Part shown: positions 1 through 39,317 of the stretch, piece after piece | How the letters are laid out: each line of letters begins with the position of its first letter | How positions within the stretch are numbered: the stretch's first letter is position 1 | Assembly (NCBI GenBank): GCA_964584135.1 | Contig: CAZOYN010000002.1 | Span: forward strand, 918-40,234 | Length of the DNA stretch: 39,317 nt | Source of the DNA: an uncultured Candidatus Saccharibacteria bacterium | GTDB lineage: Bacteria; Patescibacteriota; Saccharimonadia; Saccharimonadales; UBA4665 | Direction: 5' to 3' | Notes under the pieces: generated by a model | Told to the model about the DNA's origin: nothing | Databases searched by the model: none | Seen by the model: the letters and a program-made list of their open reading frames with translations, nothing else | Made by a program: the position numbers and the translations under genes

Positions 1-72
1 TTTTTTTAAGCAGTACACGGGATACGCTCTAATGAGCGGTGAATGGAGTTCAGTCGGGTGCTCTTCCGATCT
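1..72. other. Non-biological sequence: degraded Illumina TruSeq P7 index-adapter remnant after a T7 run
   Basis: nt 8-72 align to CAAGCAGAAGACGGCATACGAGAT-[index]-GTGACTGGAGTTCAGACGTGTGCTCTTCCGATCT. Blocks TGGAGTTCAG (44-53) and GTGCTCTTCCGATCT (58-72) are exact; substitutions are scattered elsewhere. Confidence 0.85.
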
Positions 73-73
73 G

Positions 74-529
74 GCAATGACCTGCGAACAAGCCCTAGAA
101 TTTTTTAGTAACATCCCGGCCATTGCCCGCAAGCTGCAAACGCTGGTACACGTTGGCCTGGGCTACATTACGCTTGGCCAACCAGCCACCACCCTCAGCG
201 GTGGCGAAGCCCAACGTATTAAACTTTCCACCGAACTCTCACGCCGGCCAACCGGACGAACGCTTTATATTTTGGACGAACCGACCACCGGTTTACATAT
301 GGCCGACGTAGATAAGCTGCTCAAGATGCTGCATGCCCTCGTAGACGCGGGCAACAGCATGGTGGTTATCGAGCACAACCTGGACGTGATTAAAAACGCT
401 GACTGGCTCATAGACATGGGTCCGGAAGGCGGTGATGCCGGCGGCCAAATTGTCGCTTATGGCACACCTGAACAGGTTGCCAAAGTAGCCAGCAGCTACA
501 CCGGCCAATACCTCAAAAAACTACTTTAG
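74..529 (+). CDS. uvrA: Excinuclease ABC subunit A, C-terminal fragment (5' end off contig)
   Basis: UvrA second ABC module: signature [11 protein letters not shown], Walker [30 protein letters not shown]-terminal SYTGQYL. The ORF-track Met at 32 lies inside adapter sequence, so it is not a real start. Confidence 0.9.
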
Positions 530-654
530 AGTTCAATCAGAATCTCATACTTGTCCCAATCAAATGGCGGCAGCTCTTCGGTAGTTGCTTCCACAGCCAA
601 TTTCCCAAAGATTTCCGACATGTTAGGGAAGGGTAGTTCTAATTGCTCGGCCAT
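526..654 (-). CDS. Possible 42-aa acidic small protein (below ORF-track cut-off)
   Basis: [55 protein letters not shown] -10-like hexamer lies 6 nt upstream of the ATG. The stop overlaps the uvrA stop codon. No other support. Confidence 0.25.
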
Positions 655-731
655 AACCCAAGCGTAGCAACCAAACATTAACTAAAAATTAAATTTAGCA
701 AAAATAGCAAAAGATTGTATAATAACCAGTT

Positions 732-1301
732 ATGAGTAAAGCCTGGCGCATGAGCGCAATTGACTGCTATGCCGGCCAAGAAGCATACATGATGTATGCC
801 ACCGGCCTGGCAGTTTTAAACGATCCTGAAGAAACGGATGGATTGCACCTGCGTGACCTGGCGTCAGCAAGTGATAGGGAAGAGGTGTTGACGTATGCCC
901 AGTCACTTATCTGGGCCGGTCTGGGTGAGATTATCCGTTTTGCTAACCCGCCAAACTGCCGTAGCCCACTCCAAAAGGCGGAACCGCATTTTGAACAAGC
1001 CCAACCCCACATGAGAAAAATTCTTGAAAAGACGTGTTCAAGTCAAAGCGGCCGGCTGGAGCAGCTTCACGCTATGATAGCAGTACTTCGTCCTTTACCA
1101 GTCGCGACGAACGAACAAACCTACAGGGCAATCGCGCATGGGCGAAGACATCTTGTTAAGGTACGGCATGTTATGGGTGGCTTTGCCCTCGGTAAACCTT
1201 TTGGCAGTGAAGTCTATGATCGAAACTTTTCCGTTGTTCGAAATAAGCCTAAAGCACAAAGAGCTGACCTAGGGCTGGTTACTAGGGTAAGGCAAAAGTA
1301 A
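732..1301 (+). CDS. Hypothetical protein
   Basis: 189-aa ORF with balanced composition. TATAAT (718-723) ends 8 nt before the ATG and there is no SD. No recognisable motif. Confidence 0.6.
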   Translation: MSKAWRMSAIDCYAGQEAYMMYATGLAVLNDPEETDGLHLRDLASASDREEVLTYAQSLIWAGLGEIIRFANPPNCRSPLQKAEPHFEQAQPHMRKILEKTCSSQSGRLEQLHAMIAVLRPLPVATNEQTYRAIAHGRRHLVKVRHVMGGFALGKPFGSEVYDRNFSVVRNKPKAQRADLGLVTRVRQK

Positions 1302-1302
1302 T

Positions 1303-1899
1303 TTACACGCGCTTCTTAAGCAAGGCTTTCGTCAGATGGTAGATTGTGGGGCCGAGGGTGAAGATCATAACCGCAGCGACGGCTAATAGGATGTAGTGGT
1401 CAAGGTTAGGGATTTTGCTGCCGAACCAGTAGCCGACAAGGGTTACGCTGGCCGCCCAGGCGCTGTCACCAATGGTGTCAAAAAACACGAACTGCTTATA
1501 TTGCATGTGGGCCACACCAGCCACGGCCGGGGCAAAGGTGCGGATAATTGGTACAAAGTGGGCCAGCAGCATGGTTTTGCTGCCAAATCTTTCGTAAAAG
1601 GCCTCAGCCCGGCCGATGTACTCTTGGCGGAAGACCAGGCCATCGGGCTTGCGGAATAAGCGCCGGCCGTAGCGTTTGCCAATGTGGTAGCCGGTGTTGT
1701 CGCCTGCAATGGCCGCTGCAGCAATGACTAAAATTGTCCAAAGTAATGGTAATTTCCCCTGGCCGGCAAAGACACCAGCCGTCAAGAGCAGGGTATCGCC
1801 GGGAAAGAAAAAGCCAATAAACATGCCCGATTCGCCAAAGATAATGGCGGCGATCAGCGCCAGCCCGCCAGTTTGTATGAGGTGCTCCACGTTTAGCAT
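1303..1899 (-). CDS. DedA/VTT-domain family membrane protein
   Basis: Multi-TM protein with the DedA core GESGMFIGFFFPGDTLLLTAGVFAG ... AGDNTGYHIGKRYGRRLF. Confidence 0.85.
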   Translation of the reverse strand: MLNVEHLIQTGGLALIAAIIFGESGMFIGFFFPGDTLLLTAGVFAGQGKLPLLWTILVIAAAAIAGDNTGYHIGKRYGRRLFRKPDGLVFRQEYIGRAEAFYERFGSKTMLLAHFVPIIRTFAPAVAGVAHMQYKQFVFFDTIGDSAWAASVTLVGYWFGSKIPNLDHYILLAVAAVMIFTLGPTIYHLTKALLKKRV

Positions 1900-1973
1900 G
1901 TTCTCTAAGCTTAGCGGTTTCGCCAGCCAGCGTCCAGTTCTGGTATAATAAGATAACGAAAGAAGAGGTACGA

Positions 1974-2732
1974 ATGTCCCAGGACGCTATTAACTTGACT
2001 TTAGAGCCCCGCGAAGTAACCGGCAAGGCCGTGAAGCACTTACGCAAAGATGGTGTGGTGCCGGCGGTCATTCACGACCACGGCAAAGATTCACTGTCTG
2101 TCCAGGGCGATTACTTACAGATGTTGCGCGTCTGGCAGCAGGCCGGCAAGCACCACCCGGTACAGCTCAAAACTGGCGACTTACGGTTTACCGCGCTTAT
2201 CAAAACCGCTACCTTTGACCCTAAGCGGCATGAACTGACGCACGTGGTGTTTAACGCCGTTGATAAGAATCAAAAAGTCGAGGCCGAAATACCAATTCAC
2301 CCCCGTTATGACGAAGGTAACGAATCTAGCCCGGCCGAGCGCGCCGGCCTGATTGTGCTCACCCAACTCGATGCTGTCGCCGTTACGGCCATACCTACCA
2401 ACCTGCCGGATTTCCTGGAATATGACGCTGAAAAACTGGTTGAAATTGGCGACCACGCCACCGTTGCCGACCTGGTTGTCCCCGAAGGCGTGGAAATAGA
2501 AACCGAAGCTGAGCACACTATTGCCACGGTGTACGAGCCAAGCGCCTTGGCCGCAGCCAATGACGCCGCCGGCGGTACTGCCGAACCGGAAGACGCCGAA
2601 ACCGTTGAATCTGAACACGAAAGTGGCACCGAAGAAGGCACCCAAGATGCCGAAAACCGCCCCGGCGGCAAGGATCAAAAAGAGCCGAAGCCAGCTTCGG
2701 TTGAAGCCGCTCACGAAGACAAACAAGCCTAA
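1974..2732 (+). CDS. rplY: 50S ribosomal protein L25/general stress protein Ctc, with a long acidic C-terminal tail
   Basis: N-terminus LTLEPREVTGKAVKHLRKDGVVPAVIH...LQ...HHPVQLK is typical of the L25/Ctc fold. TGgTATAAT (1941-1949) and a GAAGAGG SD lie upstream. Confidence 0.85.
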   Translation: MSQDAINLTLEPREVTGKAVKHLRKDGVVPAVIHDHGKDSLSVQGDYLQMLRVWQQAGKHHPVQLKTGDLRFTALIKTATFDPKRHELTHVVFNAVDKNQKVEAEIPIHPRYDEGNESSPAERAGLIVLTQLDAVAVTAIPTNLPDFLEYDAEKLVEIGDHATVADLVVPEGVEIETEAEHTIATVYEPSALAAANDAAGGTAEPEDAETVESEHESGTEEGTQDAENRPGGKDQKEPKPASVEAAHEDKQA

Positions 2733-2737
2733 ACCCC

Positions 2738-3238
2738 ATGCCCTGGTTCCACCCCAAAACCCTGCTCGATAAAACCTATGAAATCGGCATCATCATCAAG
2801 GGTATTGATGGAACGCTGGAACTGATTGGCGGCCTGCTGGTTTTAACTCTAAGCTCTGGAACCGTAGCCAGTATTACCCGTTTTCTAACGCAACATGAAT
2901 TAAGTCAGGATCCTCATGACTTTATAGCGGTGCACATCCAGCATCTTGGCAACAATTTACAAGCTGGCCACAATATATTTGCCGCGGCTTTCTTGCTCAC
3001 ACATGGCCTAGTTAAAGTCGTGCTGGTGATTTGCCTGTTGTTGAATAAGCTCTGGGCATATCCCTGGGCACTGGGCGCCCTTGGCCTGTTCCTGGTCTAC
3101 CAAATCTACTTGTTGGTTACCAAGCCAACTTTTGGCATGGCCTTCCTGACCCTACTGGACGTCATCATTATTTGGCTGGTCTGGCGCGAGTGGCAGAAGC
3201 AAAAACCGGCCCAAAACCAGCCCCAGCCAGCTGCCTGA
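2738..3238 (+). CDS. Membrane protein, DUF2127-like
   Basis: Four TM helices. The N-terminal IIKGIDGTLELIGGLLVL, the SQDPHD loop and the C-terminal WLVWREW layout match what I remember of DUF2127. Confidence 0.6.
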   Translation: MPWFHPKTLLDKTYEIGIIIKGIDGTLELIGGLLVLTLSSGTVASITRFLTQHELSQDPHDFIAVHIQHLGNNLQAGHNIFAAAFLLTHGLVKVVLVICLLLNKLWAYPWALGALGLFLVYQIYLLVTKPTFGMAFLTLLDVIIIWLVWREWQKQKPAQNQPQPAA

Positions 3239-3295
3239 CATTGCGAGAACATAGTTTTTATCCTATACTAAGCTGTTTGTAGCCGCTAAATACTC

Positions 3296-4708
3296 ATGGA
3301 AAACTCACCCTTAAGCCCAGAAGACGGCGCGGATAAGCCGGAGATTGGCAAGAAAAAGAAGAAAGCCGAAGCCATTGGTGCTTTTATCGTTGAGCCGAAA
3401 GCTGAGGCAGCAGAGAAAAAAGAGCCTGAAAAGCCAGACGGCTGGTGGGAAAAGCTCACCGGCAAAGATGAAGAGTTGGCCGAAGCACCACTTGATGAAC
3501 TGAGTGAAGACGAAAAGCAGTATGTTGAACGCGAGATTGTCCAAGCCGAGCAACAATCAGAAACTGAATTAGCCGCCACTCCTGAAGTGGGCTACGATGC
3601 GGAAGAATTAGCTGCCGAGCAAGCAGTGGGGAATTTCCGCCACAAGATTGTTGAGGAAGGTAAGACATCGGACGAGGCCCTGGCTGAAACCGTTGATGAA
3701 ATTGACGCTGGAATGCCTCCGTCAGAACCGCCTGAAATTCCCCCGGCAGAAATTTCGCCTGCCGCACCGGCCGAGTTCACGGGCGACGAGGGCTATGTTC
3801 CGCTTCACGAAACATCGATTAACACCTATAGCGCGCCGGTAATCAACAAGCCGGAAGCTACACCCGTTGCTCAAGAGCAGGCTTCTAACGACGTCGGCAT
3901 GCTTCTGCTAGGCGGTATTATTGGTTACCTGGTTGGCCGCCGCAGGGGACGGATTAAAACCGAGAAGCGTTTGCTGCCGGTCCAGAAAAAGCTCGAAAAG
4001 CAAGTATTGGATTTGCGGCAGGAGATTGTGGCCAAAGAAGCCCAGATCCGCCAAGTTGTACACAAAAAATTCCGAGCCGAGCAGCCTGAAAGGCTCCGCG
4101 AGACAAAGCTCGAAGCCCGCGAACTACACGCTGCAGTACCGCCAGAACGGATCGGTCGGGTGATCGTAACGGCTGAGGCTGACCGCGCGCCAAAAGCCCA
4201 AGCTATACCGGAGCGTTCAAAGGCGAAACCGCTTGAGGTAGAAAAACGAATCGAAACATTGAGCCGAAGCGAATTGCTGCAGCTGAGTGAACAGGTTATC
4301 GTAGAAGCCACCACCCTGCGCCAAATTTACGAATCCCACCTGATTGGCGAACGCGGCCTGCGCCGCTTACTCGTGGAGCACCTCCGTGGCGGCGACGTGA
4401 AGCGGCTGCTGCGCCGTGAGCTTGTGGAGCATGAAATCGACTTTGAGCGCGACCCTATCATGCGCGACCGGGCCAAGGCGGCCATGCAAGGCGGCGGCGC
4501 CAAGGCTCTCAACGCCATGCTGCAAAAAGTCGACAGCTTAACAACTGACGAGGCCAAAGAAGAACTGGCAATCTATAAAGCCCGGGAGGTCCACATGGTG
4601 GCCCAGCAAGCAATCGCTAACCGTCGGCGCCAGCTCCTCGATGTGTCGCTCATTACCGTGATTGCAGTCCTCCTAGCCATTGTGATCATGCTTTTTCTGA
4701 CCAATTAG
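3296..4708 (+). CDS. Hypothetical Glu/Lys-rich coiled-coil membrane protein
   Basis: 470 aa. Acidic low-complexity N-half, central TM (MLLLGGIIGYLVG + RRRGR), coiled-coil region, C-terminal TM (VSLITVIAVLLAIVIMLFL). Confidence 0.7.
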   Translation: MENSPLSPEDGADKPEIGKKKKKAEAIGAFIVEPKAEAAEKKEPEKPDGWWEKLTGKDEELAEAPLDELSEDEKQYVEREIVQAEQQSETELAATPEVGYDAEELAAEQAVGNFRHKIVEEGKTSDEALAETVDEIDAGMPPSEPPEIPPAEISPAAPAEFTGDEGYVPLHETSINTYSAPVINKPEATPVAQEQASNDVGMLLLGGIIGYLVGRRRGRIKTEKRLLPVQKKLEKQVLDLRQEIVAKEAQIRQVVHKKFRAEQPERLRETKLEARELHAAVPPERIGRVIVTAEADRAPKAQAIPERSKAKPLEVEKRIETLSRSELLQLSEQVIVEATTLRQIYESHLIGERGLRRLLVEHLRGGDVKRLLRRELVEHEIDFERDPIMRDRAKAAMQGGGAKALNAMLQKVDSLTTDEAKEELAIYKAREVHMVAQQAIANRRRQLLDVSLITVIAVLLAIVIMLFLTN

Positions 4709-4729
4709 CAACGGCTATAATACTATCTA

Positions 4730-5623
4730 ATGCAAAAAATCATTCTCTATTATCAATTCAGACCAATCGCCGACCCCGAAGCGATAAAGTTATGGCAGCG
4801 TACCTTAGGCGAAAAGTTACAACTAAAAGGCCGCGTGCTCATTTCACCCCACGGCATTAACGGCACGCTGGGCGGCGACACCGACGACCTGAAAACCTAC
4901 GTTAAAGAAACCAAAAGCTACTTTAAAAACACCACCTTTAAGTGGAGTGACGGCAGCCGCGACGATTTCCCAAAACTATCGGTTAAAGTCCGTCCGGAAA
5001 TCGTTAGTTTTGGCGCGGCCGACGAGATCAAAGTTGACGAACGAGGTATTGTGGGCGGCGGCCAGCGCCTGTCGCCGAAAGCTGTCCACAAACTGGTTAA
5101 GGCGCGCGGCCAGGACGTCGTTTTCTTTGATGGCCGCAATGCTTACGAAGCCGGAGTCGGCAAGTTTAAAGACGCGGTTGTGCCCCGGGTGAAACATACG
5201 CGTGACTTTGTAAAAGAACTCGACGACTCCAAATACGAAGCCATCAAAAACAAGCCGGTCGTCACCTACTGCACCGGCGGCATCCGCTGTGAAGTATTGA
5301 GCGTACTGATGAAAAACCGTGGCTTCCAGGAAGTCTACCAAATGGATGGTGGCATCGTGAAATATGGCGAAGAATATGGTGATACCGGCTTGTGGGAAGG
5401 CTCCCTGTACGTCTTTGACGGCCGTATGGGCACCAAATTTACCGATGACGCCTCAGATATTGGAGCTTGCACACACTGCGGCAACAACACCAGCAATTAC
5501 GTTAATTGTGTTAACAAAACATGCAATAGTTTGACACTCATTTGTACTAATTGCCAAAAAGAGCGTATAATCTCCTGCCAGAACTGCACGAAGGAGAGAA
5601 CCAGTGCCCGACTACAGACATGA
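4730..5623 (+). CDS. trhO: Rhodanese-domain tRNA uridine(34) hydroxylase (UPF0176/YceA family)
   Basis: ILYYQF...[17 protein letters not shown]-domain, rhodanese active-site loop [11 protein letters not shown], Cys-rich C-terminus. TATAAT (4716-4721) ends 8 nt before the ATG. Confidence 0.85.
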
Positions 5624-5831
5624 TGTGCTGCCGCTCAGTGACCATGAGATACTGGCTTTCGCCCACATTTCAGAGGAGCTCGACACCGAAATTGAGCGAA
5701 ACGTGGAGCGACAAACCCAGCGGCGCCAGAGGCTCACCGAAATCGCCAAATACGCCGCTAGCTTTATTGTTTTTAGTGCGGTCTACTACGTTGGTCTAAA
5801 AACTGGTGTTATTAGCCCCGATGGCCCCTAG
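5604..5831 (+). CDS. Small tail-anchored membrane protein (hypothetical)
   Basis: GTG start preceded by a GGAG SD (5592-5595). 75 aa with a C-terminal TM ([15 protein letters not shown]). Overlaps the trhO end by 20 nt. Confidence 0.4.
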
Positions 5832-5921
5832 CCCGAGGTTTCTCTAAAAGGTTAAAAGGCTCCAACTAAGTGAATGCGATAAGCTATTGCACAAAACCAT
5901 CTTTTATTGTAATGTACGCTT

Positions 5922-6269
5922 ATGGAAAGACCAATCCAGTCGAGTGGTGGGGATTACGAGCATGATAGTTTTGAGGATGAGCGGCATAGAGTAGCTGACT
6001 ATGCTGAAAAGATCGGGCTGTCCATTGAGACTGCACCTGAAGATGAAAGAGATACGTTAATTCGTGATGTTAATACTGGACTGAGTCATTCCGGATTAGC
6101 GATTGTTAAAACTAGTGGTAGGCGGTATGTCTCACCAGACCAAATGCACCCTGAGGATGCTGCCCGGGCTGTTGCGGAACGAGTCGGGGAGATGTTTGGG
6201 CACGAATCTGCAGATGGTGTTGGACGGATCGAGGCTGCAATTATCAAACGCCGCAAACGTCGCAGATAA
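5922..6269 (+). CDS. Hypothetical protein with basic C-terminal tail
   Basis: 115-aa ORF, acidic body, KRRKRRR tail. No recognisable motif. Confidence 0.5.
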   Translation: MERPIQSSGGDYEHDSFEDERHRVADYAEKIGLSIETAPEDERDTLIRDVNTGLSHSGLAIVKTSGRRYVSPDQMHPEDAARAVAERVGEMFGHESADGVGRIEAAIIKRRKRRR

Positions 6270-6285
6270 GGTTATACTTACAGGT

Positions 6286-7785
6286 GTGACAGTAGTTGAC
6301 ACACATCTCAAATCGCGCTTGGCGGCGTTGCCCAAGGCGCCCGGTGTTTATTTTCATAAAGACAACAAGGGCGAGATTATTTATGTGGGTAAAGCGGCTG
6401 TATTACGCAACCGCGTGCGGCAATATTTTCAGACGAGTCGCGGCCGGGACCCAAAAACCGAAGCTTTGGTGGCTGAAATTGTCGATGTTGACTGGATGGT
6501 GGTTGACAGCGAGCTGGAAGCCTTGTTCCTGGAAGCCGAAATGATCCGACGCTACATGCCGCGTTACAACATCTTGCTGCGTGACGATAAATCAATGGCT
6601 TATATCCGGATTGATTATGACAGCGATTACCCAACTGTTAGCACGACCCGCCGGCCGCTTGACGATGGCGCCCGCTATTTTGGCCCGTATTTTAGTGTGT
6701 TAGCGGTGCGTCAAGCTCTGAAGTTGTTGCGCAAAGTTTTCCCCTTTGCCACCCGCCGTTTTGCTGGACAAAAGCGGGCAACCTTGCATTATCACCTTGG
6801 CCTGGACCCAGGGCTGGAAGAAGGCAAGACCAGCATGGAAGCCTACCGGGCAAATTTACGTAAACTGATGGCTATCATTGAGGGTAAAAAAGCCAGGATC
6901 ATCAAGGAGCTTGAAAAGGAGATGAAGCGTAGGGCCAAGGCAAAGGATTTTGAATCAGCTGCCCGGCTGCGTAACCAGCTGTTTAGCCTTCAAGGTCTCA
7001 GCCGACAGGTCATTTTTAGTGACAAAGAGTTCCTCGATATTAGCAAAGATCATGCCCTAAATGAGTTAGTTAACTTGCTAAGTATTAACAAATTTCCGCA
7101 GCGTATCGAGGGTTACGACATCTCACATATGCAAGGTAGTGATGTGGTGGCCAGTATGGTGGTGTTCACAAATGGCGTCAGTAACAAGGCTGAATACCGC
7201 AAATTCAAGACAAAAACTAACCAAAACAACGACTTTTACAATATGAACGAAACTATCAAACGCCGGCTGAGTGACAAGAATCGCAAAGCCTGGGGCTTGC
7301 CAGATTTAGTATTAATTGATGGCGGTAAGGGCCAACTGGACGCCGCTATTACAGCCCGGGATGCACAAGGTTGCCCGCAAATCTCGTTTATTGGATTAGC
7401 TAAGCGTGAAGAGCAGCTTGTTATCAAAAAACAGGGGTCTAACGTAATACTTGACGAGTCAAGTATGCGCAAATTAGGTGGCTTTGCCTCTGAGAGTCAG
7501 GATTTTATCTTGGTAAACCTGCCGCGCAATACGAATGTAGTCAAGCTCCTGCAGCGGATCCGCGACGAGTCGCACCGCTTTGCCGTCAGCTACCACAGCG
7601 TACTAAAAGTAAAACGCCAAACCGTCAGCGCGCTTGATGATATCCCGGGTATTGGTCCGGCTACCCGCAAAAAGTTATTGCGGATATTTGGCAGCATCCG
7701 TGGCGTCGCCCAAGCCAGTGAAGCGGAAATTGCTGGCGTCGTCGGCGCTACAAAGGCACACACTATTAAGCGTGGTTTAGCCTAA
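6286..7785 (+). CDS. uvrC: Excinuclease ABC subunit C
   Basis: GIY-YIG (PGVYFHKDNKGEIIYVGKA...LRNRVRQYF), UVR motif (KDFESAARLRNQLFSL), C-terminal (HhH)2 (IPGIGPATRKKLLRIFGS). The track start at 6103 lies inside the previous gene. The first in-frame start after that gene's stop is GTG 6286, 7 nt after TATACT (6273-6278). Confidence 0.85.
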   Translation: MTVVDTHLKSRLAALPKAPGVYFHKDNKGEIIYVGKAAVLRNRVRQYFQTSRGRDPKTEALVAEIVDVDWMVVDSELEALFLEAEMIRRYMPRYNILLRDDKSMAYIRIDYDSDYPTVSTTRRPLDDGARYFGPYFSVLAVRQALKLLRKVFPFATRRFAGQKRATLHYHLGLDPGLEEGKTSMEAYRANLRKLMAIIEGKKARIIKELEKEMKRRAKAKDFESAARLRNQLFSLQGLSRQVIFSDKEFLDISKDHALNELVNLLSINKFPQRIEGYDISHMQGSDVVASMVVFTNGVSNKAEYRKFKTKTNQNNDFYNMNETIKRRLSDKNRKAWGLPDLVLIDGGKGQLDAAITARDAQGCPQISFIGLAKREEQLVIKKQGSNVILDESSMRKLGGFASESQDFILVNLPRNTNVVKLLQRIRDESHRFAVSYHSVLKVKRQTVSALDDIPGIGPATRKKLLRIFGSIRGVAQASEAEIAGVVGATKAHTIKRGLA

Positions 7786-8459
7786 ACGGCTTCCGCGGTT
7801 CTGACACTTGGCTGTGTGTCAATGGCAAACTTCGGTATGACAATGGGGGGCGAAAAACCCACCTCCCCGCTTAATAGGGCTGTCGCGGCAAGCGCTGTCC
7901 GTACTGAGAAATCGCGCGGTTCCCAATTAAGGCGCGTTGCCACACGTTCTAAACGTCGAGTAATTGCTTTTAGCGAGTACATACAAAGGCTAGCGATTTC
8001 AGTATTTGTGTGGCCGGTCGACACAAGGTCTATAGCTGCTGTTTCCGCGGGCGATAGGCCTATCGGCTGGCAAGCTTGTCTAACACAATAAACGCCTGCA
8101 CTCAAGAGGTAGCGCGGCAACGTATTCCGGTCGATCCGTATAAAGTTATCCGGTTTGTTTAAACCCAACTCGTCAAATACGTCCCCAAGATGTTTTTTTA
8201 CGGTACCCCTATGAGTATGGGTTGCTTCGCTCACCTGTTCATTAGTTAAGCCAAGTGAGGCCAGGATAGCGCTCTTTACTTGTGCCTCGGTGAGGGAGTC
8301 ATAAAAAGTGCTGTTTTTGTTTACCGCCAAAAAACCATCCTCAATGCCGACTTCTTCAATTGTGGCCTGGCGCAAATCCGATAAACCAGCACCGTACAGG
8401 GCGATACGCGGACCATACTCCCGTAAGACCAAAGACTCTTTAGCCATAATATTTATCAT
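7782..8459 (-). CDS. Transcriptional regulator with two LuxR/GerE-type HTH repeats
   Basis: Two HTH-like segments: LTNEQVSEATHTHRGTVKKHLGDVFDELGL and LSPAETAAIDLVSTGHTNTEIASLCMYSLKAITRRLERVATRLN. Convergent with uvrC, 4-nt overlap. Start could be M5 at 8447. Confidence 0.55.
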   Translation of the reverse strand: MINIMAKESLVLREYGPRIALYGAGLSDLRQATIEEVGIEDGFLAVNKNSTFYDSLTEAQVKSAILASLGLTNEQVSEATHTHRGTVKKHLGDVFDELGLNKPDNFIRIDRNTLPRYLLSAGVYCVRQACQPIGLSPAETAAIDLVSTGHTNTEIASLCMYSLKAITRRLERVATRLNWEPRDFSVRTALAATALLSGEVGFSPPIVIPKFAIDTQPSVRTAEAV

Positions 8460-8531
8460 TTTGTCAAAAATGGTGTCTTAATGCAACCCTAGAGGTAGCA
8501 GGCGAAATTTGCTATACTTGGAGTCTGATTT

Positions 8532-9767
8532 ATGGACTCTAGATTTTCCAGCGACTTTTTTGCCGCTAATCGGCAACGGCTGCGGGCATTATTTACGGGC
8601 AGGGCGCCAATTGTTATAACCGCCAACGGGCTGCTGCAGCGCGGCGGTGACTGCAGTTACCCATTCAGCCAGGATGCCAATTTTTGGTATTTAACAGGGA
8701 TTGACGAGCCCGACATCGTGCTGGTGATGGACAAGGATAAAGAGTACCTGATTGTGCCCGCGCGAGATACGGCGAACCAAGCCTTTAACGGTACCCTGCA
8801 AGCTGATACTCTGAGCCGCCGCTCGGGTATTACGGCCGTTTACGATGACGAAGACGGCTGGGAACAGCTAGCCGGACGTTTGAAGAAGGTTAAGCACGTT
8901 GCGACGATTGCCGCGCCACCAGCTTATGGTCTGTTGAATGCCACGGCTATGTACACTAACCCGGCGCGGGCTAACCTGATCCAAAAGCTTAAAAGCTACA
9001 ACTCGCAAATCTTGCCTCTTGATCTAGGCCAGCATATGGTGCGCTTGCGGATGGTGAAACAGCCGGAGGAACTGGCTGCCCTCCAGGACGCCATTGATAT
9101 CACTATTGCCGGTCTGAGAAACATTACTAAGCCGGCCAAACTGGCGCGTTATGCTAATGAGTATGAGCTCGATGCCGACCTGACCCGCGAATTCCGACGG
9201 CGTGGTGCCAATGGGACGGCTTTTATGATTATTGCCGGTGGCCCGCGGGCCGTAACGCTGCACTACGAAGCCAATAACCAAGCTTTGTCGGCTGATGAAC
9301 TGCTGGTGCTGGACGTCGGCGCCGATGTCGAACATTACGCAGCCGACATTACCCGGACGGTTGCCATAGGCCAACCCAGCCGCCGCCAGCAGGCCGTGTA
9401 CCAAGCAGTTGCTGAAGTCCAGGACTATGCCTTCAGCCTGCTCAAGCCCGGTGTGCTGCTGAAGGATTATGAGCAGGCCATCGAGCACTTTATGGGCGAA
9501 AAGCTGCGTGAGCTCGGCCTCATAAAGTCTATCAGCCACGAAGAGGTCCGGCGCTACTTCCCACACGCTACCTCGCACTTTCTGGGCCTGAACGTGCACG
9601 ATGTGGGCGATTACCAGCGACCGCTGGAGCCGGGCATGGTGCTAACGGTTGAGCCCGGCATTTATATCCCTGACGAAAGCATAGGCGTACGCATTGAGGA
9701 CGACGTCTTAATTACCGCCAGGGGCCATAAGGTCTTGAGCCAGAAACTGCCCCGCCTGCTACAATAA
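8532..9767 (+). CDS. Xaa-Pro aminopeptidase (peptidase M24B family)
   Basis: M24 metal-ligand blocks VLDVGADVEHYAADITRT, HATSHFLGLNVHD, VLTVEPGIYIP, GVRIEDDVLIT. TGcTATACT at 8510-8518. Confidence 0.85.
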   Translation: MDSRFSSDFFAANRQRLRALFTGRAPIVITANGLLQRGGDCSYPFSQDANFWYLTGIDEPDIVLVMDKDKEYLIVPARDTANQAFNGTLQADTLSRRSGITAVYDDEDGWEQLAGRLKKVKHVATIAAPPAYGLLNATAMYTNPARANLIQKLKSYNSQILPLDLGQHMVRLRMVKQPEELAALQDAIDITIAGLRNITKPAKLARYANEYELDADLTREFRRRGANGTAFMIIAGGPRAVTLHYEANNQALSADELLVLDVGADVEHYAADITRTVAIGQPSRRQQAVYQAVAEVQDYAFSLLKPGVLLKDYEQAIEHFMGEKLRELGLIKSISHEEVRRYFPHATSHFLGLNVHDVGDYQRPLEPGMVLTVEPGIYIPDESIGVRIEDDVLITARGHKVLSQKLPRLLQ

Positions 9768-10141
9768 TGCTTATGAATAGGCCGATCTACCGTTTTTTAG
9801 TGCGTTGGCTGGTCTGTAGCCTGGGCCTGTGGATTGCGGCTAGTTTTATAAGCTCTAGCATCACCTACCAGAGCCGGCTACGGGTGATTATCATTGCCGG
9901 GCTGGTGCTGGCCATTATTAATGTCATCCTCAAGCCGCTGTTGGTGGTGTTTTCGCTGCCCGCCATCTTGTTTTCGCTCGGCTTGTTTATGGTTATCATC
10001 AACGGGCTGACGGTTTTTATTGCCAGCAAACTGTATACCCCACTACACATTACTAATTTTTGGGCGGCCGTCTTTGCCGGAATGGTCATTGGTTTGGTAA
10101 ACTATCTAGTGACAGCAATCTTGGAGGACGTCCGGAAATGA
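9767..10141 (+). CDS. Phage-holin-4-2 (YvlD-like) family small membrane protein
   Basis: Four TM helices with the ILKPLLVVFSLPAILFSLGLFMVIINGL pattern. The ATG overlaps the upstream stop (TAATG). Confidence 0.6.
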   Translation: MLMNRPIYRFLVRWLVCSLGLWIAASFISSSITYQSRLRVIIIAGLVLAIINVILKPLLVVFSLPAILFSLGLFMVIINGLTVFIASKLYTPLHITNFWAAVFAGMVIGLVNYLVTAILEDVRK

Positions 10142-10353
10142 GTATCTATAACTACATCACGATTGGCTCAATGTTGCTCATGACCTTGTTGATTTTGATC
10201 CAGACCCGGGGCGCCAGTCTGGGGGCCGGTTTAGGTAGCGCTGGTGAGGTCAATACCACTCGCCGCGGTACGGACAAGACGATTTTTCAGCTGACGATTG
10301 TGTGCGGGCTGGTATTTGTGTTGTCGCTGATATTGGGCGTGATTGTAAAGTAG
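10138..10353 (+). CDS. secG: Preprotein translocase subunit SecG
   Basis: 71 aa, two TM helices flanking a Gly-rich loop (QTRGASLGAGLGSAGE). ATG 10138 overlaps the upstream stop (ATGA). The track Met at 10060 lies inside the upstream gene. Confidence 0.6.
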   Translation: MSIYNYITIGSMLLMTLLILIQTRGASLGAGLGSAGEVNTTRRGTDKTIFQLTIVCGLVFVLSLILGVIVK

Positions 10354-10362
10354 CGCCGCACG

Positions 10363-12141
10363 ATGCGCCTGCGACTTCTTCGGTTACGTTTTCGGCGCCG
10401 ATTACGCGAAGGCCAGCAACAAGTTGAGGGTCTCAGCCAGCAGGCTGAGCAGGGCTTAGAACGGCATTTTTTCCGGCGCTTTGGCCGCTTGAGCCAGGTA
10501 CGGCGTTTTGTGACCGGTTGGTTATTGTTGCTGGTGGTGCTGATTGGTGGTGTGGGCGTACAAACGTTCCTGCTCAGTGGCTACTACCAGTCGCTCCGGC
10601 CGGTGGCTGGCGGTATTTATAACGAAGGCGTGCTCGGCACCTTTACCACCGCCAACCCGCTGTACGCTACCAGTGACGTTGATAGCACGCTATCGCACCT
10701 ACTATTTGCCGGCTTGCTTACCTACAACCAGCACAACCAACTGGTTGGTGACCTGGCTAGCGGCTATACCGTCGATGAAAAGGGCACAACCTACACCGTG
10801 CACATCAAGCCGCACTTGCTGTGGCAGGATGGGCAGCAGCTCACCAGGGCAGATGTGCTCTTCACCTACCATGCCATTCAAAACCCCGATGCCCAATCAC
10901 CGCTCAATAACAGCTGGCAGGGCATTACGGTATCGGCACCAGATGCCCAAACGGTCATGTTCCAACTGCCAGACCCCCTGGCCAGCTTCCCGTACGACCT
11001 GACGAACGGTATCGTACCCAAGCACGTACTGGCCGGTGTACCTACCGTTGACCTGCGGTCGGCTGACTTTAATACGAACCATCCGATTGGTGCTGGCCCG
11101 TTCGCCTGGCACGCCATCCAAATCATCGGTGGTGACCCCAACACCGCCCAGGAACAGATTGCTTTGACGCCATTCATCGGTTATCAGGGCGGCCAGCCCA
11201 AGCTACAGGAATTTGTCGTTCACGCCTATGCCAGCCGGTCGCAACTGGTGCAGGCCTTAAAGACTGGCCAATTGACGGGTGCCGAAGGCCTGGGCGCCAT
11301 ACCGTCAGAGCTACAAGGCAAGAACTGGCAGGCCCACAGCCTGCTACTCACGGCCGCCACCATGGTGTTTTACAAGACGTCTACGGGGGTGCTGAGCGAC
11401 CCAAACGTCCGCCAAGCCCTGATACAAGGGACAGATACCGATATGATCATTAAAAGTCTGGGCTACTCCACACATGCCGTGCGCGAACCATTTTTGACTG
11501 GCCAACTCGGCTACAGCGGCCAGTACGCCCAAGCTGGATTTAATGTTAGGGCTGCTCGCAGCCAACTGGACCAAGATGGCTGGGTGGTGGGCAAAAATGG
11601 CCTGCGGAGCAAAGATAACCAAACCCTCAGCTTTAGCTTGCGGGCGACTGATACCTCCGAATCAAGTACGGTAACGCACATGCTCCAACAGCAGTGGGCA
11701 CAGCTCGGTGTCAAACTTATTGTCGACCTGCAAAACAGCGCCGACTTTCAAAATTCGCTAACCTATCACGACTACGATGCCCTCCTGTACGGTATTTCCA
11801 TTGGTGTTGACCCGGATGTGTTTGTGTACTGGGACAGCTCGCAAGCCGATGTGCGCTCTGCCAATCGTTTGAACCTCTCGGAGTATAAGAATCCTACGGC
11901 TGACGCCGCGCTGGAAGCTGGCCGCACCCGCCTCAGCCCAGATTTACGGGTGGTTAAGTACAAGCCCTTTCTGCAAGCTTGGCAGCAAGACGCGCCGGCG
12001 CTGGGGTTGTACCAGCCGCGTTTGCTGTACATTACCAACGGGCCGGTGTCTGGCTTGAGTGAGCAGCAAATTAATACTGCCACCGACCGTTTCAACAATG
12101 TCCAGAACTGGCAAATCCGCCAGGCCAAAGTCAGCGACTAG
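10363..12141 (+). CDS. ABC-transporter family-5 (peptide/nickel-type) substrate-binding protein, N-terminally TM-anchored; no permease or ATPase nearby
   Basis: Arg-rich N-tail plus a TM helix (WLLLLVVLIGGVGV). SBP_bac_5-like core (LFAGLLTYNQHNQLVGDLASGYTVDEKGTTYTVHIKPHLLWQDGQQLTRADVLFTY). Confidence 0.75.
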   Translation: MRLRLLRLRFRRRLREGQQQVEGLSQQAEQGLERHFFRRFGRLSQVRRFVTGWLLLLVVLIGGVGVQTFLLSGYYQSLRPVAGGIYNEGVLGTFTTANPLYATSDVDSTLSHLLFAGLLTYNQHNQLVGDLASGYTVDEKGTTYTVHIKPHLLWQDGQQLTRADVLFTYHAIQNPDAQSPLNNSWQGITVSAPDAQTVMFQLPDPLASFPYDLTNGIVPKHVLAGVPTVDLRSADFNTNHPIGAGPFAWHAIQIIGGDPNTAQEQIALTPFIGYQGGQPKLQEFVVHAYASRSQLVQALKTGQLTGAEGLGAIPSELQGKNWQAHSLLLTAATMVFYKTSTGVLSDPNVRQALIQGTDTDMIIKSLGYSTHAVREPFLTGQLGYSGQYAQAGFNVRAARSQLDQDGWVVGKNGLRSKDNQTLSFSLRATDTSESSTVTHMLQQQWAQLGVKLIVDLQNSADFQNSLTYHDYDALLYGISIGVDPDVFVYWDSSQADVRSANRLNLSEYKNPTADAALEAGRTRLSPDLRVVKYKPFLQAWQQDAPALGLYQPRLLYITNGPVSGLSEQQINTATDRFNNVQNWQIRQAKVSD

Positions 12142-12150
12142 CGCTTGAAT

Positions 12151-12178
12151 TTTACAGGATAAACAGATACCATATGAT
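12151..12178 (+). promoter_or_regulatory. Putative sigma70-type promoter for tRNA-Leu
   Basis: TTTACA (12151-12156), 16-nt spacer, TATGAT (12173-12178). The tRNA starts at 12197. Confidence 0.4.
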
Positions 12179-12196
12179 AGTCTTCTGATAGTATTC

Positions 12197-12283
12197 GGGG
12201 ATGTGGCGGAATTGGTAGACGCGCTAGCTTCAGGAGCTAGTGGACTTCGGTTCGTGGAGGTTCAAGTCCTCTCATCCCCACCA
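12197..12283 (+). tRNA. tRNA-Leu(CAG), class II long variable arm, encoded CCA
   Basis: Hand-folded cloverleaf: acceptor GGGGATG/CATCCCC, anticodon stem CTAGC/GCTAG, loop TTCAGGA, T-loop GGTTCAAGTCC. Near-identical in the D and anticodon arms to E. coli tRNA-Leu(CAG). Confidence 0.9.
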
Positions 12284-12366
12284 AAGTTCCCGTACTAGAA
12301 CCCGGGGCCGTACGCGCTACTTCATGTACGCGATTTTGAGCCTTTAGTTTTCACTGGACCGTTGGG

Positions 12367-12409
12367 CGATATTCCATATAAGTTATAATATAACCTATAC
12401 GGAATATCG
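12367..12409. promoter_or_regulatory. 13/14-bp inverted repeat enclosing a TATAAT box (operator or hairpin)
   Basis: CGATATTCCATATA (12367-12380) versus the reverse complement of TATACGGAATATCG (12396-12409). The 15-nt spacer contains TATAAT (12384-12389). Confidence 0.4.
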
Positions 12410-12493
12410 GTGAGAAGACTATGTTGGTAAGAGTCCCGTCCCGCAGCAAAGCATAAACGTTGCAAGAACGTTGTGCTATCATAAGCTATATTT

Positions 12494-14131
12494 ATGAGTA
12501 AAGTGGCGCACTATCTGCAAGAACATCTGGTAGGGGAGGTAATGACCGGTACCGATGCCCGGCGCTACTTCGCTACCGATGCCAGTATTTTCCAGCTGCC
12601 ACCAGCCCTGGTGGTCTATCCCCGTAACGAGAATGATGTCCGCAAAACTGCCCGTTTTACCTGGCAGTTGGCGGAACGCGGCCGGGTCATCCCCATGACT
12701 GCCCGTGGCGCCGGCACCGACCAGACGGGCGCCGCCCTGAGCACTGGCATTATGCTGGTTTTTCCAGCCCATATGAACCGCATCCTAGAGCTTGATACCA
12801 AAGATAACACCGTTACCATTGAACCGGGCATTAACTTCGGTAAATTACAGCAAACCCTGCATACCCACGGCCGCTTCTTGCCCCCCTATCCGGCCTCACT
12901 GGAATATTCGACGGTTGGTGGAGCAATCGCCAACAACGCCAGTGGTGAGAAGACCGTCAAATACGGCACCATGCGTGCCTATGTCCAGAGCCTGCGGGTC
13001 GTGCTGGCGAACGGTGAAGTGATTGAAACCGGCCGCCTGAACAAACGCGAACTCAGCAAAAAACTTGGCCTGGCCACCTTTGAGGGGGAGATTTACCGCC
13101 AAGTTGACACTTTGCTTGAAGAAAACCGTGATTTAACCGACACGCTACAGCTAAATGTCACTAAGAATAACGCTGGTTACCAGCTGCTGGACGTCAAGCA
13201 CCGCGATGGCTCGTTTGACCTGACACCACTGTTTGTGGGTAGCCAGGGTACCTTGGGCATTATAACCGAAGCCGTGCTCGACACCGAAGCCCACAATCCG
13301 CAAACCGCCCTCGTCATGGCCACCTTCGACAGTATTGAAAAACTGCAGTCAGCAGTTTTGGAATTACGCGCCCTGCCTGAGCTGCCCAGCGTACTCGAGG
13401 TCGTAGATGGCCACTTGCTTGAGCAGGTTAACCAGCTCAACCCAAACCAGCTGAAAGAAGTGATTGCGCCGCCATTCCCGCTGTTTGCCTTGCTAGTAGA
13501 GTTTGACAGCGCCAAAGAAAGCCAGCGCAAAAAGCTCTTAAAGCGGACCCAAAAAATCCTGGAAAAGTCTGCCATCAACTACCAACTGACTACCGAGCCG
13601 GACCAGCAACAGCTACTCTGGAAAGTCCGCCAGGCATCCAGCGCTGTCCTTGGCCACAACGAGGGCTTACAGCGCTCAGTGCCAATTATTGACGATGGCG
13701 CCGTAGCGCCCGACCGCCTCCGTGACCTTCTGGAAGGCATTTACGGCCTGTTTGAGCAGGCTAACCTAACACCGGCGGTCTGGGGCCACGCTGGTGACGC
13801 CAACCTGCACCTGCAGCCCCGGCTGAATATTGGCCAGGTGGGTGACCGCCAAAAGGCCTTCCGCCTAATGGAAGAGTATTACAAGCTGATTATCAGCCTA
13901 AACGGCACTATTAGCGCCGAAGCTGGAGACGGGCGTTTGCGTACCCCCTATCTGTCGGCACTGTATGGCGCCGAAGCCTACGGCCTATTGCAAAAAGTGA
14001 AGCAAATCTTTGACCCCTACGGCACGCTGAACCCAGGCGTTAAGTTCGGCAGCTCAGTTGATGACCTCAAAGCCATCATCCGCTCCGACTACACTCTCGA
14101 CCATTTGTACGACCACTTGCCACGCAGCTAA
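12494..14131 (+). CDS. FAD-linked oxidase (GlcD/D-lactate dehydrogenase-like)
   Basis: PCMH-type FAD-binding motifs (ARGAGTDQTGAA, GGAIANNASGEK, GSQGTLGIITEA) and an FAD-oxidase C-terminal domain (HAGDANLH...GTISAEAGDG...DPYGTLNPG). Confidence 0.85.
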   Translation: MSKVAHYLQEHLVGEVMTGTDARRYFATDASIFQLPPALVVYPRNENDVRKTARFTWQLAERGRVIPMTARGAGTDQTGAALSTGIMLVFPAHMNRILELDTKDNTVTIEPGINFGKLQQTLHTHGRFLPPYPASLEYSTVGGAIANNASGEKTVKYGTMRAYVQSLRVVLANGEVIETGRLNKRELSKKLGLATFEGEIYRQVDTLLEENRDLTDTLQLNVTKNNAGYQLLDVKHRDGSFDLTPLFVGSQGTLGIITEAVLDTEAHNPQTALVMATFDSIEKLQSAVLELRALPELPSVLEVVDGHLLEQVNQLNPNQLKEVIAPPFPLFALLVEFDSAKESQRKKLLKRTQKILEKSAINYQLTTEPDQQQLLWKVRQASSAVLGHNEGLQRSVPIIDDGAVAPDRLRDLLEGIYGLFEQANLTPAVWGHAGDANLHLQPRLNIGQVGDRQKAFRLMEEYYKLIISLNGTISAEAGDGRLRTPYLSALYGAEAYGLLQKVKQIFDPYGTLNPGVKFGSSVDDLKAIIRSDYTLDHLYDHLPRS

Positions 14132-14144
14132 AAATTCAAAATAC

Positions 14145-14220
14145 TGGTGGAGCTAGCGAGATTCGAACTCGCGACCTTTTGCATGCCATGCAAACGCGCT
14201 ACCAACTGCGCCATAGCCCC
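14145..14220 (-). tRNA. tRNA-Ala(GGC), encoded CCA
   Basis: The reverse complement folds as GGGGCTA/TAGCTCC with the G3:U70 Ala identity pair, anticodon loop ATGGCAT, T-arm GCGAGTTCGAATCTCGC. Confidence 0.9.
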
Positions 14221-14904
14221 TTAGAGTGCTTCAAATATAATACCAGCGATCTGTTCAAGTTCAAGTTGAATATAGGTACCCGCACAGGTTACAACGCAAA
14301 CTCCTTTGTAATCCTTCTTTTTTGTTTTGTGGCCAACAGTTCGTTTATCAAAATATGACGGATAAAAATATTCTGGCTTAATTCCAGTGACCGACGACCA
14401 ATATGTAACAAGTTCAGCCGCATTCTGGTCGGCTCTATGCTGCACACGACATCGCATTTTGTCTGGTGTTACACCGTAGCAGTCCCTTAGCAGCAGAACA
14501 TATAGGCGAAGAATTTTTGGGTCCGAGCTTCCAAGTTGTGGTCCGCGTCTACTCTTCCACTTTGCACCTTCACCGAGATATAACATAGCAAGAGCCAGCG
14601 TCTTGGCATCCTTGCGCATTATAAAATTTGCAAAATCACGGTTCCTAAATTTATATGATGCAACTTTCTCATCAAATAATTGCTTATTTCTAATGACTGC
14701 CTTTTGTCTCTGTCGACCAAGCTGTTGCTTATGTCTTTCTTGGATTACTTCGATTTGAGACGGTGAAAGTTCTATATTTCTGCAAATATAACTTAATGAA
14801 CTCTTGGGGATTGTTACACCAAGTTCTTGATTAATTTCTTGAAAAGTAAAGCCGGCTTTACGCAATCTTCGAATATCTTCATAGAGGTGTACGTGAATAG
14901 TCAT
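14221..14904 (-). CDS. LAGLIDADG-like homing-endonuclease-family protein with N-terminal HTH (AT-rich, possibly selfish)
   Basis: Single LAGLIDADG-like motif LALAMLYLGEGAK. N-terminal HTH IRRLRKAGFTFQEINQELGV. Markedly lower GC than its neighbours. The stop codon directly abuts tRNA-Ala. The start is ambiguous: ATG 14904 is preferred and the longest ORF reaches 14952. Confidence 0.5.
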   Translation of the reverse strand: MTIHVHLYEDIRRLRKAGFTFQEINQELGVTIPKSSLSYICRNIELSPSQIEVIQERHKQQLGRQRQKAVIRNKQLFDEKVASYKFRNRDFANFIMRKDAKTLALAMLYLGEGAKWKSRRGPQLGSSDPKILRLYVLLLRDCYGVTPDKMRCRVQHRADQNAAELVTYWSSVTGIKPEYFYPSYFDKRTVGHKTKKKDYKGVCVVTCAGTYIQLELEQIAGIIFEAL

Positions 14905-15011
14905 ATAGAGACCATCGTACCATAGACAGGTGATATGTGCATTCATTATCACAAATTATTAAATGCCCTCAGTTCGCAGTATAATGGGCATGTAAATCAC
15001 GGAGGTTCATC

Positions 15012-15776
15012 ATGCCAGGTCTATTTATTACCGTTCTGGTCGTCGCGCTTGTAATCATCGCTTATGGCGTGAGAATCATTAACCAGTACGAGCGCGGAGT
15101 GGTGTTCCGTTTGGGCAAAGTCAGAAATATGGTCAAAGACCCCGGCCTCCGGTTGATCATCCCCATCATTGACCAGATGCGTAAGGTTAGCTTAAGGATC
15201 GTGACCTTACCCATTGAATCGCAGCAAATCATCACCAAAGACAATGTCTCAATCAGTGTCTCGGCCGTGGCCTACTACCAGGTGCAAGACCCAACCAAAT
15301 CTATCGTGGCTATCGAAAACGTGATTTCAGCCATCTACCAGATCGCCCAGACCACGGTCCGCAACATTGTTGGCCAAAGCGCCCTTGATGATGTCCTGAG
15401 CCAAACCGCTGCCATCAACGACAAAATCAAAGCTATACTCGACGTCCAGACCGAAAAGTGGGGCGTTAACGTCAGTACGGTTGAGCTTAAAGATATCCAG
15501 CTGCCCGATACCATGCAGCGGGCTATGAGCAAGCAAGCCGAGGCCGAACGCGAAAAGCGGGCCAAGATTATCGCCGCCGAAGGCGAGCAGCTCAGCGCTG
15601 CCAAGCTGGGCGAGGCTGCCGACATCATTAGCAAGCACCCCATCGCCCTGCAGCTACGCAACCTGCAAGTGCTCACCGATATAGCTGTTGAAAAGAACAG
15701 CACCATTGTCTTTCCGGCTCAATTTATGGACACTGTCAAAAGTGTCAAAGACTTCATGAGCAAAGAAAACGTCTAG
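15012..15776 (+). CDS. SPFH/band-7 (stomatin-like) membrane protein
   Basis: N-terminal [13 protein letters not shown]...SPFH core, [17 protein letters not shown] helix. GGAGG SD 7 nt upstream; TATAAT at 14980-14985. Confidence 0.9.
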
Positions 15777-15805
15777 TTGCCACAATCTGTTATTTGCCGT
15801 AAAAT
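15777..15805 (+). promoter_or_regulatory. Putative promoter for tRNA-Phe
   Basis: TTGCCA (15777-15782), 17-nt spacer, TAAAAT (15800-15805). The tRNA starts at 15817. Confidence 0.45.
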
Positions 15806-15816
15806 GACGGAGTTGT

Positions 15817-15892
15817 GGCTCTTTAGCTCAGTTGGTAGAGCAGAGGCCTGAAGAGCCTTGTGTCCCCAGTTCGAGTCTGGGAGGAGCCACCA
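15817..15892 (+). tRNA. tRNA-Phe(GAA), encoded CCA
   Basis: Cloverleaf GGCTCTT/AGGAGCC, anticodon stem GAGGC/GCCTT, loop CTGAAGA, T-arm CCCAGTTCGAGTCTGGG. Confidence 0.9.
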
Positions 15893-16087
15893 CTGTTAAT
15901 TACGTTGACAATTTTACAAGGCTTGTGTGCTGACGGTCGTACGTGGACGGCAGCGTTGCCGTCAAATGGCTTTCTAGCATTTTGCGTTTCATCGGTTGGG
16001 GACACAAGGCTAATAATTGCTGGCTGAGCGCTTTGCCCCGCATCTACTTGATCGATTATCTCGACCGGTGCATAATAACGAACACGT

Positions 16088-16411
16088 ATGACGAATGATG
16101 AAATGCTCGAAGCGCTCAAGGATTTTGTAGCGACAACTGTGTTGAAGGCCACTGCTGATTTACCAGCGATGAGCCAGACACTTGATCGGATACAGGTCAA
16201 GCTTGGCACGGTCGATGGTCGGCTACACAGTGTTGAGCGACAGCTGAGTGATGTTGACGGCCGACTGTCGGGCGTTGACCAGAAACTGACATCCGTCGGG
16301 GCAAAGCTCGACGAGCTGGCGTTGAAGGTTGACACGATTGCCGATGCCCACGCTGAGGATATTGACGGCCTGGATCGACGGCTGGGACAGCTCGAGCATC
16401 GGGCAGCGTGA
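16088..16411 (+). CDS. Coiled-coil protein with short periodic repeats (island cargo)
   Basis: 107 aa. Repeats of the form VDGRLHSVERQL / VDGRLSGVDQKL / VGAKLDELALKV / IDGLDRRLGQLE. The stop overlaps the next gene's GTG (GTGA). Confidence 0.55.
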   Translation: MTNDEMLEALKDFVATTVLKATADLPAMSQTLDRIQVKLGTVDGRLHSVERQLSDVDGRLSGVDQKLTSVGAKLDELALKVDTIADAHAEDIDGLDRRLGQLEHRAA

Positions 16412-17340
16412 ACCCCGGGTCTTCCGGGGCAGAGGTGAACGGCAGTGTGGATACTGACCCAGTGGTCGATCGTGCCCTGGAGATTGTCAACGAGACAGGT
16501 TTCCCGTTTCAGCACCAATGCGCCGATGCCATTGCCGGCTACCAGGACTTCGCTGTCTCGATGGAGGTGCCCTACACCTACCCGCAAACCAATGGGCCGT
16601 TGCTTGGTGTGCATGGACAAGCAGATTTGATCGCAGTTGCGCCAGCGTTGACTGAGCCAGACGCCCTGATGGTGTTCGTGGTCGAGTGCAAGCGAGCCAA
16701 CGACAAGATCAAGAACTGGTTGCTGATGACCAACCCCGTTCAGGCACCGCGTTGGCCAACGCTGTTCACTAGTCTCGATCCGGAATCCCCGCCCCAGCTG
16801 ATGAGCGTCAACCGAGCCATCAACTGGCCGGAGTTGGGCTATGAAACGGGGGCAGCGTTCGACTACTGCATAAACGGCGTTGAGGTCAATAGTGATTTTC
16901 GAGCCCTGAACCGCAATTCGGAAGACAAGCTCTACCGACCGTTGCAGCAGGTCGCACACGCCGCCATGGCAATCGGCGCGATGTACCCAAAGATTATTGA
17001 AGGTATCGACTATTTTCGTACCTTCGAGCGACCAGAACGCATCTACCTGCCGGTGGTATTGACTACAGCCCGTCTCTACAAGATTGGCTTCACGCCCGAG
17101 CTGGTGCACGACGGTGCCATCCCGACCGACGACTTCGAGCTGGGTGAGCCTCAGAAGTGGCTGACGTATGAATTCCCGCTGGCCGACTACCTCGGCGGCT
17201 CGGTAGAGCGGCCCAACGGGCCGACACATATTCCGAAACGCACGATCTTTATCGTGAACAGTGAGCATCTGGCTGAGTTCTTTAAGGCCGCTCGCTCGCC
17301 CCGCCTGCAACCAACCCCGGTTGGTCCGACCGCACTCTAA
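16408..17340 (+). CDS. PD-(D/E)xK / NERD-like nuclease-fold protein (island cargo)
   Basis: GQADLIAV...(20 aa)...FVVECKRANDK fits the D...ExK nuclease motif. Composition is balanced, unlike the antisense 510-aa ORF. Confidence 0.5.
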   Translation: MNPGSSGAEVNGSVDTDPVVDRALEIVNETGFPFQHQCADAIAGYQDFAVSMEVPYTYPQTNGPLLGVHGQADLIAVAPALTEPDALMVFVVECKRANDKIKNWLLMTNPVQAPRWPTLFTSLDPESPPQLMSVNRAINWPELGYETGAAFDYCINGVEVNSDFRALNRNSEDKLYRPLQQVAHAAMAIGAMYPKIIEGIDYFRTFERPERIYLPVVLTTARLYKIGFTPELVHDGAIPTDDFELGEPQKWLTYEFPLADYLGGSVERPNGPTHIPKRTIFIVNSEHLAEFFKAARSPRLQPTPVGPTAL

Positions 17341-17570
17341 CCCTCGCGTGGTCATCTATCCTTCTCGCAGCGTGGCAGTTGTGTAATAATTAAAATGGCT
17401 CGTTGGAGTTTGTGTTTGCAGTAATTATGTAACACATTGAAAATTCTCCAGTCATTTCGAGGTTTGACGGCTACGGCTGACGGCAACCGCCCCCAGCAGA
17501 CGCTGCGTTTCACGAGCACGAGCGAGCAGCATCACCGAGGTTGGGACCGTGTCTATGGTGGGCAGGGTCC

Positions 17571-17617
17571 GCCTGAAGAGCCTTGTGTCCCCAGTTCGAG
17601 TCTGGGAGGAGCCACCA
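17571..17617 (+). repeat. Partial tRNA-Phe copy (3' 47 nt), right-hand att-like repeat
   Basis: Identical base for base to 15846-15892. The flanking bases differ on both sides. Confidence 0.9.
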
Positions 17618-17934
17618 GAGAAGAATCGTGAATGTCTACATTGCTGGTATTCGGCGCGCATGATACCATAAGCACAATGGAGTGCTTCAATAGGCAGTAA
17701 CTATATTAGGCGTGAGACTATGCAAAGAAGATAGCTAAACAGTCCATGTGAACGACCCCGTACCTAGAGGATAAAATTAACTCTAATACAGGCACCCACA
17801 GAGATAGCTCTGAAGCCAGCAGAACGTCGAGTGACAGCTTTGAGCCTGTTGTTGGTAACCTCAATCGAAGCGGCCGCGACTTTCTCCGCAACAGTAGTGG
17901 CCCAGTCCGAGGCCTGATCCGTTCCTTAATCGTC

Positions 17935-19584
17935 TTGTTTGTTGTCACCCTGGGCTTTATTCTGTTGCATTCCTGGGCTTCTGTACCACAAGCTAGCTGC
18001 ACCAAGATCTTGAGTCCAACCACTGACTTTGCTGGCTTGGTCAATGGCCTAAGCGCTGGTGATGTTGCCTGTTTGCACGCGGGTACCTATAGTGCGCTCG
18101 GTACGACCAACTCCTGGACTAAGTCTGGTAGTTCTACAGCCCCCATCACCGTCGAAGCTGCGCCTGGTGCCACCGTCTTGGTTAAGGGCTACACCTGGCT
18201 TAACGCCAGCTATATCAACGTTTACGGCCTAACCTTTGACGGACCGACTGGCAACGTCAATGTGTCCAACACCCCTAACGGTGAACAAGATGTCCTAGCC
18301 CTGGCTGGCAATAATATCGTGCTCGACCACAGCGAAGTCCGTAATGGCCTGTGGAACGCCGGTATCTTCAGCAGCGGCAGCAACATCACTATCCAGCACT
18401 CCTATATCCACGATAACGGCTCCTGGAACAACCCCAGTGAACAACATCCGGGGGGCGCAGCAAGTAACTTAGATCAAGGCATTTACGTCGGGGAAGGCTC
18501 AAACATCAAGATCCTTAACAACGTCATTTCGCATAACCTCGCTCAAGGCTTACAGATATATCCTAGCCCTACCAACGTCTTAGTAGCAAACAACACCATT
18601 GTTAACAACGGCACGTGGTCTGTTTCGGGACACGGTGCCGGAATTGTAGAGGAAGGCAGCTCTAGCAGCGTAACAATCATAAATAACATAATTGCAAATA
18701 ATGACGGCTATGATATACATACGGCCGGTAGCTTAAGTGGTAGCGGTAATACTGCGTCGTATAACATCAGCTGGCACAATACGGCCGGAGTATGGAACGA
18801 CTCAAGCGGCATTAGCTTGGGCAATAATCTAAACGTTGACCCAAAGTTTGTCTCGGCAACAGATTTTCATCTTCAGCTTGGCAGTCCAGCTATTGACGCT
18901 GGTACCAGCACTAATGCCCCTAACACTGATTACGCTGATACTAGCCGCCCCCAGGGCAGCGGCTATGATATCGGTGCCTACGAATACCTTTCAAGCACGG
19001 GTAGCCCAGACACTACTCCACCCATTGTTAGTATCACAGCCCCAGCGCAAAATGCCACACTCAGCGGCACCGTTAGAGTGTCGGCTTCGGCTAGTGACAA
19101 TACAGGAGTGACAAAAATAGAGTTTTACCTTGATAACACACTGCAACAAAGCGGCATCGCCACTACCTACAGTTGGGATACTACTACTGCAAGTAATGCC
19201 GGGCACACCTTACTGGTTAAAGCCTATGATGCCGCAGGCAGTGTGGGTTCCAGTAACTCCCTGGCTGTGACGGTCAGTAATGCTCCGCCGCTAGCACCGT
19301 CAGCCGACACCACAGCGCCTTCTACCCCCACTAAACTGACTGCTGTTCTCATACAGGGAGGCCATAGTATCAAGTTAAGCTGGCAGGCAAGCACGGATAA
19401 TGTCGGCGTAGCGGGCTATTACATCTGGCGTAACGGTGTAAAAATAGTGGCCACAACATCTAATCCATACAGTGACTATGCAACCGATCCACGCGTAAAA
19501 TATACCTATTACGTTGTCGCATTCGACGCAGCCGGCAATCTAAGCCAGCCTTCGAGTTCAGTTATTCTAACGACAAGAAAATAA
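17935..19584 (+). CDS. Secreted right-handed beta-helix protein (polysaccharide lyase/hydrolase-like) with C-terminal Ig-like and FN3 domains
   Basis: Beta-helix rungs (ILNNVISHN, VANNTIVNNG, IINNIIANNDG), a DIGAYEY terminus, an Ig-like domain (PPIVSITAPAQNATLSGTVRVSASASDNTGVTKIEFYLD) and FN3 (LSWQASTDNVGVAGYYIWRNG). The only in-frame start is TTG 17935. The signal-like N-terminus lacks a basic n-region. Confidence 0.7.
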   Translation: MFVVTLGFILLHSWASVPQASCTKILSPTTDFAGLVNGLSAGDVACLHAGTYSALGTTNSWTKSGSSTAPITVEAAPGATVLVKGYTWLNASYINVYGLTFDGPTGNVNVSNTPNGEQDVLALAGNNIVLDHSEVRNGLWNAGIFSSGSNITIQHSYIHDNGSWNNPSEQHPGGAASNLDQGIYVGEGSNIKILNNVISHNLAQGLQIYPSPTNVLVANNTIVNNGTWSVSGHGAGIVEEGSSSSVTIINNIIANNDGYDIHTAGSLSGSGNTASYNISWHNTAGVWNDSSGISLGNNLNVDPKFVSATDFHLQLGSPAIDAGTSTNAPNTDYADTSRPQGSGYDIGAYEYLSSTGSPDTTPPIVSITAPAQNATLSGTVRVSASASDNTGVTKIEFYLDNTLQQSGIATTYSWDTTTASNAGHTLLVKAYDAAGSVGSSNSLAVTVSNAPPLAPSADTTAPSTPTKLTAVLIQGGHSIKLSWQASTDNVGVAGYYIWRNGVKIVATTSNPYSDYATDPRVKYTYYVVAFDAAGNLSQPSSSVILTTRK

Positions 19585-19747
19585 TAATCGCTGCTCCAGG
19601 CTTTTCTTTTAGTTTGTTAGTTCAATCAGGGTAGGGAGCACTGTTGTGTTTCAATAGAAGCTTGCATCTCTTCCTCCGCTTGTTCAACGGCAGTTACACC
19701 GAGCCTACGCACGACAAACTCTTGCTCGGTATGTAACACGGTTTCGG

Positions 19748-20812
19748 TCAAGTTCTTTTCAGGCGACCGCTTTTGAGGATTTGTTGGAACTCTTGGCGCT
19801 CACCAAGCCAGAAGCTAAAGGTCATCAGCACAATCGTCCCGTAGGCCGGCCAGGCCAGCCACAGCCAGTGGCCGTGCTGGGACAAAAAGCCCGGGCCGGT
19901 GGGCTGCGTGGGCAGGGCGAAGCCGCCAGTGCCGGGCACTTTGATGAGTGCCGCCAGCTGCAGGAACGCCCGCTGTCCATTGGCGTCCGTCGCTTGGATG
20001 CGCACCGGGTAGTAGCCCGATTTTTTATAGCGGTGCTCGATCTGAAGCGCCAGGTTTTTATCAAGCAGCCTGCTCGAAGTACTGCCATCACTCCAGTCCA
20101 CCAGCAGATAGAATGGTGGCCGCCCTCCCAGCACTACGACGGACCAGTTGAATGTGCTACCCGGCGCAAAGGCCTGGAAATGGAACTCGCTCGATAAGAA
20201 CAGCGGCAAGGTGCTGCCGGCAGCGGCTGGGCCGGTAACCACGATGCCCTGTGGCCGAGTCGGCCGCTGGGTGATGGGCTGGCCCGGAGATTGGGCCGGC
20301 GGCGCGTAGGTAACGTGGACGCTCGGTGTGGCCGGTCCTGGATCGTCCGTGGTGTTATAGTCTTGCGCTGTCAGCACATTCATACCTTCCATCAGCCCGG
20401 TCTGGATATCGAAGGTGCCGTTGGCGTTGCACCAGGCGGTGCCGTCAAAGGCACCATTGAGCGTCAGCTTAACGTAGGAGTTCTGCGGGCAGGTGCCGTG
20501 GACAGTAATTGGCACCGAGGTGAACACTTGGCCGTCGGTGGGATAGGTGATGACTGCCCCCTGGCTGAGTGGCGGGGCTGGTACCCGGCCATTGACGGTG
20601 TAGGAAACGGCAACCGTCTTCACCGTCCAGCCGGCAATGAATACGCCGACACACAGCAAGCCGAAGACGGTGATGGGGTGTATCAGGAATCGCCGGTGCA
20701 GGGGTTGGCGCCGCCGGATAGTACGTTTCACGCGAGCCCGCTGCCGGTGCGTGGCCGTAGCCCGCTTGGTTTTAGTAGTGCGCCGCTTGGCGCTGGGTTT
20801 TTTGGTTTTCAT
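19748..20812 (-). CDS. Surface-cluster gene 9: membrane protein anchored at both ends, with Ig/PKD-like ectodomains
   Basis: Lys/Arg-rich N-tail plus a TM helix (ITVFGLLCVGVFIAGW). PKD-like block (VDWSDGSTS...HRYKKSGYYPVRIQATDANG). C-terminal TM (AYGTIVLMTFSFWL). Confidence 0.7.
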   Translation of the reverse strand: MKTKKPSAKRRTTKTKRATATHRQRARVKRTIRRRQPLHRRFLIHPITVFGLLCVGVFIAGWTVKTVAVSYTVNGRVPAPPLSQGAVITYPTDGQVFTSVPITVHGTCPQNSYVKLTLNGAFDGTAWCNANGTFDIQTGLMEGMNVLTAQDYNTTDDPGPATPSVHVTYAPPAQSPGQPITQRPTRPQGIVVTGPAAAGSTLPLFLSSEFHFQAFAPGSTFNWSVVVLGGRPPFYLLVDWSDGSTSSRLLDKNLALQIEHRYKKSGYYPVRIQATDANGQRAFLQLAALIKVPGTGGFALPTQPTGPGFLSQHGHWLWLAWPAYGTIVLMTFSFWLGERQEFQQILKSGRLKRT

Positions 20813-20877
20813 TTAGCTGCTTATATTATTAAACAATAGCAGTAATAATGCCAGAGGGTTTGCGCGAAATAAGCCAC

Positions 20878-21381
20878 CTACTTGATAACTTGCATGGTGT
20901 TGAATAGGGTGCGCCAACTATCGGTCGATAGAGGCTTGGCGGGGCTCACAAACACCAATGTACCGCTTGTGAATACCACTGCCTCTTCCTTGCCCTTCAG
21001 CTCAGTAGGCCGCACAAGGTTGACCGTACCATTGGCCGTGCCAATACTTTTAAACTGGTTCAATTTAGTAAGCAGAGTGGGATAAAACTGCGGGATGTCG
21101 TTGAACTGGCTGGGCGCTGCCTGCTCATTAAAAGTAATTGCGTTGTCAGTGCTGTGGGCAGTAAAACTCAAAACTCCAGACTGCGGATTGTAACTGTAGT
21201 CACTGGGAGCTACCTGCAGGGGTGCAGCTGGTATATAGACTACGAAACTGACCTGTTTAGCAATCGGGCTGGGCAGAGGACTTCCAGACTGGTCTTTTAT
21301 AGATATGACGAGCACAACCAACCCAATCGCTAAAACTATGGCTACACAGATCCAAAATATACGAAAGTGTAGTATTTTCAT
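20878..21381 (-). CDS. Surface-cluster gene 8: N-terminally anchored small ectoprotein (DUF4367/LolA-like pattern)
   Basis: TM helix IFWICVAIVLAIGLVVLVISI followed by about 135 aa. The ATG directly abuts the giant gene's stop (TAGATG). Confidence 0.7.
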   Translation of the reverse strand: MKILHFRIFWICVAIVLAIGLVVLVISIKDQSGSPLPSPIAKQVSFVVYIPAAPLQVAPSDYSYNPQSGVLSFTAHSTDNAITFNEQAAPSQFNDIPQFYPTLLTKLNQFKSIGTANGTVNLVRPTELKGKEEAVVFTSGTLVFVSPAKPLSTDSWRTLFNTMQVIK

Positions 21382-24300
21382 CTATCTTATATTTATATCA
21401 ACCAGAATTGAGCCGCGGCAGGTATCGGCATTAGCCGTGGTGCTGCACTGGGTACCTGGCGCGTTGAATGGCGACTGAGCCAGGCCAAGATAGGTATAGG
21501 GGATGTCCGTTTGGGCAAGCGTAACCAGGGCTGAGGTGTTAACAAAGCCGGCAGTGGCCGTGGGTTTTACGTACGCCCCGACTGAACCGGCGGTGGCTTG
21601 CACGTACACTGGCCCAGCAACCGCAGCAAAACCTGTAATGGTATTAGTAGACGTAAAGCCATTCCATGAGACGAGCACACCAAAGAACGGGCTGGTTGTG
21701 GCGCTCGTAGGCGCTACTTCACCAATAGTTCCGTTCAGCTTCAAGGCCTGTCCAATTGCGGTTGCGGTTGCCACTACTACAGGTATCTTGGTAGAGGTGG
21801 TAAAAGGACGCGTATCATAAATTATACCAATGCCGCTGCCACCAGAGATTTCCTTTATAGTTGCCAGGCAGATAGATGGAGACCCTGGGCTCCACGTGCC
21901 AGGCACAGAGGCAGAAGTTTCCGTGATACTGGCCGTACCGAACGTCGGCTGGTTGCCGGCTGTGAAGACGCAGAGATTTTGGAAGACCGATCCGGTAGTG
22001 GTGATACCTGTAGTGTAATCAGTCGTTTGGGCGTTTATGATTTCCTTCCGGCCATAGGCGTATAGCGTACAGCCTGTCCAGCGGATACTATTAGCCACAC
22101 TGCCCATGTAAACCCTGCAGGGCCCTTTGGAGGTATCACTACCTGCCACGCCGGCTACGTCGCCGGCGTTGGAGTTTGCTCCACTATCTGGGACCACGCC
22201 AAACATTATCATCCCCAAGCCCGCTGTTGATACTAGGTCTTCCCAGTTACCAACACTATTAATGGTGTCATTAATGCAAGCTCTGATTGAGTTCGTAACG
22301 GTGTTATAGTATAGCGCGCCGTTGTTCAGAGTAGTTGAGCAGGAGCTAGAGGCATCGGTATATGTGTTGTACGAATCCAGTCCTAATACTACTTGGTTGG
22401 CGTCGCTGGTTTGTGAACCGATTTGGACTGCTTTTTTGTGATTATCAGCACTAAAAATCATATTCAGTCCCTGCCAGTCCCAAACCTGCAATATCGCTCC
22501 TTCATCTGAACTTGTATGAATTACCAGCGGGCTACTAATGATACCGCGCAGTTGGATTGCAGCTGGGTTGTAAGGTCCCACGCTGCCTCCAGAGGTTAAC
22601 TGGACAGCATCTATCCACAAGGTACCGCTGGTTGTGGTGCTGCTAATAGTCACGCTGTTGAAAGTACTGGTGGCGGTAACGGTACAGGTATAACGCTGCC
22701 AGCCGCTGCCCGATACCCACGATGTACTATTAAGCGTGCAGGTCGCTCCACCTATTGTAGGACTGACGAGTGTAACTGACGCTACCGAAGCAGTAGCAAA
22801 GAAACTAAAGGCATAGGTGCCAGTCGGCAGCGTAGTACCGAGTGCCACCGTTGCCCCAGGTGTGGTGGTGCCAAGGGTGATGGCCATGCTGCCAGTGCCT
22901 TCATAGACTTCACTGGTACTAAAAGTTCGACTAGTGGACGCGATGGTCGCATTGCCAGTGGCCGACCAGCTGGATATACCTGTCTCAAAATCTGAGTTAG
23001 GGATTAAGTTATTCGTCGTTGTATCTACCGATAATAGTGAAGAGGCGCTGGAGTTTTGCACTTGAAAAGCTGCGTTGGAATTAGAACTAGCTTCAAAGAA
23101 TGCCGGGTTTGTGACAGTACCACGTAACTGTATGGCACCGATGTCATAGGGTTGCAATACCGAACCGCTGGCGAGCATGACGGCATCGACGTATAGCGTG
23201 GCGTTCAGCGTCGAAGTAGTTATAACAATCGACGTGGTGGTACCGGTCGTTGTAACGGTGCAAGAGTAGCGCTGGAAACCAGTATTAGAAATGCTGGTTG
23301 AACTAAGGCTGCAGGTACCGCCTCCGCCCGTAAAGCTGACAGTTGAAGCCAATGTGATAGAACTATCGCTCATAGCGTAGAAACTAAAAGTATAGGTACC
23401 GGCTGAAAGCGTGGAGGTAAAACTATTTACGGTGGCTGTGGTATTGCCCGACGTAGCAGTCGTACATTTTAGGCTGGCGAGACCGTAGTAAACCCGTGAT
23501 ACGGTGGCGGTATTTTGCACACAGCTGGCACCCGTGCCGCTACCACTCCAGCCCGAGACCCCGGTTTCAAAACCAGGGTTGGTCAGCAAGTTGCTGTTCG
23601 TCGTATCCACCAGTAAAACAGGCTCACTATTGGCGTTTTGGACCTGGAAAGCGGTAGCAGAGCCGGCTGCGGCAGTATTCTGGACAGTATCGCCACTGTT
23701 ACTAATCGTTTCAGTGGTAGCGCCAGCCTGCAAAGTTATGGTGGTGCTGCTCTGAGTGTTCCCCGCGGTTATAGCCTTGTTCTGGGCACCGTTACCAATA
23801 AGAATGCTGGGTGTGGAGCCGCTGGTGGCGTCGAGCGTTAAATTGCCACTGGAAGTCGTCAGCGTAGAAGCGGCATTGCCCTGCAATGTGATGGCTCCAC
23901 CGGACACGGAGATGCCAGCGCTACCGGTGATCAGCGCGCTGAAGGTTTTGGCACCGCCGATTGTTTGGGGGCTGGCGTTTATGACGCCAGGGTGGGTGCC
24001 ATCTGCCGAGTTGAGATTGAGCACCGAACCAGTCAGCGTAGCGCCGTTAGCGTTGGCTGATCCGGCTGAATCAACTGCCCCGAGGCTAATACCTCCCCCA
24101 CAGCTGCCCCATTGCAACCCAGTCACCGTGCTGGTAGAAGCTGAGGTTGATTGCAGGCACTGGGTGCCGGTGGCACCGCTGGTTGCCCAAGACAGCGAAT
24201 AGCTGTTGGCCAGGCCCGGCATGGTCAGGGTGACCGTCCGGTTGTTTGATGTACCGTCCTGGAAGACTATGCCGCCAGTTGCCGTGGTAGAACCTAGCGT

Positions 24301-25080
24301 CAAGGCATTAACCCCTGCCAGCGTGGCCGTAATGCTACTACCGCCAGTCAAGTTATTAAGCAACGTAATGCCGGTCGCAGTGCCACCTCCGAGACTCAGG
24401 GCGCCGCTGGTAGCGGCATCCAATGTATTGGCGTGCACGGTGCCACCGGACTGGATATTGCCGGAGACATTAATGCTGCCGGACTGCTGTGAGCCGGGGC
24501 TCAGTTGCACCAGCTGGCTGACTGTCAGGCCGCCGACGCGGTTGGCGTTCAGGGCTTGGGGTACAGCCGTCAGGCGGATGAAGGGGGTCATTTCGCCGTC
24601 GCCACCACAGCCTGTGTGAAAGCTAGTTGTTGATGAAGTGACCGTACACGAGCTGGTGTTGCCGACCTGGAACGACAGCCACAAGGTGTCTTGGTTGAAG
24701 TCCACCCCGGTGTTGGTTTTGGCGCCGCAGGTACTGCCAGCCAGCGCACAGATCGAGCCCAGGTTGACGTTAAAGGTACCACTGCTGACGCTCACACCGC
24801 CGGTACTTGGCATGCCGGTGCTGCCAGAGACCAGGTAGTCCTCGGTCCACATCAGCGTGCTGCCGGTCCCGCTGCTGTTGCCGTCCTGGTAGATCTTGAA
24901 CTCCATGTCGTAGGTGCCGTCCGCCAGGTTCACGCCGCTGCTATTGACAACCTTACCCTGAAACGTTAGCTGTTGGTTGATGCCGGCGGCAGCCTGAACC
25001 GGCGCAGCTTGCGTAAGGCATGCTGCAACCAGCCCCACAACCAGTAATCCAATACCCTCAAAAGCTTTTCTGCCAGACAT
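21382..25080 (-). CDS. Surface-cluster gene 7: 1232-aa secreted fibre/adhesin-like protein with tandem CBM-like modules
   Basis: Signal peptide (GLLVVGLVAACLTQAAPVQA). N-terminal LTFQGKVVNSSGVNLADGTYDMEFKIY...TFNVNLGS...LTAVPQAL module resembling tail-fibre N-domains. Thr/Ser/Gly-rich beta repeats. Two ~180-aa repeats with an N-x-x-F-E-T-G...W motif. Cys-containing C-terminal region. Confidence 0.85.
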   Translation of the reverse strand: MSGRKAFEGIGLLVVGLVAACLTQAAPVQAAAGINQQLTFQGKVVNSSGVNLADGTYDMEFKIYQDGNSSGTGSTLMWTEDYLVSGSTGMPSTGGVSVSSGTFNVNLGSICALAGSTCGAKTNTGVDFNQDTLWLSFQVGNTSSCTVTSSTTSFHTGCGGDGEMTPFIRLTAVPQALNANRVGGLTVSQLVQLSPGSQQSGSINVSGNIQSGGTVHANTLDAATSGALSLGGGTATGITLLNNLTGGSSITATLAGVNALTLGSTTATGGIVFQDGTSNNRTVTLTMPGLANSYSLSWATSGATGTQCLQSTSASTSTVTGLQWGSCGGGISLGAVDSAGSANANGATLTGSVLNLNSADGTHPGVINASPQTIGGAKTFSALITGSAGISVSGGAITLQGNAASTLTTSSGNLTLDATSGSTPSILIGNGAQNKAITAGNTQSSTTITLQAGATTETISNSGDTVQNTAAAGSATAFQVQNANSEPVLLVDTTNSNLLTNPGFETGVSGWSGSGTGASCVQNTATVSRVYYGLASLKCTTATSGNTTATVNSFTSTLSAGTYTFSFYAMSDSSITLASTVSFTGGGGTCSLSSTSISNTGFQRYSCTVTTTGTTTSIVITTSTLNATLYVDAVMLASGSVLQPYDIGAIQLRGTVTNPAFFEASSNSNAAFQVQNSSASSLLSVDTTTNNLIPNSDFETGISSWSATGNATIASTSRTFSTSEVYEGTGSMAITLGTTTPGATVALGTTLPTGTYAFSFFATASVASVTLVSPTIGGATCTLNSTSWVSGSGWQRYTCTVTATSTFNSVTISSTTTSGTLWIDAVQLTSGGSVGPYNPAAIQLRGIISSPLVIHTSSDEGAILQVWDWQGLNMIFSADNHKKAVQIGSQTSDANQVVLGLDSYNTYTDASSSCSTTLNNGALYYNTVTNSIRACINDTINSVGNWEDLVSTAGLGMIMFGVVPDSGANSNAGDVAGVAGSDTSKGPCRVYMGSVANSIRWTGCTLYAYGRKEIINAQTTDYTTGITTTGSVFQNLCVFTAGNQPTFGTASITETSASVPGTWSPGSPSICLATIKEISGGSGIGIIYDTRPFTTSTKIPVVVATATAIGQALKLNGTIGEVAPTSATTSPFFGVLVSWNGFTSTNTITGFAAVAGPVYVQATAGSVGAYVKPTATAGFVNTSALVTLAQTDIPYTYLGLAQSPFNAPGTQCSTTANADTCRGSILVDINIR

Positions 25081-25122
25081 AGGCTACGTGTTTTGGTCCC
25101 TACCCAGACTATTACAGTGGTA

Positions 25123-25151
25123 AGTATAAGTTCTTTAAGCCAGCCAGTCAA
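25123..25151 (-). promoter_or_regulatory. Putative sigma70-type promoter in front of the giant gene
   Basis: On the minus strand: TTGACT (25151-25146), 17-nt spacer, TATACT (25128-25123), about 40 nt upstream of ATG 25080. Confidence 0.45.
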
Positions 25152-25156
25152 TCTGC

Positions 25157-26092
25157 TTACGGCTTAAATCGCCGGGCAACGTACCAAGCCGTTGCCAGCA
25201 GTATCGGCGGCAGTACGAAAAGCCACGGGTTGATGTACAGGAAAGCGACGTTATAGGTTGAGAATTTAGCCGAATTATCCGGCCGGTACCGTATGCGCAC
25301 ATGGTACTCGTGAGGCCACCAGGGGCGTCCCAACTTAACCAGTGGTGTTGGCAGCAGCCGGATGCTACCAGGCAACACCAGGGCTGAATCAGGGTTAATT
25401 ACCCCTGTGGCTATCGGCGATGAGGCTTTGCCGCCGTCAATTGTGACCGTACCCCGCGGGGTTGTCTGGGTATTGCCATCATCCTTAAAAAACAAGTTTA
25501 GGCTGGACGGGATGGAGTACTGTACACCAGTCACTTGGGGTGGTGGCATACTCAGGTCTTGGCTGCCGCCACCAGCGGTCGTGACAAACACTAAAGAGGT
25601 CAGCACTTGGTTGATACTCACCTTATTGCCCGAGCCGCTGGGGCCGGTTTTAAGCAATTGGTAAGTTACGGCGCCGTAATGGCCGCCGGGCGCCAGGCCC
25701 AATAGGCTAAACAAGTGGATGGTGACCTTGGCCGAAGCACCGGCGTCTAGGCCTAACTGCTCGGTACCTAAGCGCACCCAATTAGCCAAGCCGTGGCTTT
25801 GTTCCAAGTTGGTCGCCTGTTCGCCTAAAAAGGCGATGCCGCCAGATTCATTCAGCGTCTTGAAGTCGGCAAAACCGAGCTTGATTTGGACGGGGGAAGC
25901 GGTATTATTGGTGACTTGGACCGTAAAATTAGCTTGGTCCTGGCCGTCCACCAGGTGGAGCTGCTCTAAGACTGGCGCCACCGAGACACCGCTCAGCTTG
26001 GTAGCTGGGGTTGGCCCAGCCGCTCCAGCCGAACCAGCATACATGGCCAGCAGCGCCACGACCACCAGCAAACTGGCTAGACGCTTACGCAT
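25157..26092 (-). CDS. Surface-cluster gene 6: divergent third paralogue of the double beta-sandwich, C-terminally TM-anchored proteins
   Basis: Start MRKRLASLLVVVALLAMYAGSAGA (signal peptide) at 26092 overlaps the upstream stop (TGATG). The track's extra 107 N-terminal residues lie inside the upstream gene. C-terminal TM plus RRFKP. Confidence 0.7.
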   Translation of the reverse strand: MRKRLASLLVVVALLAMYAGSAGAAGPTPATKLSGVSVAPVLEQLHLVDGQDQANFTVQVTNNTASPVQIKLGFADFKTLNESGGIAFLGEQATNLEQSHGLANWVRLGTEQLGLDAGASAKVTIHLFSLLGLAPGGHYGAVTYQLLKTGPSGSGNKVSINQVLTSLVFVTTAGGGSQDLSMPPPQVTGVQYSIPSSLNLFFKDDGNTQTTPRGTVTIDGGKASSPIATGVINPDSALVLPGSIRLLPTPLVKLGRPWWPHEYHVRIRYRPDNSAKFSTYNVAFLYINPWLFVLPPILLATAWYVARRFKP

Positions 26093-27129
26093 CAGGTCCG
26101 CCTCCATCGTTTGACGCGCTGGTACAGGTTGCGGCCTAAGGCGTACAACCCACCCAAAGCCAGCACAGCCACGAGCAGCATAAGTAATAGCAATTTCCAG
26201 GGCAGCACCCAGAACGACAGTTCGCCCTCTATGGGGATGTCTCGGGTACCGTCGTTGTAGGCTAATAGCATACGGGCATAATACCGGCCAATGCGTAGTT
26301 TGCTCAAGTTGGTACCGCTCCAATCCAGTTGCCGCAGGGGTATACTGCTTTTGTCGGCAATGGTCTGGCCGTCCACCTGTTTTATCTGATAGCGTGGAAA
26401 GCCATCTTCCCACAGCACCGTGAAAACCCGGTTGCTCCCCGGCAGGATGTTGCCCTGCGCCTGATTAATTTCCAGTGTGGCGATGGGGTCTTTACCGTTC
26501 CGGCTAATAAAGATGTCGCCCGCTGGCACGGCATGGACATTCCCGCTGTTGTGGACGGTGATGTCAAAGGAAGCCGGCAGGTAATCGTACAGTTTTTTGG
26601 AAGCGCTAAAACTAACCACGTTCAGCGTCCGCTTTTCGCCGGGGGCGTTAACGTCCAACAGCACCAAGGTGGCCACGGCACCGGTGACGACATTGTGCTG
26701 GCCGGTGGCGGTGGGTTTGGCGCCGGCTTCGCTAAAGACTACGGCGTAGTAATAGCCGAAAGCGGCCGTCTTGGGTACCTGTATGGTCATGGTGACGGTC
26801 TGCCAGACGTTCGGCTCAGCCACGAACGAAGACTCCGAAAAACTGACCCAGCCTACCGACTCGTCACCGGCCGCCGGTTGGATAATCTGCGGCTTGCCGC
26901 TGGTGCCATCGGCTTTGAATTTCATTAGCGTCACTTTAACCGTCACCGCTTGGCTGCCGGTGTTTTCGACTTTGATCGGCGTCGAGGTGCTGGCTCCCGG
27001 CTTGATGGACAAGCTAATCGGCAGCGGCGAGGTGGTCAGGTTAAAGTCCGCGGCGGCGGCCATGGCGGGGTCAATAAGTGGTAGCAGGCAAGCCAGGGTG
27101 ATGAGCACCACTGAGAAACGGCGCATCAT
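26092..27129 (-). CDS. Surface-cluster gene 5: signal peptide + two beta-sandwich-like domains + C-terminal TM anchor (DUF916/DUF3324-like architecture)
   Basis: AADFNLTTSPLPISLSIKPG...VENTGSQAVTVKV...FGYYYAVVFSE...VHNSGNVHAVPAGDIFIS...LSKLRIGRYYA, C-terminal TM plus a basic tail. ATGA overlap with the upstream gene. Confidence 0.8.
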   Translation of the reverse strand: MMRRFSVVLITLACLLPLIDPAMAAAADFNLTTSPLPISLSIKPGASTSTPIKVENTGSQAVTVKVTLMKFKADGTSGKPQIIQPAAGDESVGWVSFSESSFVAEPNVWQTVTMTIQVPKTAAFGYYYAVVFSEAGAKPTATGQHNVVTGAVATLVLLDVNAPGEKRTLNVVSFSASKKLYDYLPASFDITVHNSGNVHAVPAGDIFISRNGKDPIATLEINQAQGNILPGSNRVFTVLWEDGFPRYQIKQVDGQTIADKSSIPLRQLDWSGTNLSKLRIGRYYARMLLAYNDGTRDIPIEGELSFWVLPWKLLLLMLLVAVLALGGLYALGRNLYQRVKRWRRT

Positions 27130-28187
27130 GTCTGCTGCCTGTACTTTCGTTTATTGCGCCAGCGCATCAACAGGTACACCACTACCGCTGGTACGGTCGG
27201 GATGAGTATGGCGAACATGATCAGCCGCCAGGGTATGACCCAGAACGACAGCTCGCCCTCCACCGGCACGTCGCGGCTGCCATCATTGTAGGTCAGCAGT
27301 AAATGGGCGTAGTAATGGCCAATGCGCAGTTTACTCAAGTTGAGTCCGTCCCAGCTCAGTACCCGCTCCGGAAGACCGCCTGGGTCGGAGATAATTTGGC
27401 CATTGACCCGTTTTGTCTGGTAGGCTGGAAAGCCATCTGACCAACTGGCGGTGAACAACCGGCTGCTGCTTGGTAAAATATTTCCCCCCGAGGCATTGAC
27501 TGCCAGGTGGGCTATATCGTGTTGCTTATCCCGACTAATAAAGATGTCGCCCGACGGGACGGCGTGGACATTACCACTGTTGTGAACGACCACGCTAAAA
27601 TCGGCCGGCAGGAACTCATAGATTTTCTTGGCCGAGACGTAGCTGGTAACACTGAGCGTCCGCTTTTCGCCGGGGGCGTTGACGTCCAACAGCACCAGCG
27701 AGGCCACCGCGCCATGTACGGTGTTGTGCTGGCGCGAGATAGCTGTCTGGCCGGCATCATTCTCGCTAAAGACCACCGCGTAATAGTAGCCAAAAGCCGC
27801 TTCTTTAGGTGGCCGGATGGTCATGGTAACGGTCTGCCAGACATTCGGCTCGGCCTGGAATGAGGTTTCGGAAAAACTGACCCAACTGATATAAGTGTCA
27901 CGCGGCGTGGGGTCAACGATTTCCGGCTTGCCACTGGTGCCATCGGCCTTGAAGGTAAGCAAGCTTACCTTAACGCCCACGGTTTGCGACCCGGTATTCT
28001 GGACTTTCAGAGCCGTGCTGACGGTGCCGCCGGGCTTGACGGATAAGCTAATCGGCAGCGGTGAAACGGTCAGGTTGAAGTCCGCCGCCCAAGCAGCTAA
28101 CGGACTGGCAAGCGTGGTAAAAGCAAGGGCCAAGACTATTACTGCAGCCACCGCCCCGCTGGTCGAGGACCCCTTTAATACAAGCAT
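27126..28187 (-). CDS. Surface-cluster gene 4: paralogue of gene 5 (same architecture)
   Basis: By eye, well over half of residues are identical to 26092-27129, with long near-identical nucleotide runs. ATG 28187 is preferred (TATGCT 6 nt upstream); GTG 28202 is also possible. Confidence 0.8.
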   Translation of the reverse strand: MLVLKGSSTSGAVAAVIVLALAFTTLASPLAAWAADFNLTVSPLPISLSVKPGGTVSTALKVQNTGSQTVGVKVSLLTFKADGTSGKPEIVDPTPRDTYISWVSFSETSFQAEPNVWQTVTMTIRPPKEAAFGYYYAVVFSENDAGQTAISRQHNTVHGAVASLVLLDVNAPGEKRTLSVTSYVSAKKIYEFLPADFSVVVHNSGNVHAVPSGDIFISRDKQHDIAHLAVNASGGNILPSSSRLFTASWSDGFPAYQTKRVNGQIISDPGGLPERVLSWDGLNLSKLRIGHYYAHLLLTYNDGSRDVPVEGELSFWVIPWRLIMFAILIPTVPAVVVYLLMRWRNKRKYRQQT

Positions 28188-28233
28188 GTAATTAGCATAC
28201 ACTAGCCTGTCGTTTACCAGGGCTTATAGAGGT

Positions 28234-29289
28234 TTAGAAGTTGCCGGCGCCAATGACCGTGATGGTATCGGTGTAATCGTTAGCTGCCGGTGTTAGGGCT
28301 GATATAGCCGAACTTTCCTTGACGACGAAGGACGCGCTACTGGCTGTTCCGTTGGAAGAGATGATTTGGCGAATAGTCGAGTCCAGTCCAGAACCTTGGC
28401 CAGCTCCAGCTGTACCGCCCGAGCCATTGCCGTAGGCGTTTGAAGCGGTGGTGGTACCAGCGCCCGAACCCTGGGTAATGCTCGTGATGCCCATAACGTA
28501 ACCTTCGGTGCCGGAACTGAGTGTGGCGTTAGTCCCCGGAGTGGTAGAGGCGATGGTGTGGCTGGCCGCGGCTGAGTTTAGGCCAGTATTGCTATCCTTG
28601 GCCCAGGCTATCCAGCCGTTTTGGGCGTTGGTATTAACGGTGATGGTACAACCACTGGTGCTTACCACGGAACTAGCCGACAGGTTGGCGGTAAAGTTGT
28701 CGGTGTTACTGGCACAGCCGCTAATCACGAAGTTGAAGGTTGGCGGTACGCTGGCGTTAACGACTATCTGGTCGTTGGATACGGTGCGTACGGCAACGGT
28801 GGTTGAATCGCTACCGGCCGTGACTGTTGGGTGGTATTCACCGGCGGTCGCATCAGTAACCGCTGTCGCGCTGGTCAAGTCAACACAGTAAGCCGTGGTA
28901 GCTGCTAAGGCCGTCACGCTGCTTATTGTCACAGTGCTACCAGAACCAGCCGCCGTGATTGAGCCGGGTAGGGCGGTCGCCCCTGTTTCCGAAGCGCAGG
29001 TAGCTGAAGATACTGTCTGGGTAGTATTGACCGCGCCGCTGGAGCCGGTCCAGGTAGTGCTATCGGCACCGTTGAAGTTAATGGCTACCGATGTGGCGCC
29101 GGCCCCGACGGTCTTAAAGACTAAGCGGAAGCTAGTACCTTGCCCAGCCGCCATGCGGTTCAATCGGATATAGGTGTTGGTTAAGGTCGCGGCGGAAACG
29201 GGAGCCAGGGACAATGCCAGCAAATCGGCGGTTCCCAATAGAGAAGCTAGCACCAAAGCTATGGAGCGGTAGGAAAGCTTTAATTTCAT
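28234..29289 (-). CDS. Surface-cluster gene 3: secreted Thr/Ser/Gly/Ala-rich protein with a WxL-domain-like C-terminal module
   Basis: Signal peptide (...LSLAPVSA/ATL). No TM anchor or LPXTG seen. The C-terminal ~170 aa are alignable with the C-terminus of 29383-30414. Ends TPAANDYTDTITVIGAGNF. Confidence 0.8.
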   Translation of the reverse strand: MKLKLSYRSIALVLASLLGTADLLALSLAPVSAATLTNTYIRLNRMAAGQGTSFRLVFKTVGAGATSVAINFNGADSTTWTGSSGAVNTTQTVSSATCASETGATALPGSITAAGSGSTVTISSVTALAATTAYCVDLTSATAVTDATAGEYHPTVTAGSDSTTVAVRTVSNDQIVVNASVPPTFNFVISGCASNTDNFTANLSASSVVSTSGCTITVNTNAQNGWIAWAKDSNTGLNSAAASHTIASTTPGTNATLSSGTEGYVMGITSITQGSGAGTTTASNAYGNGSGGTAGAGQGSGLDSTIRQIISSNGTASSASFVVKESSAISALTPAANDYTDTITVIGAGNF

Positions 29290-29330
29290 AATATGTTTGT
29301 AAACCTTTGGTTTATTTTATAACTGGGTTA

Positions 29331-29360
29331 AGCATAAACTTTTTTAATCAGGGCTGTCAA
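29331..29360 (-). promoter_or_regulatory. Putative sigma70-type promoter for 28234-29289
   Basis: On the minus strand: TTGACA (29360-29355), 18-nt spacer, TATGCT (29336-29331), about 40 nt upstream of ATG 29289. Confidence 0.45.
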
Positions 29361-29382
29361 TGAGCAGCCTGTGGATAAACCC

Positions 29383-30414
29383 CTAAAAACTGGCGGCCGC
29401 CACGAAGGTCAGGATTTCCTGGTAGTCGTTAGCCGCCGGTGTAGTGGTTGCGGCCTTGGCTTTAACAGCCGCTGTTGCCGAACCGCCAGTCACCGCCGCC
29501 GTCGTACTAAAGATTGGCAGGAACGTCAGTGCCGGCGCGCCTACAACGCTGCCGGAGCCGTTATAAGGGCTGGCGATGGTCAGTGGGCCGCCAGACGATT
29601 GCGAAGCAGTCAAACCTTGGACACCGAAGCCTTGGGACTGGGAGCTCAGGTCGGCGCTGACCGCGGCGATGGTCGTAGACGTAGTGGTGCTTTTCAGCCC
29701 GACGTTGGCACCAGCTATATAGACATTGCCACCAGTACCGGCATTGGTCGAAAAACCAACCGCGATGTTCACTCCGCCGGTTATGACCGAACCGGCCAGT
29801 AAACTGCCGAGGTTCAGGCTGCTGGGGCTCAGGCTAAAGGTCAGCGAGGGGTTGGCGGTGCTGGCGTTGGCCGACGCGCCAAAGGCAGAGTTGGTAAACT
29901 GGCCCTGCATGGCCGCCACCTTCACGTAATAGGTCGTGTTCGGAGCTAAGCCGACAATAAACGAGCCGCTGGCGCCACCCCAGGCGGCGTAGCTGCGGTA
30001 GACTTGGCTGGCACCCAGCGTGCCGTCGGATTGCACATAGTTGACGCTGGCAAAATTGCTGACGGTTGATACGGCTATGGCGTAGGTGTAGTCGCTGGCG
30101 TCGGCCCCGCCCTTATTAATAATGCAATTCAGTTTGTTGTAGTAGGTGTTACTGCCATTGTCGAGCGTTGGTGCCAAGGGCACGTTGGCCTGCTGGGCCT
30201 GGATAGAGCTGGGCATAACCTTATCGGTGCTGCCGGTCGGCGGGGTACTGGACACCTCACCGGTGCTGGCGTTGAGCTGGTAGTTCGACGATGAAGCGCT
30301 GTTGGTGCCGCCCGACCCCAGGTTGTAATTTTGCAGCTGATAGGTAGTGCTTTGCGAAAAGGTAGCAAACAACAGCATCGTCATACTACCTAATGATCCC
30401 AAAGCCTTGAACAT
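29383..30414 (-). CDS. Surface-cluster gene 2: secreted protein with N-terminal S-x-NY repeats, FN3-like domain and the same C-terminal module as gene 3
   Basis: ATG 30414 gives MFKALGSLGSMTMLLFATFSQS, 10 nt after the upstream stop; the track start at 30498 overlaps the upstream gene. FN3-like LAPNTTYYVKVAAM. Ends TPAANDYQEILTFVAAASF. Confidence 0.8.
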   Translation of the reverse strand: MFKALGSLGSMTMLLFATFSQSTTYQLQNYNLGSGGTNSASSSNYQLNASTGEVSSTPPTGSTDKVMPSSIQAQQANVPLAPTLDNGSNTYYNKLNCIINKGGADASDYTYAIAVSTVSNFASVNYVQSDGTLGASQVYRSYAAWGGASGSFIVGLAPNTTYYVKVAAMQGQFTNSAFGASANASTANPSLTFSLSPSSLNLGSLLAGSVITGGVNIAVGFSTNAGTGGNVYIAGANVGLKSTTTSTTIAAVSADLSSQSQGFGVQGLTASQSSGGPLTIASPYNGSGSVVGAPALTFLPIFSTTAAVTGGSATAAVKAKAATTTPAANDYQEILTFVAAASF

Positions 30415-30424
30415 ACCTACTATA

Positions 30425-31342
30425 CTATCGCCACTGCCAACTACTGGCAATGCCCAGCAGGGCCGTCTGCATAGCAGCGGAATCGTCAGGCGTACCACCG
30501 CTGAGGGCCAGGCTGGCCACCAAGCCTTGGTGTTGCAAGTAGAGCACCTTACTGAAGTTAAAGCCCGAGCTTTTATCGCTAAACACGTGGACCATAGCGC
30601 CGTTGACGCTTACAAGGTCATCGGTGAAGCGGTCGGGGGTTACCGAACGGAAGTGGTACGAACCATCGTCATTTACATTACCGCTGGGTAGTGATTCAAT
30701 CTGGATAGCCAGTTGCCAAGCCAGCACCTGGTGCCTTACAAAGATATAGTTTTCGAGTATGGGCTGGCGCGGCGGATCGGTATGGCTCTGGCTAAAGTAG
30801 TCGCTATAGCTAAACCTAAAACGTTGGCCGTTAAAGTGTACTAGCTGTGGTGCCGGTGAGTTAGGCTGGACTTGTGATGTATCTAAAGTCCCCTGGCTGG
30901 AGGTGTTGAATGAGCGCACCAGCCAGACGGCCACTACAGCTGCTACCAGCACGGACATGCCGCCGGCGATTGCCAGTGTGCGGCGCCTGGCATACGGTTT
31001 GGTTTTTGACAGCGGGCTTGGCTTAGGTTTGCTAGTGGCGGTTGGCATAAAATACGTCTGCAGGCAATAGGCAAAGGCCGCCAGCACCAGTGCGGCTTGC
31101 CCCACTATCAGCACCTTGTCGCCAAGCCTCACGAACTTTATCAGCAACAGACCCAAGCCGAGCAGTAAGAGTATGAAGTGCCGCCGGCTGATCTGGCCCG
31201 GCCGGCCACTGCCGGCGTGACGGCTGGCCAGCATGAACTTAGCCGATACGACACCAAAAAAAGCCAAAACCATCACATTTATAATAAGCGTAACCATTGC
31301 CGCTATTATGACATACCCGAAACGGCTGGGAGAGTCGGACAA
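30425..31342 (-). CDS. Surface-cluster gene 1: polytopic membrane protein with C-terminal ectodomain
   Basis: Four hydrophobic helices in the first ~135 aa, then a ~170-aa soluble domain. TTG start at 31342 (ATG alternative at 31297). Confidence 0.65.
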   Translation of the reverse strand: MSDSPSRFGYVIIAAMVTLIINVMVLAFFGVVSAKFMLASRHAGSGRPGQISRRHFILLLLGLGLLLIKFVRLGDKVLIVGQAALVLAAFAYCLQTYFMPTATSKPKPSPLSKTKPYARRRTLAIAGGMSVLVAAVVAVWLVRSFNTSSQGTLDTSQVQPNSPAPQLVHFNGQRFRFSYSDYFSQSHTDPPRQPILENYIFVRHQVLAWQLAIQIESLPSGNVNDDGSYHFRSVTPDRFTDDLVSVNGAMVHVFSDKSSGFNFSKVLYLQHQGLVASLALSGGTPDDSAAMQTALLGIASSWQWR

Positions 31343-31381
31343 CTTGCAATTTATTACATATATGGGCTAATCTATACAGGT

Positions 31382-32185
31382 ATGAGAGGTTCAAGACTTC
31401 CAAGTGCCGTCCCTTTGCCAGAAGTGCCCCGTTACACCGAAGAGGTCGTTTTTGGTAACTTAGGATTGCCCCAAGGTTTTGATGACGAGCGCCTCCTGGT
31501 TAACCTGCGTGGTTTACAACGCGTACAAGCCGTAGCCGGGCTCGGCACTATTAGCATTGTTGGCACTACTGGAGAAAGTTATCAGACCGACCTCAACATT
31601 AGCGGTTGGGATTCCCAAGGTACAGCTGTCAGTAGCGGCGTCGCCAAGCGCCAGAAGCAGCCGCTTGCACACGGCAATCTTCGTTTCCCAAACCCTCAAA
31701 GCACACTTTTTGGCCTGCCTGACCTAACCATCAAGGTTAATAACTCAGAAGTAGACGAACGTATTAGTGAAGGTGACTTTAAAAAAGGTTTGCTGGATCC
31801 CTACGCCCGAGCTAAATACTTAAATGGGGCGATTAAGTCTGGGTTAGCCGAGGCGAGCCGGGACGCTAACATTGATTGGATGAAGGCTAAACTTACCTTT
31901 CGTTACTATGGCCTATTCGGAGGCGGCATTACCTTACTTGGGGGCAGCCCCGATCGGGTATTCACGGCGGCAGCCGTATTCGGCCCGGTCATTGTAAACG
32001 TAGCCATATTAAGAGAAGTAACCTTCAGAAATATTGGCCAAAAAGCTGAAGATAAAGACATAAAATCAGACTTCTCAATTTGGAAGCAATTTCGACAGAG
32101 TCTGGCGGTTGGCCTAGCAATTGATAGGTGGGTTGCAGGAGCTGGCCTAGCCAAAGCCACCAAAGTTATTAGGGCGCGACGCTAA
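31382..32185 (+). CDS. Hypothetical protein (hydrophobic C-terminal segments)
   Basis: ATG 31382 avoids overlap with the divergent gene. TTGCAA-N18-TAATCT ends 8 nt before the ATG. No recognisable motif. Confidence 0.6.
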   Translation: MRGSRLPSAVPLPEVPRYTEEVVFGNLGLPQGFDDERLLVNLRGLQRVQAVAGLGTISIVGTTGESYQTDLNISGWDSQGTAVSSGVAKRQKQPLAHGNLRFPNPQSTLFGLPDLTIKVNNSEVDERISEGDFKKGLLDPYARAKYLNGAIKSGLAEASRDANIDWMKAKLTFRYYGLFGGGITLLGGSPDRVFTAAAVFGPVIVNVAILREVTFRNIGQKAEDKDIKSDFSIWKQFRQSLAVGLAIDRWVAGAGLAKATKVIRARR

Positions 32186-32253
32186 ATATAGCCACCCTGC
32201 TTATGGAGCATAAACGAGACTGAAGCTCGAGCCTTTGTTTTTACAGATGTGTT

Positions 32254-32262
32254 TGTTATAAT
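32254..32262 (+). promoter_or_regulatory. Extended -10 element for tRNA-Gly
   Basis: TGtTATAAT ends 13 nt before the tRNA 5' end. Confidence 0.45.
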
Positions 32263-32275
32263 TTAACGCTGTTAC

Positions 32276-32352
32276 GCGAGTGTAGCTCAGTTGTTTAGAG
32301 CGCTTCCTTGCCAAGGAAGAGGTCGAGAGTTAGAGTCTCTTCACTCGCACCA
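32276..32352 (+). tRNA. tRNA-Gly(GCC), encoded CCA, atypical D-loop and T-loop
   Basis: Acceptor GCGAGTG/CACTCGC, anticodon stem CTTCC/GGAAG, loop TTGCCAA, T-arm GAGAG-TTAGAGT-CTCTT, D-loop AGTTGTTTA, discriminator A73. Confidence 0.85.
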
Positions 32353-32528
32353 AGATGACACCTAGAAAAGCTCCCTTGACAAGGAACTTTTTATTTATTG
32401 ATCGGACGCGCGGTTTTAACCTACGTCCTGTGAACTAGACCTAACGAGACAAAATGGCCCATTTTACAGATTGAAACGACGGTTATAACCAAATTATCGA
32501 ATAGTTTGTCCGGTGCTACAATAGCCTT

Positions 32529-33212
32529 ATGAGTGACGAATTTTCAGTTCTCAAAGAACGTATTGAGCGCTTACGTAAGATACACCTTAAAGCGATAGGT
32601 GCGTTCAATGCATTTGAACAACTTCAGGAATTCCGGGCACCTAATTTAATCGGCGAAGAGCTAGCCCATAAACATGCACAGGCAGTAGGTGTGTATAAGG
32701 GCTTCTTTAATGTTGCTGAGAATGCTTTGAATACAGAGCTACATATTGCCGTTGCTAAGCTGTTTGACTCACACAAAGACGCTCTTCATATCGAGAAATT
32801 AGTTAATTATGCAGAACAAAATCAAAGAACTATATCAGCCAGACAACAAGCGAGTTTAGACGAAGATGCAGAATATTCTTCGGAGCTTGCAAAAGTCTAC
32901 GAGGGACTGAGCAGGGATGATCTGCTTGAAATAAAAAGTAGCCTTGAGTCTGCCGGCGATAAAATAGCTCGATTAAAGGATGTGCGTGATAAAGAGGTTG
33001 CTCATGTTGATGTTAAAAAACAAGAGAATTTAAAATACTTAACATATGAAGAGTTTGCAGAGCTCATAGAATTATCGAAAAAAATTCTTAATCTAATATC
33101 GAAAAAACTTTACGGCGACATAGCGTGGTTTGAGCTATACAAAGAGCAAGTCGTAGAAGGTTCGCAGTTATTATTAAGACTTGTCGCAAAGTCTGAAGGC
33201 ATTGATAGCTAG
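32529..33212 (+). CDS. HEPN-domain protein, AbiU2-like (candidate abortive-infection RNase)
   Basis: All-helical 227 aa. Rx5H motif in LKDVRDKEVAHVD (R153...H159; nt 32985-33005) in the context typical of Abi-type HEPN families. TGcTACAAT ends 6 nt before the ATG. Confidence 0.55.
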   Translation: MSDEFSVLKERIERLRKIHLKAIGAFNAFEQLQEFRAPNLIGEELAHKHAQAVGVYKGFFNVAENALNTELHIAVAKLFDSHKDALHIEKLVNYAEQNQRTISARQQASLDEDAEYSSELAKVYEGLSRDDLLEIKSSLESAGDKIARLKDVRDKEVAHVDVKKQENLKYLTYEEFAELIELSKKILNLISKKLYGDIAWFELYKEQVVEGSQLLLRLVAKSEGIDS

Positions 33213-33220
33213 GATATAAA

Positions 33221-34042
33221 ATGAAAGACAGAATAATTTACTTTGCTTCTGCCATAGGACTGCTGATTATTATGGTTTTCGCCGTTAGCACGGTGATACT
33301 GACAGTTAATGATGGCTTTAAGACAGTAGCCAATAACGAAGCGTTTGTTAGTGCGTTTGCCGGAGCATTCTTTACTTTTATATTAGTGAAATTTGCTGAG
33401 CTCGGTACAAGATTACGCAATGTCGAGAAAGACAACTTGCAAGGGCTTGTTGCTATTAATCATACACTTATGGGACACATGAATCAGATTAGTAATGCGG
33501 ATTTTGTAGCTAAGGATATTATTGCCACATACGAGAAGACTACCTCTGCAACGGAACCAATAGCCATCAACTTCAACTTCTTTAAATCAATACCTTTTGA
33601 GCCTGAAACACTCAAGGTAATTCGTAACACTAAGTTTCTAAACGAAGTCTATAGTTACTACGCTGACACGGAAAAGCTAAACGATAGTATGATGGCACTG
33701 CAAAAGTTCATAGATGCCATCACCAACGGTCTAATTGGTGGCAATCTTAGCCGCACCGATTATTTGCAGAATGCACCGTTACTTAGTGAGAAAACCAAAG
33801 AGTTGCGTAAGTTCATAAAACACTCTTTAAAAGAAGCCGAGCGATTAACTGCCCTTGACCGCTTACTACTAAAGCATCGTAGTGTTTTATGGCGTTTGGC
33901 TGTCAATATCCGCACCTTCGATGAGTATTCCAAAAAGGTCAACGAGGATTTCGAGTCAGAGATGAACGTTATTAAGCAAGAGATAGCTGAAACTTCTGCC
34001 AAAAGTCGTGCTGAAATAGAGTCAATAGTTAAAGAGAAATGA
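33221..34042 (+). CDS. Membrane protein: two N-terminal TM helices + ~200-aa helical cytoplasmic domain
   Basis: TM1 IIYFASAIGLLIIMVFAVSTVILTV, TM2 AFVSAFAGAFFTFILVKFAEL. AGGA SD 7 nt upstream. 8 nt after the previous stop. Confidence 0.7.
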   Translation: MKDRIIYFASAIGLLIIMVFAVSTVILTVNDGFKTVANNEAFVSAFAGAFFTFILVKFAELGTRLRNVEKDNLQGLVAINHTLMGHMNQISNADFVAKDIIATYEKTTSATEPIAINFNFFKSIPFEPETLKVIRNTKFLNEVYSYYADTEKLNDSMMALQKFIDAITNGLIGGNLSRTDYLQNAPLLSEKTKELRKFIKHSLKEAERLTALDRLLLKHRSVLWRLAVNIRTFDEYSKKVNEDFESEMNVIKQEIAETSAKSRAEIESIVKEK

Positions 34043-34078
34043 TTCCTCTAGACCGAATGAAAAAGGCGATCTGTTCTT

Positions 34079-34912
34079 ATGAAAATGAATGACGTACAGG
34101 GTCAGCTTGCTCGGCTAAAAAGAGCTGATGATCTCGGTATAGAAATCTCTGAAAGTATTCAATCGTGGTCGAAAAAGAATTTAGATGCTCGTGTCGTAAT
34201 AAATAATGATCGTAAAGGTTGGTATTTAGAGTTACTGGTTAAGAATGATCCCCCTATCGACGAGTTGAGTATGCTATTCAGCGACGCTATTGGTCAGCTA
34301 AGAAATACATTGGATAACTTTGCGTATTCAGTCTTAACGCCCTTGGCTGTTGATAATACAAAATACAACCCCAAGCTAGTTAAATTTCCTATTGTTGCCG
34401 AAGAATCCAAGTGGGAAAAAGCAAGTAAGTCTATAAAGCACATACCAGAGCCATATTTTTCAAGAATTAAGAACGCACAACCTTTCGTAGCCAATTCGTT
34501 TCTCGGTCCAAATGAGATGGATGGCTTAACAGTATTACAATTACTAAGCAACGCTGACAAACATAATTTACAGATAATACCTCACTTAAATACGACTGAA
34601 ATAAACCATGAGATTAAAATAGAGTTTGCAACATTACACGATGCGAACATAAGTACCCCACCGAAAATAGAGATTCTTGCGCCAGTATTTAAAAATGGCG
34701 CACATTTAGTTAAGGGCGAAACAAAAGGTAAAATCACGTCAGTCGAAAACCACGTTAACGTGACTTCGCGCGTGATGATTAAGATTAACCAAGACCAAGC
34801 TGGCATTACACATATTCTGGCTGGTTTATGGGAGTATGTTGCAAAGTTATTAGTGAATATTGCTGATTTGCCACCTCGCGAATTTGAAAAGTGGGCGAAC
34901 AACCTTAAATAA
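34079..34912 (+). CDS. Hypothetical protein with a conserved-looking LLSNADKH motif
   Basis: 277-aa ORF, same strand, 36 nt after the previous gene. Motifs IGQLRNTLDNFAY and LQLLSNADKHNLQ. Family not recognised. Confidence 0.65.
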   Translation: MKMNDVQGQLARLKRADDLGIEISESIQSWSKKNLDARVVINNDRKGWYLELLVKNDPPIDELSMLFSDAIGQLRNTLDNFAYSVLTPLAVDNTKYNPKLVKFPIVAEESKWEKASKSIKHIPEPYFSRIKNAQPFVANSFLGPNEMDGLTVLQLLSNADKHNLQIIPHLNTTEINHEIKIEFATLHDANISTPPKIEILAPVFKNGAHLVKGETKGKITSVENHVNVTSRVMIKINQDQAGITHILAGLWEYVAKLLVNIADLPPREFEKWANNLK

Positions 34913-35063
34913 TGAACTCGCATAGAAGGTTATAATCCTTGACCTGGTTAGATACTAGCAGGACCGTACCTCTCACGGTAACTCCTTAAGGCAGTTACAC
35001 TTTGGCTAATAATGCCGCACCAAATTGACCCAAACAATTTTGAAACAGTATAGTTTCAAACAA

Positions 35064-35086
35064 AAGAGCCCATCAGGCTCTTGTTT
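35064..35086 (+). terminator. Possible terminator hairpin (preceded by a second perfect 8-bp hairpin at 35039-35060)
   Basis: AAGAGCC-catca-GGCTCTT followed by GTTT. Upstream hairpin TTTGAAAC-agtata-GTTTCAAA. Confidence 0.35.
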
Positions 35087-35103
35087 GGTATACTTTTATC
35101 AAT

Positions 35104-35604
35104 ATGGAAAAGCCAGAAGTTAGATTACTCATCACCGGTGGCACGATTGACGATGTAGATTACGACAAAGAAGAATACGCACCGATAAGCAGAGATTCTT
35201 TTATCCCAAGTTTGTTAAGACAATCCAGAGTAAGACTGAGGTATGAATATGAGATTATACTTCAGAAAGATAGCCGATTTATAACAGATGAAGATGTACA
35301 GCTAATTTTGGGAAAATGCCAGGCATCTCAAGAAAGTAAAATACTAATTACACACGGGACTTATACGTTAGCTAAAACAGCAAAGGCACTCGGTGCTTTA
35401 AATCTCCCTAAAACAATAGTGCTATTTGGTTCCATGGTTCCAATTAACCATGATGATTCAGATGCACTTTTCAATCTCGGTAATGCGTTTATGGCAGTGC
35501 AGCTATTACCTCAAGGTGTTTATGTCGTTTCAAACGGCAAAATTTTTAATTGGGACAATGTCAGAAAGAACGATGAAGGTAAGTTCTTTGAGCCGGAAAG
35601 ATAA
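35104..35604 (+). CDS. Short asparaginase/glutaminase-family protein (N-terminal domain only)
   Basis: LLITGGTIDD (catalytic Thr motif TGGTI), ILITHGTYTL (HGTDT-like), GSMVPINHDDSDALFNL. 166 aa, so it lacks the usual C-terminal domain. TGgTATACT ends 9 nt before the ATG. Confidence 0.65.
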   Translation: MEKPEVRLLITGGTIDDVDYDKEEYAPISRDSFIPSLLRQSRVRLRYEYEIILQKDSRFITDEDVQLILGKCQASQESKILITHGTYTLAKTAKALGALNLPKTIVLFGSMVPINHDDSDALFNLGNAFMAVQLLPQGVYVVSNGKIFNWDNVRKNDEGKFFEPER

Positions 35605-35740
35605 GCTGACGATGGGTTAAAATAATAAATCACTCGATAGATTAAATAGCCCAACAAGATTTTTTAACTTTTGACTGTCACAATGTTCAACGGCAGCCGT
35701 TTGCAATGCGTCAACGATATTGCACCAAAAGGGCATTATC

Positions 35741-35763
35741 GGACGCTCCGGCGTCCTTTTTTT
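35741..35763 (+). terminator. Rho-independent terminator
   Basis: GGACGC-tccg-GCGTCC followed by T7. Confidence 0.65.
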
Positions 35764-35854
35764 GGAGCTTAAGGCAAGTGGCCTGTTAACACAAACGAAG
35801 CTACAGGCCTTATGGACTTGAATTTAGGTAGTTTTATATTATAATTGCTTAAAT

Positions 35855-36476
35855 ATGAGAATAGGTCCCGAATTACAGTTTGATTTCCCTCGCACAGACG
35901 GCTCCAGCCCAGAAGAGTTAGAAGGTGTGAGCATGGCTTACCACTATTCCTTTCGACTGGGGGGGGGCGTTACAAGTATCAGAGCTGGCTCACCAGAATT
36001 CAGGCCTCATACCGTTAGTGCTAGTCGAACAAGGCCCAAGCCCGAACCTGGTAATTGACCCGACTGACAAGCCAAAGGTCCGCATTTCGGTACTTGACGT
36101 CTCTGAAATGCCTTCCGAGGAGCAAGAGGCAGTCCCTCCTGGGGTAATACCTATAGCTGTTAACTGCCACATTAAACTCGGCCTATTAGATTTGCAAGTT
36201 GGGGTAAGCGACAAAGCGCAAGCAGTTAATGGTTTGGTTGATAATACCAAGCAAGAATTATCAGCTGGACTGCCCTATCGGTTAGATGAAGACGACTTAC
36301 CGAGAGGTTTGGAAGGTCAACCGCTGAGGGAGAAGCTTGATAACGAGCTGCCTCAAATACTATCCCATGGCATGACCGAAGCTGTTTGGAAGACCTTGAC
36401 AGCGACTACGGAGCGTTATTATTTAATGAGGGCCGATAATGCGTTTGTACGCCGGCGTATTGACCTCGGCCGGTAA
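35855..36476 (+). pseudogene. Hypothetical gene split by a frameshift at a G9 tract (35959-35967)
   Basis: ORFs 35855-36058 and 36018-36476 are in frames offset by one. The frame of the second ORF is open back to 35931. Removing one G fuses them into a single ~206-aa ORF. TATAAT (35840-35845) ends 9 nt before the ATG. Confidence 0.55.
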
Positions 36477-36780
36477 GTTTTACTAGCCAATAGCGGCTTC
36501 TTTGGCTTTTCTCTAGTCCTTGAGCGCCCCCTGCTCGGGATGGCTGCGGGGGCTCTCAGCTGGCTAATGGCCCAACGCCAGACAAATCTGGAAACAGCCC
36601 GCTATCTAGGCAGTCAGGCAGAACGCGAGCAAGATGCCTCGATGTTAGGGGGGCTAATGGCAGCCATGGTCTGTACATCTGTTCATGAGGCCTATTGTGC
36701 GCAGCACTTCGAAGAGAGCATTCTTGGTAAAGCCTGAAAAAATCTGCAGCAAGCACATACTTTAATTTGTAAGGGGGATC

Positions 36781-36849
36781 ATGAAAAAACGTTCAAGGAA
36801 GGCGAAGACTATTTTGACTATAAGACCGACTTTAACCCTTTTGCGATAA
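36781..36849 (+). CDS. Possible 22-aa basic peptide
   Basis: MKKRSRKAKTILTIRPTLTLLR, preceded by the strongest SD-like element in the window (AAGGGGGA, 4-5 nt spacer). No other support. Confidence 0.2.
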   Translation: MKKRSRKAKTILTIRPTLTLLR

Positions 36850-36917
36850 AGCAAGTATAAGTAAACACGGTGTGCTCATACGTTATCAGTATGCTTTATC
36901 AACGATGTCTTCAACGT

Positions 36918-37667
36918 TCACGGCAATCTACCCTGCATTTTAATGGCTTCTAAAATGGCAATAACAATATGCTCTAAGTACGCATAATATGGCACAGGAT
37001 TATCCATTGTTTTAGGCGAGTGTGTAGTTTTAGGAATAATCAGATAGTTCCCGTGTTTGGCATTTTCAAAATATGTTTTAGGCATAATTCTAGGAACTTG
37101 CTCATCAAGTTCATGCTCTAGCACGTAGGTAAAACCGTCAAAGCCAGCGATTGAACGAACAGCGTCATTATTTTTTATATACGCTGCGGTTGCTTTTTCT
37201 TCTTGATATGCGTCTGGGTTTTGCCACCTTTTTGTCTCCTTGTGCGGTAGGTCAAACTCGCTACCATCATATATTGCTGGCACTCTAAGCACTACTGTAT
37301 GAACTGGTCGCTTAGCTGGTAGCAGAGCAGCCATGTAACCGCCGAAGCTGCCACCAATAACAATTATCTTTTCGTAGCCGCGCTTTTTTACTTCGTCAAA
37401 GACTGCTAAAACTTCTTCGTGCTGTTGCTTACGAGTGGATTCTTCTAATGGCAACTTATGTAGCCCGTGTCCTGCGTAGTCTAACGTAGCAAATGCCATG
37501 TTCATTTGGCTGCTCATACGCTCAACACTTTCACGGTGAGAATCCATAGAGCTAGTCCAGCCCTGCAACCACAAAACGCAGTACTCTTTAGTGTCATTAT
37601 CTGGCGAGAATAAACGCCAAGGGATTTCATCAGCACCATGTTTTAGAGTAAAGTCTTCAACTTTCAT
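36918..37667 (-). CDS. Alpha/beta hydrolase
   Basis: Nucleophile elbow VIGGSFGGYMAA (GxSxG), a preceding HG motif (DYAGHG), C-terminal His region. The ATG overlaps the upstream stop (TAATG). Confidence 0.75.
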   Translation of the reverse strand: MKVEDFTLKHGADEIPWRLFSPDNDTKEYCVLWLQGWTSSMDSHRESVERMSSQMNMAFATLDYAGHGLHKLPLEESTRKQQHEEVLAVFDEVKKRGYEKIIVIGGSFGGYMAALLPAKRPVHTVVLRVPAIYDGSEFDLPHKETKRWQNPDAYQEEKATAAYIKNNDAVRSIAGFDGFTYVLEHELDEQVPRIMPKTYFENAKHGNYLIIPKTTHSPKTMDNPVPYYAYLEHIVIAILEAIKMQGRLP

Positions 37668-38203
37668 TATTGTTTTACTCTGACTTTCTCAATCATTTTA
37701 TGAGTGCTTACATAGCCAAGAGCGTCTACATCAGGGTCATAAAGTTCAATCATATCTAGATCGGCTCGGTCAAAAGCTCTAGCGCCCTTTATATTGCTAG
37801 TACCGTTTAGTAACGACTGCTTCAGTCCATCATATTCGGCTTGCTCTAAATAGAAATCCAAATCGCCCACTTGATAACGATACGGATCTGGCTTACGAAC
37901 ATACAAGTAGGTATAGGCGGTTTCAGGGACATCATCTGCTGGCGGAATAATGATTGGTTCGTGCAGCCTAAAGTACTTCTGATTAAAGCTATCTGATGGC
38001 TCAGTTAGTTCTTCCTTCAGAGTGGTTAAGTATTCGTACTCATCATCATAATGGCAAAAAATGCCAATATTACCTGCGCTGGGAAGGTATTTACCAAATG
38101 ATTGTTTGCATAATTTATAGCAAGCAAAGTGCGTGTACTTAATAGCCTCCATTAGCTGTTCTTTGCTGTTGATAGGGCTGAAACGATATAATTTCACCTT
38201 CAC
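37667..38203 (-). CDS. Hypothetical protein
   Basis: 178-aa ORF. Its GTG start overlaps the upstream stop (GTGA). No recognisable motif. Confidence 0.6.
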   Translation of the reverse strand: MKVKLYRFSPINSKEQLMEAIKYTHFACYKLCKQSFGKYLPSAGNIGIFCHYDDEYEYLTTLKEELTEPSDSFNQKYFRLHEPIIIPPADDVPETAYTYLYVRKPDPYRYQVGDLDFYLEQAEYDGLKQSLLNGTSNIKGARAFDRADLDMIELYDPDVDALGYVSTHKMIEKVRVKQ

Positions 38204-38637
38204 TCCACAGCATTGCTGTTATCTAAGATATTATGTTTGGTAGTAATTCGTAGGTAGTAGCCAAATGGGTCAGCAGTTCTAAAATCCTTGCTCCCCCAAG
38301 GGCGTAGTACTAATGGCTCAACCACGTTTGCAACGTCTTTGACTTGCTGATAATACGAATCTATATCATCAACCATGATAACAATTTCTACGCCGTAGCC
38401 TCTCGCAGTATCTTTAGGGAATCGCTTAAAATAAGTTTGGTCATACACTGAGTCAGTACCCGACCAAAAACACAAAATAGTGTTATCCATTTTTAACACT
38501 AAATAGCCCTTGTCGGCTTCGGGTTCTCGTTCCCAAACTATCTTAAAACCTAGCTTGCCATAGTATTCTTTAACTGGCTCAAAGTCAGGCACATGTAGTT
38601 CCAATTGCAAATAGTTAGTTGCTGGTGTCCTATTCAT
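38200..38637 (-). CDS. VOC (glyoxalase/bleomycin-resistance) family protein
   Basis: Beta-alpha-beta-beta-beta pattern: LELHVPDFEPVKEYYGKLGFKIV ... GVEIVIMVDDID ... RPWGSKDFRTADPFGYYLRI. ATG 38637 is preferred over TTG 38649. Confidence 0.7.
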   Translation of the reverse strand: MNRTPATNYLQLELHVPDFEPVKEYYGKLGFKIVWEREPEADKGYLVLKMDNTILCFWSGTDSVYDQTYFKRFPKDTARGYGVEIVIMVDDIDSYYQQVKDVANVVEPLVLRPWGSKDFRTADPFGYYLRITTKHNILDNSNAVE

Positions 38638-39223
38638 TCTTAGCTCCAATTTTAGTCTGTCTTGGGGCGATAATTAAGAAAAACAATACTGCACAAATCA
38701 GGGCTATATAAAGCGGAAAGCCATACTGGGCAAATGCCCACTGCTTAATTGTAAGTAACGTTATAATGGCACTTAGGCAGCCAAACAGAAAAACACCATA
38801 ATGTTCTGTTTTTGGTTCTTGGTACGATTTAATAACAGTTGGGGTGGCAGCTAATAAGTCAGCAGCAATACTGAATGCAATGGCTACATTTCCAACGCCT
38901 GTAATCTTCCATGCCACTAATGCCAAGAGCGATAAGACACCACAAACTATATCAAGTCTTGTAATTTTCCAAACGGCTTTACGGTTTATAAACGAAGCAA
39001 TTAGTACCATAGCTGGCCCAAACCCCACCATGAAAGTCATAATTGATCGTAAACCTACCCCTTGTCCAAGCTCGGCACTAAAGGCTATTAAAGGAGCTAA
39101 AGCCCAAAGGAACCAAGTAACACGGTTTGGTCTGGTTTTGCCTTTAAGTGTCTGAATAACATAACTGGAACTACCAATAAGGTTAAGAGCCGCACCAACT
39201 AGAACAAACTTTTCGTTAAGCAT
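38630..39223 (-). CDS. Polytopic membrane protein (hypothetical)
   Basis: 197 aa with about six hydrophobic helices. First gene of a four-gene overlapping operon. Confidence 0.7.
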   Translation of the reverse strand: MLNEKFVLVGAALNLIGSSSYVIQTLKGKTRPNRVTWFLWALAPLIAFSAELGQGVGLRSIMTFMVGFGPAMVLIASFINRKAVWKITRLDIVCGVLSLLALVAWKITGVGNVAIAFSIAADLLAATPTVIKSYQEPKTEHYGVFLFGCLSAIITLLTIKQWAFAQYGFPLYIALICAVLFFLIIAPRQTKIGAKNE

Positions 39224-39243
39224 TTATTATTCGCTACCTATTT

Positions 39244-39317
39244 TTAATAAACTTTATTCTGAATCTTATCTTCAAGAAAGCCATTCATGTTAGCAATAAA
39301 TATTTCTTGCTTGTTAA
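39244..39317 (-). CDS. Possible 3' end of a gene running off the window
   Basis: Open frame ...NKQEIFIANMNGFLEDKIQNKVY-stop, ending 20 nt upstream of the next ATG. Only 24 codons are visible. Confidence 0.25.
   Translation of the reverse strand, partial: NKQEIFIANMNGFLEDKIQNKVY

Follow-up and report, generated by a model that had tools for sequence, protein, structure and literature searches.

A 1.7-kb integrase-less islet at the tRNA-Phe gene of a Saccharibacteria genome: a possible relic of site-specific integration with a predicted nuclease gene

Does a partial copy of a tRNA gene, lying 1.7 kb beyond the intact gene, mark the end of an element that once integrated there? We addressed this question at the tRNA-Phe gene of an uncultured Candidatus Saccharibacteria bacterium (assembly GCA_964584135.1, contig CAZOYN010000002.1), within a stretch of 39,317 nucleotides, hereafter the window. 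The initial annotation had reported an exact 47-bp duplication of the tRNA 3′ part, from the anticodon stem through CCA, and had read it as the attL/attR-type footprint of an insertion, here called the islet, with two coupled genes and no recombinase. The features of the locus are listed below by their positions in the window.

15777-15805: promoter-like match upstream of tRNA-Phe
15817-15892, plus strand: intact tRNA-Phe(GAA) gene with encoded CCA (ARAGORN; Rfam tRNA, 65.9 bits)
15846-15892, plus strand: repeat copy 1, attL-like, 47 nt, tRNA positions 30-76
15893-16087, plus strand: left non-coding arm, 48% G+C
15946-15963: hairpin GACGGCAGCGTTGCCGTC in the left arm
15997-16011, minus strand: exact inverted copy of tRNA positions 38-52, AGCCTTGTGTCCCCA (repeat pairs I4 and I5)
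16012-16040: left-arm stretch AATAATTG..GCTGAGCGCTTTGCCCC, aligning with a "class 2" mini-insertion of genome G313
16048-16076: promoter-like site ahead of ORF A
16088-16411, plus strand: ORF A, coiled-coil protein of 107 aa
16408-17340, plus strand: ORF B, 310 aa from GTG 16408 or 297 aa from GTG 16447
17341-17570, plus strand: right non-coding arm, 53% G+C, with no ORF having relatives and no terminal inverted repeat
17571-17617, plus strand: repeat copy 2, attR-like displaced tRNA-Phe 3′ fragment, 47 nt
32276-32352, plus strand: tRNA-Gly(GCC), 16,383 nt downstream of tRNA-Phe

The tRNA-Phe repeat and the search for an integrase

The duplication was exactly as reported: the two 47-nt copies were 100% identical and in direct orientation, with a start-to-start distance of 1,725 nt and 1,678 bp between them. 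A 29-nt part of the 47-mer (≤3 mismatches) occurred exactly twice in the window compared to no occurrence in 100 shuffles, and no further degenerate tRNA-Phe copy was found within the window. A search of the whole 935,738-bp assembly with the tRNA returned both copies and an unrelated 88% tRNA-like match on contig C61, and nothing else; the assembly held no third att copy. The first nucleotide of the repeat corresponds to tRNA position 30, four nt ahead of the anticodon and on the 5′ side of its stem; the repeat runs to the end of the encoded CCA, confirming the extent first given.

The Islander method maps genomic islands by an intact tRNA gene and the duplicated 3′ part of that gene; the known crossover subsites within tRNA genes are the anticodon loop, the T loop and the T/acceptor junction, and attP is anticodon-centred in 2,083 of 3,919 islands (PMC4383910, Table 1). 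At the present locus, one replicon carried both the intact tRNA and its cognate displaced 3′ fragment, oriented alike, and the fragment boundary fell at the anticodon arm, a known crossover subsite. This is the geometry expected of an attL/attR-type footprint, an intact tRNA and then a displaced direct 3′ fragment, and the original attribution is upheld in this respect. The locus resembles Islander-type tyrosine-integrase islands (PMC4383910) in having an intact tRNA, an insert, a displaced direct 3′ fragment and an anticodon-arm boundary. Unlike these islands, it lacks the integrase gene on which Islander filters its candidates, its insert measures only 1.7 kb, and the DNA past the fragment is not conserved flank.

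The ORF listing and family scans revealed no recombinase inside the islet, including the non-Xer tyrosine integrase that Islander looks for within an island. ORF A and ORF B were the sole ORFs with relatives between the copies, as the initial annotation had it. Genome-wide, PF00589 and PF00239 gave one match apiece, both on other contigs: the sole tyrosine recombinase of the assembly was Xer-like, and the 3′ end of the sole large serine recombinase overlapped a tRNA-Asn-like fragment. The search for a recombinase across the genome yielded no cognate integrase for the tRNA-Phe repeat in the assembly. Because this genome (95 contigs, a low-coverage metagenome bin with 5.6% contamination) is 89.8% complete, a helper integrase could be absent from the assembly. 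None of the collections searched yielded an integrase-bearing relative of the islet, and no conjugative elements were seen in this small-genome host. Our literature search on tRNA-integrated islands in Saccharibacteria found only work on other organisms.

Genes and non-coding arms of the islet

ORF A belongs to a family of small proteins, about 91-111 aa long, whose N-terminus (MN(D/E)EMIxDLKQFIAATV) and C-terminus are both conserved. The family was present in 112 of 401 genomes of the order, and is native to the order and common there. Searches of Pfam, PADLOC, PHROGs and NCBIfam gave sub-threshold coiled-coil noise alone, and viral contigs gave no match. All nine ORF A relatives examined lay in unrelated housekeeping contexts, and tblastn with ORF A (E ≤ 1) found no match in 23 ORF B loci; a conserved two-gene system of A and B was therefore rejected. 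The coupling claimed for the two genes depends on the start of ORF B. The longest reading frame, from GTG 16408, overlaps the ORF A stop by 4 nt, and coupling would then stand. However, the 25 homologues aligned only from about residue 14-20 onward, and an alternative GTG at 16447 lies 9 nt downstream of GAGGTG, so that ORF B may begin 36 nt past the end of ORF A. Judging from these sequence features, the GTG 16447 start (297 aa) appears more likely.

The ORF B product is likely to be a PD-(D/E)xK-type nuclease with a restriction-endonuclease-like fold, in an unnamed family, as judged from the predicted structure (pLDDT 88.9) and the conserved residues. E53, D73, E93 and K95 were invariant in 26 sequences (an E..D..ExK motif), and these acidic and lysine residues sat on core strands E49-58, E68-79 and E86-95 of the model, as in PD-(D/E)xK enzymes. 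Alignment of the model with VIA-align 2 placed McrC first (6hz4_M, Z 8.8, rmsd 3.5 over 140 residues), with Upx (Z 8.2) and Can2 (Z 7.6) also among the matches; nearly all of the top 30 were nucleases of the restriction-endonuclease fold (Z 8.8-5.0), a Z range that the tool itself notes as common for chance arrangements. Foldseek against the PDB returned nothing at E ≤ 0.001, a profile search of PDB sequences gave NEMO coiled-coil noise alone (E about 0.03), and no family was assigned in Pfam, NCBIfam, PADLOC or PHROGs. ORF B resembles McrC, Can2/Card1, AF1548/VC1899 and type II nucleases in its E..D..ExK motif and, as far as the superposed model indicates, perhaps in its core fold; it differs in having no adjoining McrB-like GTPase, CARF domain or methylase in the window.

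Database relatives of ORF B (n = 27, 35-51% identical) came from Streptomyces, Actinophytocola, Frankia, a Peribacteria MAG and soil metagenomes, and none was found in the 40 related genomes. A viral origin was considered and rejected, the single viral-contig match being 25% identical. The neighbours of the relatives at 15 loci included N6-adenine methylases, an HsdS-like gene, PvuII with SMODS, IrrE-like genes, Hypoth_Ymh and DDE transposases, with N6_Mtase directly upstream at two loci (L034 and L036). Within the islet there was no methyltransferase, and thus no restriction-modification pair. The defence and mobile-DNA neighbourhoods of these relatives in other phyla suggest that ORF B likely serves in defence. 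Not found in any of the 40 relatives and patchily distributed as a family, ORF B makes the islet cargo look horizontally acquired.

The left arm contains an inverted copy of tRNA sequence (15997-16011) whose minus-strand score of 30, the best obtained, compared with a shuffle maximum of 28. The alignment of the left arm with the mini-insertion of G313 scored 29, a value reached by none of 500 shuffles. Among the other "class 2" mini-insertions, G381 was equalled by 19 of 500 shuffles and G191 and G403 were not significant; as significance was limited to G313, homology to this class is treated as a lead. The left 190 bp of the islet resemble a short tRNA-Phe insertion from another family of the same order. 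No inverted pair joins the two ends of the islet, and the proposal of a MITE-like element fails for want of such terminal inverted repeats. The islet is small, non-autonomous and repeat-flanked like MITEs and phage satellites; unlike MITEs, its repeats are direct 47-nt copies of the target gene, and unlike P4/PICI-like satellites, it has no integrase, primase, replication or capsid-redirecting genes. The search for arm-type repeats gave nothing convincing: GACGGCARC, with three of its five occurrences in the window falling in the two arms, is a weak candidate. Another candidate, GCTGACGG (8 matches compared to 1.2 expected), was enriched over the whole window and is therefore not islet-specific. 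The G+C content of the islet (55.8%, compared to 52.1% for the genome) is a weak signal, as the difference is small. Neither the islet nor its ends recurred in the genome, and the islet was not found in other genomes or metagenomes at the DNA or close-protein level.

The tRNA-Phe site across the order and in public contigs

Comparison with 40 relatives, all of different genera, revealed nothing conserved downstream of the tRNA across the set. In four relatives (G015, G006, G023 and G021), tRNA-Gly followed tRNA-Phe by 10-43 nt. The DNA past copy 2 is thus not the ancestral flank, and tRNA-Gly is the usual neighbour; here, 14.6 kb of surface-protein genes (17618-32275) intervened, with no further tRNA-Phe-like copy. 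Parts of 19600-32275 formed a cluster elsewhere in G010, and in G007 a single secreted-protein gene was inserted between tRNA-Phe and tRNA-Gly with no repeat. Among 400 other genomes of the order, 12 carried a partial tRNA-Phe 3′ copy 122-185 bp past the gene, and in none did two tRNA-Phe copies lie far apart on one contig. G218 had a further partial copy of 21 nt. Partial copies of this kind fell into several classes, starting at the anticodon arm, the T stem or the T loop. The tRNA-Phe site is an insertion hot spot and a recurrent target in this order.

A separate observation concerns a dispersed, structured and covarying repeat of about 130 nt, termed R1, which is tRNA-adjacent, widespread in the order and without an Rfam match. 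R1 seems to account for 8 of the 12 tRNA-Phe mini-insertions (six read, two by spacing alone). The islet was rejected as an R1 copy, the only matches in this genome being the tRNA T arm and its copy (27 and 25.7 bits). An origin of R1 as a relic of TnpB omega-RNA or IS110 bridge-RNA was likewise rejected, as PF07282 and PF01548 were each present in none of five R1-rich genomes. Literature searches on non-coding RNAs, repeats and tRNA genes of Patescibacteria/Saccharibacteria yielded no description of R1.

The region was covered in four sequencing runs of one study, as k=31 Logan contigs. Exact public contigs reached across both islet-repeat junctions (15865-16498 and 17035-17600); since both ends abut tRNA-Phe in these independent contigs, some real molecule must have carried the islet with tRNA sequence on its borders. 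The k=31 unitigs broke within the 47-nt repeat and none bridged it, and the integrated arrangement is known from the original assembly alone. Depths of the islet were 6.3-7.6 in run X1 (flanks: 5.6 and 6.8), 3.0-6.0 in X2 (flanks: 4.8-5.9) and 2.3 in X3 (flanks: 2.8). The tRNA itself reached depths in the thousands compared to about 6 for the flanks, and is therefore a graph hub.

Origin of the islet

A CIME is defined as an element that keeps attL and attR and is missing integration and transfer genes (PMC5704250). Our best explanation, to which we give about an even chance, is that a tyrosine integrase once inserted an element at the anticodon-loop subsite, and that the islet is its CIME-like relic, carrying a defence-type nuclease. 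A circular element bearing a tRNA-Phe copy from anticodon stem to CCA would have been recombined with the chromosomal tRNA-Phe by a tyrosine integrase, with the crossover presumably at the anticodon loop or close to it. The working tRNA would now be completed by the copy that the element brought (15846-15892), and the original tRNA end would have been displaced to 17571-17617. The element's own integrase would since have been lost, leaving the ORF B nuclease as surviving cargo with ORF A ahead of it. The left 190 bp may derive from an earlier mini-insertion, which could make the islet an accretion. However, simple accretion at a tRNA would give the opposite order to the one seen, in which the older arm separates the tRNA from the cargo; the present order would require integration into the attR of the older element. 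A size of 1.7 kb, far below that usual for islands, also speaks against a relic of integration, as do the lack of an integrase in the islet and in any relative found, the non-ancestral DNA past copy 2 and the want of convincing arm-type repeats. Streptococcal CIMEs (PMC5704250) are likewise bounded by attL/attR-type copies and devoid of integration and transfer genes, and the islet may resemble them further in standing in tandem with another decayed element; unlike them, it has no known parental ICE/IME or related functional element.

The main competing explanation, which we consider unlikely but of some weight, is a scar of rearrangement or transfer with no site-specific integration, in which the two repeat copies do not delimit a single element. 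On this view, a second tRNA-Phe would have come in together with adjacent DNA, such as the 17618-32275 cluster, and the 47-nt copy would be its remnant, joined by illegitimate or short-homology recombination in a tRNA-Phe/tRNA-Gly spacer that is a general insertion hot spot. The removal of the ancestral neighbour tRNA-Gly to 16.4 kb away, the repeat-free spacer insertion of G007, the clustering of pieces of 19600-32275 in G010 and the lack of an integrase and of arm-type repeats would all suit such a scar, as would the mosaic make-up of the islet (a mini-insertion-like left arm, an order-native ORF A and a foreign ORF B). Against this, only about one random breakpoint in five would fall within the 17-nt anticodon arm; the copy, direct and without mismatch over its 47 nt, ends precisely at CCA like att fragments; and several other classes of partial 3′ copy at tRNA-Phe in the order begin at structural boundaries. 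An assembly artefact, in which a foreign or circular 1.7-kb segment bordered by tRNA-Phe was threaded into the contig through a tRNA 3′ part common to many co-occurring populations, is improbable in our estimation. The hub-like tRNA, the fragmented and partly contaminated bin, the unbridged repeat and the slightly raised G+C of the islet relative to its flanks are what such an error would produce. The independent junction contigs and the agreement of islet and flank depths in three runs argue for a genuine insertion; moreover, a 1.7-kb circle without a replication gene is unlikely at chromosomal copy number, and assemblers with a final k above 47, if one of these produced this contig, would require real spanning k-mers.

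Only a slight chance is given to a still-active minimal satellite- or CIME-like element, excised and re-integrated by the integrase of a phage or another island or by the host Xer. Both att-like copies are perfect, as if recent or in use, short integrase-less tRNA-Phe insertions recur in the 12 genomes noted above, and CIMEs can be mobilised in cis by related elements (PMC5704250). Such activity is opposed by the lack of a candidate integrase in the genome, of a second copy of the islet or its ends and of the islet in other genomes and metagenomes searched, and by an islet depth not above that of the chromosome. Of the two options first proposed, a decayed island fits best, and an element mobilised in trans found no support, with no cognate integrase, no third att copy and no integrase-bearing relative in the collections searched. 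The relic, if it is one, is probably immobile now unless an integrase arrives from outside. A further and equally doubtful reading is that small insertions lacking an integrase form a set that targets tRNA 3′ flanks in this order of small-genome bacteria, with the islet as the first member to bear cargo. The set would also take in the 122-185-bp tRNA-Phe insertions and R1, and would be moved by unrecognised machinery, such as the one Xer-type recombinase of the host or an enzyme guided by RNA or structure, and not by a classical island integrase. If so, the partial tRNA copy of one insertion would be a harmless landing pad for the next.

The islet presents a textbook-style att footprint minus the integrase, together with a likely defence nuclease, and is useful mainly for illustrating the gain of defence genes by very small genomes at tRNA sites. 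Such islets go unnoticed because island finders with an integrase requirement filter them out. Three further points may matter more than the islet itself. ORF B, modelled with good confidence, defines an unnamed family of predicted nucleases found in defence-type contexts in Actinobacteria, candidate-phyla bacteria and soil metagenomes. Short insertions ending in partial tRNA copies recur at tRNA-Phe in the order, and R1, which seems to account for eight of the twelve, deserves a study of its own.

A duplicated tRNA-Phe 3' end and the origin of the islet

The 47-bp duplication of the tRNA-Phe 3' part reported in the initial annotation proved exact to the base by ARAGORN, Rfam, repeat search and direct reading. 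The repeat starts at tRNA position 30, in the 5' strand of the anticodon stem four bases ahead of the anticodon, and ends with the encoded CCA.

Features of the islet and its surroundings
15817-15892, plus strand: tRNA-Phe(GAA), ARAGORN; Rfam tRNA model, 65.9 bits
15846-15892 and 17571-17617, same orientation: 47-nt direct repeat, 100% identity
15997-16011: exact inverted 15-mer of tRNA positions 38-52, left arm
16088-16411, plus strand: ORF A, 107-aa coiled-coil protein
16408-17340, plus strand: ORF B, 310 aa as longest ORF
32276-32352, plus strand: tRNA-Gly(GCC), 16,383 nt past tRNA-Phe

A 29-nt piece of the repeat, with up to 3 mismatches allowed, occurred exactly 2 times in the window compared to 0 in 100 shuffles. 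When the whole assembly (935,738 bp, 95 contigs, 89.8% complete, 5.6% contamination) was queried with tRNA-Phe, the two window copies and an unrelated tRNA-like stretch (88%) on a different contig were the sole matches; neither a third copy of the 47-mer nor a second copy of the islet was found in it. The intervening 1,678 bp hold two ORFs with relatives, and family scans identified neither as a recombinase, in agreement with the initial annotation.

Integration into a tRNA gene is described as leaving the gene restored by the island and the displaced fragment marking the far end, with crossover subsites at the anticodon loop, the T loop and the T/acceptor junction (PMC4383910); anticodon-centred islands make up 2,083 of the 3,919 Islander islands in Table 1 of that source. 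The islet would have arisen by such site-specific integration into tRNA-Phe, its block of identity starting in the anticodon stem, and its geometry is that predicted for the product of this process. Because both att copies are retained and no integrase is present, the islet falls under the definition of a CIME as worded in PMC5704250; no parental element is known for it. We therefore read it, with moderate confidence, as a CIME-like relic of integration at tRNA-Phe, for which the "decayed island" of the initial annotation is a fitting description.

Public contigs were used to weigh whether misassembly at the shared tRNA hub had produced the arrangement. The region is present in four runs of one soil study, as k=31 contigs only. 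In run X1, exact contigs cover 15865-16498 and 17035-17600, showing that both islet ends abut tRNA-Phe sequence. The depth of exact contigs was 6.3, 7.0 and 7.6 in the islet compared to 5.6 and 6.8 in the flanks in X1, 6.0, 3.9 and 3.0 compared to 5.9, 4.8 and 5.3 in run X2, and 2.3 compared to 2.8 in run X3, while tRNA-Phe itself reached thousands because its sequence is common to many organisms. These depths fit one islet copy per genome and agree equally with an integrated islet, an empty site plus a circle, or a mis-join at the tRNA hub, since k=31 contigs are too short to bridge the 47-nt repeat. We consider an artefact quite improbable. A rearrangement scar in a generally unstable spacer is unlikely, if the more credible of these two alternatives, and the spacer itself bears on it. 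In the window an SPFH gene lies ahead of tRNA-Phe; with this gene as anchor, we compared eleven loci from ten relatives. The distance from tRNA-Phe to tRNA-Gly(GCC) was 43 nt in G015, 10 nt in G006, 41 nt in G023, 25 nt in G021, 170 nt in G014 (an unpublished genome) and 1,195 nt in G007, where the spacer holds one secreted-protein gene and no repeat. In the window, 17618-32275 comprises 14.6 kb encoding large proteins, mostly without a Pfam family (a beta-helix/Big_7/fn3 product, a 1,232-aa protein and several proteins of ~350 aa of no family), and has no further tRNA-Phe-like copy. This DNA is not at this position in relatives, and parts of it match a cluster elsewhere in G010; among 40 relatives, all of different genera, no DNA-level conservation was found past tRNA-Phe. 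The gap comparison and the content of the 14.6 kb indicate that the DNA behind the second copy is not the ancestral flank and that the whole spacer is a variable region.

The least probable reading is a still-active element mobilised in trans, a proposal of the initial annotation that gained no support. Its suggested source, a recombinase elsewhere in the genome with a matching att core, was sought with PF00589 and PF00239, each of which gave a single match. The PF00589 protein (305 aa, contig 26) lies among housekeeping genes and scored 257 bits with XerC, 250 with XerD and 231 with archaeal XerA, above the XerA model cut-off. The PF00239 protein is the following:

G000 (the window's own genome) contig 12, 8534-10177 (L005:1465-3108): 547-aa large serine recombinase; highest-scoring NCBIfam model XisF, under the cut-off

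The 3' end of its gene extends into a 43-nt fragment that shares 87.5% identity with the tRNA-Asn 3' part; the tRNA-Asn gene lies at the start of contig 60, and the recombinase probably belongs to an independent element that integrated at tRNA-Asn and was divided between contigs during assembly. No tRNA-Phe-like core was linked to either the Xer-like or the serine recombinase. The MITE-like and satellite-like forms also proposed were rejected, the former because the islet has no terminal inverted repeats and the latter on family scans.

ORF A and ORF B

The statement that the islet holds only two genes stood, whereas their coupling is doubtful: the 4-nt overlap of the ORF A stop and ORF B start exists only if ORF B begins at 16408. 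In the window's protein, alignment with homologues begins only at residue 14-20, and a GTG at 16447 follows GAGGTG by 9 nt, so that ORF B probably starts at 16447 (297 aa) and the overlap may be unreal.

ORF A gave only sub-threshold coiled-coil matches in Pfam, and a word-based protein search found nothing beyond ORF A itself. An exhaustive HMMER search returned 397 matches at E<=0.001, mostly long repetitive proteins, among which several proteins of 95-101 aa matched end to end. In the family alignment, the N-terminus (MN[DE]EMIxDLKQFIAATV) and C-terminus are conserved around a middle of variable heptad/hendecad-like repeats. At E<=1e-5 the family profile had matches in 112 of 401 genomes from the order, many being full-length ORFs of 91-111 aa; all nine loci examined had unrelated housekeeping neighbours, and none of the nine had a nuclease beside the ORF A relative. 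These results place ORF A in a lineage-native family of small proteins whose members usually stand alone.

ORF B matched nothing in Pfam, PADLOC, PHROGs or NCBIfam. A search of 5.8 billion proteins recovered 27 others (35-51% identity, nearly all 287-301 aa), and E53, D73, E93 and K95 were invariant in an alignment of 26 of them, an E..D..ExK pattern that reads as the signature of PD-(D/E)xK nucleases. In the AlphaFold model, a confident one (mean pLDDT 88.9, pTM 0.88), these residues sit on the first three long strands. Foldseek found nothing in the PDB at E<=0.001, the weak top rows including AF1548, AddB, SduA and Cas4. Among 48,161 chains compared by VIA-align, the top rows included McrC (6hz4_M, Z 8.8, rmsd 3.5 over 140 residues), Upx (8.2), Can2 and Cdn1 (7.6 each), VC1899 and AF1548 (7.2), and also Bse634I, FokI, SduA and Hjc, rows alike in kind with Z values in a range that the tool warns is common. 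The predicted fold assignment rests on motif and fold jointly.

Relatives of ORF B were not found in any of the 40 related genomes searched. They were present in genome records of Streptomyces caeruleatus, Actinophytocola oryzae (an apparently frameshifted copy), a Frankia strain and a Peribacteria MAG, and at 18 metagenomic loci; viral contigs gave one match, of only 25% identity. Gene neighbours were scanned in 15 loci. Two of them, L034 and L036, have an N6-adenine methylase immediately upstream, L034 having in addition an HsdS-like gene downstream and LexA upstream; in L024, genes for PvuII, a SMODS cyclase and an N4/N6 methylase occur within 2.5 kb. Also seen near ORF B relatives were Hypoth_Ymh, an IrrE-like peptidase, DUF5753/HTH proteins, DDE transposases and a CHAP-domain protein. 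An ORF A homologue was sought in 23 loci (tblastn, E<=1) and found in none; only one of these loci had tRNA genes, more than 6 kb distant. These results indicate that ORF B belongs to a patchily distributed family of predicted nucleases in defence or mobile-DNA neighbourhoods, and that its pairing with ORF A and its tRNA-Phe site are peculiar to this window. Motif, fold and neighbourhoods together suggest a defence nuclease. No methylase accompanies ORF B in the islet; if active, the nuclease would have to depend on DNA modification, be under regulation, or have a matching methylase encoded at another place in the genome.

Two further genes adjoin tRNAs in the window. An AbiU2-type HEPN protein (32529-33212, Pfam E 2.6e-15) directly follows tRNA-Gly(GCC), a second defence-type gene beside a tRNA. 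On the minus strand, a 243-aa ORF (14221-14952) without a match in Pfam or NCBIfam lies in a low-G+C patch (36-44%) and ends exactly at the 5' end of tRNA-Ala(GGC) (14145-14220).

Short insertions at tRNA-Phe and the repeat R1

Genome sizes in the order run from 0.5 to 1.8 Mb, which suggests a candidate-phyla-type bacterium as the source of the window. A tRNA-Phe 3'-end pattern of 24 nt, with up to 1 mismatch allowed, was present in 232 of the 401 genomes screened from the order; 15 of the 232 had more than one copy. Besides the window, 12 genomes carry a close pair 122-185 bp apart; the extra copies in G159 and G197, like the third copy in G414, proved to be complete tRNA-Phe genes located on separate contigs. 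The close pairs form two classes, class 1 with 8 pairs (176-185 bp; six were read, and the unpublished G326 and G359 were assigned by spacing only) and class 2 with 4 pairs (122-134 bp). None of the conclusions drawn here depends on the unpublished G014, G326 or G359.

Class 2 mini-insertions (G191, G381, G313, G403)
L043:2009-2142
L045 (minus strand)
L056, L057 (minus strand)

Class 2 insertions, which are single-copy and rare, consist of a terminator, an inverted anticodon-arm copy, an A/T-rich (T-rich) linker and a degenerate tRNA copy spanning roughly position 36 to CCA. The inverted copy forms a hairpin with a direct copy, and the hairpin loop, which contains the codon UUC, is complementary to the tRNA-Phe anticodon loop. 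Beyond CCA, the tRNA copy continues into the flank for 7-9 nt in G191, G381 and G313 and for 3 nt in G403. G313 and G403 have the flank past the second copy in common and different interiors, and G088, of the same family, is without the insertion. A third kind of insertion past tRNA-Phe was seen in G218 (L059:1500-1705; ~110 bp, with a 21-nt tRNA 3' copy and a shared AAG). tRNA-Phe is thus a recurrent target in the order.

In the islet's left arm, the inverted 15-mer is followed by AATAATTGCTGGCTGAGCGCTTTGCCCC, which aligns with AATAATTGTTGCTGAGGGCTCCGTCCC of G313 (score 29, reached in 0 of 500 shuffles); the alignment with G381 was marginal (19 of 500 shuffles), and those with G191 and G403 were not significant. 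As a lead from sequence comparison, significant against G313 only, the left arm resembles a class 2 mini-insertion. An older mini-insertion may account for the left 190 bp, ORF A, ORF B and the perfect 47-mer lying distal to it; to reach this order, the later element would have had to integrate into the attR of the older one, as PMC5704250 describes for tandem elements. The motif GACGGCARC has three copies in the non-coding arms of the islet (15946-15963, 17479-17487) and five in the window compared to 0.77 expected, one occurrence being the perfect hairpin GACGGCAGCGTTGCCGTC; the copies could conceivably be protein-binding sites.

Class 1 pairs, six of which were read, hold a ~135-nt segment, apparently a copy of the dispersed structured repeat R1, whose end consists of the T arm and acceptor 3' strand of tRNA-Phe followed by CCA.

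R1 copies (more in L077-L091)
L042:2076-2215
L044:2108-2246
L046:923-1059
L047:2064-2199
L048:2105-2238
L055:1995-2133

The RNAalifold structure of six sequences has 47 pairs, and in 23 of these the two sides change in a compensatory way; a conserved core of ~85 nt forms three hairpins, with variable hairpins on both sides. The segment matched no Rfam family at E<=1, and our literature search found no description of R1. Searched with the R1 covariance model, 81 of 151 genomes from the order had strong matches (best E<=1.5e-11); a single genome of 0.6-1 Mb carries as many as 17 matches at E<=0.001, many at contig ends. R1 was not found in three sampled genomes of the window's own family, and the islet was rejected as an R1 copy because the model matched only the tRNA T arm and its copy in the window's genome (27 and 25.7 bits). 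Of 15 loci retrieved, 14 have an R1 copy no more than 52 nt from a tRNA gene; the adjoining tRNAs represent nine amino-acid types in divergent, convergent or tandem arrangement. Five R1-rich genomes had no TnpB-type or IS110-type genes. The islet is of modest interest in itself; the tRNA-Phe micro-insertions and R1 are the more unusual features.

Follow-up and report, generated by a model that had tools for sequence, protein, structure and literature searches.

A conserved Saccharimonadia gene cluster that probably encodes a version of the CPR Pam pilus system

The Pam pilus is a CPR-specific, chaperone-assisted attachment filament of parasitic ultrasmall bacteria, first described in 2026 from the pam operon of Ca. 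Mycosynbacter amalyticus (Troman et al., bioRxiv 10.64898/2026.03.03.709456). Its parts are two-domain pilins, PapD/FimC-like chaperones with a C-terminal transmembrane (TM) helix, an RbmA-like anchor (PamR) and a tip pilin (PamT), with a tail-fibre-like gene co-localised, and the preprint stresses the ATP-synthase neighbourhood of the pam genes (10.64898/2026.03.03.709456). The filament structure determined by cryo-EM is of PamA/PamB only, and the roles of the chaperones and terminator are AlphaFold-based proposals in the preprint too (10.64898/2026.03.03.709456). NCBIfam release 20 holds models for PamR (NF058578, equivalog cut-off 300) and PamT (NF058579, cut-off 240).

We analysed a 39,317-nt stretch of Saccharimonadia DNA (the window), in which nine adjoining ORFs, all on the minus strand and named G1 to G9 in order of transcription, occupy positions 19748-31342 as originally predicted (Table 1). 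The longest ORFs of G2 and G6 are over-extended, with likely starts at 30414 and 26092. We estimate a probability of roughly 80% that the cluster is the Saccharimonadia version of the Pam pilus system, and the data support its being a dedicated, conserved cell-surface attachment apparatus of this episymbiont lineage. A donor-strand pilus is the best functional reading of the cluster, rather than a WxL-type wall-bound complex. The original prediction had proposed an undescribed attachment apparatus of an episymbiont, with a parallel to WxLIP proteins. The apparatus and the parallel are borne out, the former matching the Pam attachment filament system, but "undescribed" does not hold because the preprint on the pam operon has the same parts list and NCBIfam already models PamR and PamT. 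The cluster is best seen as a further copy of a known system, a matter of annotation rather than a novel machine.

Table 1. Features of the cluster, with positions in the window
Feature	Coordinates	Strand	Basis
G1 membrane protein	30425..31342	minus	TM-like segments 6-41, 53-96, 121-147
G2 secreted minor or tip-type pilin candidate	29383..30414	minus	PamT-like N-terminus; start ATG 30414
Sigma-70-like promoter match, G2-G3 gap	29331..29360	minus	TTGACA-18-TATGCT, 10/12, consensus match only
G3 candidate major pilin	28234..29289	minus	AF2 model and DSSP
G4 membrane-anchored chaperone-like protein	27126..28202	minus	60% identity to G5; TM helix 318-348
G5 membrane-anchored chaperone-like protein, PamC/PamD-type, WxLIP-like	26092..27129	minus	AF2 and Foldseek
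G6 second, divergent membrane-anchored chaperone-like type, 311 aa	25157..26092	minus	hhalign to G5 family
Sigma-70-like promoter match, G6-G7 gap	25123..25151	minus	TTGACT-17-TATACT, 10/12, consensus match only
G7 secreted fibre or adhesin, 1232 aa	21382..25080	minus	conserved N-terminal module and hypervariable rest
G8 small N-terminally anchored protein	20878..21381	minus	TM helix 1-33
G9 PamR-like protein, candidate pilus terminator and membrane anchor	19748..20812	minus	NCBIfam PamR match

The profile match of G9 to NCBIfam NF058578 (CPR_pilus_PamR) indicates that the protein is homologous to PamR over almost the whole model (E 2.4e-62, model positions 36-292 of 297), at 210.5 bits and thus under the equivalog cut-off. 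G9 starts with a basic tail and a TM or signal segment (41-70), continues with the conserved strand TVNGRVPAPP and a pair of Ig/PKD-like domains, and closes with a C-terminal TM helix; its PKD and Glucodextran_B matches in Pfam are weak. For comparison we used 80 Saccharimonadia loci, 139 proteins from which were scanned against profile models. The PamR model matched 19 of the 139, and all ten G9-like proteins scanned singly matched it, at up to 294.5 bits; this score belongs to the closest PamR locus, in which the neighbours are the same as here.

Similarity to PamT is confined to the N-terminus of G2 (E 8e-5, 22 bits, under the cut-off of 240), and the PamT model matched 18 of the 139 proteins (best 2.8e-10; the one member tabulated is G2-like). 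In G2 a short signal peptide is followed by a PamT-like hairpin motif (NYQL...GxGG...YxL..GE), a 'QANVPxAPT' strand, an FnIII-like domain, a linker and a C-terminal domain common to G3. This shared module had been predicted, as had the Thr/Ser/Gly-rich composition of these secreted proteins, and both were found (for the module, hhalign probability 99.4%, E 1e-21; BLASTP 36% over 174 aa). G3 comprises a signal peptide (1-33), an N-terminal beta-sandwich (37-170), a linker (171-184, DQIVVNASVPPTF) and a C-terminal Ig-like domain (185-351), the last residues of which are a conserved ...AGNF. In the AF2 model (pLDDT 89.7) the linker is unpaired coil in the monomer by DSSP, and conservation among 90 homologues is highest in the linker, in the C-terminal strand and in the core of the C-terminal domain. 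A linker that is most conserved yet unpaired matches the preprint, where conservation is stated to be highest in the donated linker and in the C-terminal domain's groove. The modelled plan, in which a conserved unpaired linker separates a beta-sandwich behind the signal peptide from a C-terminal Ig-like domain, is that of the Pam pilins. The G3 family has 690 homologues and is present in 73 of the 80 loci, often as two or three tandem copies. Foldseek searches with the G3 model returned generic tandem-Ig adhesins only (TM-scores 0.17-0.25). Family alignments revealed a "VxAxVP(P)" strand motif common to G3, G2 and G9.

The three tandem paralogues of the original prediction are G4, G5 and G6. 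G4 and G5 are close paralogues, and G6 is a distant but clear homologue of the G5 family, which numbers 977 members (hhalign probability 99.8%, E 5e-29), and is present in 74 of the 80 loci. G4 is laid out as a signal peptide, two beta-sandwich domains, a C-terminal TM helix and a basic tail. In the AF2 model of G5 (pLDDT 88.3), residues 31-160 and 169-308 each form a beta-sandwich domain, followed by a TM helix (311-344). The model's Foldseek matches in the PDB are WxLIP (9i25_C/9i1y) and the chaperone-usher chaperones CsuC (5d6h/6fqa) and CfaA (4y2o/4ncd/6k73), all at E of about 1e-9 to 1e-8, with Enterococcus faecium WxLIP in its WxL-bound complex (9i25_C) at the top (E 2e-9), so that the proposed parallel with DUF916/DUF3324 proteins is structurally borne out. 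The correspondences of G3 with PamA/B and of G4-G6 with PamC/D are drawn from architecture, context and fold class rather than from the PamA-E sequences or PDB 25PZ/25QA.

G7 has a conserved module at residues ~30-200 and a hypervariable rest with two CBM-like/GTA-spike-fibre-like modules (~491-850), which match NCBIfam GTA_spike_fiber in two stretches below cut-off (E 1e-6); Pfam gave no match. G7-like proteins occur in at least 60 loci, with residues ~30-200 alone conserved and lengths of 161-2877 aa, one equivalent being 1560 aa long with Beta_helix/NosD. G7 is the hypervariable "tail-fibre-like" protein of the Pam parts list. Homologues of G8 were found in six of the 80 loci only, where each either overlaps the end of a G7-like gene or lies no more than 32 nt away from it; G8 is an accessory accompanying certain G7 variants. 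The description of G1 as polytopic holds in this clade, to which its N-terminal block of TM helices is specific, but conservation across the family is limited to the last ~200 aa, in which one TM helix is joined by an ectodomain of some 160 aa; the majority of homologues have lengths of 185-230 aa. By iterative HMM search, 60 of the 80 loci were found to have a G1-like ORF, which in some immediately precedes the G2-like gene and in others sits between the genes of the G6 and G7 types. The family has 322 representatives at E<=1e-3, mostly of 185-210 aa, and no Pfam family is common to its members.

Hydropathy analysis located N-terminal and/or C-terminal hydrophobic segments, signal-peptide-like or TM, in all nine products as predicted, that of G2 being short and under the threshold. 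No product has a Pfam domain at the curated cut-off and the weak matches include no consistent enzymatic families, in agreement with the predicted lack of enzymatic motifs. Other pilus types are ruled out, as Pfam, NCBIfam and motif searches found no sortase, LPXTG, usher or ATPase in the cluster. Co-translation as one operon had been proposed from four tight junctions, all of which are as described: a 10-nt gap between the G1 stop (30425) and the G2 ATG (30414), an ATGA overlap at G4/G5 (27129/27126), a TGATG overlap at G5/G6 and abutting TAGATG at G7/G8 (21382/21381). The proposal is only partly true, because spacing is wider at the remaining four (G2-G3, 93 nt; G3-G4, 31-46 nt; G6-G7, 76 nt; G8-G9, 65 nt) and the two widest gaps contain the promoter-like matches. 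Conserved gene order, the lack of which the original prediction had named as a refutation, is present in most relatives: the order G1-G2-G3(x1-3)-G4/5(x1-2)-G6-G7, with co-occurrence of five or six families, is strictly kept in 65-74 of the 80 loci. Conservation in relatives does not extend beyond the cluster into its flanks.

We infer a mechanism from sequences and models, filament cryo-EM being that of M. amalyticus PamA/PamB. All products would be exported by Sec. G3 as the major pilin and G2 as a minor or tip-type pilin would each have a C-terminal Ig-like domain that is incomplete alone and is capped by a beta-strand donated by the membrane-anchored chaperones G4, G5 and G6; the invariant AAFGYYYAVVF strand is a candidate for the donated strand. 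Polymerisation would then proceed by donor-strand exchange, in which the chaperone strand gives way to the conserved linker (DQIVVNASVPPTF in G3) of each newly arriving pilin, and would need neither usher nor ATPase. G9 may donate a similar strand near its N-terminus, TVNGRVPAPP, to the last pilin, with its C-terminal TM helix keeping the filament in the membrane. G7 is the likely host-surface adhesin, through its conserved N-terminal module and a hypervariable part with CBM-like domains; G8 would be its accessory, and G1 probably a conserved component of the system.

An alternative is a non-filamentous complex of the WxL/Csc type, in which WxLIP-like G4-G6 would tether G2, G3 and G7 by beta-strand insertion without polymerisation. 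The top Foldseek match of G5 is in keeping with such a complex, as are the identical layout and size of WxLIP (signal peptide, two Ig-like domains, TM helix; 337-365 aa) and its predicted insertion of a strand into WxL. Pfam WxLIP_PGBD also matches the anchor-type proteins G5 and G6 (E 0.02 for G6) and 22 of the 139 scanned proteins (best E 2e-6), whereas the 25 Pfam families matched most often in that set include no PapD family. The WxLIP_PGBD matches are sub-threshold, however, all window proteins falling short of the Pfam gathering score. The predicted absence of W-x-L and LPXTG was confirmed for the secreted proteins: neither a WxL domain nor a W-x-L motif occurs in G3, G7 or G2 from its likely start (the sole W-x-L of the G2 ORF lies upstream of it), and none of the nine products contains LPXTG. 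The cluster has a clear PamR homologue, proteins with the G3 layout make filaments in M. amalyticus, and the strongly conserved inter-domain linker of G3 suits subunit-to-subunit strand donation better than tethering. We therefore consider the tethered complex unlikely.

Still less probable is a locus for an S-layer or envelope scaffold, or a loose set of adhesins, each independent and assembled without a common pathway. The Thr/Ser/Gly-rich composition, looser junctions, internal promoter-like sites and unconserved flanks would fit, but the strictly kept order and co-occurrence of the families and the PamR homology argue against it, and an open Ig-like domain paired with a chaperone-like fold points to a shared pathway. 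We give hardly any credence to a prophage or tail-fibre remnant, suggested by the GTA_spike_fiber match and by the resemblance of G7 and its small downstream partner G8 to a tail fibre and assembly protein: G7, G8 and G1 have no PHROG match, the cluster contains no other phage genes, its synteny with pilin and chaperone genes is conserved, and in the composition profile GC content does not shift abruptly at the ends of the cluster, in contrast to the low-GC island beyond 32.4 kb.

The donor-strand pilus proposed here shares with the WxL/Csc clusters of Lactobacillales (WxLIP = DUF916 + DUF3324 + TM; PDB 9i1y, 9i25) a monoderm type of envelope, a membrane-anchored protein (~340-360 aa, two Ig-like domains) that binds (for G4-G6, would bind) a secreted partner by strand insertion, and small and large secreted proteins with a common C-terminal module. 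It differs in the missing WxL and LPXTG features, the Pam pilin layout of the partners, the PamR-type terminator and the phylum. With chaperone-usher pili (Pap/Fim, and especially the archaic/alternative Csu and CFA/I) it shares the chaperone-like fold of G5, Ig-like subunits that probably need strand complementation and have a conserved aromatic C-terminus, and a predicted tip-first, base-growing assembly. Here, however, there is no outer membrane or usher, the chaperones are membrane-anchored and without detectable sequence similarity to Pfam PapD families, and the pilins have two domains, the donor strand being an internal linker rather than an N-terminal extension.

Compared with the Pam system of M. 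amalyticus, the cluster has one G3-type pilin against three (PamA, PamB and PamE), three chaperone-like genes against two, and a PamT-like protein of 343 rather than 241 aa, with an extra FnIII-like domain and linker. The PamR-like gene comes last in the cluster, 3' of the fibre gene, whereas in 17 of 20 relatives carrying one it is upstream of the pilin genes, and no ATP-synthase genes were seen near the cluster within the window. G1-like and G8 proteins have no counterpart among the components named in the preprint; the WxLIP link, the conserved G1-like protein and the "VxAxVP(P)" motif go beyond its text. The two systems are alike in their CPR/Saccharimonadia hosts, in Sec export of all products without usher, ATPase or sortase, in pilins of two domains, the C-terminal one Ig-like, with a conserved linker between them, in two-domain chaperone-like proteins with a C-terminal TM anchor, in a PamR homologue with a C-terminal TM helix, in an adjoining giant tail-fibre-like protein, and in the order of tip-like pilin, pilin(s) and chaperone, which for Pam is inferred from the accession numbers in the preprint.

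The key lead to the identity of the nine-gene surface cluster (G1 to G9, numbered in transcription order) came from matches to two NCBIfam profiles of the Pam pilus system. The product of G9 matched NF058578, 'pilus system RbmA-like protein PamR', with an E-value of 2.4e-62, the alignment covering positions 36-292 of the model's 297, and the N-terminus of G2 matched NF058579, 'CPR-type pilus protein PamT', with an E-value of 8e-5. The scores lie under NCBI's narrow equivalog cut-offs: 210.5 bits for G9 (cut-off 300) and 22.1 bits for G2 (cut-off 240). Judged from their sequences, G9 and G2 are homologous to PamR and PamT yet fall outside the narrow equivalog definition of NCBIfam. All ten PamR-like proteins of related loci that were scanned singly also matched the PamR model, the best of them, from locus L079, at 294.5 bits against the cut-off of 300. 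At its C-terminus G9 has a hydrophobic helix, and its signal segment is followed by a conserved strand. The NCBIfam scan of the family members gave no match to any model for PamA-E, and a search of the PamR family (81 proteins) with cluster look-up revealed no accession from Ca. Mycosynbacter amalyticus.

The PamR and PamT models originate from a 2026 preprint (bioRxiv 10.64898/2026.03.03.709456), in which the two pilins PamA and PamB were described from cryo-EM of filaments of Ca. Mycosynbacter amalyticus, a parasitic Saccharimonadia bacterium. In both pilins a signal peptide precedes a nine-strand N-terminal beta-sandwich, from which a single linker strand leads to a truncated Ig-like C-terminal domain; they polymerise as each subunit gives its linker strand to the one that follows. 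The same operon encodes a third pilin (PamE), a tip pilin (PamT), two PapD/FimC-like chaperones (PamC and PamD) that have a C-terminal transmembrane (TM) helix, unlike their Gram-negative counterparts, and the RbmA-like PamR, the proposed terminator and anchor of the pilus, with a TM helix at its C-terminus and a strand at its N-terminus. A 'tail fibre-like' protein is consistently co-localised with the pam operon (bioRxiv 10.64898/2026.03.03.709456). We put at roughly 0.8 the probability that the G1-G9 cluster is a member of this system, its pilins and chaperones being set beside PamA-E by description. The original prediction had considered the apparatus undescribed; the profile match of G9 to PamR and the common operon plan place it instead, most probably, in the recently described Pam system.

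Nine minus-strand ORFs were found where the original prediction had placed them, and its four tight junctions (a 10-nt gap, ATGA, TGATG and TAGATG) were exact. The remaining four junctions are gaps of 31-93 nt, and the region's two best sigma-70-like consensus matches are located precisely in the two widest of these. This arrangement suggests, at the level of sequence, separate promoters for the fibre gene G7 and the major pilin gene G3. Given the looser gaps and their promoter-like matches, the proposal of a single co-translated operon is only partly borne out; the cluster may comprise several transcription units.

Coordinates of the cluster genes and neighbouring features in the window
Feature	Coordinates	Strand	Remark
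G1	30425-31342	(-)	
G2	29383-30498	(-)	ORF; likely start ATG 30414
Sigma-70-like match	29331-29360	(-)	10/12; G2-G3 gap, 5' of G3
G3	28234-29289	(-)	
G4	27126-28202	(-)	
G5	26092-27129	(-)	
G6	25157-26413	(-)	ORF; likely start ATG 26092
Sigma-70-like match	25123-25151	(-)	10/12; G6-G7 gap, 5' of G7
G7	21382-25080	(-)	
G8	20878-21381	(-)	
G9	19748-20812	(-)	
Phage_holin_4_2-like ORF	9767-10141	(+)	E 1e-21
Secreted 549-aa protein	17935-19584	(+)	convergent on G9
tRNA-Gly gene	32276-32352		
HEPN AbiU2 protein	32529-33212		in low-GC stretch
Asparaginase N-terminal fragment	35104-35604		in low-GC stretch
Glyoxalase-family gene	38200-38649		in low-GC stretch

The products are predicted to be secreted or anchored proteins, as had been described. 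N-terminal hydrophobic segments are present in all nine products (short in G2), with additional C-terminal segments in G4, G5, G6 and G9. The Pfam scan of G1-G9 detected no domain at its cut-off, and the weak matches included no consistent enzymatic family, in agreement with the reported lack of enzymatic motifs. The motif LPx[TSA]G is absent from all nine products; W-x-L is absent from G3 and G7 and occurs just once in the G2 ORF, ahead of the likely start. The predicted kinships were likewise borne out: G2 and G3 have a C-terminal module in common (hhalign probability 99.4%, E 1e-21), G4 and G5 are 60% identical, and G5 and G6 are related (hhalign 99.8%, E 5e-29). When all pairs of families were compared with hhalign, relatedness was found only for G2-G3 and G5-G6, and the N-terminal module of G7, G1 and G9 exhibited no detectable kinship with the pilins or the chaperones.

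In an AF2 model of G3 (39 homologues, pLDDT 89.7), analyzed with DSSP, the signal peptide is followed by two sandwiches, one N-terminal (37-170) and one C-terminal (185-351), with an unpaired segment (171-184) between them. G3 is thus predicted by its model to have the Pam pilin layout at the level of architecture. Across 90 G3 homologues conservation is highest in three parts: the unpaired linker, which reads DQIVVxAxVPPTF, the C-terminal domain's core and a terminal strand ending in AGxF; conservation in PamA and PamB follows the same pattern, peaking in the linker and C-terminal domain (bioRxiv 10.64898/2026.03.03.709456). A similar strand-plus-proline motif occurs in three families, as VVxAxVPPTF in the G3 linker, as QANVPxAPT in G2 and as TVxAxVPxPxP directly after the N-terminal TM/signal segment in the G9 family, and these motifs are candidate donor strands. 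Against a PDB copy without the Pam entries 25PZ and 25QA, Foldseek matched G3 only to generic tandem-Ig adhesins with low TM-scores, and sequence searches with G2, G3, G7, G9 and the family profiles A1 and A2 gave only chance-level matches (ribosomal protein S11, antibody VL domains, SRPK1). Residues ~102-138 of G3, PGSITAAGSGSTVTISSVTALAATTAYC, bear a weak likeness to antibody light-chain framework 3 (PDB profile search, E 0.014), a likeness that is probably due to chance or to Ig-like convergence.

In the AF2 model of G5 (40 homologues, pLDDT 88.3) a signal helix leads into two beta-sandwich domains, at 31-160 and 169-308, which are followed by a TM helix (311-344). The model's leading Foldseek matches in the PDB (E 2e-9 to 2e-8, probability 1.0) were to the E. 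faecium WxLIP (9i25_C, 9i1y), an anchored protein type of Lactobacillales WxL loci, and to chaperones of archaic/alternative chaperone-usher systems, CsuC (5d6h, 6fqa) and CfaA (6k73, 4y2o, 4ncd); RbmA appeared further down the list. Foldseek also matched G5 to YadV. G4 and G6 are considered chaperone-like because they are homologous to G5, and on this modelled fold G4-G6 are candidate PapD/FimC-like chaperones with a C-terminal TM helix. Pfam PapD (PapD_N/PapD_C) was found neither on the window proteins nor among the 25 most frequent families of the relatives. The Pfam family WxLIP_PGBD (PF06030) gave E-values of 0.02 on G6 and 0.21 on G5, below its gathering score of 27.3, and matched 22 of 139 scanned proteins of the related loci (best E 2e-6); WxLIP_HBD (PF11797) was not seen.

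We examined gene order in a scan using one genome per species, which identified 261 relatives of G5; the 80 closest loci were fetched and searched with the nine window proteins by tblastn. By record title these are mostly MAGs of Saccharibacteria, Saccharimonadales and Saccharimonadia, with other labels too; the pam locus of M. amalyticus is not one of the 80. Genes resembling G6 were present in 74 of these 80 loci, G3 in 73, G2 in 69, G5 in 68 and G7 in 65. Gene order is kept in relatives, always running G2, G3 (1-3 copies), G4/5 (1-2 copies), G6 and G7 in these 80 of the 261. The same module of seven genes recurs on the JGI contig L081, with 4-nt overlaps in its three chaperone-like genes, and the neighbours in L079 stand in the same order. 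A PamR-like gene lies within 10 kb in 20 of the 80 loci, upstream of the pilin genes in 17 of the 20, as opposed to downstream in the window. The window's flanking genes are conserved in none of the 80. Seventeen records carry a Saccharimonadia-type cluster in MAGs titled Bdellovibrionales, Gammaproteobacteria, Terrimonas, Burkholderiaceae or Limnocylindria (L016, L021, L025, L026, L028, L033, L035, L036, L041, L047, L054, L056, L057, L060, L063, L066, L071); mislabelled bins or contaminant contigs are the likely explanation.

An iterative HMM detected G1-like proteins in 60 of the 80 loci, encoded at one of two alternative sites: immediately ahead of the gene resembling G2, or in the interval that separates the G6-like gene from the G7-like one. 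What is conserved in this family (322 representative homologues) is a single TM helix with an ectodomain of ~160 aa (~190-210 aa in total); G1 of the window has additional N-terminal TM helices that are found in close relatives only. Forty family members scanned with Pfam had no domain in common, and the G1-like protein matches none of the preprint's named components. Conservation of the G7-like proteins is limited to residues ~30-200, the rest being hypervariable; whole proteins measure 161-2877 aa, and CBM-like or beta-helix/NosD modules can occur in the variable part. In G7 itself, NCBIfam matched two CBM-like stretches, and self-BLAST at E<1e-3 detected no internal repeats. Just 6 of the 80 loci have a G8 homologue, always directly 3' of a G7-like gene. 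A phage origin of G7, G8 and G1 is not supported, since none of the three matched PHROGs.

Several neighbours of the cluster are recorded here. The secreted 549-aa protein has right-handed beta-helix/NosD, Big_7 and FnIII-like parts and may be a surface protein of a related kind that binds or degrades glycans; in L081 the cluster's own fibre gene (13174-17856) carries Beta_helix/NosD. The tRNA-Gly gene is followed by a low-GC stretch (38-43% vs 50-58% elsewhere), and the segment 32276-39317 resembles an island, perhaps one for defence, with its insertion point at this tRNA just upstream of the pilus genes. The small holin-like ORF adjoins an M24 aminopeptidase P-type gene, and no further phage genes were seen near it.

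The mechanism that we infer for the cluster takes as its model PamA/PamB of M. amalyticus, the only pilins of the system with a known filament structure. All components would be exported by Sec, and the anchored chaperones G4, G5 and G6 would cap each pilin at its open C-terminal domain. Polymerisation would proceed by donor-strand exchange via the linker, the tip subunit going in first, until G9 ended the filament and anchored it in the membrane; G7 would serve as a variable adhesin. No CPR-specific surface filaments other than Pam pili have a known structure, and Pam pili are thought to make the first contact with the host cell. Confident annotation equips nine 'hypothetical' genes with names and with roles that can be tested. 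The cluster comparison reveals variation between genomes in the number of pilins and chaperones, in the position of PamR and above all in the fibre, which is plausible as a determinant of host range. Current understanding is not overturned by these data; the 2026 discovery is extended.

The parallel with WxL/Csc loci drawn in the original prediction survives in part, in that the fold and layout of the anchored paralogues match WxLIP, but the WxL domain and LPXTG are missing, and a canonical WxL locus was rejected for its lack of a WxL domain. The WxLIP likeness may reflect only the common Ig-like fold class. A bolder joint reading, which we regard as rather unlikely, holds that the anchored Pam 'chaperones' of CPR and the WxLIP of Firmicutes are true homologues, belonging to an usher-less strand-complementation system across outer-membrane-less bacteria of which Pam pili are the polymerising branch. 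Under such homology, the conserved ~170-aa N-terminal module of G7 would be an adaptor loading interchangeable host-recognition fibres onto the pilus, and the G1-like protein a missing core assembly factor. WxL is nowhere mentioned in the Pam preprint (bioRxiv 10.64898/2026.03.03.709456), so the WxLIP link is a small addition; the modelled structural resemblance to the WxLIP of enterococci and lactobacilli hints at an assembly mode older and wider than either literature states. Sortase-assembled pili were rejected on the absence of LPXTG and of a sortase domain in the scanned window ORFs (most, not all), and type IV pili on the absence of an ATPase and of prepilin features.

Set beside known systems, the cluster differs from WxL/Csc loci, which have at least two proteins with a C-terminal (dual W-x-L) WxL domain, in having no Pfam WxL match and no small LPXTG-anchored protein. 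It differs from chaperone-usher pili in that no usher-like protein was found among the nine products or the scanned flanking ORFs; the G5 model is structurally similar to their chaperones (E ~1e-9), while Pfam gave no PapD match on the window proteins. Compared with Pam as published, the window has a single G3-type pilin and three genes for chaperone-like proteins, its PamT-like protein is larger, its PamR lies at the 3' end, and ATP-synthase genes were not found nearby (no Pfam match in the scanned ORFs, which were most but not all of those in the window, and none within 10 kb in L081). Like Pam, it is a conserved CPR operon with a tail-fibre-like gene alongside, and most probably it works like Pam and is a member of that system.

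Follow-up and report, generated by a model that had tools for sequence, protein, structure and literature searches.

The three adjacent genes described here (g1, g2 and g3) are, with a probability of about 0.6, a mosaic of three independently circulating accessory genes in an islet at tRNA-Gly(GCC), and not a dedicated three-component machine. They lie in a 39,317-nucleotide stretch from an uncultured Candidatus Saccharibacteria bacterium, which was analysed as a whole and is called the window below. The features under study are listed in Table 1.

Table 1. Features of the tRNA-Gly(GCC) region, in window coordinates
Feature	Position	Strand	Description
tRNA-Gly(GCC)	32276-32352	+	ARAGORN; Rfam tRNA 69.5 bits; 3' end is the insertion point
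Left short repeat CGCACCAA	32346-32353	+	tRNA 3' end; its meaning rests on L009 homology
Non-coding leader	32355-32490	+	136 nt; 78-82% identical to L002 600-743 and L009 3716-3851
Gene 1 (g1)	32529-33212	+	227 aa; AbiU2-family HEPN protein, predicted RNase (Abi/toxin effector); Pfam HEPN_AbiU2
Gene 2 (g2)	33221-34042	+	273 aa; two-TM protein with ~210-aa helical domain; 7-protein family
Gene 3 (g3)	34079-34912	+	277 aa; large unannotated family carried by mobile elements; R75, D79, Q134, K161, H162 conserved
Right border	35014-35091	+	displaced tRNA 3'-end copy (CGCACCAA at 35016-35023), then flank and hairpin 35064-35082
Second small insert	35104-35604	+	166-aa protein, asparaginase N-terminal domain only; Pfam PF00710, E=2.6e-22, profile positions 2-162/193
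Second displaced tRNA-end-like copy	35720-35765	+	GCACCAA at 35722-35728, hairpin GGACGC-TCCG-GCGTCC, T-run

The mosaic reading is carried by the genomic contexts of the three families. Besides the window, we had six contexts for g1 (L010, L011/12, L013, L014/15, L141 and L142) and five for g2 (L004/5, L006-8, L009, L143 and L144), both families being small and sampled mainly from short metagenomic contigs, some of ~1 kb. For g3 there were three close contexts (L001-3), and the wider family added 105 loci in genomes, five plasmids and two phages; loci of this family were sought with a degenerate DNA pattern of two motifs built by hand. The six-frame ORFs of 15 metagenomic loci, 120 genome loci and L141-L144 were then searched across the families with phmmer/hmmsearch. 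No pair or triple of g1, g2 and g3 recurred in the ~130 related loci, and no partner homolog was present in the 6 g1, 5 g2, 3 close g3 or ~112 distant g3 contexts. The initial annotation had taken the three genes for one system and had set a lack of co-occurrence elsewhere beforehand as the refuting outcome; this was the outcome obtained, and the proposal was not borne out. Its statement that the genes match no named system held: none of g1-g3 had a PADLOC (PADLOC-DB v2) hit at E<=1. NCBIfam and PHROGs returned nothing meaningful for g1, g2 or g3, and close relatives of them were not found in IMG/VR.

Judged by sequence homology, the 2.66-kb segment between the tRNA and the right border (32353-35013) was inserted at the 3' end of tRNA-Gly. 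Specifically, the right border (35014-35091) was 85% identical to positions 50-127 of L009, where this sequence directly abuts tRNA-Gly, and positions 35722-35761 of the window were 90% identical to L006 363-402, which directly abuts tRNA-Gly in that contig. The insertion boundary is drawn from flank homology only, because the count of the CGCACCAA 8-mer was not significant (3 found, 1.8 expected), one copy, at 39191, lying inside an ORF. The leader begins with an imperfect terminator-like hairpin and precedes different gene sets in three contigs; it matched no Rfam family and had no further copies in viral contigs or in the retrieved loci. In L002, the leader and g3 are kept (80% nt identity for g3) and an unrelated 325-aa gene replaces g1 and g2. 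The position of the second small insert is occupied in L009 by a glyoxalase gene, and the neighbouring cassettes encode the asparaginase N-domain, an alpha/beta hydrolase and a glyoxalase. The islet resembles known tRNA-linked islands in its tRNA 3'-end site, in a displaced tRNA-end copy with the original flank and terminator downstream of it, in its deviant GC, in a content that varies among relatives and in the 519-aa serine recombinase found at the same tRNA in L006. It differs from them in being a tiny unit without its own recombinase (no recombinase domain was detected in the ORFs of 32.3-39.3 kb), in a repeat of only 8-9 nt and in a 136-nt leader that travels with cargo to non-tRNA sites (L009 and L002).

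The layout described in the initial annotation was confirmed throughout: the three ORFs form a tightly spaced same-strand cluster, with gaps of 8 nt (g1-g2) and 36 nt (g2-g3), they are AT-rich (GC of 0.39 in 32353-35013 versus 0.53 in 1-32275), g1 starts 176 nt from the tRNA, and the first terminator-like hairpin lies 3' of g3, none being present within g1-g3. Amino acid identity to the homologs exceeded nucleotide identity for g1 (85% versus 74%), g2 (77% versus 72%) and g3 (86% versus 80%), indicating that the three are real genes and not chance ORFs. An AGGA Shine-Dalgarno sequence overlaps the stop codon of g1. Co-transcription of g1-g3 is probable because of the short gaps, the lack of a terminator between the genes and the conserved leader upstream. 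As a counterpoint to the mosaic reading, the close spacing and shared leader thus make co-expression probable, and a lineage-specific functional coupling is possible.

Gene 3 carries the motifs IGQLRNTLDNFAY and LLSNADKHNLQ, which were confirmed, together with its length, from the ORF translation. Its family comprises at least 1,839 representatives (50%-identity clusters; profile search, E<=1e-3), with a helical, conserved N-terminal half and a beta-rich, more variable C-terminal half. Pfam, NCBIfam, PADLOC and PHROG have no model for the family, and PADLOC gave zero matches for 65 of its members. Similarly, a Foldseek search of the PDB with the predicted g3 structure (pLDDT 79.7) reached a best E of 0.15, and two g3 profiles found nothing below E ~0.01 among PDB sequences. 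The longer family members (317-422 aa) contain no Pfam domains, so the family offers no informative fusions. The initial annotation had listed g3 for a HEPN profile check, which yielded no signal in Pfam, in hhalign against AbiU2 or in PDB sequence or fold searches. The idea of a degenerate HEPN was rejected: the hhalign probability against the AbiU2 alignment was 0.1, Pfam HEPN domains were absent from g3 and the 65 relatives, and the conserved residues (R75/D79, Q134 and K161/H162) do not form R-x(4-6)-H. A relationship between g3 and the 297-aa partner of the L009 g2 homolog was also rejected (hhalign probability 0.2). The 325-aa gene of L002 showed weak N-terminal similarity to a 336-aa Ntn/proteasome-like gene of L006 (pairwise E=3e-4 over 66 aa), a match that is at most suggestive of a link between g3 and g2.

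Members of this family typically move as single genes, as passengers of IS1595, on actinobacterial plasmids and in temperate Gordonia phages. An IS1595 transposase lay directly upstream of the g3 relative in 17 of the 105 genome loci, and in two of them (L137 and L109) terminal inverted repeats enclose both the transposase and the relative. Elements of the IS1595 family reportedly carry passenger genes ('transporter IS'), and the g3 relatives downstream of the transposase, two of them inside inverted repeats, resemble such passengers; g3 itself differs, having neither an IS1595 transposase nor inverted repeats at its flanks in the window. Family members were also found on the five actinobacterial plasmids examined; plasmid-borne homologs include vnz_RS37950 of Streptomyces venezuelae and one on pMSPYR102 of M. 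gilvum. In phages, gp32 of Gordonia phage ZiggyZoo is a family member (E=1.6e-27) encoded ~2 kb from the serine integrase, and gp32 of Samba is likewise a member. Integrase-proximal phage slots often hold prophage-expressed defence genes. The two gp32 genes resemble morons of temperate actinobacteriophages in lying close to the serine integrase and in running opposite to the structural genes, but they have low identity to g3 and align with it only over the N-terminal ~165 residues. We tentatively suggest, with low confidence, that the g3 family may represent a new single-gene conflict protein (anti-phage, exclusion or addiction) of undescribed fold, spread by IS1595, plasmids and temperate phages and here co-expressed with an AbiU2 RNase.

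By profile match and motif conservation, g1 is a genuine HEPN_AbiU2 protein, and the earlier assignment to AbiU2-type HEPN proteins with an Rx5H motif was borne out. Residues 58-197 matched Pfam PF18734 with 56.8 bits (cutoff 26.8; E=2.6e-15), the same domain was present in 33 out of 33 homologs, and the R153-x5-H159 motif (VRDKEVAH), within ARLKDVRDKEVAHVD, had both R153 and H159 invariant across 22 aligned homologs. The g1 profile found nothing below E ~0.01 among PDB sequences, and tblastn against 72,556 plasmids and 50,697 phage genomes gave no g1 match. Homologs of g1 occupy defence or mobile settings: near an EcoRI-type methylase, GmrSD/HNH and serine recombinases in L010, near SocA_Panacea and IS1595 in L011, near ThsB-TIR, ThsA-Macro (Thoeris) and AbiV in L013, and near a type II R-M system in L014. 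With the AbiU2 family as described (PF18734; Anantharaman et al. 2013, PMC3710099), g1 shares an above-threshold score, the R-x(4-6)-H motif and relatives located within or next to R-M operons and other defence genes. It differs in lacking an AbiU1-like or Sel1-repeat partner at this locus, in belonging to a divergent subfamily without a PADLOC model match and in having a two-TM neighbour that stands beside no other AbiU2 gene examined. Most g1 homologs are tightly coupled to a variable neighbour, namely a 250-aa protein in L010, a 401-aa protein with RNTSSH in L013, an MFS transporter in L011, a ~200-aa protein with RCSLSH in L142 and an 80-aa TM protein 2 nt upstream in L141, so that AbiU2 may as a rule depend on a partner, possibly g2 here. 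A HEPN family typified by Bxe_C0808 has been described as 'in operon with AbiU2' (PMC3710099); the partners in L142 and L013 are better candidates for this family than g2 or g3.

The architecture given for g2 in the initial annotation, two N-terminal TM helices and a helical domain, agreed with our predictions: hydrophobic segments at ~2-33 and ~40-61 (Kyte-Doolittle) were present in 7 out of 7 family members, and the remainder of the AlphaFold model was all-helical (pLDDT 75). The second TM helix and the segment adjoining it downstream are strongly conserved in the family, which is probably confined to Saccharibacteria. We found no Pfam or PADLOC match for g2, SLATT and Csx28 profiles included, and no tblastn match among plasmids; Foldseek against the PDB returned generic helical bundles only (E>0.06), and the g2 profile nothing below E ~0.01 among PDB sequences. 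That g2 is an AbiU2 relative was tested and rejected, and no R-x(4-6)-H motif occurs in it. Members of the family often stand alone among housekeeping genes: in L143 the neighbour is Obg, and in L144 GuaA lies on one side and an MFS transporter on the other. Two others have tight neighbours: in L006 a 210-aa protein resembling PADLOC PDC-M14B (E=6e-8) and an 80-aa protein, and in L009 the 297-aa protein, which has an ALRNYALH motif. As the g2 family is small and mostly solitary by housekeeping genes, the g1-g2 pairing is local.

The genes may alternatively have no role in defence and be cargo of a tRNA-linked variable region, g1 stabilising the islet as an addiction toxin, g2 being an ordinary Saccharibacteria membrane protein and g3 an accessory factor of transposition or maintenance. 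The housekeeping contexts of the g2 homologs, the g3 relatives beside the transposase inside IS1595 elements, the metabolic or detoxification genes of the adjoining cassettes and the empty PADLOC results for g1-g3 and the 65 g3-family members agree with this explanation, but we consider it unlikely given that g1 relatives lie amid bona fide defence genes, that a g3 relative occupies the integrase-proximal slot of temperate Gordonia phages and that a single AbiU2-domain integron cassette has been reported to confer resistance to T4 and T7 (bioRxiv 10.64898/2026.03.17.712381).

It also seems improbable that g1 and g2 form a local two-gene module with g3 as an unrelated neighbour, in which g2 would be either a membrane effector that RNase activity switches on, in the manner of Csx28 with Cas13b, or an anchor or antitoxin restraining the RNase. 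The 8-nt gap, the Shine-Dalgarno sequence overlapping the g1 stop, the conservation of the second TM helix of g2 and of the segment after it, the tight placement of g2 homologs against other candidate conflict genes (L006 and L009) and the small TM protein upstream of the L141 g1 homolog all speak for such a module, and a HEPN RNase acting with a membrane pore has a precedent in Cas13b-Csx28 (bioRxiv 10.1101/2021.11.02.466367). However, the pair is unique to the window, with no g2 homolog in the 6 other g1 contexts and no AbiU2 homolog in the 5 other g2 contexts, two g2 homologs are solitary among housekeeping genes, and g2 matches no effector profile, SLATT and Csx28 included. A HEPN RNase gene adjoining a small membrane-protein gene is a likeness to Cas13b-Csx28/Csx27 that may reflect a functional analogy for g1 and g2, whereas the locus has no CRISPR array, g2 and Csx28 lack sequence or fold similarity and the g1-g2 pairing is not conserved in relatives. 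Least probable is the initial model, in which a HEPN effector, a membrane partner and a third component make up a single novel abortive-infection or TA-like system. That model fits the common strand, the short gaps without an internal terminator, the single leader and insertion unit and the lack of a matching named system, but it is contradicted by the absence of any recurring pair or triple, by the exchange of g1 and g2 in L002 with leader and g3 retained and by the g3 family, whose members typically occur singly on IS elements, plasmids and phages. The designation "novel three-gene defence system" does not hold, and the locus should therefore not be catalogued as a new system.

Under the mosaic reading, insertion at the tRNA-Gly(GCC) 3' end would have brought the AT-rich 2.66-kb islet, whose genes are probably transcribed together. 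By analogy with the AbiU2 family, g1 dimers would create an R-x5-H RNase site and, upon phage infection or stress, would cleave RNA and lead to cell arrest. Gene 2 is a predicted N-in/C-in membrane protein with a probably cytoplasmic helical domain, which may or may not modulate g1. Gene 3, with a putatively enzyme-like N-domain, would need no partner for its role in conflict or maintenance.

Few candidate defence genes are listed for the episymbiotic Patescibacteria, and these findings add one, g1, a divergent member of the AbiU2 HEPN family. For this group, the locus also provides a clean example of a tRNA-Gly hotspot that gathers small, recombinase-less, leader-headed cassettes. The g3 family is a more interesting lead than g1, being large, wholly unannotated and predicted to adopt a fold without a solved counterpart, and since it has members in tractable hosts (Gordonia, Streptomyces and Mycolicibacterium), its function is directly testable.

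The locus downstream of tRNA-Gly(GCC) is a small tRNA-Gly-linked accessory/defence islet of a probable Saccharibacteria genome, and it carries an AbiU2-family member (gene 1), a lineage-restricted membrane protein (gene 2) and one representative of a large family without annotation that travels on mobile elements (gene 3). The initial annotation had called three ORFs here, and all of them were recovered exactly where it had placed them, together with every motif it quoted (Table). Gene 1 and gene 2 are separated by 8 nt, with an AGGA overlapping the gene 1 stop codon, and gene 2 and gene 3 by 36 nt; the GC content is 0.39 in 32353-35013 versus 0.53 in the upstream 32 kb, in agreement with a gene set described as tightly spaced, AT-rich and tRNA-proximal. 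The hairpin noted 3′ of the genes was also present: a consensus scan from 32353 onwards detected its first terminator-like hairpin at 35064-35082 and none before it. For each gene, protein identity to homologs exceeded DNA identity, indicating that the three are real genes under selection. A TACAAT hexamer within 32517-32531, at a site absent from the promoter-scan list, ends 6 nt 5′ of the gene 1 ATG and no Shine-Dalgarno sequence was found upstream of this gene, so that the translated mRNA may be leaderless. Upstream of the tRNA, a GC-rich block (17935-31342) encodes large predicted surface proteins (beta-helix, Big_7, fn3, PKD and Fn3-like) and several Ser/Thr/Ala-rich ORFs without a known family, e.g. 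a 1,232-aa ORF at 21382-25080.

Table. Features of the islet and of related loci (L numbers are fetched metagenomic, genome or phage contigs; all other positions are in the window)
Feature	Position	Strand	Remark
tRNA-Gly(GCC)	32276-32352		
Gene 1	32529-33212	+	ORF, 227 aa
Gene 2	33221-34042	+	ORF, 273 aa
Gene 3	34079-34912	+	ORF, 277 aa
Displaced tRNA-Gly 3′ end copy, hairpin and T-run	35014-35091		matches sequence directly 3′ of tRNA-Gly in L009
Displaced tRNA-Gly 3′ end copy, hairpin and T-run	35720-35765		matches sequence directly 3′ of tRNA-Gly in L006
Asparaginase-N-domain gene	35104-35604		second small insert; glyoxalase gene there in L009
Leader copy	L002 600-743		heads Ntn-like gene and gene 3 homolog
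Leader copy	L009 3716-3851		heads gene 2 homolog and 297-aa gene, downstream of ClpB
RCSLSH protein 3′ of AbiU2 homolog	L142 1925-2656		no Pfam match
RNTSSH protein 3′ of AbiU2 homolog	L013 3249-4454		no Pfam match
Unrelated protein 3′ of AbiU2 homolog	L010 5684-6436		no Pfam match
Gene 1 context, L010			250-aa protein downstream
Gene 1 context, L011/12			MFS transporter upstream; acidic protein (72-83 aa) downstream
Gene 1 context, L013			401-aa protein with terminal RNTSSH motif
Gene 1 context, L014/15			no adjacent gene
Gene 1 context, L141			80-aa TM protein, 2 nt upstream
Gene 1 context, L142			overlapping ORF, ~200 aa, RCSLSH motif
Gene 2 context, L004/5			HAD-like hydrolase
Gene 2 context, L006-8			PDC-M14B-like 210-aa, 80-aa and Ntn-like 336-aa proteins; element with serine recombinase at tRNA-Gly
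Gene 2 context, L009			297-aa protein, ALRNYALH motif
Gene 2 context, L143			convergent with Obg
Gene 2 context, L144			GuaA on one side, MFS transporter on the other
Gene 3 close relative, L001			197-aa multi-TM protein upstream
Gene 3 close relative, L002			325-aa Ntn/proteasome-like protein upstream, 4-nt overlap
Gene 3 close relative, L003			304-aa secreted protein upstream, itself 3′ of tRNA-Asn
Terminal inverted repeats around transposase and gene 3-like gene	L137 5454-7642		46 nt at 85%
Terminal inverted repeats around transposase and gene 3-like gene	L109 3834-6066		25 nt at 84%
ZiggyZoo gp32	L145 3926-4753	opposite to structural genes	~2 kb from serine integrase

The initial annotation interpreted the three genes as a candidate novel defence module and named missing co-occurrence in other genomes among the observations that would speak against it. 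We compared six other distinct contexts of gene 1, five of gene 2, three of close gene 3 relatives and 120 wider gene 3-family loci. No gene 2 or gene 3 homolog was found among the neighbours in the six gene 1 contexts, AbiU2 was absent from the five gene 2 contexts, and the gene 1 and gene 2 profiles yielded nothing at E<=0.1 against the 120 reference-genome loci (hmmsearch --max), the one gene 1-profile match at E<=1 (E=0.24) being at chance level. This absence of co-occurrence in the contexts compared speaks strongly against a three-gene system. As a separate observation, Ntn/proteasome-like genes (325-336 aa; L002 832-1809 and L006 6017-7027) adjoin the gene 3 homolog in L002 and the gene 2 homolog in L006; their products have a similar N-terminus (MxxIxGxxLxxxxYxxxDSRLS), a weak pairwise similarity (E=3e-4) and a Pfam Proteasome match at E=0.012 only.

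The borders of the islet were determined by comparing the region with the fetched loci in blastn and by alignments A5 and A6. In L009, the tRNA-Gly 3′ end abuts the counterpart of 35015-35091 (85% identity, hairpin 35064-35082 included), while in L006 it abuts the counterpart of 35722-35761 (90% identity), likewise with a hairpin and a T-run. In the window, both displaced flanks open with a short stretch that repeats the end of the tRNA, namely CGCACCAA (35016-35023) and GCACCAA (35722-35728). These joins and displaced copies show that 32353-35013, i.e. leader and genes 1 to 3, was inserted at the 3′ end of the tRNA; since the count of tRNA-end 8-mer repeats by itself was not significant, the boundary is based on flank homology. 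The two displaced copies suggest that small inserts lacking a recombinase accumulated one after the other at a single tRNA. The 35104-35604 ORF (166 aa), a small cassette of its own, matches the asparaginase N-terminal domain only (Pfam positions 2-162 of 193) and has about half the normal asparaginase length. No recombinase was found in the window (ORFs from 32.3 to 39.3 kb), and a large serine recombinase is present at the same tRNA in L006. The L006 element, whose recombinase has 519 aa, also encodes a 210-aa protein (4119-4751), two genes upstream of the gene 2 homolog, that matches the PADLOC candidate PDC-M14B (E=6e-8).

At its start the insertion holds a 136-nt non-coding leader (32355-32490) that opens with a terminator-like hairpin and is 78-82% identical to DNA heading two other gene sets. 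A different gene set follows each copy in the three contigs, only one of the three sites is at a tRNA, and the leader (n=3 sequences known) has no Rfam family. When each gene was compared with its closest relative, the similarity broke off at the ORF ends or within a few tens of nt of them, except for gene 3 versus L002, where it extended to the right-hand repeat. The islet is thus best read as a mosaic of gene-sized modules behind a common leader, at a hotspot.

Gene 1 matched Pfam HEPN_AbiU2 (PF18734; E=2.6e-15, 56.8 bits, cutoff 26.8), as did all 33 homologs from a search of 5.8 billion proteins, and R153 and H159 (VRDKEVAH) were invariant in a 22-sequence alignment with identity down to 40%. 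It matched no PADLOC model and, by sequence search, no solved structure. The homologs lie in typical conflict settings, with an EcoRI-type methylase, GmrSD/HNH and two serine recombinases (L010), SocA_Panacea and an IS1595 transposase (L011), ThsB-TIR, ThsA-Macro and HEPN_AbiV (L013) or a type II R-M pair (L014), consistent with the described ties of the AbiU2 family to R-M operons (PMC3710099). Moreover, a single AbiU2-domain integron cassette has been reported to protect against T4 and T7 (preprint, bioRxiv 10.64898/2026.03.17.712381). On these grounds the HEPN assignment, unlike the three-gene system, was correct, and gene 1 is a new but ordinary AbiU2-family member. AbiU2 homologs were often overlapped at their 3′ side by unrelated proteins with their own R-x4-H-type motif, which recall the HEPN protein Bxe_C0808, ‘in operon with AbiU2’ (PMC3710099).

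The gene 2 family consisted of only seven proteins in the whole database. Two hydrophobic segments (~2-33 and ~40-61) recurred in all seven and the AlphaFold model outside them was all-helical (pLDDT 75), as expected from the two N-terminal TM helices and helical domain of the initial annotation. Conservation was best in TM2 and the next segment (EAFISAFAGAFFTFILVKFAELG), and the positive charges following TM2 suggest that the two helices form an N-in/C-in hairpin and that the helical domain lies in the cytoplasm. There was no Pfam, PADLOC or PDB-sequence match, and fold matches were limited to generic helical bundles. Csx28, the membrane partner of the HEPN RNase Cas13b, offers an analogy only (bioRxiv 10.1101/2021.11.02.466367); two of the five other gene 2 contexts were plainly housekeeping, and we consider a local functional coupling of gene 1 and gene 2 unlikely.

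A word-indexed search with gene 3 returned six proteins only, the sole named one from a Candidatus Saccharibacteria MAG. When a profile was run against 1.84 billion representatives, 1,839 proteins scored E<=1e-3 and 284 reached E<=1e-10; almost all measured 260-290 aa and aligned from end to end. No family member examined matched Pfam or PADLOC. In a 65-sequence alignment, L78, P104, Q134, K161 and H162 were invariant and W30, W63, R75, D79, F103, P135, L150, L153 and P195 nearly so; conservation reached at least 80% at 33 positions, 28 of them within residues 1-165. The His of the HxLR motif (residue 72), shared by 80% of the family, is replaced by Gly in gene 3 and its five close relatives, a clade that may have lost this conserved polar residue. 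In the AlphaFold model (pLDDT 79.7, pTM 0.73), two long helices, the second of them bearing R75/D79, are separated by a beta hairpin and followed by a helical region that closes with N158-x-D-K161-H162; then come a beta-rich C-terminal half and a final helix. The model had no PDB counterpart (best E=0.15) and matched the predicted viral protein A0A514TZW7 (E=3.4e-12, TM 0.60).

Using a degenerate two-motif DNA pattern, we collected the 120 reference-genome loci, 105 of which contained a profile-confirmed member. They were mostly from Actinomycetota, with others from Chloroflexota, Acidobacteriota, Dormibacterota and further groups, including one Patescibacteria genome. A single type of neighbour recurred among L021-L140: an IS1595-type transposase directly upstream (17 of 105 loci), an assignment confirmed against a Pfam-labelled transposase (E down to 2e-71). 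The transposase and the gene 3-like gene of L137 and of L109 are bounded together by terminal inverted repeats, which makes these members IS1595-family passengers. Five actinobacterial plasmids carried solitary members, as ‘hypothetical proteins’, beside IS elements, recombinases or replication-relaxation genes. The family also includes gp32 of two temperate Gordonia phages, ZiggyZoo and Samba (profile E=1.6e-27); its gene, whose annotation does not go beyond ‘hypothetical protein’, is located ~2 kb from that of the serine integrase, and the structural genes are on the other strand. Tandem duplicates occurred in actinobacterial and Chloroflexota MAGs (L043, L132, L068, L066 and L052). Altogether, we infer that members of the gene 3 family, the part of this islet worth pursuing, act on their own as accessory proteins of mobile elements, with an N-domain that is conserved and enzyme-like and a C-domain that varies, and that they probably play a role in conflict or maintenance.
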